A model generated the notes under the pieces. It had not been told where the DNA came from and ran no database searches. It saw nothing but the letters and a program-made list of their open reading frames with translations. From contig CAMMFK010000002.1 in the NCBI GenBank assembly GCA_946496115.1, forward strand, positions 1-41,441: 41,441 nt of DNA. The letters are read 5' to 3'. The DNA is from an uncultured Clostridium sp. Its GTDB lineage: Bacteria; Bacillota; Clostridia; TANB77; CAG-508. Positions 1 to 41,441 of this stretch are shown one piece after another; the first letter of the stretch is position 1, and every line of letters starts with the position of its first letter. The position numbers and the translations under genes were made by a program.

Positions 1-91
1 TGTTACAAATTAATTAATTAATAATAAATTAATTTTAATTACATAAGAATTAATTAATTTATATAAAATTAATTCGAGAAAGGATAAAAAA

Positions 92-1132
92 ATGAAATTT
101 GTACATATAGCTGATATTCATTTAGATACACCATTTAAAACAATAAGTGATAGAGCAGATATAGGAATAGAGAGAAGACTAGAGCAAAGAAATGCTTTAA
201 AAAAAGTTATAGATTATATTAAAGCAAATAATGTAGAATATTTATTTATTAGTGGAGACTTATATGATCAAGAGTATATTAGAGAAAGTAGTATAAGTTT
301 TTTAAACGATTTATTTAAGGAAATACCAAATACAAAAATCTTTATCACTCCAGGAAATCATGATCCTTATATAAAAAATTCGTTTTATGCCACATATTCT
401 TGGAATAATAATGTAAAAATATTCACAAATGCTGTAGAAAAAGTGGAAAACGATAATGTAAATATTTATGGATTTGGATTTAATAATTTTGAAATGAATA
501 ATAATCAAATAAAAGATATTATTTTAGATGAGCCAGAAAAAATAAATATATTAATTACACATGGTGACTTAGGAGAATCAAAATATAATCCTATGAACTT
601 AAATGAAATAAAATCTATGGGCTTTGACTATGTAGCACTAGGCCATATTCATAAGAGAGATGATAAAACGAACATTACTTATCCAGGCTCTTTAATTTCT
701 TTAGGGTTTGATGAATTAGGTGAGCACGGAATGATTGTTGGAGAAATTGTTGACAAAAAATTAAATAAAGAATTTATAAAAATAGATGAAAGAGAATTTG
801 TAGAATTTGAATTAGATGTTAGTAATATTATTTCTGAAGAAGAATTGATAGAAAAAATAAATAATATTAATGAAGAAAATAAATTATATAAAATAATATT
901 AATAGGCTATAGAAATTTTCCAATAAATATTGATATTAAATTAATTAATAAAAATATTATCAAAATAAAAGATAATACAAAATTAAAAATTGATTTTAAA
1001 GAAAATAATAATACATTAAAAGGACTATTTATTAAAAAATTAAATGAGAGAAAAAATAGTAATTTAATTGATGAGAAAACTTATGAGGATATTTTAGAAA
1101 TTGCTGAGCAGGCTCTTGGAAAAAATAAATAA
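92..1132 (+). CDS. SbcD/YhaO-like metallophosphoesterase DNA-repair exonuclease
   Basis: N-terminus MKFVHIADIHLDTPF, plus GNHDP and GHIH calcineurin-like phosphoesterase motifs. RBS aaagga lies 7 nt upstream of the ATG. It is followed by an SMC-like ATPase gene, as in the B. subtilis yhaO-yhaN (sbcF-sbcE) or sbcDC pairs. Confidence 0.8.
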   Translation: MKFVHIADIHLDTPFKTISDRADIGIERRLEQRNALKKVIDYIKANNVEYLFISGDLYDQEYIRESSISFLNDLFKEIPNTKIFITPGNHDPYIKNSFYATYSWNNNVKIFTNAVEKVENDNVNIYGFGFNNFEMNNNQIKDIILDEPEKINILITHGDLGESKYNPMNLNEIKSMGFDYVALGHIHKRDDKTNITYPGSLISLGFDELGEHGMIVGEIVDKKLNKEFIKIDEREFVEFELDVSNIISEEELIEKINNINEENKLYKIILIGYRNFPINIDIKLINKNIIKIKDNTKLKIDFKENNNTLKGLFIKKLNERKNSNLIDEKTYEDILEIAEQALGKNK

Positions 1133-1292
1133 ATAATTAAACAAAAATATTTTATTTGAAATAAATATTTAATTAAAAAATTAAATAAAAGAATAAATTA
1201 ATTAAATAAAACAATTAAATAAAATAATAAAAAAATAAATTAATTAAAAAAATAAAAATTAATTAAGTAAAATAAAAATAATTAAAAATTAA
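1133..1292. repeat. Almost pure A/T intercistronic spacer with reiterated AATTAATT / AAATAAATTAATTAAA units
   Basis: By my count there are only five G/C bases between the sbcD-like stop and the RBS of the next gene. AATTAATT occurs at least 3 times here and 4 times in 1-78 upstream of the first gene. Confidence 0.6.
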
Positions 1293-1307
1293 AAGGAGAA
1301 AATTATT

Positions 1308-3242
1308 TTGAAAATAGAAAATATAAAAATTAATTCATATGGAAATTTAAAAAATAGAGAAATTAATTTAAAAAAATTGAATATTATTTATGGAAAAAAC
1401 GAAAGTGGAAAATCTACATTATTAAATTTTATAAAAAATACTTTTTATGGAATTTCGAAAAATAAAAATGGAAAAAATATTTCTGATTATGATAAATATT
1501 TGCCATGGGGAGAAAAAGATTTTTCAGGTAAAATACAATATTCACTGGATAATAATTCCAAATATGAAATATACAGAGATTTTAATAAGAAAAATCCAAC
1601 AGTATATAATGACCAATTTGTGGATATTTCTGATGAGTTTAAAATTGACAAAAAGACAGGAAATCAATTTTTTTTAGAGCAGACAAATGTAGATGAGAAC
1701 ACATTTATGTCAACATCTTTGTCAGCGCAAAAGGAAGTAGTAGTAAATAGCACCGAACAAGGCATTTTACTACAAAAGGTTGCAAACCTTGCGGAAAGCG
1801 GTTCGGAAGATGTATCATATAAGAAGGCAATGAACAACATGAACTCTATGTTACTTAATGAGGTGGGAACATCAAATAGTAAGGAAAGGCCTATTAATAT
1901 AGCAGAGAGTAATATTAAAAAATATAGGCTTGACCTAATGACAATAAGTAATGCTAAAGATATTAGGTATGAGATTGAGAAAAATATTAACGATATTAAT
2001 GGAGATTTAAAGGAAGAAATTGAAAAAGAAAAATTATTAAATAGTATAAATAATATAATTTATGTAAATAAAAACGAGAATGAAAAGTTAAAATTTAAGA
2101 ATAATATTTTGGAAGAAAATAATAATAAAATTAAAAAATTGGATAATGAAAAAGATATTTTATTAAATAAAATTAAAAACATTGAAAATAATTTTGATAA
2201 TAATTTAGAAAATAAAAAAATAAATAATAAAAATAAAACAATTAATTTTATTATTTTATTATTTTTATTAATAATTAATATTTTAAATTTTATTTTTATA
2301 AAAAATATTTTCATTAATATTATATTATTTTTATTAATTCCTATTTATATAATTTATTTTTTTAGTAAATTAAATAAAAATAAAAAAATTAAAATTGAAG
2401 AAGAAAATAAATTAAATAAAATTAATTTAGAAAAAGAAGAAATAAAAAAACAAATGAATATTTTAGACGGACAAATTGAATTATTAGAAAAAAATACTGA
2501 AGAAATAAAAAATGAAATTAAAAAAGTAGAAAATGAAGTAAAGAATAAATTGATTGAAGAAAAAAACAATATTATTGAAAACAATAAAAATTATTTTTCT
2601 GAATATTATATTAATGATTTATTTAATTCAAACATTGATTTATTAATTAGTACAAACCAAAGAAAAATAAACGAATTAAATTTACAATTACATAAATTAG
2701 AAATAGATAGAGATAATATTGATCCAAAACTTGAAAAATTGATACATACAGAAGAACTACTAGAAATAGAGCAAGAAAATCTAAAAAAATTGCAAAATAG
2801 AGCAGAAGAAATTAATTTAGCTAAAGTTATTTTGGATGAAGCTTACACTGAAATGAAAAAAAATATTACTCCTAAATTTAATCAAAGCTTATCTAAAAAT
2901 ATAGAAAAAATATCTGATGGAAAATATAAAAATATTATAATTAATGATCAAATAATAGTAGAATTAGACGATGGTAGATATGTTCCTGCAGAAAGTTTAA
3001 GCATAGGTACAATTGAACAAATTTATTTATCTCTTAGACTTGCAATTATGAATGAAATTAGCAAAGAAAAATTACCAGTTATGTTGGATGAAGCTTTTGC
3101 ATATTATGATGACCAAAGATTGGAGGCTGCTCTAGACTTTTTAAGCAAAATTGATAATCAAGTAATTTTATTTACTTGTACAAATAGAGAAAAAGAAATT
3201 CTTAATAAGAATAATATTGATTTTAATTTTATAACTCTGTAA
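1308..3242 (+). CDS. YhaN/SbcC-like SMC-type AAA ATPase with a central membrane hairpin
   Basis: TTG start with RBS aaggag 9 nt upstream. Walker A is GKNESGKST. The middle is long, Lys/Glu/Asn-rich and coiled-coil-like. The C-terminus has the signature-like LSIGTIEQIYLSLRLAI and Walker B VMLDEAF. Two hydrophobic helices (INFIILLFLLIINILNFIF / IFINIILFLLIPIYIIYFF) lie at nt 2241-2364. Confidence 0.75.
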   Translation: MKIENIKINSYGNLKNREINLKKLNIIYGKNESGKSTLLNFIKNTFYGISKNKNGKNISDYDKYLPWGEKDFSGKIQYSLDNNSKYEIYRDFNKKNPTVYNDQFVDISDEFKIDKKTGNQFFLEQTNVDENTFMSTSLSAQKEVVVNSTEQGILLQKVANLAESGSEDVSYKKAMNNMNSMLLNEVGTSNSKERPINIAESNIKKYRLDLMTISNAKDIRYEIEKNINDINGDLKEEIEKEKLLNSINNIIYVNKNENEKLKFKNNILEENNNKIKKLDNEKDILLNKIKNIENNFDNNLENKKINNKNKTINFIILLFLLIINILNFIFIKNIFINIILFLLIPIYIIYFFSKLNKNKKIKIEEENKLNKINLEKEEIKKQMNILDGQIELLEKNTEEIKNEIKKVENEVKNKLIEEKNNIIENNKNYFSEYYINDLFNSNIDLLISTNQRKINELNLQLHKLEIDRDNIDPKLEKLIHTEELLEIEQENLKKLQNRAEEINLAKVILDEAYTEMKKNITPKFNQSLSKNIEKISDGKYKNIIINDQIIVELDDGRYVPAESLSIGTIEQIYLSLRLAIMNEISKEKLPVMLDEAFAYYDDQRLEAALDFLSKIDNQVILFTCTNREKEILNKNNIDFNFITL

Positions 3243-3274
3243 TAACTATGTACTTCTAAATCTTAATAAAAAAT

Positions 3275-3314
3275 ATACCCTAAATTATTAGAAAAAATAA
3301 TTAGGGTATTTTTG
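3275..3314. terminator. Bidirectional rho-independent terminator between convergent genes
   Basis: The arm ataccctaaattatt pairs with aataattagggtat (one bulge). It has an A-run on the left and ttttgtg on the right, and sits between the sbcC-like stop and the CDF stop. Confidence 0.7.
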
Positions 3315-3324
3315 TGTAATTATT

Positions 3325-4203
3325 TTATATATTGTCTTTTTCCATTTCCATAGGATTAACATGTATAATTGCCAAATATATAAAAGGCAAATTATTTAAT
3401 TCTTTTTCTAATTTATCAGCAATGCTATGACTTTCAAATGTTGTTAAAGTTCCATCAACAAAAATTGTTATTGAAACTAAATATCTATATCCCACAGGTG
3501 TAGTATTTAAGTGATTATATTTTTTTATTTCTGGATATTTATTAATTACTTCAATTATTTTATTTTTATCTTCATTATTTAAAGATTTATCCATTAAAAC
3601 ATTATAGCTTTCAATAAATATTTGCAAACCTGAATAAAAAATCCAAATAGAAATACCTATACCAACCACACTGTCAAACCAATATATATTAATTAAACTT
3701 AATAAAATGGAAATTAGTGTAAAAGTTGTTATTATGCAGTCATTTCTATGATCTTTTTTATTTGCTTCTAATAATAGATTTTCAAAGTTTTTTGACAACT
3801 TATTTGTATATAAAAATAAAGCTAATTTTACTATAATTGTTACAATACAAACTATTACTAAAAACCAAGAAAATTCGAAAGTATCTCCATTTATTAATGA
3901 CATTATAGAATCATACAATAATTTTAGTGATATTGCCATCATTGATATACTTATAAACATAGAAAATATATATTCTGCTTTTCCGTGTCCCATATTATGA
4001 GAATCATCTTTAGGTTCACTTGCAATTTTATTTCCTATAAAAGTCATTAGAGATGCAAAAATATCTGCAGCGCTATTTGCGGCGTCTGCTATCATTGCTT
4101 GACTATTGGTAATTAGTCCAATTATCCCCTTAATTACTAATAAAAATATATTTCCTACAATTCCTAAAATTCCGGCTATTTTAGTTTGCCTATATCGGTC
4201 CAT
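3325..4203 (-). CDS. Cation diffusion facilitator (CDF) family metal efflux transporter
   Basis: Multi-TM N-terminal part with MIADAANSAADIFASL and DDSHNMGHGKAEY motifs, plus a C-terminal cytoplasmic domain, typical of CzcD/ZitB-like CDF proteins. Confidence 0.85.
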   Translation of the reverse strand: MDRYRQTKIAGILGIVGNIFLLVIKGIIGLITNSQAMIADAANSAADIFASLMTFIGNKIASEPKDDSHNMGHGKAEYIFSMFISISMMAISLKLLYDSIMSLINGDTFEFSWFLVIVCIVTIIVKLALFLYTNKLSKNFENLLLEANKKDHRNDCIITTFTLISILLSLINIYWFDSVVGIGISIWIFYSGLQIFIESYNVLMDKSLNNEDKNKIIEVINKYPEIKKYNHLNTTPVGYRYLVSITIFVDGTLTTFESHSIADKLEKELNNLPFIYLAIIHVNPMEMEKDNI

Positions 4204-4349
4204 AAATAATCTCCTAATAAATGTTATTATTAAAAATAATAAATTAGAATAATATAAATAAAATTATATAATTTTTTTATAAAAAAGTCCATAAAATATA
4301 AAAATTATTATGTAACTATTCATAAAATAATTTAGTCGCCAGAAAAGGC

Positions 4350-4378
4350 TTGAAAGCAAGCTGGATTTATAGTATAAT
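4350..4378 (+). promoter_or_regulatory. Sigma-A type promoter upstream of prfA
   Basis: TTGAAA (4350-4355), 17-nt spacer, TATAAT (4373-4378), about 100 nt upstream of the prfA ATG. Confidence 0.5.
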
Positions 4379-4480
4379 AATAAAAGTGTAAAAAATTGTA
4401 ATAATGTATATAAATAGTATTAATTAATTTAATACAAAAAATATTATATATGTAGAGATTTGTTAGAAAGGAAAAATTTT

Positions 4481-5542
4481 ATGTTTGAAAACTTAGACGA
4501 AGTTGAAAAAAGATATGAGGAGCTAACAAAAAAGATAAGTGATCCAGAAGAAATTGCAAAACAAAATGAATGGCGTAAAAACATGAAAGAACATTCAGAC
4601 TTAGAGCCAATTGTTTTAAAATATAGAGAATATAAGCAAACAAAGCAAAGCTTAGAAGAAGCAAAAGAAATGCTTTCAGACCCAGAACTTAAAGATTTGG
4701 CAGAAGAGGAAATGCTAAAAAGCAAAGAATTATTACCAAAACTTGAAGAAGAGCTAAAGGTATTATTAATACCAAAAGACCCTGATGATGACAAAAACGT
4801 AATTTGCGAAATCAGAGCAGGTGCTGGTGGAGAAGAGGCTGCTTTATTTGCAGGAACTTTATTTAGAATGTATTCAATGTACGCAGATAGAAAACATTGG
4901 AAACTAGAAGTGTTAAACGAAAATGAAACTGGACTTGGTGGATACAAAGAAATATCTTTTATGATAAAAGGAACAGGTGCATATAGTAGATTAAAATATG
5001 AAAGTGGCGTACACAGAGTACAAAGAGTTCCAGAAACTGAGGCAAGTGGTAGAATTCATACTTCAACAGCTACAGTTGCAGTACTTCCAGAAGTAGAAGA
5101 TGTGGATATTGAAATAAACCCAGCAGACATTAAGATGGAAGTTTTTAGAGCTTCAGGTGCAGGCGGACAACACGTTAATAAAACATCATCTGCTGTAAGA
5201 TTAATTCATATTCCAACAGGCATGGTTGCAGAATGTCAAACTGAAAGATCACAAGTTCAAAACAGAGAATATGCAATGAAATTACTTCGCTCTAGACTAT
5301 ATGAAAAAGAAAAAGCTGAAAGAGATAGTGCACTAGAAAATGAAAGAAGAAGTCAAATAGGAAATGCAGAGAGAAGCGAAAAAATTAGAACATATAACTA
5401 TCCTCAAGGACGTATTACAGACCATAGAATTGGAATGAGTATTTACCAAATGGATAATTTCTTAAATGGTGATTTGGATGAAATGATAGATAATTTGGCG
5501 GCGGCAGATACAGCTGAAAAATTAAAAGGAAATGAAGAATAG
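4481..5542 (+). CDS. prfA: Peptide chain release factor 1
   Basis: GGQ motif ([11 protein letters not shown]) and RF1-type P-x-T tripeptide context ([14 protein letters not shown]). N-terminus [15 protein letters not shown]. The start was moved from the track TTG at 4460 to the ATG at 4481, which has aagga about 6 nt upstream. Confidence 0.95.
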
Positions 5543-5555
5543 CAAATTATAAAAA

Positions 5556-5585
5556 ATAAACACTTTAATGTGTTTGTTTTTTTTA
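5556..5585 (+). terminator. Weak rho-independent terminator after prfA
   Basis: aaacac / gtgttt stem followed by a run of T (gtttttttt). The stem is short and AU-rich. Confidence 0.4.
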
Positions 5586-5666
5586 TAAAATTTATTTGAA
5601 TATAAAAAAATCTTGTACATATAAATATAATAAAAACAATACATTAAAAAAGAAAGGAAATTTTTT

Positions 5667-6446
5667 ATGGGCATTTCAACGGTTGCAATGTTAGGTTTAT
5701 TTTTTGGAACAATTGGAACTACAATAGGTGGTTTGATAGGAATTTTCTCTAAAAGAAATTCAAATAAATTTTTAAGTTTTGTGTTAGCTTTTGCATCAGG
5801 CCTAATGCTCGCAGTTATTTGTTTTGATTTAATTCCAGAAGCAATTGGAATTTCTTCAATTTACACTACTATTTCAGGTATTATACTTGGAATAATTGTA
5901 ATGATTCTATGTGATAATTTGGTAAAAAACACTTTTAATAAAAAAGATTATACTAGTAATACAAAAGTAAAAGGAAATAATAAAATTTCTGCTAGAAATA
6001 AAGGATTATTAAAAACAGGAATAATTGTAAGTATTGGGCTAGCACTTCATAACATTCCAGAAGGTTTAGCAATTGGTTCAGGCTTTGATTCATCTACTTC
6101 TTTAGGCTTATCACTTGCAATTGCAATATGTTTGCACGATGTTCCGGAAGGAATAAGCATGGCTGTTCCTATGAAAAATGGAGGAATGAGTCCATTTAAA
6201 GTAATGCTGTATGTGATTCTATCTGGGATAGCAACAGGTTTAGGAGCACTAATTGGAGCATTAATAGGAAACATATCTGAACAAATTATTGCAGTATGTT
6301 TAAGTTTTGCTGCTGGTGCAATGCTTTACATTGTAACAGGTGAGCTTATACCAGAAGCAAATGAATTATATAAGGGGAGAATCACATCTTTGGGTAATAT
6401 GATGGGATTTATAATTGGATTATTTGCGATGCTGATTGAATTCTAA
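5667..6446 (+). CDS. zupT: ZIP family (ZupT-like) divalent metal transporter
   Basis: Multi-TM protein with the paired HNIPEGLAIG and HDVPEGISMA motifs characteristic of ZIP/ZupT. Confidence 0.85.
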   Translation: MGISTVAMLGLFFGTIGTTIGGLIGIFSKRNSNKFLSFVLAFASGLMLAVICFDLIPEAIGISSIYTTISGIILGIIVMILCDNLVKNTFNKKDYTSNTKVKGNNKISARNKGLLKTGIIVSIGLALHNIPEGLAIGSGFDSSTSLGLSLAIAICLHDVPEGISMAVPMKNGGMSPFKVMLYVILSGIATGLGALIGALIGNISEQIIAVCLSFAAGAMLYIVTGELIPEANELYKGRITSLGNMMGFIIGLFAMLIEF

Positions 6447-6474
6447 AAATTAACAAAAATAAAACGAAAAAACA

Positions 6475-6503
6475 TTGACAATAATAACGAAATATAGTAT
6501 ATT
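6475..6503 (+). promoter_or_regulatory. Sigma-A type promoter for the small-peptide transcript
   Basis: TTGACA (6475-6480), 17-nt spacer, TATATT (6498-6503). Confidence 0.6.
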
Positions 6504-6586
6504 TTGAAAATAGAGAATGAGAGAAAGCAGTGTGTGTGCTACCACTTTACATACACAGTTTTTACTGTGAGAATGGAGGTGGTGCT

Positions 6587-6697
6587 ATGTACATAATATT
6601 AATAAACTTACTTAGTCTATTTTTCTTCGGATTAATAGCTGTATCTATCATAGCAATTGCCTTAATTATAACTTTGGTTATTATTTTGAGCAAATAA
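6587..6697 (+). CDS. Unannotated 36-aa hydrophobic peptide (candidate type I toxin or small membrane protein)
   Basis: ATG at 6587 with GGAGG (6575-6579) 7 nt upstream. Translation is MYIILINLLSLFFFGLIAVSIIAIALIITLVIILSK, with TAA at 6695-6697. It is below the ORF-track length cutoff and forms one predicted TM helix. Confidence 0.55.
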   Translation: MYIILINLLSLFFFGLIAVSIIAIALIITLVIILSK

Positions 6698-6782
6698 AAA
6701 TGCACCACATTACGCTTCGCCAAGCTATGTGGTGTAACTATATCTTATAGGTAGCACACATTTCTGTGGCATCTCATTTTCT
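6692..6782 (-). ncRNA. Candidate cis-antisense sRNA (antitoxin-like), convergent with the peptide gene
   Basis: Bounded by a consensus minus-strand promoter (6789-6817) and a hairpin (caccacat 6703-6710 / atgtggtg 6727-6734). On the minus strand the hairpin is followed by catttttattt. It overlaps the last two codons and the 3' UTR of the peptide ORF. Confidence 0.5.
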
Positions 6783-6788
6783 ATTCCT

Positions 6789-6817
6789 ATTATATAATAA
6801 GTTTTTTAAAATGTCAA
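6789..6817 (-). promoter_or_regulatory. Perfect consensus sigma-A promoter on the minus strand
   Basis: Read on the minus strand: TTGACA (6817-6812), 17-nt spacer (6811-6795), TATAAT (6794-6789). No protein gene lies downstream of it. Confidence 0.65.
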
Positions 6818-6891
6818 TTTTTTCGTCAATAAAATTTTTATATTTTATAATTAACGAGACATTTTTATATTGATACAAATTTCAAAATTCC

Positions 6892-6920
6892 TTGACTATA
6901 AAAACAAAATATAGTAAAAT
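6892..6920 (+). promoter_or_regulatory. Sigma-A type promoter upstream of pcrA
   Basis: TTGACT (6892-6897), 17-nt spacer, TAAAAT (6915-6920). Confidence 0.5.
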
Positions 6921-7031
6921 CTTTAAGTACGAACAAAAGTTTTACAATAATAAGTTTGCATAAAGCAAAATCAAGAAGGTTTATAGGTTAATCCATAAAA
7001 ATCTAAATATATACAAGGAATAATATTATCA

Positions 7032-9377
7032 ATGGACGAACTATTAAATGAATTAAATCCAAGACAAAAAGAAGCGGTAGAGTCTACAGAAGGACCATGC
7101 TTAGTTATAGCAGGTGCCGGTTCTGGAAAAACAAAAGTGCTTACATATAAAATCAGTTATTTAATGCAAGCAAAGGGTGTAAAACCATGGAATATATTAG
7201 CTATTACATTTACCAATAAAGCAGCAAATGAAATGAAAGAAAGAGTAGAGCGATTAGCAAGTGACGCCATAAATGATATATGGCTTGGAACTTTTCACTC
7301 TATTTGTGTGCGAATACTTAGAAAATTTATAGATAGAATAGGTTTTGATTCTTCATTTGCAATATTTGACTCAACAGACCAAAGAACATTAGTTAAGAAT
7401 TGTATGAAAGAGCTTAACATTGACCCCAAATTATTTACGGACAGATCTATTTTATCTGAAATAAGTAATGCAAAAAATGAAATGTTAACTCCTGAAAAAT
7501 ATGAGGAAAGAGCAAACGGAGATTACAGAAAAGAAATAACTTCAAAAGTTTATTACTTATACCAAAAAAAGCTTAGGGAAAATAATGCTATAGACTTTGA
7601 CGATATTATAAATTACACTATAAATATTTTAACAGATAATCCTGATGTACTAGATTATTATTCTAGTAAATTTAAGTACATATTAGTTGATGAGTATCAA
7701 GATACAAATAAATCTCAATTTATGTTAGTATCTCTTTTGGCTTCTAAGTATGGAAATATTACTGTTGTTGGAGATAGTGACCAATCAATTTATCGTTTTA
7801 GAGGAGCAGATATAACTAATATACTTAATTTCGAAAAAGATTTTCCGGGTGCAAAAATAGTTAAGCTAGAGCAAAATTATAGATGCACTGGAAATATTTT
7901 AAAAGCTGCAAATGCTGTTATTAAGCATAATGAAAACAAATATGAAAAAGTACTTTGGACAGAAAATGATGAAGGCAAGCTTCCTTTTGTATATTGTGGT
8001 GAAGATGAATATGACGAAGGTAGTTTTATAGTTCAAGAAATAAATCATTTAAGAAGAGAAGAATATTACAAATATTCAGATTTTGTGGTTTTATATAGAA
8101 TGAACTCTCAATCAAGAGCAATTGAAGATGTACTTAGAAGAGAAGACATACCATACAAAATTGTTGGAGGTTTAAAATTCTATGAAAGAAAAGAAATTAA
8201 AGATATTATTGCATATTTAAGATTAATTGCAAATCCATCAGATAATCTTTCATTAGAAAGAATAATTAATGAACCTAAAAGGGGTGTAGGAAAAACTAGC
8301 TTAGAAAACATTGAAAAGATTTCGGCAGAAAATGGAATTTCAATGTATCAGGTTATTAAAGAAGCGGATAAATTTTTGCCTAGAATTTATCAAAATACTA
8401 GAGAATTTATAAATGTAATCGAAGAGTTACGTGCAACAGATGTGCCTGTATCAGAACTTATTAAACAAACATTAAATAAAACAGGTTATACTCAAGCTTT
8501 AAAAAATGAAAATACAGTTGAAGCAGAAAGTAGAATTGAAAACTTAGAGGAATTTTTAACTGTTGCTATGGAATTTGAAAAAGAGTCAGCAGATAATAAT
8601 TTAAACGAATTCCTTGAAAGCATTTCGTTATCTAGTGATACAGACAGTTTGGAAGAATCAGATGATATGGTAACATTAATGACTCTTCATAGTGCTAAAG
8701 GTTTGGAATATCCAGTAGTATTCTTGGTTGGTATGGAAGATGGAGTATTTCCAGGACACAAATCAATGGACAACCCAGAAGACATAGAAGAAGAAAGAAG
8801 GCTATTTTATGTAGGTATAACTAGAGCTCAGCATTATTTATATTTAACATTTGCAAGAAAAAGAACAATATTTGGCTCAACGAGTTATAATCCACCATCA
8901 AGATTTTTAAAAGAGATTCCAGCAGATTTACTTGATGGATATGAAGATGCCTTTGCTGAAAAAGAGGAAGAAGACGAATTTGAGGACTCTAAGTATTCAT
9001 GGAGCTATGGCAATAGAGCAAATGGCTATGCGGATAGGTTCGCTTCAAAAGTAGTTTCATATAAGGTGTCAGCAGATAGTTTGAATAATGGAATAAGTTT
9101 TGGAGATAAGTCTCAAACTAATGATGATGCACAGCCAAGCTTCCAATTTAGAACAGCAGAAAGTTTCTTAAATAATTTAAATAAAAAGAAAACATCAAGT
9201 CCAGTTGACTTATCTCAATATAAAGTTGGTCAAAAAGTATTTCACAAAAGATTTGGAGAAGGTACTATTACTAACTTAGAAAGAGAAGAAGATGATATTA
9301 AAGTAGATATAGAGTTTGATAAATTTGGTCATAAAAGATTAATGGCTAAGTTTGCTGGTCTAGAAATTTTAAATTAA
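7032..9377 (+). CDS. pcrA: ATP-dependent DNA helicase PcrA (UvrD/Rep superfamily 1)
   Basis: Walker A AGAGSGKT, DEYQDT, and VGDSDQSIYRFRGA motifs. The conserved PcrA C-terminal tail is present (VGQKVFHKRFGEGTI...FGHKRLMAKFAGLEIL). Confidence 0.95.
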   Translation: MDELLNELNPRQKEAVESTEGPCLVIAGAGSGKTKVLTYKISYLMQAKGVKPWNILAITFTNKAANEMKERVERLASDAINDIWLGTFHSICVRILRKFIDRIGFDSSFAIFDSTDQRTLVKNCMKELNIDPKLFTDRSILSEISNAKNEMLTPEKYEERANGDYRKEITSKVYYLYQKKLRENNAIDFDDIINYTINILTDNPDVLDYYSSKFKYILVDEYQDTNKSQFMLVSLLASKYGNITVVGDSDQSIYRFRGADITNILNFEKDFPGAKIVKLEQNYRCTGNILKAANAVIKHNENKYEKVLWTENDEGKLPFVYCGEDEYDEGSFIVQEINHLRREEYYKYSDFVVLYRMNSQSRAIEDVLRREDIPYKIVGGLKFYERKEIKDIIAYLRLIANPSDNLSLERIINEPKRGVGKTSLENIEKISAENGISMYQVIKEADKFLPRIYQNTREFINVIEELRATDVPVSELIKQTLNKTGYTQALKNENTVEAESRIENLEEFLTVAMEFEKESADNNLNEFLESISLSSDTDSLEESDDMVTLMTLHSAKGLEYPVVFLVGMEDGVFPGHKSMDNPEDIEEERRLFYVGITRAQHYLYLTFARKRTIFGSTSYNPPSRFLKEIPADLLDGYEDAFAEKEEEDEFEDSKYSWSYGNRANGYADRFASKVVSYKVSADSLNNGISFGDKSQTNDDAQPSFQFRTAESFLNNLNKKKTSSPVDLSQYKVGQKVFHKRFGEGTITNLEREEDDIKVDIEFDKFGHKRLMAKFAGLEILN

Positions 9378-9447
9378 AGATTAAAGATAAAAAATAAAAA
9401 ATAATAAATAAACAATAAAAATATGAACAAAATATACAAATAAAAAA

Positions 9448-9592
9448 GGTCACAATATACATTCTCTCCCATTTCACTGCGCGGGTCGCTTCGCTCCAGC
9501 TTGCCCGCTACACTCTGCAGTCCTACTTAGTTATAATCGAAAATGCTCGCGCTGCAACCGTTCGCTGAAATGTCGAGAAGTATATTGTGACC
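9448..9592 (+). repeat. GC-rich long-hairpin intergenic element, copy A (full length)
   Basis: The outer arm ggtcacaatatacattctc pairs with gagaagtatattgtgacc. It is flanked by an A-run and a T-run. The 91-nt core (9483-9573) matches copy B at 88 of 91 positions. It lies between the convergent pcrA and mecA genes. Confidence 0.85.
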
Positions 9593-9627
9593 TTTTTATA
9601 TTATTTTATTAATTTTTAAAATTTAAT

Positions 9628-10242
9628 CTATTTAAAATTCTTTTGACTAGTATAAATAGCATTATGCTTAATTACAGAAGTTCCACGCTCTTTTATTAAC
9701 ATAGCAACAGCTTCTTGACTAGTTAAAAAATTACCAAACTCAGTAATACCAGAATAAAGTTTACCAATATATCTGTAATTTTGATTTATATTTAAACAAA
9801 TTAGAACATATTTACCATTATATTTATAAAGCTCAATTGTTTTGCAAAATTCTCTCAATCTATTAATCTTTTGCTTTTTTAAAAAATTACAAAAATTAAA
9901 AAAATGTTCTATGTCTACAAAACTATAAACCAAGGTATTATCTTTTTGAACAGGAACTTTTAAAGGCTTAACTTTTTTAGAATTTTTAGATTTAGGAATT
10001 AGTTTTGTTATAGTAAATATAAAATCACCATTATACATACTTTTGGCATCAATTCTTATTCTACTATTATCTATATGAAATCCAACTTCATCCTCAGCTT
10101 TATCAAGTATTTCTAAAAAGGATTTACGAGCTTTAGAAGGGTTAGACATAAAATTATCTAAATCGCCGTTACTGCTTTCTAACAATTCATCATTAGATAC
10201 GGTAACTCTTAATTTATATTCACTTAATTTTTCAAACTTCAT
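9628..10242 (-). CDS. mecA: MecA-like adaptor protein (ClpC adaptor / negative regulator of competence family)
   Basis: N-terminus MKFEKLSEYKLRVTVSNDELLE, with the overall MecA layout (N-domain, linker, C-domain) at about 200 aa. Confidence 0.7.
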   Translation of the reverse strand: MKFEKLSEYKLRVTVSNDELLESSNGDLDNFMSNPSKARKSFLEILDKAEDEVGFHIDNSRIRIDAKSMYNGDFIFTITKLIPKSKNSKKVKPLKVPVQKDNTLVYSFVDIEHFFNFCNFLKKQKINRLREFCKTIELYKYNGKYVLICLNINQNYRYIGKLYSGITEFGNFLTSQEAVAMLIKERGTSVIKHNAIYTSQKNFK

Positions 10243-10372
10243 AGAATTTCCTTTCTTGTTATAACAATGGTATTTATGAAATGGTTTTTTATGTATCTAT
10301 TAGTATATCATATGATTCATGCTTTTACAATGTTTTGATAAAAAAATTAAGACAATTTTTCCACAAAATACC

Positions 10373-10401
10373 TTGAAAATTAATGGAAAAAAATATATAA
10401 T
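10373..10401 (+). promoter_or_regulatory. Sigma-A type promoter for the DUF4321-radC-mre operon
   Basis: TTGAAA (10373-10378), 17-nt spacer, TATAAT (10396-10401). Confidence 0.55.
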
Positions 10402-10448
10402 ACAAATGTTAAATTATAAATATCCGTAAGATAAAATGGAGGTAACAT

Positions 10449-10706
10449 ATGGCAACAAGAGATAAAAGTACATTTGTACTAATAATATTTATATTATGTG
10501 GACTTGTTATAGGAGGACTAATTGGAGAGCTGACACAGGGAGTAAGTTGGCTTAGTTGGCTATCATATGGACAAAGTTTTGGATTAACAGAGCCAATTTC
10601 TTTAGACTTAGGAGTTGTAAATTTATCATTTGCAATAATGTTTAATATAAATATTTCTAGTATAATTGGAATAATAATTTCTATATTCATTTATAGAAAA
10701 TTCTAA
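10449..10706 (+). CDS. DUF4321-family small membrane protein
   Basis: 85 aa with two hydrophobic segments (GGLIGELT...FGL...LDLGVVNLSF pattern). RBS tggagg is 6 nt upstream. The position upstream of radC/mreB is typical for sporulating Firmicutes. Confidence 0.65.
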   Translation: MATRDKSTFVLIIFILCGLVIGGLIGELTQGVSWLSWLSYGQSFGLTEPISLDLGVVNLSFAIMFNINISSIIGIIISIFIYRKF

Positions 10707-10743
10707 TAAAAAGGAGTTTTTGGGGGGCAGAAAGGATTTACTT

Positions 10744-11436
10744 ATGCCACTTAAAATGAAACAATTGCCAGAATCTGAAAGACCATATGAAAAATTATTA
10801 ATGTATGGTGCAAAAAAGTTATCAAATGCAGAACTTTTGGCAATAATAATTAAAACAGGAACAAAAGAAGAGACATCAGTAGATATTGCTAACAGAATTT
10901 TATTACTTTCGGAAAATATTAGTGGACTTGCAAGTATTGGAATTGAAACTTTGGAAAAAATTAAAGGTATAGGAAAAGTTAAAGCAATTCAAATTAAGGC
11001 AGTATGTGAGTTAGCTACAAGAATAAATAATCCTATAAACAATCTAAAAACAAAAATAATTAGACCAAGTGATGTTGCCGGTATATTTATGCAAGAACTA
11101 AAAAATGAAAAACATGAAAAGTTAAAACTAATTTTATTAAATTCAAAAAACGAAGTAGTAAAAAATATTGAACTAAAAACAGGATCAATTAATCAAATAT
11201 CTGTAGCTCCAGCTGAAATTTTAAAGGAAGTAATTAAAGAGGAATTAGATAAATTTATACTAATACATAATCATCCAAGTGGAGATTCCACACCAAGCAA
11301 AGCAGATTTAGATTTTACTAAAAAAGTAGAAGAGTGCTCTAAATTATTCAAGTTAAATTTTTTAGATCATATTGTAATAGGAAAAGACAACTATACAAGT
11401 ATTAAAACTATAGAAAATAAAAAAACAATAAAGTAA
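10744..11436 (+). CDS. radC: RadC-family (JAMM-motif) protein
   Basis: LPESERPYEKL N-terminal motif, helix-hairpin-helix region (IKGIGKVKAIQIKA), and JAMM-like HNHPSGDSTPSKADLDFT. I chose the ATG at 10744 (aaagga 7 nt upstream). The track TTG at 10720 and the ATG at 10756 remain possible starts. Confidence 0.85.
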   Translation: MPLKMKQLPESERPYEKLLMYGAKKLSNAELLAIIIKTGTKEETSVDIANRILLLSENISGLASIGIETLEKIKGIGKVKAIQIKAVCELATRINNPINNLKTKIIRPSDVAGIFMQELKNEKHEKLKLILLNSKNEVVKNIELKTGSINQISVAPAEILKEVIKEELDKFILIHNHPSGDSTPSKADLDFTKKVEECSKLFKLNFLDHIVIGKDNYTSIKTIENKKTIK

Positions 11437-11513
11437 TTGAGCATAATCAAAAAGCAAAATTATAAATATCTGCAATTTATTATATAAAACATACAAGAAA
11501 GGAATTTTTAGCA

Positions 11514-12551
11514 ATGAATCTTGATTTATTAAACTTTAATTCAAAAGATATAGGTATGGACCTAGGAACTGCAAATATTTTAATTGCCTTAAAAGGGAAG
11601 GGTATAGTTTTAAGAGAACCATCAGTGGTTGCTTTAGATAAAGTTACTGGTGAAATTGTTGCAACTGGTAAAGAAGCAAGAGAAATGCTTGGAAGAACAC
11701 CAGAAAATATTAAAGCAGTAAGACCTATGCAAGATGGGGTTATAGCAGATTTTACAGCAACAGGTTTAATGCTTAAAAATATGCTTAAAAAGGTTTGCCA
11801 AAAATATAATGCGGGAAAACCAAGAGTAGTAGTTGGAGTTCCATCAGGTATTACAGAAGTTGAAAGAAGAGCCATAGAAGAAGCTTTTTTACAAGCAAAT
11901 GCTAAAGAAGTATATTTAATTCAAGAACCTATGGCAGCTGCTATTGGTGCAGGAATAAATGTAAAAGAGCCTATGGGAAATATGATAGTAGACATTGGTG
12001 GAGGAACTACTGAAGTTGCAGTTATTTCACTTGGAGGAATAGTTGCAAGTAACTCAATAAGAGTTGCAGGAAATGAAATAGATGAAAGTATAGTAGAATA
12101 TTTAAAAAGCCATAAAGGCATAGCGATTGGACAAACAGCAGCAGAAAGCTTAAAAATAGAGCTTGGTTGTGCACTTCCTTTAGTGTCTGAAATTACTAAA
12201 GAAATTAGAGGAAGAGATTTAGATACAGGACTTCCTAAGAATGTAACAGTATCATCTAAAGATATTGAGCAGGCTATGAGAAAACCAATAAATGAAATAT
12301 TAGAAGCAATAATAAATACATTATCTGTTACTCCACCAGAACTTTCAGCTGATATTATCGTAAATGGTATTTATTTGGCAGGTGGTGGAGCACAAATAAG
12401 AAATTTAGATAATTTAATTGCACAAAGAACAGGTGTACAAACATATGTGGCAGATACACCACTTGAATGTGTTGCAATAGGTGCAGGAAAAGTACTAGAA
12501 AACATAGATAATCTAAAAAGCGTATTAATGAATGCAGGAAAGAAAATGTAA
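11514..12551 (+). CDS. mreB: Rod shape-determining actin homologue MreB
   Basis: DIGMDLGTANILI, VVVGVPSGITEVERRA and DIGGGTTEVAVISLGG motifs. Confidence 0.95.
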   Translation: MNLDLLNFNSKDIGMDLGTANILIALKGKGIVLREPSVVALDKVTGEIVATGKEAREMLGRTPENIKAVRPMQDGVIADFTATGLMLKNMLKKVCQKYNAGKPRVVVGVPSGITEVERRAIEEAFLQANAKEVYLIQEPMAAAIGAGINVKEPMGNMIVDIGGGTTEVAVISLGGIVASNSIRVAGNEIDESIVEYLKSHKGIAIGQTAAESLKIELGCALPLVSEITKEIRGRDLDTGLPKNVTVSSKDIEQAMRKPINEILEAIINTLSVTPPELSADIIVNGIYLAGGGAQIRNLDNLIAQRTGVQTYVADTPLECVAIGAGKVLENIDNLKSVLMNAGKKM

Positions 12552-12570
12552 TTAACTTATAATTCATTAC

Positions 12571-12720
12571 AAGCTCAAATATACATTCTTCCACATTTCT
12601 ACTCTTCGGGTCGCTTCGCTCCAGCTTGCCCGCTACACTCTGCAGTCCTACTTAGTTAAAATTTAAAATGCTCGCGCTGCAACCGTTCGCTGAAATGTTC
12701 CAGAACATATATTTGAGCTT
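12571..12720 (+). repeat. GC-rich long-hairpin intergenic element, copy B (full length, intercistronic mreB-mreC)
   Basis: The outer arm aagctcaaatata pairs with catatatttgagctt. The core 12608-12698 is near-identical to copy A, with identical blocks of 51 nt and 34 nt. Confidence 0.85.
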
Positions 12721-12774
12721 ATAAAAAGTTATAGGAACTTTAAAACCTAAATAAACGTAAGGAATGATTATTTA

Positions 12775-13587
12775 ATGAAAAATAAAGCTGGCTTAATCGG
12801 AATTATCATAACAGTAGTAGTATTAATAGTTGTTGTAATAGTTTCAAATATTAGTACAGGAAACTTGTCATTTATAGAAGGTGTGGCTGGTACGATATTT
12901 GTTCCAATCCAAAACGGAATAGTATTTTTAAAAAATAAAATTACAGGAAATGAACAAGAAAATAGTGATATAGCAAGCTTACAAGAAGAAAACAGAAGCT
13001 TAAAAGATGAAAATAGTAAATTACAAGAACAACTAAGAGAACTGGAAATATTAAAATCAGAAAATAATACCTTAAAAGAATATGTTAATTTAAAAGATAA
13101 ATATTCTGAATTTACAACTGTACCAGCTTATGTAATAGAAAGAAGTATTAGTAATTATGAAAAAATAGTTGTCATAAATGCAGGAACCGATGATGGTGTA
13201 AAAGAAAATATGCCAGTCATATCAGAATCAGGATTAGTTGGATATGTAATTTCAGCAACAAATAATACTGCAAAAATTCAAACGATAATAGATACTGCAA
13301 GTAGTGTTAGTGCAAATATTTCAAATGTGCAAGATAGTGTAATACTTAGAGGAACTCTTAACAACACAGAAACAGTAAGAGCAACATATATACCAGCAGA
13401 TAGCACAATTCTTCAAGGAGATCAAGTTGTAACCTCAGGTCTTGGCGGAATTTATCCAAAAGGTATTTTAATAGGTACTGTAAAAAGTGTTGTCAACACC
13501 AAAAATGAGGCAGACAGATATGCAGAAATTGAAGTGGCTACAGACTTTTCAAGACTAGAAACAGTATTAGTAATCACTCAAAATTAA
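12775..13587 (+). CDS. mreC: Rod shape-determining protein MreC
   Basis: N-terminal TM, coiled coil (LQEENRSLKDENSKLQEQLRELE), and the C-terminal beta domain with GLVGYV and TSGLGGIYPKGILIG motifs. Confidence 0.9.
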   Translation: MKNKAGLIGIIITVVVLIVVVIVSNISTGNLSFIEGVAGTIFVPIQNGIVFLKNKITGNEQENSDIASLQEENRSLKDENSKLQEQLRELEILKSENNTLKEYVNLKDKYSEFTTVPAYVIERSISNYEKIVVINAGTDDGVKENMPVISESGLVGYVISATNNTAKIQTIIDTASSVSANISNVQDSVILRGTLNNTETVRATYIPADSTILQGDQVVTSGLGGIYPKGILIGTVKSVVNTKNEADRYAEIEVATDFSRLETVLVITQN

Positions 13588-13590
13588 TAA

Positions 13591-13642
13591 TTTGATATAT
13601 ATTCTGGAGCTTTTAGTGACCCGAGGCAGAGTAAATATCAAA
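13591..13642 (-). repeat. Reduced (about 50 bp) member of the same element family, copy D (intercistronic mreC-mreD)
   Basis: gagcttttagtgacccgaggcag aligns with copy C gtagcttttagcgacctgaggtag. The outer arms tttgatat / atatcaaa are inverted. The element ends 5 nt before the mreD RBS. Confidence 0.65.
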
Positions 13643-13659
13643 GTTTAAAGGAGATTAAA

Positions 13660-14193
13660 TTGCGAAAATTTAAAGTTATTCTAATTTTATTATTAACATT
13701 TTTTATAATATATTTTTTACAATTAAATTTCTTTTCTTGGTTTAATATAGGTGGAATAATGCCAAACCTTATAATTGTTTTAACACTATTTATAGGATTA
13801 TTTATAGGAAACAAAACAGGAGCTATATTTGGCATAATATTTGGTATAATTATAGACCTAAACCTTGGAAAAACAATAGGTATAACATCAGTTTTATTGG
13901 CTATTATAGGCTTACTTGGAGAGTATATGGACAAAAACTTTTCAAAAGATAGCAGAGTAACTATAATAGTAATGTCTGCTGTAAGCACAATTATTTATGA
14001 AGTATTTACATATGCTATAAATATTTTTCAATATGGAGGAGTACCAGAAATACTTACATTTACACTTACTCTACTAGTGGAAATATTATTTAACACAATG
14101 CTTATAATTATATTTTATCCTTTAATGAAAAAATTAGGATATTATTTAGAAGAACAATATAAAGGTAAAAAGATTTTAACAAGATATTTTTAA
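13660..14193 (+). CDS. mreD: Rod shape-determining protein MreD
   Basis: Polytopic small membrane protein directly after mreC. TTG start with aaggag 6 nt upstream. Confidence 0.8.
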   Translation: MRKFKVILILLLTFFIIYFLQLNFFSWFNIGGIMPNLIIVLTLFIGLFIGNKTGAIFGIIFGIIIDLNLGKTIGITSVLLAIIGLLGEYMDKNFSKDSRVTIIVMSAVSTIIYEVFTYAINIFQYGGVPEILTFTLTLLVEILFNTMLIIIFYPLMKKLGYYLEEQYKGKKILTRYF

Positions 14194-14253
14194 TTTTATA
14201 CATAAATTAATATCAAAAAATAAAAAACGAAAATAAAAGGGATTGGAGGAATA

Positions 14254-16324
14254 GTGGAAAGTAGAAAAGATAACAAATTAAGATACAATATTGCTATAGC
14301 AATTGTATATATAATTGGAATAATACTTTTACTTCAACTTTTTAATTTGCAAATTGTAAATCGGACAAGAATATAGAGAAGAGTCAAACACAAGACTTAC
14401 AAGAGAAACCACAATAAAAGCAGCAAGAGGAAATATTCTAGACAGTAGTGGTGAGAAGCTTGTATCCACAAAATTGGTATATAATGTGGAAATCTATAAG
14501 ACAAAAGTTGATACACAAACATTAAATAATGCACTTTTATTGTTAGCACAAACGTTAGAGCAAAATGGAGATACATATGTAGATAATTTTCCTATAACAG
14601 TTGAACCATATGCTTTTAAAAATGAAGAAACAGCTCAAACTTTTAAGGAGCAAAACAAACTTGACTCAAGTTATGATGCAGAAGCTTGCTTTAATTATTT
14701 TAAGCAAGAATATGAAGTAAATACAGACAATGTTCAAGATGCCAGAAAAATAATTACTTTAAGGTATGAAATAGAAAAAGATGGATACAGCAATACTAAA
14801 TCAGTTGAATTAGCAGAAAACATTAGTAATAGTAGCTTAGCAAAATTAAATGAAATGGGTTCAAGTTTTCCAGGAATAAGTACAACATCAGAACCAACAT
14901 TATCTTATCCTTATGGACTTTTAGCATCACATATTTTAGGATATGTTGGGCCAATAAGTGAAGATGAATTAAAAGCAAATCCAGATGAATATGACCAAAA
15001 TGATATAACTGGAAAAACAGGAATAGAACAGGTTTTAGAAAAATATTTAAAAGGAACTGATGGTGTTAAGCAAATAGACATGTCAGTAGATGGTGTTGTA
15101 ACAGATGAATATGTTGCAGAGGAAGCAGTTGCAGGTGCAGATGTAATGCTTACAATAGATAGTGATTTGCAAAAAATCACAGAAGATGCATTGCAAAAGA
15201 ATATACAAATGATGCAAAATGGAGAGCTTAAAGATGCAGAAATGGCAAAAGAAGGTGCAGCGGTAGTATTAAATGTTAAAACAGGCGAAATATTAGCAAT
15301 GGCAAGTTATCCAAACTATGATCCATCACTATTTATAGATGGTATTAGCACAGAAAATTGGAATAACTATTTAAACGCAGAAGATCATCCACTTATGAAT
15401 AAAGCAATTAGTTCAATATCTCCACCTGGATCAACATTCAAAATGGTTACAGCTATAGCAGGATTGGAGAGTGGAGCAATTGATGTAAATACAAGAATTA
15501 ATGATACAGGAGTATATAGATATTATAGAGATTATCAACCAAGATGCTGGAAAAGTGGAGGCCATGGGTGGCTTAATGTAACTCGAGCAATTGAGGTATC
15601 TTGTAACTATTTCTTCTATGAAACAGGTAGAAGAACAGGCATAGATAGATTAGTTCAAGTTGCTTCAGCATTTGGACTAGGACAAAAAACAGGTATAGAA
15701 TTGCCAGGAGAAGAAGCAGGAGTTTTAGCTTCTAGAGAAACAATGAGCCCTTGGGTTGATGGATATACTGTTCAAGCAGCTATAGGACAACTTAATAACT
15801 CATTCACACCACTTCAAATGGCTAAATATGTTGCAATGGTTGCAAACGGAGGTCATAACCTAAATTTAACAATAATAAAATCTGTAACTAATTCTGATGG
15901 AACAGAAGTGCCAAAAGAAGAAATAGAAAGCTATGTAAATGAAAAATTAGGCGTTAGCGGAAATAGTGGATCTGATTTAAGCATTAGTGAAGAAAACTTA
16001 AATGCAGTGAAAGAAGGAATGAGAGGAGTTACAAGTGATGGATCTGGTACAGCTTATAGATATTTCTCAGACTTTGATATAGAAGTAGGTGGAAAAACAG
16101 GTTCTGCATCAACAAATGAAAGTGGAAATGCCAACGCATGGTTTGTTGGATTTGCACCATTTGATGATCCAGAAATAGCTGTAGCCGTATATATTAAAGA
16201 CGGTCAGCACGGAGCTTCTACGGCAGTAACTGCTAGAGATATATTTGCACAATACTTTGGTATGAACTCAGAACAAATTACCGAAGACATGACAGCTACA
16301 TCTGATATGCAAACAGTAAGATAA
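14254..16324 (+). pseudogene. mrdA: Penicillin-binding protein 2 (elongation transpeptidase, MrdA/PBP2 family) interrupted by a 1-nt frameshift near 14362
   Basis: Frame 1, from GTG 14254, encodes the membrane anchor MESRKDNKLRYNIAIAIVYIIGIILLLQLFNLQIVN and hits TAG at 14374. Frame 2, from 14363, reads GQEYREESNTRLTRETTIKAARGNILDSSGEKLV and continues into the track ORF. That ORF carries STFK (SxxK), SCN (SxN) and KTGSA (KTG). Confidence 0.8.
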
Positions 16325-16369
16325 TATATACGTCGTCTGAGATTGCTTAAGATGATCAGAACATATATT
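16323..16369. repeat. Possible degenerate member of the element family, copy F
   Basis: The ends aatatatac ... cagaacatatatt match the ends of copy B (caaatatac ... ccagaacatatattt), with an internal tctga/tcaga hairpin. It lies immediately after the PBP2 stop. Interior homology is weak. Confidence 0.35.
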
Positions 16370-16472
16370 CTAATTTTATGGTTGAATAATAAATAAATGA
16401 ATGTTATAATAATTTCAAATTTACAAAAGATAAAAGGAGGTATGAAAAATCAAAATATAGGAGTAATTAAAA

Positions 16473-17087
16473 ATGACTAGATGCATTAATATTTATTTTA
16501 AAAAAGATAGTATTGTACTTAAAATTAAAGAAGATGCAACAACAAATGAGATTTTGAATGAATTACAAGAAAAATTGCCAGATCTTAAAGAATTTTATAA
16601 AGATGAAAAAACACCTATTATGGTTACCGGTAAAATTTTAAAAAGATTCGAAATTGATAGTATTCAAAAACTAATTCAAAATGTTATAAAAGTAAAAGTC
16701 GATTTCGATAGTCCAAAAACATTAGGACTTCATGGCATAAAAAGAACTTTTAGAAAGGATATACAAATATCAGAAACAAAGTTTTATAAAGGTTCTATTA
16801 GATCAGGACAGAAAATGGAATTTGAAGGGAGTATAGTCATAATAGGTGATGTTAATGATGGTGCAGAAGTAATTGCAGAAGACAATATAGCAGTTTTAGG
16901 AAACCTTAGGGGAATGGCACATGCAGGAGCAAAAGGCAATGAAAAAGCGATTATAGCTGCCAGTATAATAAATTCACCACAAATAAGAATAGCTAGTAGA
17001 ATTCTAGAAAGAGATAGAAAAGATATAGAAAGAGAAAGCTATTCATATGCTTATATAAATGACGAAGGGCTAATAGAAATGGAGTAG
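16473..17087 (+). CDS. minC: Septum site-determining protein MinC
   Basis: C-terminal beta-helix motif (IRSGQKMEFEGSIVIIGDVNDGAEVIAEDNIAVLGNLRGMAHAGAKGN). AGGAG lies 9 nt upstream of the ATG. Confidence 0.85.
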   Translation: MTRCINIYFKKDSIVLKIKEDATTNEILNELQEKLPDLKEFYKDEKTPIMVTGKILKRFEIDSIQKLIQNVIKVKVDFDSPKTLGLHGIKRTFRKDIQISETKFYKGSIRSGQKMEFEGSIVIIGDVNDGAEVIAEDNIAVLGNLRGMAHAGAKGNEKAIIAASIINSPQIRIASRILERDRKDIERESYSYAYINDEGLIEME

Positions 17088-17114
17088 TCAATTTAGCAAT
17101 AGCAGTATCAATGC

Positions 17115-17149
17115 GATGTAAAGGAATTTATCCTTTACATCTTCTTTAT
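17115..17149 (+). terminator. Rho-independent terminator ending the mre-pbp2-minC operon
   Basis: An 11-bp stem gatgtaaagga / tcctttacatc, loop attta, followed by ttctttat. Confidence 0.75.
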
Positions 17150-17245
17150 ATAATATAAATAATATAAGCAGTATTAAAAGGTCATCTGTGTGTAATTTAA
17201 ATCCGAAAATATCAATTACACCATCACCATCAACTGGGAACAAAT

Positions 17246-17860
17246 TCAATTCTTATCACCACCAAACAAGTCAAAAGCTTGTGTCATTTTTCCCATCTTA
17301 ATAAGTTTAATATATTCATCTACTTTTTCTTTTTTTTCATTACGCAAATAAGGCTTTAGCGACATTAATAACTTAGACATGTCATCATCGTTATTAAAAG
17401 ATTTCATCTTAGACATTACTCCTTGAAGTTTCATCATTGTTTCTATGTCTATATTAGGAAAATCGGAATTTATATTGTTATTGTTCTGATTAGAATTATC
17501 AGTGTCATAATTATTGCTATTTCTTTGAGAGTAAGTAGAAGAATATTTATTATAATTCTGGCTTTCTTTAGAGTGAGAACTGTTTAATCTCACATTATCT
17601 ACGAAGTTAGTTTGCCCTTTGGAATTATTGTAATTATTAGAGTTATTGAGATTGCTTTGATTACTGTAACTATTAGAATTATTATGGTTGAAACGATTAC
17701 TATAGTTATTAGTACCATTGTGGTTGTTTTGATTATTCATACTATTTGTTCCATTACTCTGCATATTTTTTACAAGATTTTTTAGTTCATCAGGAATCTG
17801 ATTATTGTTAATCATTTCCTGAGCCTTTTTTATCATATTAGCCATATCATTATCATTCAT
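17246..17860 (-). CDS. Asn-rich low-complexity hypothetical protein
   Basis: The start was moved to the ATG at 17860 (GGAGG 7 nt upstream); the track TTG at 17881 has no RBS. The central region of about 110 aa is dominated by N/S/Y/Q. The ends are structured (MANMIKKAQEMINNNQIPDELKNL... and ...MSKLLMSLKPYLRNEKKEKVDEYIKLIKMGKM). Confidence 0.6.
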   Translation of the reverse strand: MNDNDMANMIKKAQEMINNNQIPDELKNLVKNMQSNGTNSMNNQNNHNGTNNYSNRFNHNNSNSYSNQSNLNNSNNYNNSKGQTNFVDNVRLNSSHSKESQNYNKYSSTYSQRNSNNYDTDNSNQNNNNINSDFPNIDIETMMKLQGVMSKMKSFNNDDDMSKLLMSLKPYLRNEKKEKVDEYIKLIKMGKMTQAFDLFGGDKN

Positions 17861-18180
17861 ACCTAAGCCTCCATTATACAAATATTACAATCAAAATTAC
17901 TTACGCATACTTAAATCTAACTATAATATTATATGCGAGATGGTATAAATTGTTACAACTTTGTAAAGAAAATTTAATAAAAAAGCTGAAAAAATATTTT
18001 CCGTATGAAAAGATATTAAAAGCTATTTTTAGAATTGAAAATCACTATTGTCAAGAAAAATAATAAAGGTTAATATAAGTTAGAATTATATTCAGCACAT
18101 ATTAAAAATATACTTTTAGAATAAAAGACTTTTAGAAGTATAAAATCAAACAAAAAAATTCAAAAAATGTGCTGAAAATC

Positions 18181-18209
18181 TTGAAAAATAGCAAAAAAAA
18201 AGGTATAAT
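18181..18209 (+). promoter_or_regulatory. Sigma-A type promoter of the giant surface-protein operon, with A9 in the spacer
   Basis: TTGAAA (18181-18186), 17-nt spacer containing aaaaaaaaa (18193-18201), TATAAT (18204-18209). Confidence 0.6.
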
Positions 18210-18243
18210 TAAGTTATGTTAATTTTAAAATAGGAGGGTTACT

Positions 18244-21200
18244 ATGCAAAAAACAATAAGCAAAGTAATAGCTACTATGCTAGTTGCAATTTTAGTAGGT
18301 TTTAATTGTATTACAACTGGCGTATATGCAGCGAACATTATTGAACAAAATAATGAAACATCAGAAGAAAACATTACTTTTGATGTAAAACTAGGAAATG
18401 AAGAAACACACGAAGGATATGAGTACACAGCAGATATAGACTCTACTGACACTAACTTATATCTTAATATTGGTGTGAAAAACACAGGATACTTAAAGAA
18501 TATATTAATAAACCTAGAAAATAACAACTACAAATTCGACTATGAAAAAGTCAATGATAATAGAATTAAAAACATAACTGAAAATTCTATAGAGCTAAAT
18601 CAAATAAACACAAGTGAAACAGTTGAATTAGCTATACCAATTATACCAAATAAAGATGATAAAGTTTCGGCAAATGAATTAGGCAAGGATAGCACAGTCA
18701 AATTTAAAGCAACATACATAAATGAAGATAACAAAGAACGTGAAATTGAAAAAGATATGACTGTTCATATTAACTGGATGGCATCAGATGAAAATTTAGT
18801 TGGGGAACTAAGTCAAGAAGTAATTAGATATTTAAACTATGATGGTAAAACAATGCTTAGCCTATTACTTAGTGATGAATTAAAAGATTCAAAACTACCA
18901 TTAAGCTCAAAACAAATACAAATTAATGTTCCAACAATAAATGACTTAAAACCTTCAGAAGTTATAGTAACCGCAATAGATACACTAGCTACAAATGGTG
19001 AGGCAGACGGAGTAAACTTTACACAAGATAGCTATGCATATGACAGCGAATCAGGAACACTTACAATAAATGTTGAAAATACAGTAGATGAAAATGGAAT
19101 GGTTTCATGGGTAAAAGGACAAGCAGACAAATTTGTCGTTACATATATATACGAAACAAATACTAATGAAGAAGCAATAACAATACACACAGAAACAACA
19201 ACAAATACAACATTATTAAATGGAACAACTGTATCTACAAGCATGGAACAAAAAGATTATAATATAGATTCAAAAATAGGAGATATTGCAACAGTAAATG
19301 TTCTACCACAAACAGCCACATTAAACAAAGGATACATGTACTCAAATAAAGACAAAAATGAAAACCAAATAGAAACAGAATTTGGAGTACAATACAAATT
19401 AAATGTAGGTTTAGCAGATGCATTAAATGAAGTAACTATTAAAGAAAATGGAGACTTTCTAGGAGATATAAATGCAAGTGCCTACATTTACGATAGAAAA
19501 GTTACAGTATCATCAGAAGAACTTGTAAAAGTACTTGGAGAAGAAGGAAAAATAGATGTTCTTAAATCTGATGGAACAGTTATAGGAACATTAAATAAAG
19601 ATACAGTAGAATTAGAAATAAACAATTCAAATATATCTTTTGTTGCAAGTAAACCTCAAACAGAAGGCGAAATAAATTTAAATGTAACAAAAGCTATTAA
19701 GGGAAATCTAGACTATAGTAAAGAACAGATTGCAAGCTTTAAAACATTAACTTCAAGAGTTCAAATAAATGCAGAAGCAAAAGGAGAAATAACATTAGAT
19801 GAACCAACTTCAAAAGTAAATGTGCAATTAAGCAATACAAACTTATCTACAGTAGTAGAAAACGAAAATGTTGTAATGAATATTACATTAGAAAGAGATG
19901 ATGTTACAGACAACTTATTTGCAAATCCAGAATTAGACATAGTATTTCCTCAAGAGATAACAGGTATTGAAATAAAAGATGCAACACTTTTATATGATGA
20001 ACAATTAGTAAGTGGAGATTCTGTAATAGATGGAAATACAATAAAATTAAAATTTACAGGAAATCAAACAGAGTATAGTTCACAATCAATGGCAAAAGGA
20101 ACAGTTATAAGATTAGTATTAGACTTAACATTAAATAACTTGAGCCCAAGCAAGCAAACAAATATAGTTTTATCATATACAAATGATAATGATGAAATAA
20201 TAGCAAATGCATCAAATAGCGGAGTTTCAACATTATCAGAAAATGAAAATACAAATACAGTAGAAGTACCAGTAAATGTAGTTGCACCAACAGGATTTGT
20301 AACAACACAAAGTATAACAGGATATAATGGAGATGAAACTGTTACAGCACAAGAAAGTGAAGCTATAGGCAATTTACCAGTATTAGATAAAGAAAAAACT
20401 GCTACAATTTCTGGAGTAGTTGTAAACAATTTAGGCAAAGATGCCGAAGGATTAAAAGTACTTGGCAGAATACCTTTCAAGGGAAATAAAGGAGTAGACG
20501 GAAGTATCGACTTAGGAACAACATTTGATACAACTTTAGTAGGTGCTCTTTCAGTAGAAGGAATAGATGCAACAGTTTATTACTCAGCAAATGGAGAAGC
20601 TACAGCAAACATAGATGACAGTAATAATGGTTGGCAAACAGAATATACTGCAGACGCAAAATCTTATATGATAGTTGCAAATAGTGCAGTAACAAATGCT
20701 ACAACATTTAACTTTAATTATAATATAACAATACCTGCAAACGTAGATTATGCAAATACTGCAAAAGCAAGCTATGGAGTATATTACAACAATGATGCTC
20801 AAGAAGGAACAAGTCAAAATGTAGTATTGGCTAGCAATGTTGGTGTTAAAACAGATGATGTGCCAGAGATAAATACAATCATACAAGTTACAGAAAGCTA
20901 TAGCGGAGAAGAAATAACAAATGGTGGAAGTATTAATGCGGGAAAATATCTTAATGCTAAAATTACTGTAAAAAATTCTGGAGATGAAGAGGCAAGAAAT
21001 GTTAAATTAAAAGTCAATATACCTCTTGCTTACTCAGAAATCAAACAAGAAACTATAGACAATAGTACATATACATATTTTGAAAATGATGGTTCAGAAG
21101 AATTTGATTTAGGTAACATTGCAGCAGGAAGCGAAGCTTCAGCAGAAATAAATCTATTCCTAGGAGTAGGCGTTATGCTAAATGAAGATATATCATTAAG

Positions 21201-23106
21201 AGCAGAAACTACAGCCGACAACCTAGAAGGTACTAGTGTTGGAGTACTTGAACTTAAAGCGACAGATGGAACACTTAGCCTAGAATTAGGTTCAAATGAA
21301 GAAAATAGTAAATTAAGTGCAGGTAAGGAATTTAGTAATAGCTTAGCTATAAAAAATTCCTCAGATAATGAGCAAAGAAATGTAAAAATAACCATAAACT
21401 TACCTTCTGAACTTGAATATGTATCTGGAAGTGATGGTTTAAACTATAATTCAAGCAATAATACCATTACATATTCGAAAGATTCAATAGAAGATTGGGG
21501 AACGCAAAAACTTGAATTTACATTAAAAGCAAAAGAAGTAAACGAATATGAAAAGACAATCAGTATGCAAGCAACTGCCACATTTGATACTGTAACAATA
21601 TCAGAAGAGTCAGGAGAAAGCGTTCAATCAAATACAGAATTATCAAATACTGTAAACTTCTATGTTGGAAATATTAGAGCAGACGTAAGATTTACAAGTA
21701 ATATAGAAGGTAGTATGCTTGATACAGATACATTAGAATACTACATAGAAACAACAAATAATTCGTCAAATAGTGTTTTAGTAAACATATCAGATATATT
21801 ACCAAATGCTCTATATTGTAGAGAGTACACAGTACAAAATGGTCAAAATACTAATACAGTAGAGAAAAATACAAATTCAGTTGGTATAGAGGAAACAGTT
21901 AATCCAGGAGATACATTAAGGTTAACAATAGTGGCTAGAGCATATACTCTAACTACAGGATCATCTGTAGAAATAGAAAACTTACCAGCAATTACAGTAG
22001 ATGGTCAAAATATACAAGTCTCATCAATAAAACATACTATAAATGGTACAGGAATTTATAATCCAGATGACGAAGATGATGGTCACAATACAGTAGATGG
22101 AACATATAGAATAAGTGGTGTGGCTTGGATTGATAGCAACAAAAATGGACGTAAAGAAAGTACAGAGCAAAGACTATCAGGAATATCAGTTACACTTTAT
22201 GATCAAAATGGATATATAGTAAAAGATGCTAATGGTACAGAAATAAAAGCCACAACAGATAATGAAGGAAAATATGCATTAGCTAATGTACCTGTAGGAG
22301 AATACACAGCAGTTGCAGAATACAATACAGCGGATTATATATTAACAACATATCAATTAGAGGGTATTCCAAGTAGCGAAAATTCTGATTTCGTAGAGGC
22401 AACACTAGATGGTAAACCAGTAGCTGCAACAAATATAATAAGAATTACAAATGCTAATATGTATAATACAGATATAGGTTTGCAAGAAAGAGAACAATTT
22501 GACTTAAAACTTGACAAAATAGTATCAAGAGTAACAGTTACAAATACAAGATTAGACCCAAGAACATATGAATATAAATCAAACTTTGCAATGGTAAGCT
22601 TATTAAATACATATGTTGAATACTCAACAGTATTAATAGAATACAACTTAACTATTACAAATGAAGGTAAAGTAGCTGGATATGCAGAAGAAATAATAGA
22701 TTATATGCCAGAAGGAATGGCATTTAGCTCAGACCTAAATCCAAACTGGTATGTAGGATCTGATGGAAATCTATATACAGCATCTTTAGCAAATACACTA
22801 ATTCAACCAGGTGAAAGCAGAACAATAACTTTAGTATTGTTAAGAAGAATGACAGGTGAAAACACAGGAACAATAGTAAATACAGCAGAAATATCTCAAA
22901 CATATAATGATTATGGATTACAAGATGGAGACTCTACACCAGGAAATAGACAAGATGGAGAAGATGATATATCAAGTGCTACAACATTGTTAGCAATGAA
23001 TACTGGTAGAGAAGTAGCTTCATTTATGGGAATTACACTAGGAGTAATAGCAATGATTGGCTTAGCAGTGTTCTTAATTAAAAAATACGTTATAAAAAGA
23101 ATATAA
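18244..23106 (+). CDS. Giant cell-surface protein 1 (1620 aa): DUF11/CARDB-like repeats, SdrD-B/Cna-B-like domain, sorting-signal-like C-terminus
   Basis: Signal peptide ends ...TTGVYA. Repeats such as KITVKNSGDEEARNVKLKVNIP, LAIKNSSDNEQRNVKITINLP and YNLTITNEGKVAGYAEEIIDYMPEGM are present. The SdrD-B-like module GVAWIDSNKNGRKE...TDNEGKYALANVPVGEY lies at about nt 22103-22360. The tail is AMNTG (22993-23007) followed by a hydrophobic helix and KKYVIKRI. Confidence 0.8.
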   Translation: MQKTISKVIATMLVAILVGFNCITTGVYAANIIEQNNETSEENITFDVKLGNEETHEGYEYTADIDSTDTNLYLNIGVKNTGYLKNILINLENNNYKFDYEKVNDNRIKNITENSIELNQINTSETVELAIPIIPNKDDKVSANELGKDSTVKFKATYINEDNKEREIEKDMTVHINWMASDENLVGELSQEVIRYLNYDGKTMLSLLLSDELKDSKLPLSSKQIQINVPTINDLKPSEVIVTAIDTLATNGEADGVNFTQDSYAYDSESGTLTINVENTVDENGMVSWVKGQADKFVVTYIYETNTNEEAITIHTETTTNTTLLNGTTVSTSMEQKDYNIDSKIGDIATVNVLPQTATLNKGYMYSNKDKNENQIETEFGVQYKLNVGLADALNEVTIKENGDFLGDINASAYIYDRKVTVSSEELVKVLGEEGKIDVLKSDGTVIGTLNKDTVELEINNSNISFVASKPQTEGEINLNVTKAIKGNLDYSKEQIASFKTLTSRVQINAEAKGEITLDEPTSKVNVQLSNTNLSTVVENENVVMNITLERDDVTDNLFANPELDIVFPQEITGIEIKDATLLYDEQLVSGDSVIDGNTIKLKFTGNQTEYSSQSMAKGTVIRLVLDLTLNNLSPSKQTNIVLSYTNDNDEIIANASNSGVSTLSENENTNTVEVPVNVVAPTGFVTTQSITGYNGDETVTAQESEAIGNLPVLDKEKTATISGVVVNNLGKDAEGLKVLGRIPFKGNKGVDGSIDLGTTFDTTLVGALSVEGIDATVYYSANGEATANIDDSNNGWQTEYTADAKSYMIVANSAVTNATTFNFNYNITIPANVDYANTAKASYGVYYNNDAQEGTSQNVVLASNVGVKTDDVPEINTIIQVTESYSGEEITNGGSINAGKYLNAKITVKNSGDEEARNVKLKVNIPLAYSEIKQETIDNSTYTYFENDGSEEFDLGNIAAGSEASAEINLFLGVGVMLNEDISLRAETTADNLEGTSVGVLELKATDGTLSLELGSNEENSKLSAGKEFSNSLAIKNSSDNEQRNVKITINLPSELEYVSGSDGLNYNSSNNTITYSKDSIEDWGTQKLEFTLKAKEVNEYEKTISMQATATFDTVTISEESGESVQSNTELSNTVNFYVGNIRADVRFTSNIEGSMLDTDTLEYYIETTNNSSNSVLVNISDILPNALYCREYTVQNGQNTNTVEKNTNSVGIEETVNPGDTLRLTIVARAYTLTTGSSVEIENLPAITVDGQNIQVSSIKHTINGTGIYNPDDEDDGHNTVDGTYRISGVAWIDSNKNGRKESTEQRLSGISVTLYDQNGYIVKDANGTEIKATTDNEGKYALANVPVGEYTAVAEYNTADYILTTYQLEGIPSSENSDFVEATLDGKPVAATNIIRITNANMYNTDIGLQEREQFDLKLDKIVSRVTVTNTRLDPRTYEYKSNFAMVSLLNTYVEYSTVLIEYNLTITNEGKVAGYAEEIIDYMPEGMAFSSDLNPNWYVGSDGNLYTASLANTLIQPGESRTITLVLLRRMTGENTGTIVNTAEISQTYNDYGLQDGDSTPGNRQDGEDDISSATTLLAMNTGREVASFMGITLGVIAMIGLAVFLIKKYVIKRI

Positions 23107-23120
23107 GAAAGGAGGAAAAC

Positions 23121-26100
23121 ATGAGACATAAAACTAAACATTTTACACTAAAGAAAATAATTGCTATTATTATAATAATAGCAACCTTAATTTCAGCAGG
23201 TATATCTACATTTTACTTGTTATTTAGTGGAGAAGATGTACAATCTGTAGAAGGAACATTTGCTACAGCTGGTGGATCAGTTACATTAGGAAGTTTGGGT
23301 GGTTGTAATACAACAGAAATGTATACATTAAATGCAAATTACTTTTGTGCAAATCCAAATTATGCTTCAAGTAGAAGACTAAGAAACTCAAAACAAGTAG
23401 ATAAGTCCCCAGTTGCTCCTGATGGAGGATATAGTGCAACAGAGCAGGAAACTACATATACTCAACTAAGAAGTGGACAGCTTCCTCAAACTGTTGCCTA
23501 TGCTAAATGGCAGGGAGCAAGAGGAGCAACTATGCAAAATATTGTATGGGCGTCTTGGAATTGGGATGATGGCTATGAATTGCTAACAGGACATGATACA
23601 ACAAGTAATAATGTAAATTCAGGAGGAATTGCTGGTAGATCTGAAAGATTTGCAAACTTTGTAAATTATGTTTTAACAGATGGAACTACATTTACTTTAT
23701 CTGCAACTCCTACTACAGATGAGTCAGACGATTTAAAAGTAATGATTGATCAAGCCAATACAACATATACTGTTGGACCTTATGTTATAGACTTTGCTAA
23801 TAGTTCAAGTACTACTCGTGATGGGCTTATGACTTTAGGCGATTTAGTATATGATGAGATAGTGAATGATTATGATGGAAAGTTTATTTGGGGAGACATA
23901 GGAGCCAATATAGTAACTCCTGATGGAAACATTAGTACTCCATCAAATATAAAGGTATTAGATTCGTCTGGAAGTGAAATAAGCAGTAAGTTTCCTAAAT
24001 TTGGACAAGAATTTTATATACAATATACTTCATCGGATAAAATAACAAAAATAGTTCCAAGTTTAGCAATAAATTTTGTTACAAAAATAACAGGTACAGG
24101 AACTACTTACCAATCATCACAATGTGAGTTTAGAATACATGATGATGCAACTATGCAATACTTAACAGCGGCTATGCGCGAATATAAATATGCAAAAAAA
24201 TATAATATAGAAGATGGTTTGTTTACAAATGTAAATTCTTTAAATATTACAGGAGAAACTACAGATGTCGCTTCAATTTTTTCAGATATTAAGACAAGCA
24301 TAGCAACAAATATAAAAAAATATGCAGAAGAAGGTGATTATCCTGTAGGCTCGGTAGAAGTAGATATCGGAGAAGAAGGCTCTGGACATATACTTGGTAT
24401 TTTCAGTGATGAAGACAATACATTTCATAAAGGTAATATTTCTATAGGAACACAATTGGTAAAAGTAGATGAGAAAAAGGCTTATTTATTAAATAATAAT
24501 GATGGAACTCCTACTTGGTGGGATGATAATATACCATCTGGATTTCTTGATAATCCTCAGAATTCAATAGACGATGAGAGAGCATATACAATTTATAAAG
24601 CTTATGGGCAAGTTAGATCAGATGATGGAACAATACTAAACGATTTGGATTCAGAAGATGATGGCGAAGGACAGCCTACAGAAGAATATTGCCCTAATGC
24701 TGATGCAGTTTTTAACCAATTATATCCTGGTATACCTTCTGAACCATCAACTTCAGCATCCGATTTAGCAAAAAACTGGGCTAAATATAATTTAAGATAT
24801 GCTATAAAATTTGCTGCGGAATATCCAGTAGTTAAAGAAGAGAACGAATACTTACAACCTGCTGTAACTGTATCTGTATCAAAACCATCTGAACCTGGAA
24901 TGCCACCAATTCCAACAATACCATCAACTCCTGGAACTCCTTATCCACCAGTAACACCTGGAATAACTACATCAACTGGATCTACAAAAGTAATTTTACC
25001 AGGCAAATCAATTAATATGTATATAGGTGGATATGTATGGGAAGACCTAGGTTTCACAAAAGAGAGTGTTGAAAACGGTAGGTATGACAGTGGAAATGAA
25101 AGTAGATTTGGAGGTATACAAGTCACTCTGCATGATGCAAATACTGACCAGGTGGTTGCTTCGACGACAACTGACTCGAATGGACAGTATGGATTCAAAG
25201 ATTTACATCCAATGCATAAATACTGTGTAGAATTTACTTATAATGGACAAGTATATCAGCATACATACTATAATAACAATTTATCGGGAGGTTATTCGAC
25301 TGCGACAGAGAAATCAAATGACAGGACAGATTTAAATACTAGATTTGAAACTATAGATTCAACACCAAATAATTATTTAGCTGATGATAGACAAAATAAA
25401 TCATATGGTATGTATGTACGAATTCCAGCAAGCGATGGAACATATTTGTCATATACTCCAACAGTATATACAGACGGACAAAATACAGGTGCATTAAGAT
25501 TCTGTGATGTATTAGAAATATTTAGAAAAGCGAATGTAAATGGAAAAAATATTGATTCTTCAAGTCAAGATACTATGGAAAGTACATATAATACATTATC
25601 GACAGACAGAACATATGCAAGTTCAGAAGGTAGTTTCAAAGAGGAATTAAGAAATATTGCAAGTAGTCAAGGAAAAACTATATCAGAACCTGAATTAAAT
25701 AGTTTATGGAACTATATAAATCATTGTATGATAAGTTCATATACAATAAGATATCCAGAGGAAGATAGATTTGTATTAGAAGATGTAGATAATCCTCAAG
25801 AAGGAAATGTTATAGGATATGAATACTTATATACACCTTCAAGAGATCAAAGTAGAAATGTAGACTTTGGTTTAAATGCAAGAGATACTGCAGATTTAGC
25901 AATACAAAAAGACGTATATAAAGCAACTGTAAGAGTAAATGGTAAAACTCAAACATATATGTATAACAACAAAGACGCAGATATTGATGATGATGGAAAC
26001 TGGAATATAACAGTAAGGCAAGCAGATTACTTATACAATGGTGGAACAAGATACACTAGAGAGATACGTAAATCTGAATACTTATATGATGGAACTATCT

Positions 26101-29100
26101 ATAGTACAGGATCATCAAGTGCAAGAGACTTAAAAGTATATATAACATATAGAATAGTTGTTAGAAACCAATCACAATCTTATGATACTGCTGTAAATGA
26201 AATAGTGGATTACTTTGATGCATCAGAATATACATTTGATGGTACATTAAGTGGAAACACATATACACCAAATTCATACTCAGACTTCCAACACTCACAA
26301 GTAACATCATATGTGGGAGATAGAAATGGCAACTATATAGCTCCTCTAACAGTAAGAACTGAATCAAGCTTAGGCAATGGTAGAGGAAATACAGATATAG
26401 GTCATGGATATAGCAGTACACCATTATACTTATCAGGAATAGTCGGAACTGATGGAAATAGCAGGCTTGCAGCCGGTGGAGGTATGACATTCATTTATTT
26501 AACATTTGAAGTTAGAAAAGATCATCCAGACAGTCAAAACGGATTAGATGAAAATGGTATGGATAATAGAATTCAAATGGATGTTAATGTAAACACAGGA
26601 GAGGCAAAAGGTGTAGGCAAACAAAACATAGCAGAAATAAACAGCTACTCAACATATTATAAAACAGGTGCAAAAGTACCAGATCATTTAGATGGAAATA
26701 CTCCAGTTGATAGAAATGTTAATGGTGCAGTAGCAGGATCAATAGATAGAGATTCAAGTGTTGGTAACTTAACAAGTTCAGACTTAAATAATGAAGGAGA
26801 CTTAATTATAACTAATGATGTGTTAACAAACAGAACAGAAGACGATACAGATAAAGCTCCAAACATTAGATTGATATTCCCAGCAAGCGATGATTATGAA
26901 AGAATAGCAAGAGGATATGTATACGAAGACGAAAGAAATCAAGCTTCAAACCGTGCAATGGTTGGAAATGGTAGATATGATAATAACGAAACTCTAATAA
27001 ATGGCGTAACAGTTCAATTAGTTGAGCTAGTACAAGAAGTTGACGGCAATGGAATTCCAACAGGTAATTACTTGGGTGAATATATCTGGAATGCTAGAAC
27101 TTGGGATCAAGCAGATAGAAGATGGGAAAACGTAAATAGTAGTAGCAACTCTGGAAGCTTAAGATATTATAGTGGTCAAGGAAATTATTCAGATAATCAC
27201 ACAGTATCACCAATAATGTCGGGTGCAGGAGTAACAGCTATTGAAGGATACACATTTGGAGAAGACTCAACAGGCCAGTATGCATTCAAAGCTATGCCAG
27301 CAGGTGACTTTATAGTAAGGTTTATTTATGGCGATACAACACAAACGGTACTTACGGTAGAAGGCGGAGAAGGCGATGAAGTAGTACAATTCTTAAAAGG
27401 AGATACTTCAGAAGTAAATGTTAATGCAACAGATGGATATATATCTAAATCAGGATTAAATGCTAAATCTTACAATGGCCAAGATTACAAGAGTACAACA
27501 TATCAAACTAATGTATCTCAAGCAGGCTCATATAATGGAATAAATGGTTTTGTAAATTATGATACACAAAATTATAATTACACAGAATCAGCACAACCTA
27601 CTATGGGAGTTGCAGGAGAGCAAATAAGCAATTATGTAAATACAGAAGATGGTAGAGACAAATTTATAAACTACTATTACAATACAGGAGAAAGCCAAGC
27701 ACAAAGTGGTGTATCAGATGCAAAAGATGTTGGAAACGTAAGAGATAATACTGATGCTTATGGTAGAGGTATAACCGGCATAGATGGAGAAAGTGACCAA
27801 ACCATAGTAAATGGTAGATCAGAAGTATTAACATCTGGACTAAAAGTAGCAAGTACCGAAGAATTGGCACAAGGTGCTACAACATCTGTAGCTAAGCAAA
27901 TAGCAATGATAAAAGAGCTTATGGAAAATACAGAAATGGTAGCTCAAACCGGTGTAATAAATGCTGAAGTTGAATGGAACACAAACATTACAAATGGACA
28001 ATCTACAAATAACAATCAAGATGGAAGATTAAGTTATATATTTGAAGATATAGATTTAGGACTAGAAGAAAGACCAGTAGCACAATTAAAAATGAATAAA
28101 GAAGTATCAAATGTAAGAATAACATTACAAAATGGTACAATACTATTTGATACAAACAGACCAGTAACAAACATGTCATATGCAGACCATGAAGGACATC
28201 ATATAACATATAGTCCGGAAAATCCAAACGGAAGTGCATATAGATTAATCTCAGTAGCAATAGCCAACAACAGTACAAATACTCCAGAATTAATCACAAC
28301 CTACATGGACGAAGAGCTAATGTATGGTGCGAGAATAGAAGTAGATTATACATTTACAGTAACAAATGTTGGTGAGGTAGATTACTTAGATAATCAATTC
28401 TATTATACAGGTGTAACAAATAATGATAGTGCAAATAACGTATCAAAAACATCTGCAAAAACAGTAGTAGACTATATCACAAACAATATACAATTCCTAC
28501 CAACAAATTCAAGTAACTCGGGTTGGTCAATAAGAACTGTAGATGACTTAACTTCAAATCCAGCAACTGAAAATACAGACTATACAACAAATCCAGTAGG
28601 TAATAATGATGATTTAATAAATAACAAGTACTATAATACATTAAACACATACAATACAATAGTAACAAGCAAAGCTTTAAATACAGACTTGGTACCAGAA
28701 GCAGCAAACTTAGATGCAGCAAGTTCTGTACAAACAACAATGATGTTATCTACAACATTAACACCTGATACAGGAGAAGACACAATGGTGTACAATAATT
28801 TAAGTGAAATTGTACAAGTATCAAATACTCAGGGTAGAAGATTAAAATGGTCAGTAACCGGTAACCAACCAATGGCAGATCAAGACAGAGGATCTGATGA
28901 ACCAGCAAGACCAGAAGATGAAATATACACAAATGCAGATTTAGTAACGCCAAAAGAAATAGATGCTGATAGTTCACAAGAAATATTAATTCTTCCACCA
29001 ACTGGTAGCAACAGAAACTACACATTGTGGATTATAGTTGGAATTGTAGCTTTAGCAATCATTGCTGGAGGTATAGTACTAATAAGAAGATATTTTAAGA

Positions 29101-29108
29101 AGAAATAA
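23121..29108 (+). CDS. Giant cell-surface protein 2 (1995 aa): LPXTG-anchored adhesin-like protein with SdrD-B-like domains and a Pro-rich linker
   Basis: RBS aggagg, with the start 14 nt after the upstream stop (operon). It has an N-terminal signal/anchor helix and the Pro-rich linker KPSEPGMPPIPTIPSTPGTPYPPVTPG. SdrD-B-like modules are GGYVWEDLGF...TDSNGQYGFKDL (about 25015-25260) and ARGYVYEDERNQ... (about 26908-27335). The canonical LPPTG (28992-29006) is followed by a hydrophobic helix and RRYFKKK. Confidence 0.85.
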   Translation: MRHKTKHFTLKKIIAIIIIIATLISAGISTFYLLFSGEDVQSVEGTFATAGGSVTLGSLGGCNTTEMYTLNANYFCANPNYASSRRLRNSKQVDKSPVAPDGGYSATEQETTYTQLRSGQLPQTVAYAKWQGARGATMQNIVWASWNWDDGYELLTGHDTTSNNVNSGGIAGRSERFANFVNYVLTDGTTFTLSATPTTDESDDLKVMIDQANTTYTVGPYVIDFANSSSTTRDGLMTLGDLVYDEIVNDYDGKFIWGDIGANIVTPDGNISTPSNIKVLDSSGSEISSKFPKFGQEFYIQYTSSDKITKIVPSLAINFVTKITGTGTTYQSSQCEFRIHDDATMQYLTAAMREYKYAKKYNIEDGLFTNVNSLNITGETTDVASIFSDIKTSIATNIKKYAEEGDYPVGSVEVDIGEEGSGHILGIFSDEDNTFHKGNISIGTQLVKVDEKKAYLLNNNDGTPTWWDDNIPSGFLDNPQNSIDDERAYTIYKAYGQVRSDDGTILNDLDSEDDGEGQPTEEYCPNADAVFNQLYPGIPSEPSTSASDLAKNWAKYNLRYAIKFAAEYPVVKEENEYLQPAVTVSVSKPSEPGMPPIPTIPSTPGTPYPPVTPGITTSTGSTKVILPGKSINMYIGGYVWEDLGFTKESVENGRYDSGNESRFGGIQVTLHDANTDQVVASTTTDSNGQYGFKDLHPMHKYCVEFTYNGQVYQHTYYNNNLSGGYSTATEKSNDRTDLNTRFETIDSTPNNYLADDRQNKSYGMYVRIPASDGTYLSYTPTVYTDGQNTGALRFCDVLEIFRKANVNGKNIDSSSQDTMESTYNTLSTDRTYASSEGSFKEELRNIASSQGKTISEPELNSLWNYINHCMISSYTIRYPEEDRFVLEDVDNPQEGNVIGYEYLYTPSRDQSRNVDFGLNARDTADLAIQKDVYKATVRVNGKTQTYMYNNKDADIDDDGNWNITVRQADYLYNGGTRYTREIRKSEYLYDGTIYSTGSSSARDLKVYITYRIVVRNQSQSYDTAVNEIVDYFDASEYTFDGTLSGNTYTPNSYSDFQHSQVTSYVGDRNGNYIAPLTVRTESSLGNGRGNTDIGHGYSSTPLYLSGIVGTDGNSRLAAGGGMTFIYLTFEVRKDHPDSQNGLDENGMDNRIQMDVNVNTGEAKGVGKQNIAEINSYSTYYKTGAKVPDHLDGNTPVDRNVNGAVAGSIDRDSSVGNLTSSDLNNEGDLIITNDVLTNRTEDDTDKAPNIRLIFPASDDYERIARGYVYEDERNQASNRAMVGNGRYDNNETLINGVTVQLVELVQEVDGNGIPTGNYLGEYIWNARTWDQADRRWENVNSSSNSGSLRYYSGQGNYSDNHTVSPIMSGAGVTAIEGYTFGEDSTGQYAFKAMPAGDFIVRFIYGDTTQTVLTVEGGEGDEVVQFLKGDTSEVNVNATDGYISKSGLNAKSYNGQDYKSTTYQTNVSQAGSYNGINGFVNYDTQNYNYTESAQPTMGVAGEQISNYVNTEDGRDKFINYYYNTGESQAQSGVSDAKDVGNVRDNTDAYGRGITGIDGESDQTIVNGRSEVLTSGLKVASTEELAQGATTSVAKQIAMIKELMENTEMVAQTGVINAEVEWNTNITNGQSTNNNQDGRLSYIFEDIDLGLEERPVAQLKMNKEVSNVRITLQNGTILFDTNRPVTNMSYADHEGHHITYSPENPNGSAYRLISVAIANNSTNTPELITTYMDEELMYGARIEVDYTFTVTNVGEVDYLDNQFYYTGVTNNDSANNVSKTSAKTVVDYITNNIQFLPTNSSNSGWSIRTVDDLTSNPATENTDYTTNPVGNNDDLINNKYYNTLNTYNTIVTSKALNTDLVPEAANLDAASSVQTTMMLSTTLTPDTGEDTMVYNNLSEIVQVSNTQGRRLKWSVTGNQPMADQDRGSDEPARPEDEIYTNADLVTPKEIDADSSQEILILPPTGSNRNYTLWIIVGIVALAIIAGGIVLIRRYFKKK

Positions 29109-29126
29109 TAATATATCTTAAAATGC

Positions 29127-29159
29127 AAAACTAGGACACTATATGGTGTCCTAGTTTTT
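29127..29159 (+). terminator. Strong rho-independent terminator after the adhesin operon
   Basis: aaaactaggacac / gtgtcctagtttt stem, loop tatatg, then a T5 run. Confidence 0.85.
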
Positions 29160-29190
29160 GGCATAGTTACAGTTCATTAATTTTTGTAAA

Positions 29191-29339
29191 AGTTGCAATA
29201 TATGTTTTGTAGCTTTTAGCGACCTGAGGTAGCGCTAGCATTTTTGTCTTTAACTAAATAGGACTACCGAAGTGAGCGTGCGAGCGCTTTCGCGAAAGCG
29301 AAACCGCGAGGCAAATGCGGAAAAATGTATATTGCAACT
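29191..29339 (-). repeat. GC-rich long-hairpin intergenic element, copy C (full length, inverted, diverged)
   Basis: The reverse complement aligns along the whole length of copies A and B (blocks agtcctaYttagtta, aaaatgct, gtcgct...). The outer arms agttgcaatata / tatattgcaact are inverted. Confidence 0.8.
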
Positions 29340-29372
29340 TGATATACTTTTAAATTAGTTGTAAACTGTAAA

Positions 29373-29386
29373 TTTGACAAAAAATT
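29373..29386 (+). promoter_or_regulatory. Upstream TTTGACAAAAAA box (Spo0A-box-like)
   Basis: aatttgacaaaaaatt is one of two near-identical copies upstream of spoIIE. TTTGACA differs at one position from the reverse 0A box TTCGACA. Confidence 0.35.
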
Positions 29387-29479
29387 CACACATCTATTGT
29401 AATTTTAAGCATTTTAAGATAAAATAAGTACAAAATATATCACAATTTGTAAAATACTTTTTTAATTTTCATACCCTAA

Positions 29480-29513
29480 TTTGACAAAAAAAATCATGGA
29501 CAAGTATTAAAAT
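29480..29513 (+). promoter_or_regulatory. Candidate spoIIE promoter with a Spo0A-box-like -35 region
   Basis: TTGACA (29481-29486) lies inside the second TTTGACAAAAAA box. The -10 candidates are TATTAA (18-nt spacer) or TAAAAT (29508-29513, 21-nt spacer). Confidence 0.45.
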
Positions 29514-29598
29514 ATGCTTAATAAAAATTACACAAGATTGAAGTTTGGCTTTAAATTAGCAATTTAAGTGTAAATTAAAAAAGTAAGAGGTGTGAAGG

Positions 29599-32043
29599 AT
29601 GTTACAAAATATTTCAAAAGAATTAGACTATAATAATGCTGAAGAAGTAAAAAACAAAAACGATTTTGCTGAAATCGCAAAAAAAATATTCACTAAGCAA
29701 AACATAGCTATATATTTAATAACTTTTTTAATATCCATGGTAGGACTTGGTGAAGATAATTTAATTGCACCATTTGGTATAGCTTTTACTGCTGCATGTA
29801 TTAGTAATGGTATGCCACTTGCTATAGTGTTTATATCAAGCATTATAGGTACAACGATGAAGTTTGGATTTAATGGATTACTAATGTATGTAGTTGCCGC
29901 GTTAATAGTTTTGTTATTTTCGGTAATTGCTAAGCCTAAAAGAATTTATGATGATGCAAATGAAAAAATTAGATTGGGTGCAAGACTTACTATTTCAGTT
30001 TTTTTAGTGCAATTTATATACATATTATTTACAGGGTTTTATATGTATGACTTTTTAACAGCAATAATGATTGCTATTACAAGTTATATATTTTATAAAA
30101 TATTTGTTAATTCTATTTCAGTTGTTAAGGAATATGGAATTAAAAAGGCTTTTACTGTAGAAGAAGTTATAGGAGCTAGCTTATTATTATCCATAGCACT
30201 ATCAGCAGTAGGCAATTACAATATATGGGGATTTGGCATTAGAAATATATTTTGCATTTTTATGGTTCTATATTTAGGATATAGAAATGGAATGTTAGTA
30301 GGTGCTACTGCAGGTATAACAATAGGAGTAGTTATTAGTATTTTAGGAGGGGAAGAACAAATACTTATTGCAGCTTATGCAATATCAGGACTAATAGCAG
30401 GACTTCTAAATAAATTTGGGAAAATAGGTGTAATAATTGGATTTATTATAGGAAATATTGCTGTGGCTTATGCTGCAAATGGTGGAGTGCACAATATAAT
30501 AATGTTCCAAGAAATTTTAATTGCAGCAGTAGGTTTACTCTTTGTGCCTAAGGCTACAAAAATAAATATAGAAGATGTTATACCAAATACAAAACTTTTG
30601 CCAGAAGCAGGTGGAAGTTTAGAAGAAAGCAGTGTAACTTTAGATAAATTAAATAGCATATCTAAAACAATTTCAGATATGGCAAGTAATTACGAAGATA
30701 GTGATATTTATGACAGAAACCTAGAAATGTTTGAAGATGAACTTCTAAACAATTTAGACGGCTTAGAGGGAAATAACTTATATGATGATATATATAATAA
30801 CGAAGATAATATTATAGAAGATATTTTTGAGTTTTTGCAAGAAAATGGCGTAATGACCGATAATGGATTTATAAGCATATTTGCTAAGCATAATATATAT
30901 CTAGTGAATTCTGAAAACGATTATATAAAAGCAGAAGAACTAGACGAAATGCGTGAAATAATAAAAGCTATAAACACAGCATACAGAATTAGTAAAAACA
31001 ATTTTATATGGCAGAAAAAACTTGATGATAATAACAAAAATTTATCAAACCAATTAAAAAATGTTTCAAGGGCAATAAATAATATTGCAACAGGAATAAA
31101 AGAAAACTCTGATGAATATGAAAGTGAAAAAAAAGAGGTAGAAGATTTACTTAAAGAAAAAAGTATTAATGTAAAAGAAATATCTATAAAAAAAGAAAAT
31201 ACAGGCAAAACAATAATAAACGCATATACAAATATATGTGATGATGCAGAAGGTAAAAATTGCCCAATAAAACCTATAGAAAAGGTGCTAAACAAAGTAT
31301 TTGATGAAAAATTTGTTTTGCAAGAACAAAAATGTGGTATAAGATTAAACAAAAATATTTGCTCTTACACATTTACATCAGAAGATAAATTTATTATTCA
31401 AACAGGCATAGCTAAGTCAAAGAAGCATGACTCAATTGTCTCTGGAGATAACATATCTCAAATAAGACTTGGAGATGGCAAATACATGCTTGCAATAAGC
31501 GATGGAATGGGCTCTGGTGCAGAAGCAAGAAGAAACAGTAAAATTGCAATAAGCATGCTAGAAAGATTGTTCAGCACAGGTTTTGACAAAGAAACCTCAA
31601 TAAATTTAATAAATTCTGCAATTATGAATGCAAATAAAGAGGATATGTATGCAACATTAGATATAGAAATCTTAGACCTTTATGCAGGAAAACTGGAAAT
31701 TCTTAAAAACGGTGCATGTCCTACATATATTAAGAAAAATAGAAGTGTAAATATTATAAAATCTACATCATTGCCAGCAGGAATTGTAAATGATATTAGT
31801 GTAGATACATATGATACAGATTTAAATGATGGAGATATAGTGGTTATATGTAGTGATGGAATTATAGAATCAAACAATGAATATGCCAACAAAGAACTAT
31901 GGATAAAGTACTTGTTAGAAGAAATTCAAACAGACTCTCCAGAAAGAATAGCAGATATTATTTTGCATGAAGCTATAGATAATAATTTTGGCAAAGCTAA
32001 AGATGATATGACTGTAATTGCATTTAGAGTAAATAAAAAATAG
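29599..32043 (+). CDS. spoIIE: Stage II sporulation protein E (membrane PP2C phosphatase)
   Basis: The N-terminal half has about 10 TM segments. A central regulatory region follows, then the C-terminal PP2C domain (ISDGMGSGAEARRNS ... VVICSDGIIE ... DDMTVIAFRV). Confidence 0.9.
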   Translation: MLQNISKELDYNNAEEVKNKNDFAEIAKKIFTKQNIAIYLITFLISMVGLGEDNLIAPFGIAFTAACISNGMPLAIVFISSIIGTTMKFGFNGLLMYVVAALIVLLFSVIAKPKRIYDDANEKIRLGARLTISVFLVQFIYILFTGFYMYDFLTAIMIAITSYIFYKIFVNSISVVKEYGIKKAFTVEEVIGASLLLSIALSAVGNYNIWGFGIRNIFCIFMVLYLGYRNGMLVGATAGITIGVVISILGGEEQILIAAYAISGLIAGLLNKFGKIGVIIGFIIGNIAVAYAANGGVHNIIMFQEILIAAVGLLFVPKATKINIEDVIPNTKLLPEAGGSLEESSVTLDKLNSISKTISDMASNYEDSDIYDRNLEMFEDELLNNLDGLEGNNLYDDIYNNEDNIIEDIFEFLQENGVMTDNGFISIFAKHNIYLVNSENDYIKAEELDEMREIIKAINTAYRISKNNFIWQKKLDDNNKNLSNQLKNVSRAINNIATGIKENSDEYESEKKEVEDLLKEKSINVKEISIKKENTGKTIINAYTNICDDAEGKNCPIKPIEKVLNKVFDEKFVLQEQKCGIRLNKNICSYTFTSEDKFIIQTGIAKSKKHDSIVSGDNISQIRLGDGKYMLAISDGMGSGAEARRNSKIAISMLERLFSTGFDKETSINLINSAIMNANKEDMYATLDIEILDLYAGKLEILKNGACPTYIKKNRSVNIIKSTSLPAGIVNDISVDTYDTDLNDGDIVVICSDGIIESNNEYANKELWIKYLLEEIQTDSPERIADIILHEAIDNNFGKAKDDMTVIAFRVNKK

Positions 32044-32066
32044 GTGCGGTATGCATCTATTTTTCA
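32034..32066 (+). terminator. Rho-independent terminator after spoIIE
   Basis: taggtgc / gcatcta stem (one G-U pair), extended by a flanking A-run and a T-run. The spoIIE stop codon lies in the stem. Confidence 0.55.
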
Positions 32067-32075
32067 TTTAACATA

Positions 32076-32104
32076 TTGAAAAATTACGTAAAAACTGATA
32101 TATT
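32076..32104 (+). promoter_or_regulatory. Sigma-A type promoter upstream of the WG-repeat gene
   Basis: TTGAAA (32076-32081), 17-nt spacer, TATATT (32099-32104). Confidence 0.45.
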
Positions 32105-32133
32105 ATATATGAATAATAAAATCGGAGGTAAAT

Positions 32134-33660
32134 ATGTCTAATAGAGGTAGAAGGTATGATGGTGAACCCAAGCTAAATATTAAAAAAGTAATAGCAGTAT
32201 TAATCATACTAGCAGTTATAATAATGTGTGTAATCTTAATTTATAAATTTGCCACAGATGAAAGCAGTAGTGAGACAAAAACAGTAACTAATTCATACAT
32301 CACAGTATTTTCAGAAGGAAAATGGGGTGTAATTAATTCAAAAGGAGAAACAATAATTCAGCCGACCTATGATGATATGATTATTATTCCGGATCCTACG
32401 AGGGCAATATTTATAGTCCAGTCAAATGTTGATTTAGATGCAGGTACATATAATTCTAAGGCAATAAATGACAAAGGAGAAGAATTATTTACTTCTTATC
32501 AAAGTGTAGAGGCTTTGCAAAATGTAGACTCAGTCAATGCAATTACATATGATACTACAGCCTTAAAAGTTTATAATGGAGAAAAATATGGCCTAATAAA
32601 TTTTAATGGAACAGAAATACTTAGTCCTACATACGACTCAATAACTCCACTTTCTGGTGTTAGAAATAGCTTTGTTACTGTTAAAGATAAGTTATATGGA
32701 CTAGTAGATAATAGTGGAAATGTCATAATAGATAACTTATATACAGAAATAACTAGCTTAACAGATAGATATGAAGATGGGTATGTTGTAAGAGACCAAA
32801 ATGAAAATTATGGATTAATTAATTATAATAAGCAACAAGTTCTTGAATGTAAATATTCTGAAATTAAACATGTAACAGGAAATAATTTATATGCAGTTAG
32901 AGAAAATGGAAACTTAGAGTTAATAAATGCAAGTGGTGATGTGCTTATAGGAAGCGGATTTGATGATATAAAAAGTATAGATAGCAATAATGTAATATTT
33001 ACAAGAGAAAACAAATATGGAATAATGGCATCAGACGGAACAGTTTTAGTTGAGCCAACTTATGATGAACTAACATATACATTTGATGGAAATTATATAG
33101 CAAAAAATGGAGATAATTATGGAATAATTGATACATCAAACCAAACAAAAGTTGATTTTACATATAGTTATATAACTTATATGTCAGATGAAAATTTTAT
33201 AGAAGCTGACAAAGAAGACAGCAATACAGACCTTTTAGATACTTCTTTTAATGTAAAGGTTACAGGAATAGTTTCTGAAATAAATACAAGTAAAGGATAT
33301 GTAAAAGTAAGAGCTGATGGAGAATATAAGTATTATAATTTTAGGCTAGAAGAAAGAACAGCACAAGACATATTTACAACAAATACATTATTCTTATCTA
33401 GACAAAATGGTAAATATGGATATGTCAATAAAGAAGGAATAGTTGTAGTAGACTACATTTATGATGATGCGACAGAGCAAAATGATTATGGATATGTGGC
33501 AGTTAAGCAAAATGGAGTATGGGGAGCTTTAGACCAGAATGGAAATGTAATAGTTACACCTTCATACGAATTAACACAAAACACAGTTATTAGTTTTATA
33601 GGTAAGTGGCACTTAGCACCAGATTTGAATGCAAATTATTATACTGATGTTAATGAGTAG
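32134..33660 (+). CDS. Membrane-anchored WG-repeat (KWG) protein
   Basis: N-terminal TM helix, then at least 8 repeats of the pattern G(K/E)(W/Y)G(V/L)IN..G..I..P.YD.I (GKWGVINSKGETIIQPTYDDM, EKYGLINFNGTEILSPTYDSI, GVWGALDQNGNVIVTPSYEL, and others). Confidence 0.8.
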   Translation: MSNRGRRYDGEPKLNIKKVIAVLIILAVIIMCVILIYKFATDESSSETKTVTNSYITVFSEGKWGVINSKGETIIQPTYDDMIIIPDPTRAIFIVQSNVDLDAGTYNSKAINDKGEELFTSYQSVEALQNVDSVNAITYDTTALKVYNGEKYGLINFNGTEILSPTYDSITPLSGVRNSFVTVKDKLYGLVDNSGNVIIDNLYTEITSLTDRYEDGYVVRDQNENYGLINYNKQQVLECKYSEIKHVTGNNLYAVRENGNLELINASGDVLIGSGFDDIKSIDSNNVIFTRENKYGIMASDGTVLVEPTYDELTYTFDGNYIAKNGDNYGIIDTSNQTKVDFTYSYITYMSDENFIEADKEDSNTDLLDTSFNVKVTGIVSEINTSKGYVKVRADGEYKYYNFRLEERTAQDIFTTNTLFLSRQNGKYGYVNKEGIVVVDYIYDDATEQNDYGYVAVKQNGVWGALDQNGNVIVTPSYELTQNTVISFIGKWHLAPDLNANYYTDVNE

Positions 33661-33670
33661 GAGGTGTATT

Positions 33671-33703
33671 GCCTCAGGTCACTAAATGTTTCAAAATATA
33701 TAC
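33671..33703 (+). repeat. Fragment (3' arm only) of the element family, copy E
   Basis: gcctcaggtcactaaatgtttcaaaatatatac aligns with the copy A/B 3' arm gcaaccgttcgctgaaatgt...atatatt. It is also the reverse complement of the copy C/D left arm (ttagtgacctgaggc). Confidence 0.5.
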
Positions 33704-33741
33704 TGCCACTTTTATAAAAATATAGATAAGGAGAACAAAAG

Positions 33742-34527
33742 ATGGAAGAAAAACAAAGTTGTAAAATAGTACCGATGATAACTAAAAAGAAAGAAATGTA
33801 CAAATTTTATGAATTTGTATTAAAAAATGGGTATGAAATAAAAATATTTAATAAAAAGCAAGATTCACATTTGTATAAGTATTTTCTTCCTGCAATTAGA
33901 GATTACATGTTTTGGACATTTAACTTAAATAACGACAAAAAGTTTAAATCAATGGATAGAGAAATGCAATCTGCTGTATGTAATAATTATTCTTGCACAA
34001 TATTTGAAAAGGAAGATACACTTGTTGTAGCTTTTCATACTGGAGTAATATTTGCTGTTGGTAATGATAATAAAGAAACTGAAAAAATAAAAGAGTATGA
34101 CGGGCTTTTAGATATTTCAAAAATAAATATTGATAGTGAAAAAGTTTACAAAATAGATGCTGAAAATATGGAAAACTTGTATATTTATATAATCACTTTA
34201 TATAAATATGTGATGTTAAATATGCTAGATAAAGCTATGGAAGATAAAGATTCTTTTGAAAAAAATAGAAATGAGTTTGTAAACTTTGTTCAAGAAATAT
34301 ATTCGAAAAAGATAACAGAAAATTTGTCAGGCAATAAAATTGCAAATGACTGGGAGCAAAAACTAGGCTTAGATAAACTTTATATTTCTGTAGAAAATAA
34401 ATTTGATTTACTTTATAGAAATATTAAATTAGATAGTCATAATACAATGTTTAGAATTATAATTATTTTGCTTGTTGTACTTATTATAATTGCTACAATA
34501 AATTTGGGTAATTTTTTGGCGTACTAA
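33742..34527 (+). CDS. Hypothetical protein with C-terminal membrane anchor
   Basis: Good RBS (aaggag). The body is soluble and Lys/Asn-rich, with a C-terminal TM (FRIIIILLVVLIIIATINLGNFLAY). I do not recognise a family. Confidence 0.6.
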   Translation: MEEKQSCKIVPMITKKKEMYKFYEFVLKNGYEIKIFNKKQDSHLYKYFLPAIRDYMFWTFNLNNDKKFKSMDREMQSAVCNNYSCTIFEKEDTLVVAFHTGVIFAVGNDNKETEKIKEYDGLLDISKINIDSEKVYKIDAENMENLYIYIITLYKYVMLNMLDKAMEDKDSFEKNRNEFVNFVQEIYSKKITENLSGNKIANDWEQKLGLDKLYISVENKFDLLYRNIKLDSHNTMFRIIIILLVVLIIIATINLGNFLAY

Positions 34528-34609
34528 TAGTTTGGGTGATTGTGAATCTCTTTTGGTGTTTTAATTATACCTACCCAAATATTAAATTTGATGAAAGTAA
34601 GGAAATTTT

Positions 34610-34978
34610 ATGAATATTAAAGTTGGCACTGATATAATTGAAGTTACTAGAATACAAGAAAGCATTGAAAAACTAGGAGAAAAATTTTTAAACCGTGTTT
34701 TTACTGCTAATGAAATAACTTATTGTGAAAGCAAAAAAGCTACTAAATATGAACACTATGCGGCAAGATTTGCGGGAAAAGAAGCGGTATTTAAAGCAAT
34801 ATCGCCAATGCTAAAAAACAAATTTAGTATAGATTGGACAGATGTAGAAATACTTAATGACGAGCAGAGTAGACCATATGTTACATTTTATAAAGAAGAG
34901 CTTAAAAACGTAAATATTGACTTAAGCTTATCTCATATAAAGGCTTATGCTGTCGCAACTGCTATATTAATATTATAA
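34610..34978 (+). CDS. acpS: Holo-[acyl-carrier-protein] synthase
   Basis: VGTDIIEVTRI N-terminal motif, FAGKEAVFKA, and LSLSHIKAYAVA; 122 aa. Confidence 0.9.
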   Translation: MNIKVGTDIIEVTRIQESIEKLGEKFLNRVFTANEITYCESKKATKYEHYAARFAGKEAVFKAISPMLKNKFSIDWTDVEILNDEQSRPYVTFYKEELKNVNIDLSLSHIKAYAVATAILIL

Positions 34979-34989
34979 GAGAGGTTTTA

Positions 34990-35790
34990 ATGGAATTTTT
35001 TGATTCACATGCACACTATGATGATGCTAGATTTGATGATGAAAGAGATAAATTAATTGAAGATGTTTATAAATCAGGTGTAACTAGAATAATTAGTGCA
35101 GGTTATAGCCTAGAAGGAAGTATAAGAAGTTTAGAACTTTCAAATAAATATGATTTTATATATTCAACTGTGGGCATATCTCCAAATGACTTGGTTAGTT
35201 ATCCACAAATTGATGATGAAAAGTGGAAACAAAATATAGAAGAAATAGATAAATTAATTACTACTAATTTGAGCTCAAAACGAATTGTGGCGGTCGGAGA
35301 AATTGGATTTGATTATCATTATGATACAGACAAAAAAACTCAATATGAGGCATTCTCGAAGCAAATAGACATAGCTAACAAATATGACTTACCTATAGTA
35401 ATTCACACAAGAGATGCAGTAATGGATACTTTAACAATGTTAAAAGAAAATCCAGTAAATAAAAAAGGAGTATTCCATTGTTGTCCATTAAATAGAGAAT
35501 TGGTAAAAGAAGCATTAAAGCTAGGTTTTTACATATCTATGGCAGGACCAGTAACTTTTAAAAATTCAAAAAATGCGAATGAAATAATAGAAATGTGTCC
35601 AATGAATAAAATTTTAATAGAAACAGATAGTCCGTATTTAGCACCAGAGCCAGTTAGAGGTACTAGAAATGACTCAAGAAATTTAAAATATATTGCACAA
35701 AAAATAGCCAGTGTAAAAGGTATGGCTGTTGAAGAAGTAGCAAAAGCTACATATGAAAATACAATGAAGTGCTTTAATATAGATAATTAA
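34990..35790 (+). CDS. tatD: TatD-family metal-dependent DNase/hydrolase
   Basis: FDSHAHY start motif, GEIGFDYHY, VIHTRDA, and ETDSPYLAP. Confidence 0.9.
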   Translation: MEFFDSHAHYDDARFDDERDKLIEDVYKSGVTRIISAGYSLEGSIRSLELSNKYDFIYSTVGISPNDLVSYPQIDDEKWKQNIEEIDKLITTNLSSKRIVAVGEIGFDYHYDTDKKTQYEAFSKQIDIANKYDLPIVIHTRDAVMDTLTMLKENPVNKKGVFHCCPLNRELVKEALKLGFYISMAGPVTFKNSKNANEIIEMCPMNKILIETDSPYLAPEPVRGTRNDSRNLKYIAQKIASVKGMAVEEVAKATYENTMKCFNIDN

Positions 35791-35814
35791 AAGAGCTTGA
35801 CTTTGCAAGCTCTT
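35791..35814. terminator. Bidirectional terminator between tatD and lemA
   Basis: A 9-bp stem aagagcttg / caagctctt, loop actttg, with A-rich and T-rich flanks. Confidence 0.7.
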
Positions 35815-35816
35815 TA

Positions 35817-36365
35817 TTAAAATTCAACTTTTACAGCTTTTTTAGCCTCGTCATTATCTACATTAAATAATGTAGAAGCTTTGAAACCAAACATGCTAGC
35901 TACTAAGTTAGATGGAAATGTTTCTAATTTAGTGTTATACATTGTAACTGTATCATTGTAAAATTGGCGAGAATAAGAAATTTTGTTTTCTGTATCTGAT
36001 AGTTCTGCTTGTAAATTATTAAAAGATTGATCTGCTTTTAAGTTAGGGTAATTTTCAGCTACAGCCATAATAGTTTTTAAAGTATCTGTAAGTTGACCTT
36101 CTAACTCAGCTTTTTGCTCAACTGTTTTAGCATCTGCCCATGCAGAACGTAAGTCTGTTACTTTTGTAAGAGTTTCTTGTTCATGAGTCATATATCCTTT
36201 TACAGTTTCTACTAAGTTAGGTATTAAATCAAACCTTCTTTGTAATTGAACATCAATTTGACTCCAAGCATTTTGAACTCGTTGCCTTAATGTTACTAAT
36301 TGGTTGTATATAACAACTAATACAATTGCAATAACGACAACGATGGCTAATATTATCCAACCCAT
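35817..36365 (-). CDS. lemA: LemA family protein
   Basis: N-terminal TM, then YNQLVTLRQRVQNAWSQIDVQLQRRFDLIPNLVETVKGY, the LemA signature. Confidence 0.9.
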   Translation of the reverse strand: MGWIILAIVVVIAIVLVVIYNQLVTLRQRVQNAWSQIDVQLQRRFDLIPNLVETVKGYMTHEQETLTKVTDLRSAWADAKTVEQKAELEGQLTDTLKTIMAVAENYPNLKADQSFNNLQAELSDTENKISYSRQFYNDTVTMYNTKLETFPSNLVASMFGFKASTLFNVDNDEAKKAVKVEF

Positions 36366-36510
36366 AATATCCTCCTTTAAAATAAATTAATATTGTACAT
36401 AAACTGTATTTTATGCACTATATTCAATAATATAATAATAATATACCACAGTATGCAAGATTTTACAATGGAAACGTTCATTTTTGTGAAAAAATTTTAA
36501 TTTAATTTAG

Positions 36511-36549
36511 TGTCAAAAGGGACACTCCTGCTTGACACAACCACAAATC
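36511..36549 (+). repeat. Direct repeat R1 flanking the Rpn-family gene
   Basis: tgtcaaaagggacactcctgcttgacacaaccacaaatc shares tgtcaaaaggga and tcctgYttgacRcaa with R2. Internally, gtcaa...ttgac is inverted. Confidence 0.55.
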
Positions 36550-36631
36550 AAAAACATAGTTATTTAATTTGATTTGACATATTTTGTAGAAAAATGTCTA
36601 ACGATTTATGTGCTAAAATATTAAAATCATA

Positions 36632-36660
36632 TTGACGCAAAATGGCAAATATTGTAAAAT
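36632..36660 (+). promoter_or_regulatory. Sigma-A type promoter with no ORF downstream
   Basis: TTGACG (36632-36637), 17-nt spacer, TAAAAT (36655-36660). Confidence 0.4.
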
Positions 36661-36717
36661 ACAAAAAGATTAGACTTTAGTCAAATTTCTAAAAATGGGG
36701 GCAACTAAAGAAGGGAG

Positions 36718-36765
36718 GTAAATTAATCACTAAAGACAAATGATTAATTTACTAATCTAATTTTT
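36718..36765 (+). terminator. Terminator-like 12-bp perfect hairpin
   Basis: gtaaattaatca / tgattaatttac with an 11-nt loop. The T5 run begins 8 nt after the stem, so this is not a textbook terminator. Confidence 0.35.
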
Positions 36766-36804
36766 AAAAAATTGTGCCAATGTAGGGTTTGAAATAAAAA
36801 AGTA

Positions 36805-36833
36805 TTGAAAAAACATCAACAATTTGGTACAAT
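36805..36833 (+). promoter_or_regulatory. Extended -10 sigma-A promoter of the Rpn-family gene
   Basis: TTGAAA (36805-36810), 17-nt spacer, TGgTACAAT (36825-36833). Confidence 0.55.
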
Positions 36834-36848
36834 GGAAAGGAAGAACAA

Positions 36849-37454
36849 ATGCTAGATAAAAAAGATGCCCCGTTATTAGATGACTACGTGTTTAAACGTA
36901 CATTTACAAGAGATGATCCAAATGGAATATTAAGAGACTTTTTAGAGTCAGTATTAAAAATCAAATTAAGGAATGTACAAGTATTAAATGCAGAAATACC
37001 AAAAGACATATTAGATGAAAGAGGTAGTGTCTTAGACATTAGAGCGGAGCTAGACAATACAAAAATAGTGGACATAGAAATGCATTTTATAGAATTGCCA
37101 AAGTTTATAAAAAAGAATCCTGAAATAAAGACAAAGCTAGATGAATGGCTGTGGCTTATAGCAGGAAGGGAGGATAAGATAGAGATGTCAAAGTTAGATA
37201 ATCCAGAAGTAAAGAAAGCGATGAAGTTGGTAGATGAAATAATGGCAGATCCAAAAGAAAGAGAAATAATTGAAGCAAGAGCAATGGCAAAATTTAACTA
37301 TGACACAGGAGTAGCGTATGCAAAAGAACAGGGAAAGAAAGAAAGTAAAAAAGAAGTAGCAAAAAGAATGAAAGAACTAAAAATGGCCGATGAACAAATT
37401 TGTCAAATATTGAATATAACAACAGATGAACTAAAGGAATTAATAGAAAAATAG
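36849..37454 (+). CDS. Rpn-family recombination-promoting nuclease / putative transposase (PD-(D/E)XK), internally deleted and probably inactive
   Basis: The N-terminal YVFKRTF...ILRDFLESVL...VLDIRAEL...IVDIEM runs directly into HFIELPKF at about nt 37080-37085. The segment of about 90 aa normally between IE(I/M)Q and HFIE(L/I)PKF is missing. The C-terminal Lys/Glu-rich tail is retained. Confidence 0.7.
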   Translation: MLDKKDAPLLDDYVFKRTFTRDDPNGILRDFLESVLKIKLRNVQVLNAEIPKDILDERGSVLDIRAELDNTKIVDIEMHFIELPKFIKKNPEIKTKLDEWLWLIAGREDKIEMSKLDNPEVKKAMKLVDEIMADPKEREIIEARAMAKFNYDTGVAYAKEQGKKESKKEVAKRMKELKMADEQICQILNITTDELKELIEK

Positions 37455-37469
37455 ATAAGATGGGGGAAA

Positions 37470-37497
37470 TGTAGAGAAATAATTCTCTGCATTTTTA
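37470..37497 (+). terminator. Rho-independent terminator after the Rpn-family gene
   Basis: tgtagagaa / ttctctgca stem (one G-U pair), loop ataa, then T5. Confidence 0.7.
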
Positions 37498-37560
37498 TGT
37501 CAAAAGGGATGCCCACTATCTAAAAAGTTACTCTCCTGTTTGACGCAAACTTCACATCAT
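37498..37560 (+). repeat. Direct repeat R2 flanking the Rpn-family gene
   Basis: tgtcaaaagggatgcccactatctaaaaagttactctcctgtttgacgcaaacttcacatcat has the same ends as R1, with an insertion of about 24 nt. Confidence 0.55.
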
Positions 37561-37707
37561 CTCAAAAGACACCTTTGTTTTTTTAGATCAAATAATATTG
37601 GACGAAACACTGTAAATAGCATAAATTATAATATAAGTAAACATTACTTTATGTAACCAATTAGCAAAACCTTACAACCAAGCAAAGTTTACGGAAGCAC
37701 GTTAAAT

Positions 37708-37736
37708 TTGACATTTTAGATAAAAAATGTTATAAT
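37708..37736 (+). promoter_or_regulatory. Consensus extended -10 sigma-A promoter of the G5-domain gene
   Basis: TTGACA (37708-37713), 17-nt spacer, TGtTATAAT (37728-37736). Confidence 0.65.
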
Positions 37737-37764
37737 TATAACTGTGTTACTTAAAGGAGGTTTT

Positions 37765-38709
37765 ATGAGGAAACGAATAAGTAAACAAAACAAGCAGGAG
37801 AGAGCAACTATATCACTCAAAAAAATATTTGTAATGGCTTTAATATTTTTAATATTAGCTGGCACAATGAGTGTTATGGCTACAAATCAAAAGCTTACAT
37901 CTGTTAAAATATTACTTTCAAGTGGATATGAAATGGATGTTATGACAACATCTACTAAAGTATCAGATATTTTAGCAGAAAATCATATTGTTGTTTTAGA
38001 TGGCGAAAGTGTTACACCAGACATTGATGAAGAACTTTCTGACAATAAAACAATTACAATAACAAAAGGCGCTACAGAAGCTGATACTGATGACAACTAC
38101 ATGTCAGCAGAAGAAATATTAGCTAGTTATACACAAATTGTTGAAAAGGTAGTTACTGAAGAAGTAGAAATACCTTTTGAAACAGTTACTAAAGACGTAT
38201 CAAATGGAAGCTCAACTACACAAAATAGAGTAGTACAAAAGGGTGAAAATGGTTTAAAGAGAGTAACATATAGAATAAGATACCAAAATGGTGCCGAAAT
38301 TGAAAAAACAGAAATATCATCAGAAATTGTTAAAGAACCGGTAGATAAAATAGTAGAAGTTAGAACAAAACAAGTTACATCAAGAGGTGGAGTTGTTTCT
38401 GGTTCTGTTGCAGAATATCAAGCATATGCAGAAAAAAGATGTTTCGATTATGGTTGGAGTGATGCAGACTTCCAAGCTTTAGTTAAATTATGGAATAAAG
38501 AAAGTAGATGGAATCCATATGCATGCAACTCAAGTTCAGGAGCTTATGGTATACCACAAGCATTACCTGCATCAAAAATGGCTACTTATGGAACAGACTA
38601 CCGTACAAACTATAAAACACAGATTGAATGGGGACTAAGCTATATTAAATCAAGATATGGTACTCCATCATCTGCTTGGAATCATTCATGTAGAAAAGGA
38701 TGGTATTAA
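37765..38709 (+). CDS. Secreted/anchored cell-wall hydrolase-like protein: DUF348 + G5 + C-terminal transglycosylase-like (Apf C-terminal-like) domain
   Basis: ATG at 37765 with aaaggagg upstream. The track GTG at 37744 would lie at or before the predicted transcription start. It has an N-terminal TM and a G5 region (VEIPFETVTKDV...RVVQKGENGLKRVTYRIRYQNGAEIEKTEI). The C-terminus is WNKESRWNPYACNSSSGAYGIPQALP...QIEWGLSYIKSRYGTPSSAW. Confidence 0.8.
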   Translation: MRKRISKQNKQERATISLKKIFVMALIFLILAGTMSVMATNQKLTSVKILLSSGYEMDVMTTSTKVSDILAENHIVVLDGESVTPDIDEELSDNKTITITKGATEADTDDNYMSAEEILASYTQIVEKVVTEEVEIPFETVTKDVSNGSSTTQNRVVQKGENGLKRVTYRIRYQNGAEIEKTEISSEIVKEPVDKIVEVRTKQVTSRGGVVSGSVAEYQAYAEKRCFDYGWSDADFQALVKLWNKESRWNPYACNSSSGAYGIPQALPASKMATYGTDYRTNYKTQIEWGLSYIKSRYGTPSSAWNHSCRKGWY

Positions 38710-38720
38710 AATGAACTTAA

Positions 38721-38765
38721 AAATCCAATAGTATAAGCAATAGCTTTGCTATTGGATTTTTTCAT
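38721..38765 (+). terminator. Rho-independent terminator after the G5-domain gene
   Basis: aaatccaatag / ctattggattt stem followed by a T-run. An alternative inner stem caatagc / gctattg is possible. Confidence 0.75.
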
Positions 38766-38923
38766 TATAAGTTCTACTTAACAGAAAATAACATGAATCT
38801 TTTTTTATTAAGATTATTATAGGAAAATTCAATATTATGTAGAATAATATATATGGAAACAATTAAATAGGTTTATGGGTAGCCTTTTAAAAACCTAAAT
38901 ACATTATTCAAGGAAAAATAAAA

Positions 38924-39691
38924 ATGAAGCTAATTTCATGGAATGTAAATGGACTAAGAGCAGTAATAAATAAAGGATTTAAAAATTTTTATAATGATAT
39001 AAATCCAGATATTATGTGTTTGCAAGAAACAAAAATGCAACAAGACCAAATAAGTATGGATATAAACGAGATGTTTAAGGATAGATATGTTTATTGGAAT
39101 AGTGCAGAAAAGAAAGGATATTCAGGGACTGTCGTAGTTTCAAAAATTAAACCTATAAATGTTACATATGGTTTAGGTAAAGAAGAACACGACAAAGAAG
39201 GTAGAATTATTACTTTAGAATTTGAAAAGTTTTATTTAGTAAATTGTTATACTCCAAATTCGAAAAGAGAGCTAGAAAGATTAGATTACAGAATGATTTG
39301 GGAGGATGAAGTACGTAGTTATTTAAAAGAATTAGACAAAATGAAGCCGGTTGTATATTGTGGAGATTTAAATGTAGCTCACAATGAAATAGATTTAAAA
39401 AATCCATCATCAAATCATCATAATGCAGGATTTACAAATGAAGAACGTGCAAAAATGACAGAGCTATTGAATGCAGGATTTATTGACACATTTAGATACA
39501 AATATCCAGAAAAAACTGGTGCATATTCTTGGTGGTCATATATGTTTCACGCTAGAGAAAATAATGCAGGGTGGCGTATAGACTATTTTATAGTTTCTGA
39601 TTCAATAAAAGATAAAATAGAAGATGCAAAGATTTTATCAGAGGTAATGGGAAGCGATCATTGTCCGGTCGAACTAGATTTGAAAGTGTAA
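38924..39691 (+). CDS. xth: Exodeoxyribonuclease III (AP endonuclease, Xth/ExoA family)
   Basis: [31 protein letters not shown], and SDHCPV motifs. Confidence 0.95.
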
Positions 39692-39806
39692 TATAAATAA
39701 AAAAGCTATAGATAAAATCGCTTAAAAATGAACTTAATGTTAAAAAGAATAAAGAGGTCGTTAGCGAATTGCGTTAATAAATTTATAAAGAGGAAAGGGT
39801 CTTACT

Positions 39807-40961
39807 ATGAAAAAAGAAAAAGTAATGGGAACGAAAAGATGGTTTTACTGGGTTTCAATAGGAGTAGTTTTAATAATAATTTATAAATTATTAGACAATT
39901 TTACAGGTATAGGCGAATGGATAGGCAATTTCTTTAGTGTACTTGCACCATTTATAGAAGGTATACTTATTGCATATATTTTATATACACCTTGTAAAAA
40001 AGTAGAAAAAATTTTAGAAAAAAGAAAAAATAAATTTATAAGAAAGCATGCTAGGGGAACAAGTATTACTATAGTATATATTTTAGTATTTGCTTTAATT
40101 GTATGGTTCATGACAGCAATTATACCAACAATTGCAAGTAGTGTATCAGATTTAATTAGCAATGTGCAAAGCTACTATAATGCAGTAGTTTCAGATAGCC
40201 CGGACTTAAGTATAACACCATTTATACAAAATAATATTTTAAAACCGGTTGTAGATTGGATACAAAATATAGACTTTGAATCATTGTTTACAATGGATAA
40301 AATTAGAGAATATTTATCATCAGCTATGGGCTTAATCAGAGGAGTTGTTAATATATTTATAGCTATAATCTGCTCAGTATATATTTTAGCACAAAGAACT
40401 AGAATTGTTAGATTTTTAAATAAATTTGCAAGAGCTGTGCTTACTGAAAAAGGATATAGAAGATTTGAAAAATACTTTGATCAAGGAAACAATATTTTCT
40501 TTAGATATTTATCAAGCCAAATGTTAGATGGAATAGTTGTGGCACTTATTACTAGCATAGCAATGAGTTTAATGGGAGTAAAATATTCAATTTTACTTGG
40601 AACATTAATAGGATTCTCAAACCTAATACCATACTTTGGAGCAATATTTGGTGTAGCAATTGCAATTATTATAACAATACTTACTGGTGGATGGCAACAA
40701 GCGTTAATTATGGGTATTGTTGTAATTGTGCTACAACAATTAGATGCAAACTTAATAAATCCAAGAATAACAAGCTCATCATTAAAGGTAAGTCCATTAC
40801 TTATAATGTTTGCTGTAACAGTTGGTGGAGCATATTTTGGAGTTTTAGGTATGTTTTTGGCAGCTCCAGTGTTTACTTTAATTAAAGTAATAGTAGACGA
40901 TTTTGTAAATGAAAGAAATAGGGAAAAGGATAGGAAAAATAACGTGGATGTAATTGAATAA
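39807..40961 (+). CDS. AI-2E family (PerM/UPF0118) transporter
   Basis: Polytopic membrane protein with the NLIPYFGAIFG and LQQLDANLINPRI motifs typical of the family. Confidence 0.85.
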   Translation: MKKEKVMGTKRWFYWVSIGVVLIIIYKLLDNFTGIGEWIGNFFSVLAPFIEGILIAYILYTPCKKVEKILEKRKNKFIRKHARGTSITIVYILVFALIVWFMTAIIPTIASSVSDLISNVQSYYNAVVSDSPDLSITPFIQNNILKPVVDWIQNIDFESLFTMDKIREYLSSAMGLIRGVVNIFIAIICSVYILAQRTRIVRFLNKFARAVLTEKGYRRFEKYFDQGNNIFFRYLSSQMLDGIVVALITSIAMSLMGVKYSILLGTLIGFSNLIPYFGAIFGVAIAIIITILTGGWQQALIMGIVVIVLQQLDANLINPRITSSSLKVSPLLIMFAVTVGGAYFGVLGMFLAAPVFTLIKVIVDDFVNERNREKDRKNNVDVIE

Positions 40962-40970
40962 AAGTTAAAA

Positions 40971-41030
40971 GAACTTTAAGAAGTATTTCCATTTTCTAAG
41001 AGGTGCTTTCTTAAAGTTCGTCTTTTTTTT
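40971..41030. terminator. Bidirectional terminator between the AI-2E transporter and XRE genes
   Basis: A 12-bp stem gaactttaagaa / ttcttaaagttc with a 25-nt loop, followed by gtctttttttt. Confidence 0.7.
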
Positions 41031-41259
41031 AATTATTTATTTTTCTAGGATATGGCTTGATTTCATCAGTTAAACCAAGAAGATAATCAGCTGATGTATT
41101 ATAAAACTTAGCTAATAAACATAGCTTATCAATTGGAATTTGTCTTTCGCCTTTTTCATATAATCCATATTGCTGTCTAGTAATACCTAAAGCTACAGCA
41201 ACTTGCTTTTGCAATAAATCGTTATCTTCTCTAAGATCTTTTAATCTTTTTAAATACAT
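41029..41259 (-). CDS. XRE-family helix-turn-helix transcriptional regulator (76 aa)
   Basis: LKDLREDNDLLQKQVAVALGITRQQYGLYEKGERQIPIDKLCLLAKFYNTSADYLLGLTD is a Cro/C1-type HTH. Confidence 0.85.
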   Translation of the reverse strand: MYLKRLKDLREDNDLLQKQVAVALGITRQQYGLYEKGERQIPIDKLCLLAKFYNTSADYLLGLTDEIKPYPRKINN

Positions 41260-41402
41260 TATAAATTTAATTCCTTTCCAAATTTAAACTTAAAATAAAA
41301 TTTTTAATTAAATAGAAGAAATAAATTTTTTCTATTCAATAAAAGTGCAAAATTTATGTTTAAAATAACCTTTATAAAAATTTATCAGTTAGTGTAAAAT
41401 TT

Positions 41403-41433
41403 ATGTAGGCAAAATATAAAAAATTGCCTACAT
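41403..41433. terminator. Perfect 10-bp hairpin at the window edge
   Basis: atgtaggcaa / ttgcctacat with an 11-nt A-rich loop and T/A-rich flanks. Its cognate gene, if any, lies outside the window. Confidence 0.35.
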
Positions 41434-41441
41434 AATTTTTA

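Follow-up and report, generated by a model that had tools for sequence, protein, structure and literature searches.

A candidate toxin-antitoxin cassette between zupT and pcrA

The spacer between zupT and pcrA, in the stretch of 41,441 nt analysed here as a whole (hereafter the window), raises the question of whether two facing promoters and a short hydrophobic reading frame make up a chromosomal toxin-antitoxin locus. A preliminary description of this 41-kb window had proposed an unannotated type I toxin-antitoxin-like module in the spacer, and all the features that it listed were found in place. The proposed architecture is supported by its conservation across about 30 independent copies, and we consider it likely, on sequence grounds, that the zupT-pcrA locus is a chromosomal type I toxin-antitoxin-like cassette belonging to a previously undescribed family. 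The label "toxin-antitoxin" is one that the architecture suggests. In our best reading, the layout would be closest to that of the 3'-overlap kind (RatA/SR4-like), to which a hok/par-like 5'/3' closure of the mRNA would be added.

The peptide reading frame

The putative toxin is encoded on the plus strand by a 36-codon ORF (6587-6697), whose ATG at 6587 lies 7 nt downstream of a Shine-Dalgarno (SD) motif, GGAGG (6575-6579). The predicted product is a hydrophobic single-helix peptide of 36 aa, MYIILINLLSLFFFGLIAVSIIAIALIITLVIILSK, with a mean Kyte-Doolittle hydropathy of 2.55. This ORF, reported earlier as a hydrophobic helix behind GGAGG, was confirmed by its relatives, in all of which the frame is open with a pN/pS below 1. 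The constraint on coding was apparent in several ways. The ORF is intact in every copy, its indels are multiples of 3 only, and its length stays within 36-40 aa across the family (36-37 aa in subfamily A, in which 16 distinct peptides were counted, and 39-40 aa in subfamily B). The pN/pS was 0.56 for codons 2-21 and 0.23 for codons 22-36, and pS was 3-fold lower in the half of the ORF that holds a block (6649-6663) complementary to the start region. The comparison of homologs indicates that the ORF is under purifying selection.

An upstream GTG start, corresponding to a 55-aa ORF, was rejected, as the leader frame shifts among homologs; since the "translation" of the leader switches frame between members, the leader is non-coding. 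Most database entries for the family peptides start at spurious upstream codons within the leader.

The window peptide ends in SK and has no charged C-terminal tail, a usual trait of the Gram-positive type I toxins characterised so far (PMC6563280). Proline was absent from all of the approximately 60 family peptides inspected. Searches of Pfam and NCBIfam with the window peptide and with 15 family members returned no family at E ≤ 10. No homology of the peptide to a known toxin family was found, and we regard the 36-aa product, by analogy, as a putative membrane toxin.

Promoters, antisense RNA and shared hairpin

The two facing promoters of the preliminary description were both recovered, and they are asymmetric. 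The putative promoter of the toxin mRNA, TTGACA-17-TATATT on the plus strand (6475-6503), has 11/12 matches and a predicted start near A6510, and the promoter of the antisense RNA, TTGACA-17-TATAAT on the minus strand (6789-6817), is a perfect 12/12. The latter is 12/12 in 20 of the 27 copies and never below 11/12, and the sequence of its 17-nt spacer is not conserved. Relatives carry the plus -35/-10 pair at equal distance, albeit in a weaker and less constant form (8-11/12), and the DNA upstream of it is not conserved among them. Compared with Markov-1 random sequences, the 41-kb window contains two perfect 12/12 sigma-70-type sites (0.14 expected) and ten sites of at least 11/12 (4.7 ± 2.3 expected).

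The predicted antisense small RNA, a putative antitoxin of about 90 nt (6692-6782, minus strand), has a promoter and a hairpin/U-tract terminator, both conserved across 27 copies with a constant distance between them. Its first 33 nt closely reproduce the mRNA leader in the same sense, and its 3' end, made of the terminator hairpin and the U-tract, overlaps the stop codon of the ORF. No ORF of at least 25 aa was found behind the minus promoter within the predicted small RNA. An RNA of this size, devoid of ORF and resembling the leader, had been predicted earlier; the resemblance is present in the sequence and is accounted for by inverted repeats. Running from 6782 to about 6692, the minus RNA would cover both the stop codon and the 3' UTR, consistent with the convergent antisense overlap that had been claimed. 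Rfam, at gathering and permissive thresholds, gave no meaningful match for either RNA. The promoters were not retained uniformly in all relatives: L105 has an intact ORF but no recognisable minus -35, and the decayed copies L103 and L104 have lost the toxin promoter and the leader and kept the antisense promoter. For the window itself, we infer the production of both RNAs as well as the toxicity of the peptide.

The hairpin shared by the two strands (6702-6735) has arms GCACCACAT (6702-6710) and ATGTGGTGT (6727-6735). Past the hairpin, the sequence reads cattttta on the minus strand and taactatat on the plus strand, so that the long U-tract lies on the minus side alone, as first noticed in the preliminary description. 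When relatives were compared, the number of U in the 9 nt past the stem was 6.8 on the minus strand vs 4.4 on the plus strand. Within subfamily A the stem does not vary; in subfamily B, other complementary stems take its place entirely, and the loop varies in relatives (e.g., TTATGCTTGGCAGAGCT) with the stem being kept. The hairpin would be an intrinsic terminator for the minus RNA and weak or leaky on the plus strand. Being a strong terminator for the minus RNA only, it should be read through by the plus mRNA, for which we found no canonical or terminator-like site beyond 6784.

Pairing between the two ends of the mRNA

RNAalifold paired the extreme 5' end of the predicted mRNA (6510-6543, ATAGAGAATGAGA ... 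GCAG TGTGTGTGCTACC) with a strand of its 3' UTR (6750-6784, GGTAGCACACATTTCTGT ... TCTCATTTTCTAT), the latter being also complementary to the 5' domain of the small RNA. In this closure helix, positions 6510-6522 pair with 6772-6784 and 6527-6543 with 6750-6767 (alignment columns 6-18 with 286-298 and 23-40 with 264-281). Paired cells amounted to 98.7% in the closure vs 30-49% with the partner slid, and each of the 15 representatives had 24-32 closure base pairs in its MFE fold. RNA folding had been suggested as a check of the locus; the plus RNA (6510-6790) folded at -92.6 kcal/mol (z = -8.3) and the minus RNA (6782-6692) at -25.8 kcal/mol (z = -3.2). The duplex between the leader and the 3' region of the mRNA reached -43.9 kcal/mol vs -13.7 ± 3.5 kcal/mol for shuffles.

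The strand on which this helix is maintained can be read from its variation. About 49 closure cells are G.U on the plus strand and these would be A.C if read on the minus strand, which argues that selection acts on the helix as part of the plus RNA and, as a consequence, that the mRNA must extend to at least about 6784. The column-wise covariation within subfamily A was thin, with double changes at just two pairs, columns 10/294 (GC15 AU2 GU2) and 36/268 (CG15 UA3 UG1), because this subfamily is highly conserved. Subfamily B exhibits the same architecture with the whole closure helix replaced by a different sequence. Column-wise covariation could not be computed jointly for the two subfamilies since MAFFT misaligned the terminator and the 3' region of subfamily B; the cross-subfamily test thus consisted of per-sequence folds and of a comparison between cognate and non-cognate duplex energies. 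Cognate 5'/3' duplexes ranged from -32 to -44 kcal/mol, cross-subfamily duplexes from -15 to -30 kcal/mol and shuffles from -12 to -14 kcal/mol. The wobble pairs, the compensatory changes and the replacement of the helix in subfamily B together substantiate the earlier claim that the leader pairs with its own 3' region.

Burial of the ribosome-binding site and start codon

The remaining part of the 5' UTR (6542-6586) contains an anti-SD sequence, ACCACTTT (6542-6549), a hairpin CACAGT/ACTGTG and the SD itself, and is nearly invariant among 24 aligned copies. In the MFE fold of the mRNA from the window, the leader segment ACCACUUU pairs with the SD. A second partner lies within the ORF, where an anti-SD/anti-start block, CATAGCA-a-TTGCCTT (6649-6663), pairs with GAGGTGG-TGCTATG (6576-6589) in a helix of 14 pairs, with 100% of the cells paired in 19 sequences. 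The sole variable base of this block, 6656, is both a first codon position (I/V/F) and an unpaired bulge, and subfamily B has CGTATG/CATTACG in place of GCTATG/CATAGC. The preliminary description had considered the ribosome-binding site sequestrable, based on the complementarity of GTGGTGC (6579-6585) to GCACCAC (6702-6708) and to ACCAC (6542-6546). The burial itself was supported, but the chief conserved partner turned out to be the 6649-6663 block, which had been missed.

Copies and genomic contexts

About 30 distinct copies of the cassette were found in other metagenomic genomes. The 36-aa peptide alone had no match at E ≤ 0.001 among 1.84 billion representative proteins, a database of this size being too large for so short and hydrophobic a query; adding six upstream residues let a word-indexed protein search work. 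Single-sequence searches then gave 19 + 6 homologs, and a profile search 626 peptide clusters, none of them named. The invariant SD string was present at 34 loci, corresponding to 27 distinct module sequences. Judging from these sequences, the cassette family is large, unnamed and present in uncultured gut Clostridia. The module had no match in phage and plasmid collections or in IMG/VR, and a literature search with three peptide motifs found no paper.

The copies are scattered over at least eight unrelated chromosomal settings with no conserved partner gene, including zupT|pcrA, NUDIX/radical-SAM|gdpP, spo0A|spoIIID and spo0A|serine recombinase, as well as the vicinity of an ABC ATPase and of SufU. 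A regulator or leader peptide specific to zupT or pcrA was considered unlikely, since the homologs adjoin unrelated genes. There are one to three copies per contig, often two, with second copies on the same contig in L084, L094, L103, L106 and L112; paralogs were among the points that the preliminary description had proposed to look for, together with joint conservation. Both promoters, the ORF frame, the terminator and the closure were indeed kept together in an otherwise unrelated flanking DNA, and this conserved anatomy extends exactly from the plus -10/transcription start to the minus -35. Against a zupT identity of about 90%, the related strain L083 shows a single, synonymous base difference over the 185 nt between the transcription start and the end of the ORF. 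Neither blastn nor single-sequence nhmmer detected the module around pcrA in the closest species representatives (31 loci, 71-77% identity in PcrA), and no similar small hydrophobic ORF was present there. The zupT-pcrA spacers in this set measured 73-470 bp, and a later profile recovered a single, divergent copy in L011, about 1 kb upstream of pcrA.

Alternative explanations

The cassette could encode a non-toxic small membrane protein, for instance a modulator of a membrane complex, tuned by the cis-antisense RNA and the structure of its mRNA. The coding and RNA constraints would fit such a regulated protein equally well, and the peptide has neither a charged tail nor a match to a toxin family; the collections searched did not link the cassette to phages or plasmids. 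We nevertheless consider this explanation unlikely in view of the dispersal of the cassette over eight or more unrelated contexts that share no conserved partner gene, of the two to three paralogs on one contig and of the decayed copies, which drop the promoter and leader of the peptide and retain the antisense promoter. The opposition between a weak sense promoter and a consensus antisense promoter and the multi-layered burial of the ribosome-binding site also speak against it. The multiple contexts, the paralogs, the decay pattern, the promoter asymmetry and this burial are hallmarks of type I toxin-antitoxin systems and not of housekeeping small proteins.

The unit might also be a MITE-like miniature mobile or selfish repeat with terminal inverted repeats, the ORF and promoters being incidental. 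Inverted repeats (ATAGGAAATGAGA ... TCTCATTTCCTAT) do bound the transcribed unit, which occupies many different intergenic sites, sometimes in tandem. However, the selected ORF is never disrupted, conservation goes past the inverted repeats and takes in, on either side, promoter hexamers at a constant distance, and the variation of the repeats obeys RNA pairing on one strand only (G.U, not A.C). The copies are moreover diverged, coding and few per contig, and no transposase was seen, making this explanation very improbable.

A degenerate copy of the GC-rich repeat, present twice in the window (9482-9573 and 12607-12698) and neither time at the zupT-pcrA locus, or chance promoter-like hexamers in AT-rich DNA can be dismissed almost with certainty: although the hairpin loop CGCTTCGCCAAGCT resembles CGCTTCGCTCCAGCT of this repeat and promoter-like matches in the region are 16 vs 9.7 expected, the two elements share just a 9-nt identical run (gcttcgc and flanking bases), the loop has no second match at ≤ 3 mismatches and differs in relatives, the stem and module are conserved in genomes where the repeat was not seen, perfect promoters are as rare as reported above and the entire unit recurs in about 30 other contigs, so that the suggestion of a partial origin from the repeat was not upheld.

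Comparison with known type I systems

If the locus is a type I toxin-antitoxin-like cassette, its closest counterparts in layout are txpA/RatA and bsrG/SR4 of B. subtilis, in which the genes are likewise convergent, the peptide small and hydrophobic, and the toxin mRNA structured, with its SD partly hidden and its 3' end/3' UTR complementary to the antisense RNA. In these two systems, RatA and SR4 favour mRNA degradation through RNase III, and SR4 additionally strengthens the helix around the SD. There is, however, no sequence similarity and no TxpA/BsrG-type homology, the peptide of the cassette lacks a charged C-terminal tail, and the module was not found in prophages. Furthermore, the antisense target is here the closure strand and the 5' domain of the antisense RNA copies the leader, a combination that, to our knowledge, has not been described for txpA/RatA or bsrG/SR4.

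In hok/sok of E. coli R1 and aapA1/IsoA1 of Helicobacter pylori, the full-length toxin mRNA is closed 5' to 3' and translationally inert, to which the conserved closure and buried SD/AUG of the cassette can be likened. There, the antisense RNA is directed against the 5' region and the mRNA is activated by 3' trimming, whereas the 3' closure strand would be the target here. The cassette also has no mok-like overlapping frame and no Hok/Gef homology (no PF01848 match).

The par locus of pAD1 (Fst; RNA I/RNA II) and the Fst/Ldr systems resemble the cassette by their convergent promoters and shared terminator hairpin. In par, complementary hairpin loops can likewise start the RNA interaction, and the toxin is of similar size (33 aa vs 36 aa here). 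In par, the very 5' end of the toxin mRNA is sequestered in an intramolecular helix and the SD in a stem (PMC7472228), and both features have a counterpart here. This resemblance is one of design, not homology. The direct repeats of par make RNA II pair with the 5' leader and start site of RNA I (PMC7472228), whereas the repeats here are inverted, the small RNA resembling the leader and pairing with the 3' UTR. The PXXXG motif of Fst-like toxins is absent and, unlike in par, the mRNA must read through the shared hairpin.

In Clostridioides difficile, from the same bacterial class as the cassette family, type I modules (CD2517.1/RCd8 and others) combine a peptide of 34-59 aa bearing a transmembrane helix with an antisense RNA as antitoxin (PMC6563280, which also gives an overview covering the txpA/RatA and bsrG/SR4 kind). 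Their toxins carry charge at the C-terminus, and their loci are in prophages or beside CRISPR arrays. The family described here has no sequence similarity to them, ends in SK and resides in spacers between core genes of uncultured gut Clostridia.

A possible regulatory mechanism and its implications

A weak sigma-A-type promoter would produce, from near 6510, an mRNA with a 77-nt leader, a strong SD and the 36-codon ORF, which would pass the hairpin at 6702-6735 and reach at least about 6784. In the full-length mRNA, the first ~35 nt would pair with the last ~35 nt, and the SD and AUG would be hidden against the ORF block 6649-6663 or against the ACCAC of the leader. We propose that closure and burial together make the full-length mRNA stable yet translationally silent. 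From the opposite side, the consensus promoter would yield the small RNA of ~90 nt (6782 to ~6692), ending at the shared hairpin and perfectly complementary to the 3' UTR and stop codon of the mRNA. As its 5' domain copies the leader, it should compete with the leader for the 3' closure strand. The pairing would probably begin at the complementary loops of the terminators. The events after RNA pairing that we infer are the opening of the closure into a ~90-bp duplex, which would be cut by RNase III with destabilisation of the mRNA, by analogy with RatA/txpA and SR4/bsrG; the released leader could refold onto the SD and AUG.

More tentatively, and with odds that we put somewhat against it, the antitoxin may imitate, at the molecular level, the toxin mRNA at its 5' end: leader and small RNA have two sequence blocks in common and would compete for a single docking site in the 3' UTR. 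We know of no such leader-mimic logic described so far for type I systems.

Type I toxin-antitoxin loci are almost never annotated, and in Clostridia they are known experimentally from C. difficile only (PMC6563280). The cassette family contributes several hundred peptide clusters, none of them named, from the gut metagenomes of humans and animals, and the module marks short ORFs and small-RNA genes now missed or mis-started by gene callers. Its RNA architecture is compact and well defined, and directly testable by mutation and compensation. If the mimic model is true, the mRNA would switch between a self-closed state, stable and silent, and an antitoxin-bound state with a free 5' end, either exposed to RNases or refolded onto the ribosome-binding site. 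Such a design would be a mirror image of par/Fst, with inverted instead of direct repeats, and would represent a third wiring of the convergent toxin/antisense pair beside par and RatA/SR4, present across hundreds of lineages of uncultured gut Clostridia.

The zupT-pcrA spacer

The 585-bp spacer between a ZIP-family zinc transporter gene (zupT, 5667-6446; Pfam Zip, E = 5e-35) and pcrA (7032-9377; UvrD/PcrA domains) houses the only copy of the module in the window. Every element listed in the preliminary description was present: on the plus strand, a TTGACA-17-TATATT promoter (6475-6503), a Shine-Dalgarno (SD) sequence GGAGG (6575-6579) seven bases 5' of the ATG at 6587, and a 36-codon ORF (6587-6697) with the product MYIILINLLSLFFFGLIAVSIIAIALIITLVIILSK; downstream, the hairpin GCACCACAT/ATGTGGTGT (6702-6735); and on the minus strand a perfect TTGACA-17-TATAAT promoter (6817-6789). 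Promoter-like hexamers are common in the window because of its G+C content of about 28%. Perfect 12/12 sites occurred twice in these 41 kb versus 0.14 expected, the other one being located at 37708-37736 on the plus strand.

The plus RNA (6510-6790) folded at -92.6 kcal/mol (z = -8.3 vs shuffled controls), with both ends mutually paired and the SD within a stem. The minus RNA (6782-6692) folded at -25.8 kcal/mol (z = -3.2), its 3' end consisting of the hairpin and a U-tract. Rfam searches with both strands of the module, and Pfam and NCBIfam searches with the 36-aa peptide, returned no family match.

Other features of the window were recorded. A second promoter-like region (6884-6929, TTGACT-17-TAAAAT), 417 bp away and about 100 nt upstream of pcrA, resembles the plus-promoter region (6467-6512), with 74% identity across 46 nt; the pcrA promoter could have been duplicated on arrival of the module, or the likeness could be due to chance in AT-rich DNA. 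A 92-nt GC-rich repeat, without credible match in Rfam, is present in two copies with 97% identity (9482-9573 and 12607-12698) in this genome of about 28% G+C. The first copy lies just past pcrA, flanked by the arms of a long inverted repeat rich in A+T (aaaaaaggtcacaatatac, 9442-9460; gtatattgtgaccttttt, 9580-9597), and looks as though it had entered the loop of a hairpin resembling a terminator. The extremely AT-rich region 850-2620 (15-22% G+C) contains overlapping imperfect AAATAAAA/AATTAAATAAAA-type repeats with spacings of 13 nt and larger, and is possibly a low-complexity Asn/Lys/Ile-rich coding region.

A family of cassettes in unrelated chromosomal settings

In the related strain L083 (L-numbers denote loci or contigs fetched from other genomes), whose zupT DNA is about 90% identical to that of the window, the stretch of 185 nt between the predicted start of transcription and the ORF end showed a single, synonymous difference. 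Using the peptide with six upstream residues as query, we retrieved 19 homologs, and a divergent paralog identified later yielded six more; a profile made from both groups matched 626 clusters at E<=1. Among the 120 of these clusters that were listed, each below 3e-10, none had an informative name or a Pfam domain. The database entries mostly begin at spurious upstream codons, and their "N-termini" alternate between two frames of the same leader (LPLYIHS vs ATTLHTQF). This identifies the leader as non-coding and the ATG after GGAGG as the true start.

The DNA of these homologs, together with a metagenome scan using the invariant string CTGTGAGAATGGAGGTGGTGCTATG, provided 34 loci with 27 distinct module sequences. 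They occupy at least eight mutually unrelated chromosomal settings, including zupT/pcrA, NUDIX/radical-SAM/gdpP, the region downstream of spo0A (adjoining spoIIID, a large serine recombinase or other genes), and the neighborhood of an ABC ATPase, SufU/cysteine desulfurase, DedA and others. Searches of phage, plasmid and IMG/VR collections gave no match. Paralogous copies, a point that the preliminary description had marked for checking, were recovered by a profile scan of all fetched DNA, with a second copy on the same contig in L084, L094, L103, L106 and L112. The same scan revealed in the representative of a related species from rabbit gut (L011) a divergent copy (1660-2110) about 1 kb upstream of pcrA, from which it is separated by a low-molecular-weight phosphatase-like gene; this copy starts with GTG, encodes VENALLLITYLLFYGMIGMTLINLALLIIICFLLHRQ and has a longer leader, and its antisense promoter is TTGACA-17-TATAAT.

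Several copies are of interest individually. The tandem divergent paralogs L084:3290-3660 and L084:3938-4298, on one 187-kb contig, are alike in the promoter, in the initial ~35 nt of the leader and at the 3' end, and differ in the middle; in the sister contigs L085-L088, NUDIX and radical-SAM genes take the place of the extra copy of L084. Decayed copies at L103:3108-3468 and L104:1614-1974 (minus) are missing the promoter of the putative toxin and most of the leader; the ORF and hairpin remain in both, as does an antisense promoter of perfect consensus. The fragment L112:1975-2065 matches the small-RNA part of the profile only. At L102:3680-5257 and L107:1201-2778 (loci oriented with the module on the plus strand), a gene for a 526-aa large serine recombinase follows the spo0A-downstream module, replacing spoIIID, which suggests that the module can sit at the edge of an integrated element.

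Conservation of the module

The module elements were conserved as one unit: in a 24-sequence alignment, conservation extended from the plus -10/start site to TGTCAA, the minus -35, and the surrounding DNA was unrelated. The minus promoter was perfect (12/12) in 20 of the 27 copies and at least 11/12 in all of them, with a spacer not conserved in sequence. The plus promoter, at the same position across copies, was weaker and variable (8-11/12). A strong antisense promoter opposite a weak sense promoter is the usual layout of type I toxin-antitoxin loci. The hairpin stem was invariant in the alignment; the terminator stems are entirely different in subfamily B, a set of divergent sister copies (the second L084 copy, L116, L118 and L119) that keep the layout with changed helix sequences. 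The nine bases past the stem contained on average 6.8 U on the minus strand versus 4.4 on the plus strand, so that the hairpin is well suited to terminating the small RNA and poorly suited to terminating the mRNA.

The ORF was open in all copies (36-37 aa in the window-like subfamily A, 39-40 aa in subfamily B), with indels in multiples of three only. The pN/pS ratio was 0.56 in codons 2-21, compared with 0.23 in codons 22-36. Synonymous divergence was three times lower in the 3' half (0.113) than in the 5' half (0.327), which suggests that the RNA itself is under a further constraint.

Architecture of the mRNA

RNAalifold analysis of 19 copies, covering the stretch between the transcription start and the position complementary to the small-RNA start, recovered four elements: (i) a closure pairing the 5' leader with the 3' UTR (6510-6522 with 6772-6784 and 6527-6543 with 6750-6767 in the window), (ii) a small leader hairpin, (iii) a helix between GAGGTGG-TGCTATG, from SD to start codon (6576-6589), and CATAGCA-n-TTGCCTT within the ORF (6649-6663), and (iv) the terminator hairpin. 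Standard pairs were observed in 98.7% of 1346 cells, versus 30-49% when the 3' partners were slid by 1-3 columns. Pairing with the SD and start codon accounts for the near-frozen nucleotides of 6649-6663, in which the single variable base (6656, a first codon position encoding I, V or F) is exactly the unpaired bulge.

Covariation is limited in subfamily A because its sequences are so similar. Two closure pairs showed double changes (GC15/AU2/GU2 and CG15/UA3/UG1), about ten positions varied through G.U only, and A.C occurred at three positions. Read on the opposite strand, the ~49 G.U cells would become A.C mismatches, which places the selection for the helix in the plus RNA and requires that the mRNA continue past the hairpin to ~6784 or farther. 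No plus-strand terminator was found beyond this position in the window. Subfamily B is more informative: the closure is formed by GUGGUUUGCC/GGCAAACCAC versus GUGCUACC/GGUAGCAC in subfamily A, and the start region by CGUAUG/CAUUACG versus GCUAUG/CAUAGC.

Minimum-energy folds of all 15 representatives contained 24-32 closure base pairs and a paired SD. Cognate 5'/3' duplexes ranged from -32 to -44 kcal/mol, compared with -15 to -30 for cross-subfamily and -12 to -14 (sd 3) for shuffled duplexes. When the window mRNA was folded minus its 3' closure partner, UGUGUGCUACCACUUU was predicted to pair instead with the SD and start codon.

Alternative explanations

A regulated, non-toxic small membrane protein would be compatible with the RNA and coding constraints, but the scatter of locations, the presence of paralogs and the asymmetry of the promoters are hard to reconcile with it, as are the decayed L103 and L104 copies, in which the antisense promoter was kept and the peptide promoter and leader were lost. 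Inverted ends and scattered sites recall a MITE-like repeat, but an element of this kind would not account for purifying selection acting on the ORF, for wobble changes that follow one strand, or for promoters that are conserved beyond the repeats. Derivation from the GC-rich repeat, or a chance cluster, is contradicted by the rarity of perfect promoters and the recurrence of the unit on other contigs. The hairpin loop, which has no second match in the window at up to 3 mismatches and differs in relatives of the module that keep the stem, also contradicts the caveat of the preliminary description that part of the locus may come from that repeat family. The type I toxin-antitoxin-like reading is supported as far as sequence analysis goes, and the locus belongs to a large, hitherto undescribed family of such cassettes in uncultured gut Clostridia.

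Comparison with known type I systems

The module combines designs of several known systems and is a member of none. It has the 3'-overlap layout of txpA/RatA and bsrG/SR4, a 5'/3' closure resembling those of hok and aapA1, and also the "upstream helix" of par RNA I. Pfam and NCBIfam searches with the window peptide and family members detected no sequence similarity to these families. Unlike Fst/par, the module peptides do not have the PXXXG motif, proline being absent from all family peptides inspected. The par repeats are direct (PMC7472228), whereas those of the module are inverted, so that the small RNA resembles the leader rather than pairing with it. The antisense gene lies at the 5' end in hok/sok but at the 3' end here, and the peptide, with SK as its last residues, has no charged tail of the sort noted for Gram-positive type I toxins (PMC6563280). 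The type I systems published for clostridia all come from C. difficile (PMC6563280), and no paper with the peptide motifs of this family was found in the searchable literature.

Proposed mechanism

From the analyses of sequence and predicted folding, the unit comprises a coding gene for a membrane-type peptide, whose mRNA is predicted to bury both its RBS and its 5' end, and a convergent, strongly promoted, ORF-less RNA gene with predicted termination at the shared hairpin, whose product would match the mRNA 3' UTR and stop codon with perfect complementarity. The full-length mRNA would be stable and silent. The ~90-nt RNA would dock on the mRNA 3' UTR, ousting the leader from the closure; pairing probably starts at the complementary terminator loops, by analogy with par, in which the interaction initiates there (PMC7472228). 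The long duplex would undergo RNase III-dependent decay, and the freed leader may refold onto the SD/AUG. Both outcomes are described for RatA/txpA and SR4/bsrG. Translation could be activated by 5' processing, 3' processing or loss of the small RNA, and either the closure helix itself or a collision with the occupied antisense promoter could define where the mRNA ends. It is possible, if rather doubtful, that the putative antitoxin imitates the 5' end of the mRNA and competes with it for a docking site at the 3' end. If true, such mimicry would be a new regulatory design among type I toxin-antitoxin systems.

Follow-up and report, generated by a model that had tools for sequence, protein, structure and literature searches.

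A lineage-restricted family of hairpin-forming intergenic repeats in uncultured Clostridium species, with locus-specific outer stems and variable orientation

GC-rich elements that can fold into long hairpins lie between genes in contig CAMMFK010000002.1 of an uncultured Clostridium sp., and they raise the question of whether they belong to a structured RNA family, act as signals of the host or form a dispersed repeat. The stretch analysed here, referred to as the window, comprises positions 1–41,441 of the contig; its overall GC content is 28.9%, compared with 43–50% in the elements themselves. An nhmmer census of the window gave three full copies, A, B and C (E values of 1e-36 to 1e-48), and two weak partial remnants, D and E. 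The preliminary description had counted five or six occurrences in 41 kb; five stand, although two of these are fragments. For the genes at the window edges, the only contigs on record are ~2 kb long.

Copy A (9448–9592, forward strand; E=1e-47) consists of a left arm (9448–9475), a GC-rich core (9476–9566) and a right arm (9567–9592), and is located between the convergent genes pcrA (7032–9377, forward) and mecA (9628–10242, reverse). Copy B (12571–12720, forward strand; E=1e-43), which corresponds to inverted repeat I6, is within an operon, in the spacer between mreB and mreC; its left arm, core and right arm are at 12571–12599, 12600–12691 and 12692–12720 respectively, and imperfect complementarity reaches out to 12558–12733. 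The 91-nt core reported to be common to A and B was recovered, with 9483–9573 and 12608–12698 differing at three sites (9534, 9538 and 9539), and the identical 51-nt block with 29 G/C gives exact matches at 9483 and 12608. A diverged subfamily is represented by copy C (29193–29340, reverse strand; E=2e-36, and alignment with A and B), which follows the separate terminator of a gene for a 1995-aa surface protein, upstream of spoIIE, and whose core includes the perfect 16-bp palindrome CGCTTTCGCGAAAGCG. The reverse orientation of C relative to A and B had been missed earlier; in the relative L028 it is oriented as in the window. The positions of A, between convergent genes, and of C, after a terminator, do not agree with the earlier statement that the elements are always downstream of a plus-strand gene. 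Copy C may possibly carry an attached tail at 29160–29192 (reverse strand), where the motif AAATTAA..TGTAAC.AT is common to C and copies iv and vi beyond the hairpin; the iv/vi alignment continues for ~48 nt beyond the hairpin and the C/vi alignment likewise passes the hairpin end, but because the sequence is AT-rich these similarities argue only weakly for a tail.

The two remnants are shorter. Remnant D (13591–13643, reverse strand), a weak nhmmer match near 13595–13631 (E=0.02–0.03) in the mreC–mreD spacer, keeps one arm and ~13 nt of core, and its second arm is cut down to ATATCAAA, so that a short hairpin persists; D is missing in sister species, whose mreC–mreD spacers are 19–51 nt long. 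Remnant E (33664–33709, forward strand), a weak match near 33670–33708 (E=0.04–0.07), adjoins the 3′ end of a WG-repeat gene (32134–33660); only the right arm and the neighbouring core are left, and the same remnant is found in L028.

As had been proposed, copy A folds as one long hairpin (z = −7.0 on the forward strand and −7.7 on the reverse strand relative to dinucleotide shuffles), with energies of −55 and −65 kcal/mol respectively over 9440–9600; across the copies of the family, hairpin stability ranges from −37 to −60 kcal/mol. The G-rich strand folds better by 6–17 kcal/mol in all copies, and G-T positions are conserved in the arms; this folding advantage would fit a single-stranded functional form. 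A search for a small ORF in the element was negative, none of the listed ORFs overlaps an element, and in subfamily 1 the conserved centre is interrupted by stop codons in all three frames of one strand. A sigma-70 consensus scan of the A and B cores gave no promoter, and the sole asymmetric motif noted in the core is TAACTAA(G/A)TAG. ARAGORN found no tRNA or tmRNA genes, and among Rfam models nothing reached the gathering score, either in the window or in five related loci; at E<=10 there was none for A and C and only noise elsewhere. BLAST searches of PLSDB and INPHARED were negative for plasmids and phages, IMG/VR pattern scans returned nothing or chance matches only, and in the literature we found no report of the element sequence, nor a relevant one of a Clostridium MITE or REPIN.

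Related sequences are also found in relatives. Fifteen intergenic loci were found in at least 3–4 related uncultured gut Clostridium species, with element lengths of about 120–160 bp and a density in the sampled regions of roughly one copy per 5–14 kb. The 21-kb dus region of related strains holds another 4–6 copies, and further copies lie between rsgA and rpe (L005), between pgk and tpiA, and 3′ of tpiA (both L007). All copies found are intergenic and may point either way, and three syntenic sister species had none in the ~20 kb sampled from each. With 15 loci in several related species, the copies are not a local duplication confined to the window, and this spread, together with the lack of any Rfam, plasmid, phage or literature match, supports the proposal of a dispersed, undescribed, hairpin-forming intergenic repeat of the REP/BIME/MITE type. 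A census of the central motif GTCCTANTTAGTTA..AAAATGC gave 7 sites only, in four GTDB MAGs and one metagenome contig; the low-copy family that this suggests was rejected, because most copies lack the motif and the census is an undercount. If the sampled density can be extrapolated, the family would amount to hundreds of copies per genome.

All copies have conserved 28-nt inverted arms, CAATATA(C/T)ATTCT....CATTTC and GAAATG....AGAA..TATATTG, which enclose variable, GC-rich cores grouped in subfamilies; such conservation of terminal inverted repeats among copies is characteristic of MITEs. The outermost stems vary by locus yet remain complementary. When compared as reverse complements, the outer 11 nt of two flanks match at 7.9 of the 11 positions if both come from one locus, and at 4.3 if they come from different loci (permutation p<1e-5). 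When 12 copies from 8 loci are aligned, pairing occupies 87.9% of cells, a level that 0 of 500 shuffles reach (78.3% in shuffles), and the covariation score is 0.241, against 0.089 in shuffles and at most 0.089 when the partner is slid by 1–3 columns. Columns 5–9 of this alignment, which pair with columns 169–173, have two-sided changes only, with no one-sided change and no G-U pairs. As judged from these aligned sequences, the complementarity of the outer stems is clearly kept at the level of DNA, and through Watson-Crick pairs only. This covariation without G-U intermediates argues against a structured RNA family, which had been suggested as an alternative, as do the flips between strains described below and the random orientation of copies relative to transcription: the mRNA strand is C-rich at B, ii, L005 and E, G-rich at C, D and L007b, and either at A.

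Comparison of near-identical strains revealed both orientations of the element at four loci (A, i, iii and v). Copy A has the orientation of the window in L003, L010–L012, L014, L015 and L024–L026, and is inverted between identical flanks in L001, L006, L008, L009 and L013. On both sides, the flank haplotypes fail to track its orientation (the 705-nt right flank of L008, for example, is 100% identical to that of the window), which implies repeated flips. Both orientations of loci i, iii and v occur in independent combinations, long-read assemblies included, and each assembled sample yielded one orientation only. At locus i an unrelated outer inverted repeat of 21 bp contains the inversion endpoints, and spacers of 16 nt are turned round together with the element. 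Evidently, any inverted repeats that happen to flank the element body can serve for its recurrent inversion.

Invertons are phase-variable invertible promoters, such as those of the B. fragilis Mpi regulon and the C. difficile RecV switches, and one recombinase can serve a family of related switches. The Clostridium elements could by analogy be programmed switches, a genome-wide inverton family in which a trans-acting site-specific recombinase confers phase-variable control on neighbouring genes: they too are segments of 100–200 bp bounded by inverted repeats of 13–21 bp, four of about nine well-sampled loci are found in both orientations in strains differing by 0–2%, flips at A appear to be repeated, and the arms, in which two half-sites flank an AT-rich TATA centre, look in general terms like the core site of a recombinase. 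We regard this explanation as very doubtful, however, since the endpoints at locus i fall outside the conserved arms and the crossover site is therefore not fixed, and since neither B (one orientation in 8 assemblies) nor ii (>15 assemblies) ever flips; the perfect repeat is 13 bp at B and 18–19 bp at A, which fits an effect of homology length. In addition, consensus scanning shows neither a sigma-70 promoter nor an asymmetric terminator in the core, the 41-kb window and the ~21-kb dus-region loci yielded no recombinase gene, and the neighbours are housekeeping rather than surface or variable genes. That the arms are Xer/dif-like, making the elements miniature dif modules that are moved or inverted by XerCD like the pdif modules of Acinetobacter, seems extremely improbable. 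By hand alignment, the L005 arm, ATAATACACAA-TATATA-TTCTTTCGCAT, has 18 of 28 matches, including an identical central TATATA, to the Firmicute dif site ACTTCCTATAATATATATTATGTAAACT (PMC3025954), whose plan is 11-6-11; but AT-rich, palindromic sequence accounts for most of the similarity, the diagnostic TTATGT(A/T)AA XerD arm is not a conserved feature of the copies, the spacing is off by 1 nt in the A/ii/v subfamily, and the arms are not used in the locus i inversion.

Deletion is the second change seen among close relatives. In L009, whose sequence is 99.4% identical to the window, a 171-bp deletion with TAA microhomology at its junction has eliminated copy B. Locus ii is filled in L053–56 and empty in L057–59, strains that are 99.5% identical; the empty junction is in T-runs, and the conserved YF motif of Dus is destroyed. 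Loss at locus iv occurred through ATTA microhomology. All within-clade empty sites with a readable junction are deletions (B in L009, ii in L047 and L057–59, and iv); locus vi, present in one strain only, is a segment replacement that can be read in either direction. None of the loci showed a direct target-site duplication, the filled and empty pairs showing 2–4-nt microhomologies of varying length or replaced segments, and there was no unambiguous new insertion among the loci compared. An inverted duplication of the flank made upon insertion was considered for locus ii and dropped, as the Dus C-termini show that the empty allele is derived. We conclude that loss of copies proceeds by deletion from one short direct repeat to another at the hairpin base, and that D and E are examples of what is left behind.

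Small hairpin-associated inversions are known from plastid genomes and, via template switching, from bacterial quasi-palindromes. The behaviour described here is similar in its recurrent homoplastic flips between short inverted repeats in close relatives without a dedicated recombinase, in arms that remain perfectly complementary, and in deletions for which short direct repeats at the hairpin base provide the endpoints; the difference is that those inversions are a mutational process with no element family, whereas in the present case the substrate is a dispersed repeat of conserved sequence. Inversions and deletions would reflect general hairpin or cruciform instability, through inverted-repeat recombination or replication template switching, rather than the action of a dedicated invertase.

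The sequences at the base of the hairpins bear on transcription termination. An A-tract at 9442–9447 prolongs the hairpin base of copy A and a T-tract at 9593–9597 follows its right arm, and the tracts at the stem base of A (AAAAAAGG..CCTTTTT), ii and iii fit, in sequence, a bidirectional intrinsic terminator; copy i has a downstream T-tract only, and the T-tract is absent at B, v, L005 and L007b. Plain bidirectional terminators take the place of the element at the copy A site in three sister species and are found in sister species at the locus iii site. We predict that A, ii and iii act as bidirectional intrinsic terminators, and that copies inside operons, such as B, would act at most as mRNA hairpins. 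A rival explanation is that the elements are primarily host cis-acting RNA or DNA signals, either large intrinsic terminators or mRNA-stabilising or insulating hairpins with a role like that of REP/BIME, kept by host-level selection and only secondarily repetitive. Consistent with this, A and iii occupy the very sites at which relatives have bidirectional terminators, the hairpins are highly stable, compensatory changes maintain the stems, and orthologous copies are more conserved than the flanking genes (96.9% identity against 81–87% for the flanks at A, and 99.3% against 92.5% at locus v). We nonetheless find this unlikely: B, L005, L007b and v lack a T-tract and are inside operons where termination would be harmful, strains without B or ii exist that are otherwise 99.4–99.5% identical, terminators of 30 nt suffice at the same sites in sister species, a terminator needs neither conserved 28-nt arms nor subfamily cores, and the covarying pairs show no G-U intermediates. 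The conservation of orthologous copies is unexpected for inert selfish DNA, and host-level constraint or gene conversion may act on them; if the sequence constraint is real, the elements have a function yet to be found. A rather less likely interpretation is that they are hairpin-based mobile or regulatory DNA of a new kind, which inserts into or generates palindromic or terminator hairpins, is under purifying selection at orthologous sites and is actively flipped; genomes would then contain hundreds of invertible cruciform-forming terminators or insulators, and an enzyme would recognise the 28-nt arms on the G-rich strand.

We favour, with a probability of about 60%, a lineage-restricted family of non-autonomous foldback intergenic repeats, MITE- or REPIN-like, that is maintained at the DNA level and prone to hairpin-mediated inversion and deletion. 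The family is undescribed and is unusual in its frequent orientation flips and site-specific outer stems; on this reading it should be regarded neither as an RNA gene nor as a demonstrated phase switch. Spread may occur by a transposition-like process in which an enzyme encoded elsewhere recognises the arms or the hairpin, with insertion into palindromic or terminator-like sites, or with arms made complementary later by template switching. Mobility is deduced from dispersion only, because target duplications, unambiguous new insertions and a linked transposase are all lacking: no transposase gene was found in the 41-kb window or the ~21-kb dus-region loci, no RAYT (Y1 HUH transposase) gene was seen in the related loci examined, and about 600 kb of related loci contained no larger segment flanked by an arm pair that could be a parent element. 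A truncated PDDEXK_2 ORF at 36849–37454 was considered as a neighbouring transposase candidate and set aside, its flanking repeats being unrelated to the element.

Much work has been devoted to the intergenic palindromic repeats of Proteobacteria (REP/BIME/REPIN), Neisseria and streptococci, but we know of no family described in Clostridia. REPINs and BIMEs are REP doublets that form hairpins and are mobilised by RAYT transposases in Proteobacteria. The Clostridium family is like them in being strictly extragenic, about 100–150 bp long and located inside operons and at gene 3′ ends, in having two conserved inverted units that form one long imperfect hairpin with a less conserved spacer, and in persisting vertically at orthologous sites without target-site duplication. 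It differs in having no sequence similarity, AT-rich arms with a GC-rich centre (the reverse of REP), locus-specific outer stems, a Gram-positive host and no RAYT/Y1 gene in the loci examined; to our knowledge recurrent inversion, present here, has not been reported for REPINs. The bacterial MITEs Correia/NEMIS (Neisseria), RUP and BOX (S. pneumoniae) and bcr1 (Bacillus cereus group) are likewise small, non-coding and intergenic, with terminal inverted repeats of about 26–30 nt, stable hairpins, subfamilies and decayed copies, some of which supply terminators or affect mRNA. Their direct target duplications are defined (TA or TTTAT) and a parent IS is known or suspected, whereas the flanks of the Clostridium elements are inverted complements rather than direct repeats and no parent element is known. 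The earlier likening to REP/BIME, BOX/RUP or MITE-like elements thus holds as regards a dispersed hairpin repeat, while the MITE label fits only partly, given that neither a direct target-site duplication nor a parent transposase was found.

The four states represented among orthologous loci (filled, flipped, deleted and decayed) make the family a natural series on long chromosomal DNA hairpins, which shows recurrent inversion, Watson-Crick-only complementarity, loss through microhomology and, at some sites, replacement of ordinary terminators. The repeats create spurious “structural variants” between strains and could be mistaken for phase-variable invertons. They also probably break short-read assemblies, since several Logan contigs terminate inside copy A.

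Searching the window (28.9% GC) with a profile made from the element copies identified three full elements, copy A at 9448–9592 (+), copy B at 12571–12720 (+) and copy C at 29193–29340 (−), and weak partial profile matches together with inspection added two internally deleted remnants, D at 13591–13643 and E at 33664–33709. The preliminary description had counted five or six occurrences; five are present, but two of them are fragments. Its account of the sequence itself holds: the 51-nt block with 29 G/C occurs exactly at 9483 and 12608, the 91-nt cores of A and B differ at 3 positions, and copy A folds into the proposed single long hairpin, far above shuffled sequence (z about −7). Placement always downstream of a plus-strand gene is not what we find, as A lies between convergent genes (pcrA and mecA). 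Copy C is inverted relative to A and B. Clostridium-type housekeeping genes (sbcCD, prfB-like, pcrA, mecA, radC, mreBCD, PBP and minC) share the window with spoIIE, acpS, tatD and the genes for two giant surface proteins. Just upstream of C, at the end of the 1995-aa surface-protein gene, is a conventional intrinsic terminator (AAAACTAGGACAC-TATATG-GTGTCCTAGTTTTTGG, 29127–29158), and C is thus unneeded as the terminator of that gene.

The conserved central motif was found in only four GTDB genomes, all MAGs of uncultured Clostridium or Clostridia, and in one contig of a metagenome scan. This census undercounts the family: L007, one of the contigs hit, has a second copy in which the same arms enclose a different core. 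A wider search walked through MecA, MreC and Dus homologues, and the 21-kb dus region of related strains has four to six copies, distributed over seven loci: i (clpC|HAD), ii (dus|ydcC), iii (MucBP|HD), iv (HD|PNP), v (SMC|aroA), vi (PNP|SMC) and vii (PemK|MucBP). Further copies lie between rsgA and rpe in L005, and between pgk and tpiA and after tpiA in L007. Three syntenic sister species (MreC 93%, 92% and 87% identical) have zero copies in about 20 kb each and carry an ordinary bidirectional terminator at the A site. With many loci in relatives and none in the stretches sampled from these sister species, the family is dispersed and limited to a small clade, and local duplication within the window, the alternative considered at the outset, does not account for it. 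Copy density is about one per 5–14 kb where sampled, from which we extrapolate that there are probably hundreds of copies genome-wide.

The repeats also leave traces in the assemblies. Contigs of L009, L010 and L015 stop inside copy A: two are Logan unitigs that break off 18 nt into it, at the point from which its sequence is identical to that of ii and v, and the MEGAHIT contig L015 breaks off in its core. Short-read assemblies seem to be broken up by the family. On its left side, a hybrid copy in L007 (1391–1548) has the arm and flank seen at locus ii, after dus; on its right side it has those of a copy downstream of tpiA. This reflects either rearrangement by recombination between two copies or chimeric metagenome assembly at the repeat.

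All copies have inverted arms of about 28 nt, CAATATA(C/T)ATTCT-4nt-CATTTC on the left and GAAATG-4/5nt-AGAA(C/G/T)(A/T)TATATTG on the right, and at least three subfamilies can be told apart by their GC-rich cores; the one comprising iv, vi and C may have a tail of about 45 nt past the hairpin. The next 4–11 nt outside the arms differ from locus to locus and are complementary within a locus (7.9/11, versus 4.3/11 across loci; p<1e-5). When pairs were counted in 12 copies from 8 loci, 87.9% of cells were paired versus 78.3% in shuffles (0/500 shuffles as high), and the covariation score of 0.241 exceeded both that of shuffles (0.089) and that of a control with the partner slid by 1–3 columns (at most 0.089). 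Changes in the variable stem columns are exclusively two-sided, with no G-U intermediates in these 12 copies. Judged from the alignment, such a pattern would be expected if the stems were copied at the DNA level or if the target was palindromic, not from drift of an RNA helix. The central stem CTGCAG/CTGCA likewise has compensatory changes, to CTGCGG/CCGCA in L003 and to GGTAG/CTACC in C. The G-rich strand folds better in every copy, by 6–17 kcal/mol, and the strand that an mRNA would carry is the C-rich one at B, ii, L005 and E but the G-rich one at C, D and L007b; at A it can be either, so that orientation is random relative to transcription. An RNA family is not supported, given this strand inconsistency and the type of covariation.

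Two further sequence details concern the stems and cores. In L044 (about 9315–9345) copy ii has the left flank ATAGTATTATATGAAAAAAACGC, which forms a perfect reverse complement to the flank on the right, and the TGA is missing from this left flank in other strains (compared with L037, about 10975–11000); this looks like a palindrome-perfecting conversion outside the conserved element. Read on the G-rich strand, subfamily 1 has TAACTAA(G/A)TAG at its conserved centre, with stop codons in all three frames; this motif lies at 9523–9533 (−), 12648–12658 (−) and 29251–29261 (+) in the window, and by eye is apparently absent from other subfamilies.

The body of copy A is reversed between identical flanks in L001, L006, L008, L009 and L013, and has the same orientation as in the window in L003, L010–L012, L014, L015 and L024–L026. 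Flank haplotype does not predict orientation: the 705-nt right flank of inverted L008 is 100% identical to the window, the left flank of inverted L001 is 99.8% identical, and L024 and L025, in window orientation, have a left haplotype in common with inverted L013. This incongruence indicates several independent flips within a clade whose members are at most about 2% apart. Both orientations also occur at loci i, iii and v, which vary independently of one another (+,+,+; +,−,−; −,+,−), across SPAdes, MEGAHIT, Canu-type and hifiasm-type contigs, and an assembly artefact is unlikely given that the perfect repeats are merely 13–21 bp. At A and v the inversion endpoints lie in a 17–19 bp perfect repeat of arm plus flank. 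A site-specific invertase acting on the conserved arms is less favoured, since at locus i the endpoints fall outside the arms, in an outer 21-bp inverted repeat (GGGACGGTCCTTTTCGTAAAA), with 16-nt spacers flipping along with the element, and B, which has a 13-bp perfect repeat, keeps a constant orientation in 8/8 assemblies. A generic process acting between inverted repeats, either recombination or template switching, is favoured by these observations. A dif/Xer site was also considered, but the arms resemble one only weakly and locus i is evidence to the contrary. In L037–L047 (around 916–1155) copy i lies between two inverted copies of the repeat GGGACGGTCCTTTTCGTAAAA; in L048 (1720–1790), which is without copy i and the HAD gene, the repeat is present as two direct copies and one diverged inverted copy.

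Comparison of filled and empty loci reveals losses. L009 is 99.4% identical to the window yet has no copy B, and the TAA-bounded gap of 171 bp takes in 16–20 nt beyond the hairpin. Locus ii is filled in L053–L056 and empty in L057–L059, strains that are 99.5% identical; the empty junction lies within two T-runs and the Dus C-terminus changes from ...SYFSLFN to ...SFFHI, and because a conserved C-terminus is altered in the empty allele, this allele is a 186-bp deletion. The same kind of allele (DYFHII) is present in L047 and L048. The loss at locus iv is ATTA-bounded, and the difference at locus vi is a whole-segment replacement. Neither a clean new insertion nor a direct target duplication was seen among the loci compared. 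D, E and a solo arm in L047 and L048 show that internal deletion is a route of decay. At locus iii, L047 has a plain terminator, AAAAAAAGCCACAATATGCTGTGGCTTTTTT, with a stem similar to the outer arm seen when the locus is filled (AAAAGCCCCAATATAC...ATATATTGGGGCTTT), and this is either the target hairpin or the residue left after interior deletion.

Orthologous copies are better conserved between species than their surroundings, with identities of 96.9% for copy A (flanks 81–87%), 99.3% for copy v (flanks 92.5%; 88% for the whole locus) and 97.1% for copy i (flanks 93–98%). Such conservation would not be expected of inert junk, and points to a host-level function or to gene conversion that homogenises copies. 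A clustered multi-base difference within copy B (12599–12607) is one sign of the latter: the window has CTACTCTTCGGG, and copy A and the B copies of other strains (L025, 9799–9943; L006, 6206–6350) have CACTGCGCGGG, so that these B copies look like A. The difference suggests that one copy was converted by another or that a template switch caused the mutation. As for function, A, ii and iii each combine an A-tract, a stem and a T-tract in the form of a putative bidirectional terminator, and copies of this form occupy sites where relatives have ordinary terminators.

The preliminary description recognised no described family, and our searches agree. Rfam gave zero matches at gathering score in the window and five related loci, and a relaxed threshold of E<=10 brought up nothing but noise around A and C; ARAGORN found no tRNA, BLAST found no match in plasmid and phage databases, and the element sequence is absent from the searchable literature. 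The element is real and undescribed, and in the best-supported reading it is a non-autonomous foldback repeat, specific to this clade and of MITE/REPIN type, whose maintenance and rearrangement take place at the DNA level. It differs from a MITE in that direct target duplications were not found in the family, and from an inverton in that no fixed crossover site was found.

Several other features were seen nearby. A different, GC-rich insertion of 100 nt lies just left of copy ii in L039, L041, L042 and L043 (10990–11089), with three small hairpins (GTGGCTTCGCCAC, CGAGCTTTGCTCG and GGAAAAATCTTCGATTTTTCC); an 8-bp direct repeat, TATTATAA, on either side gives it the look of a classical MITE insertion with a target-site duplication. 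A short (201 aa) PD-(D/E)XK 'transposase' ORF (PDDEXK_2, Rpn-like) at 36849–37454 in the window has on either side a direct repeat motif, GTCAAAAGGGA...CTCCTG.TTGAC.CAA (36506–36549 and 37493–37560), which is unrelated to the hairpin family and was not found in the other loci compared. Identity between the window and L024–L027 is 99.0–99.4% up to 16324 and then falls abruptly, to 86.6–87% in L024–L026 and 93.7% in L027; the low-identity stretch (16381–23293) covers minC, an ORF at 17246–17881 and the gene for the first giant surface protein, and this surface-protein locus would seem to be recombined or hypervariable. Finally, window positions 2001–3000 have 14.7% GC and AAT/AAA low-complexity repeats, and lie inside an SbcC-like ORF (1308–3242) that has AAA_27 and SbcC Walker-B matches at its ends only.
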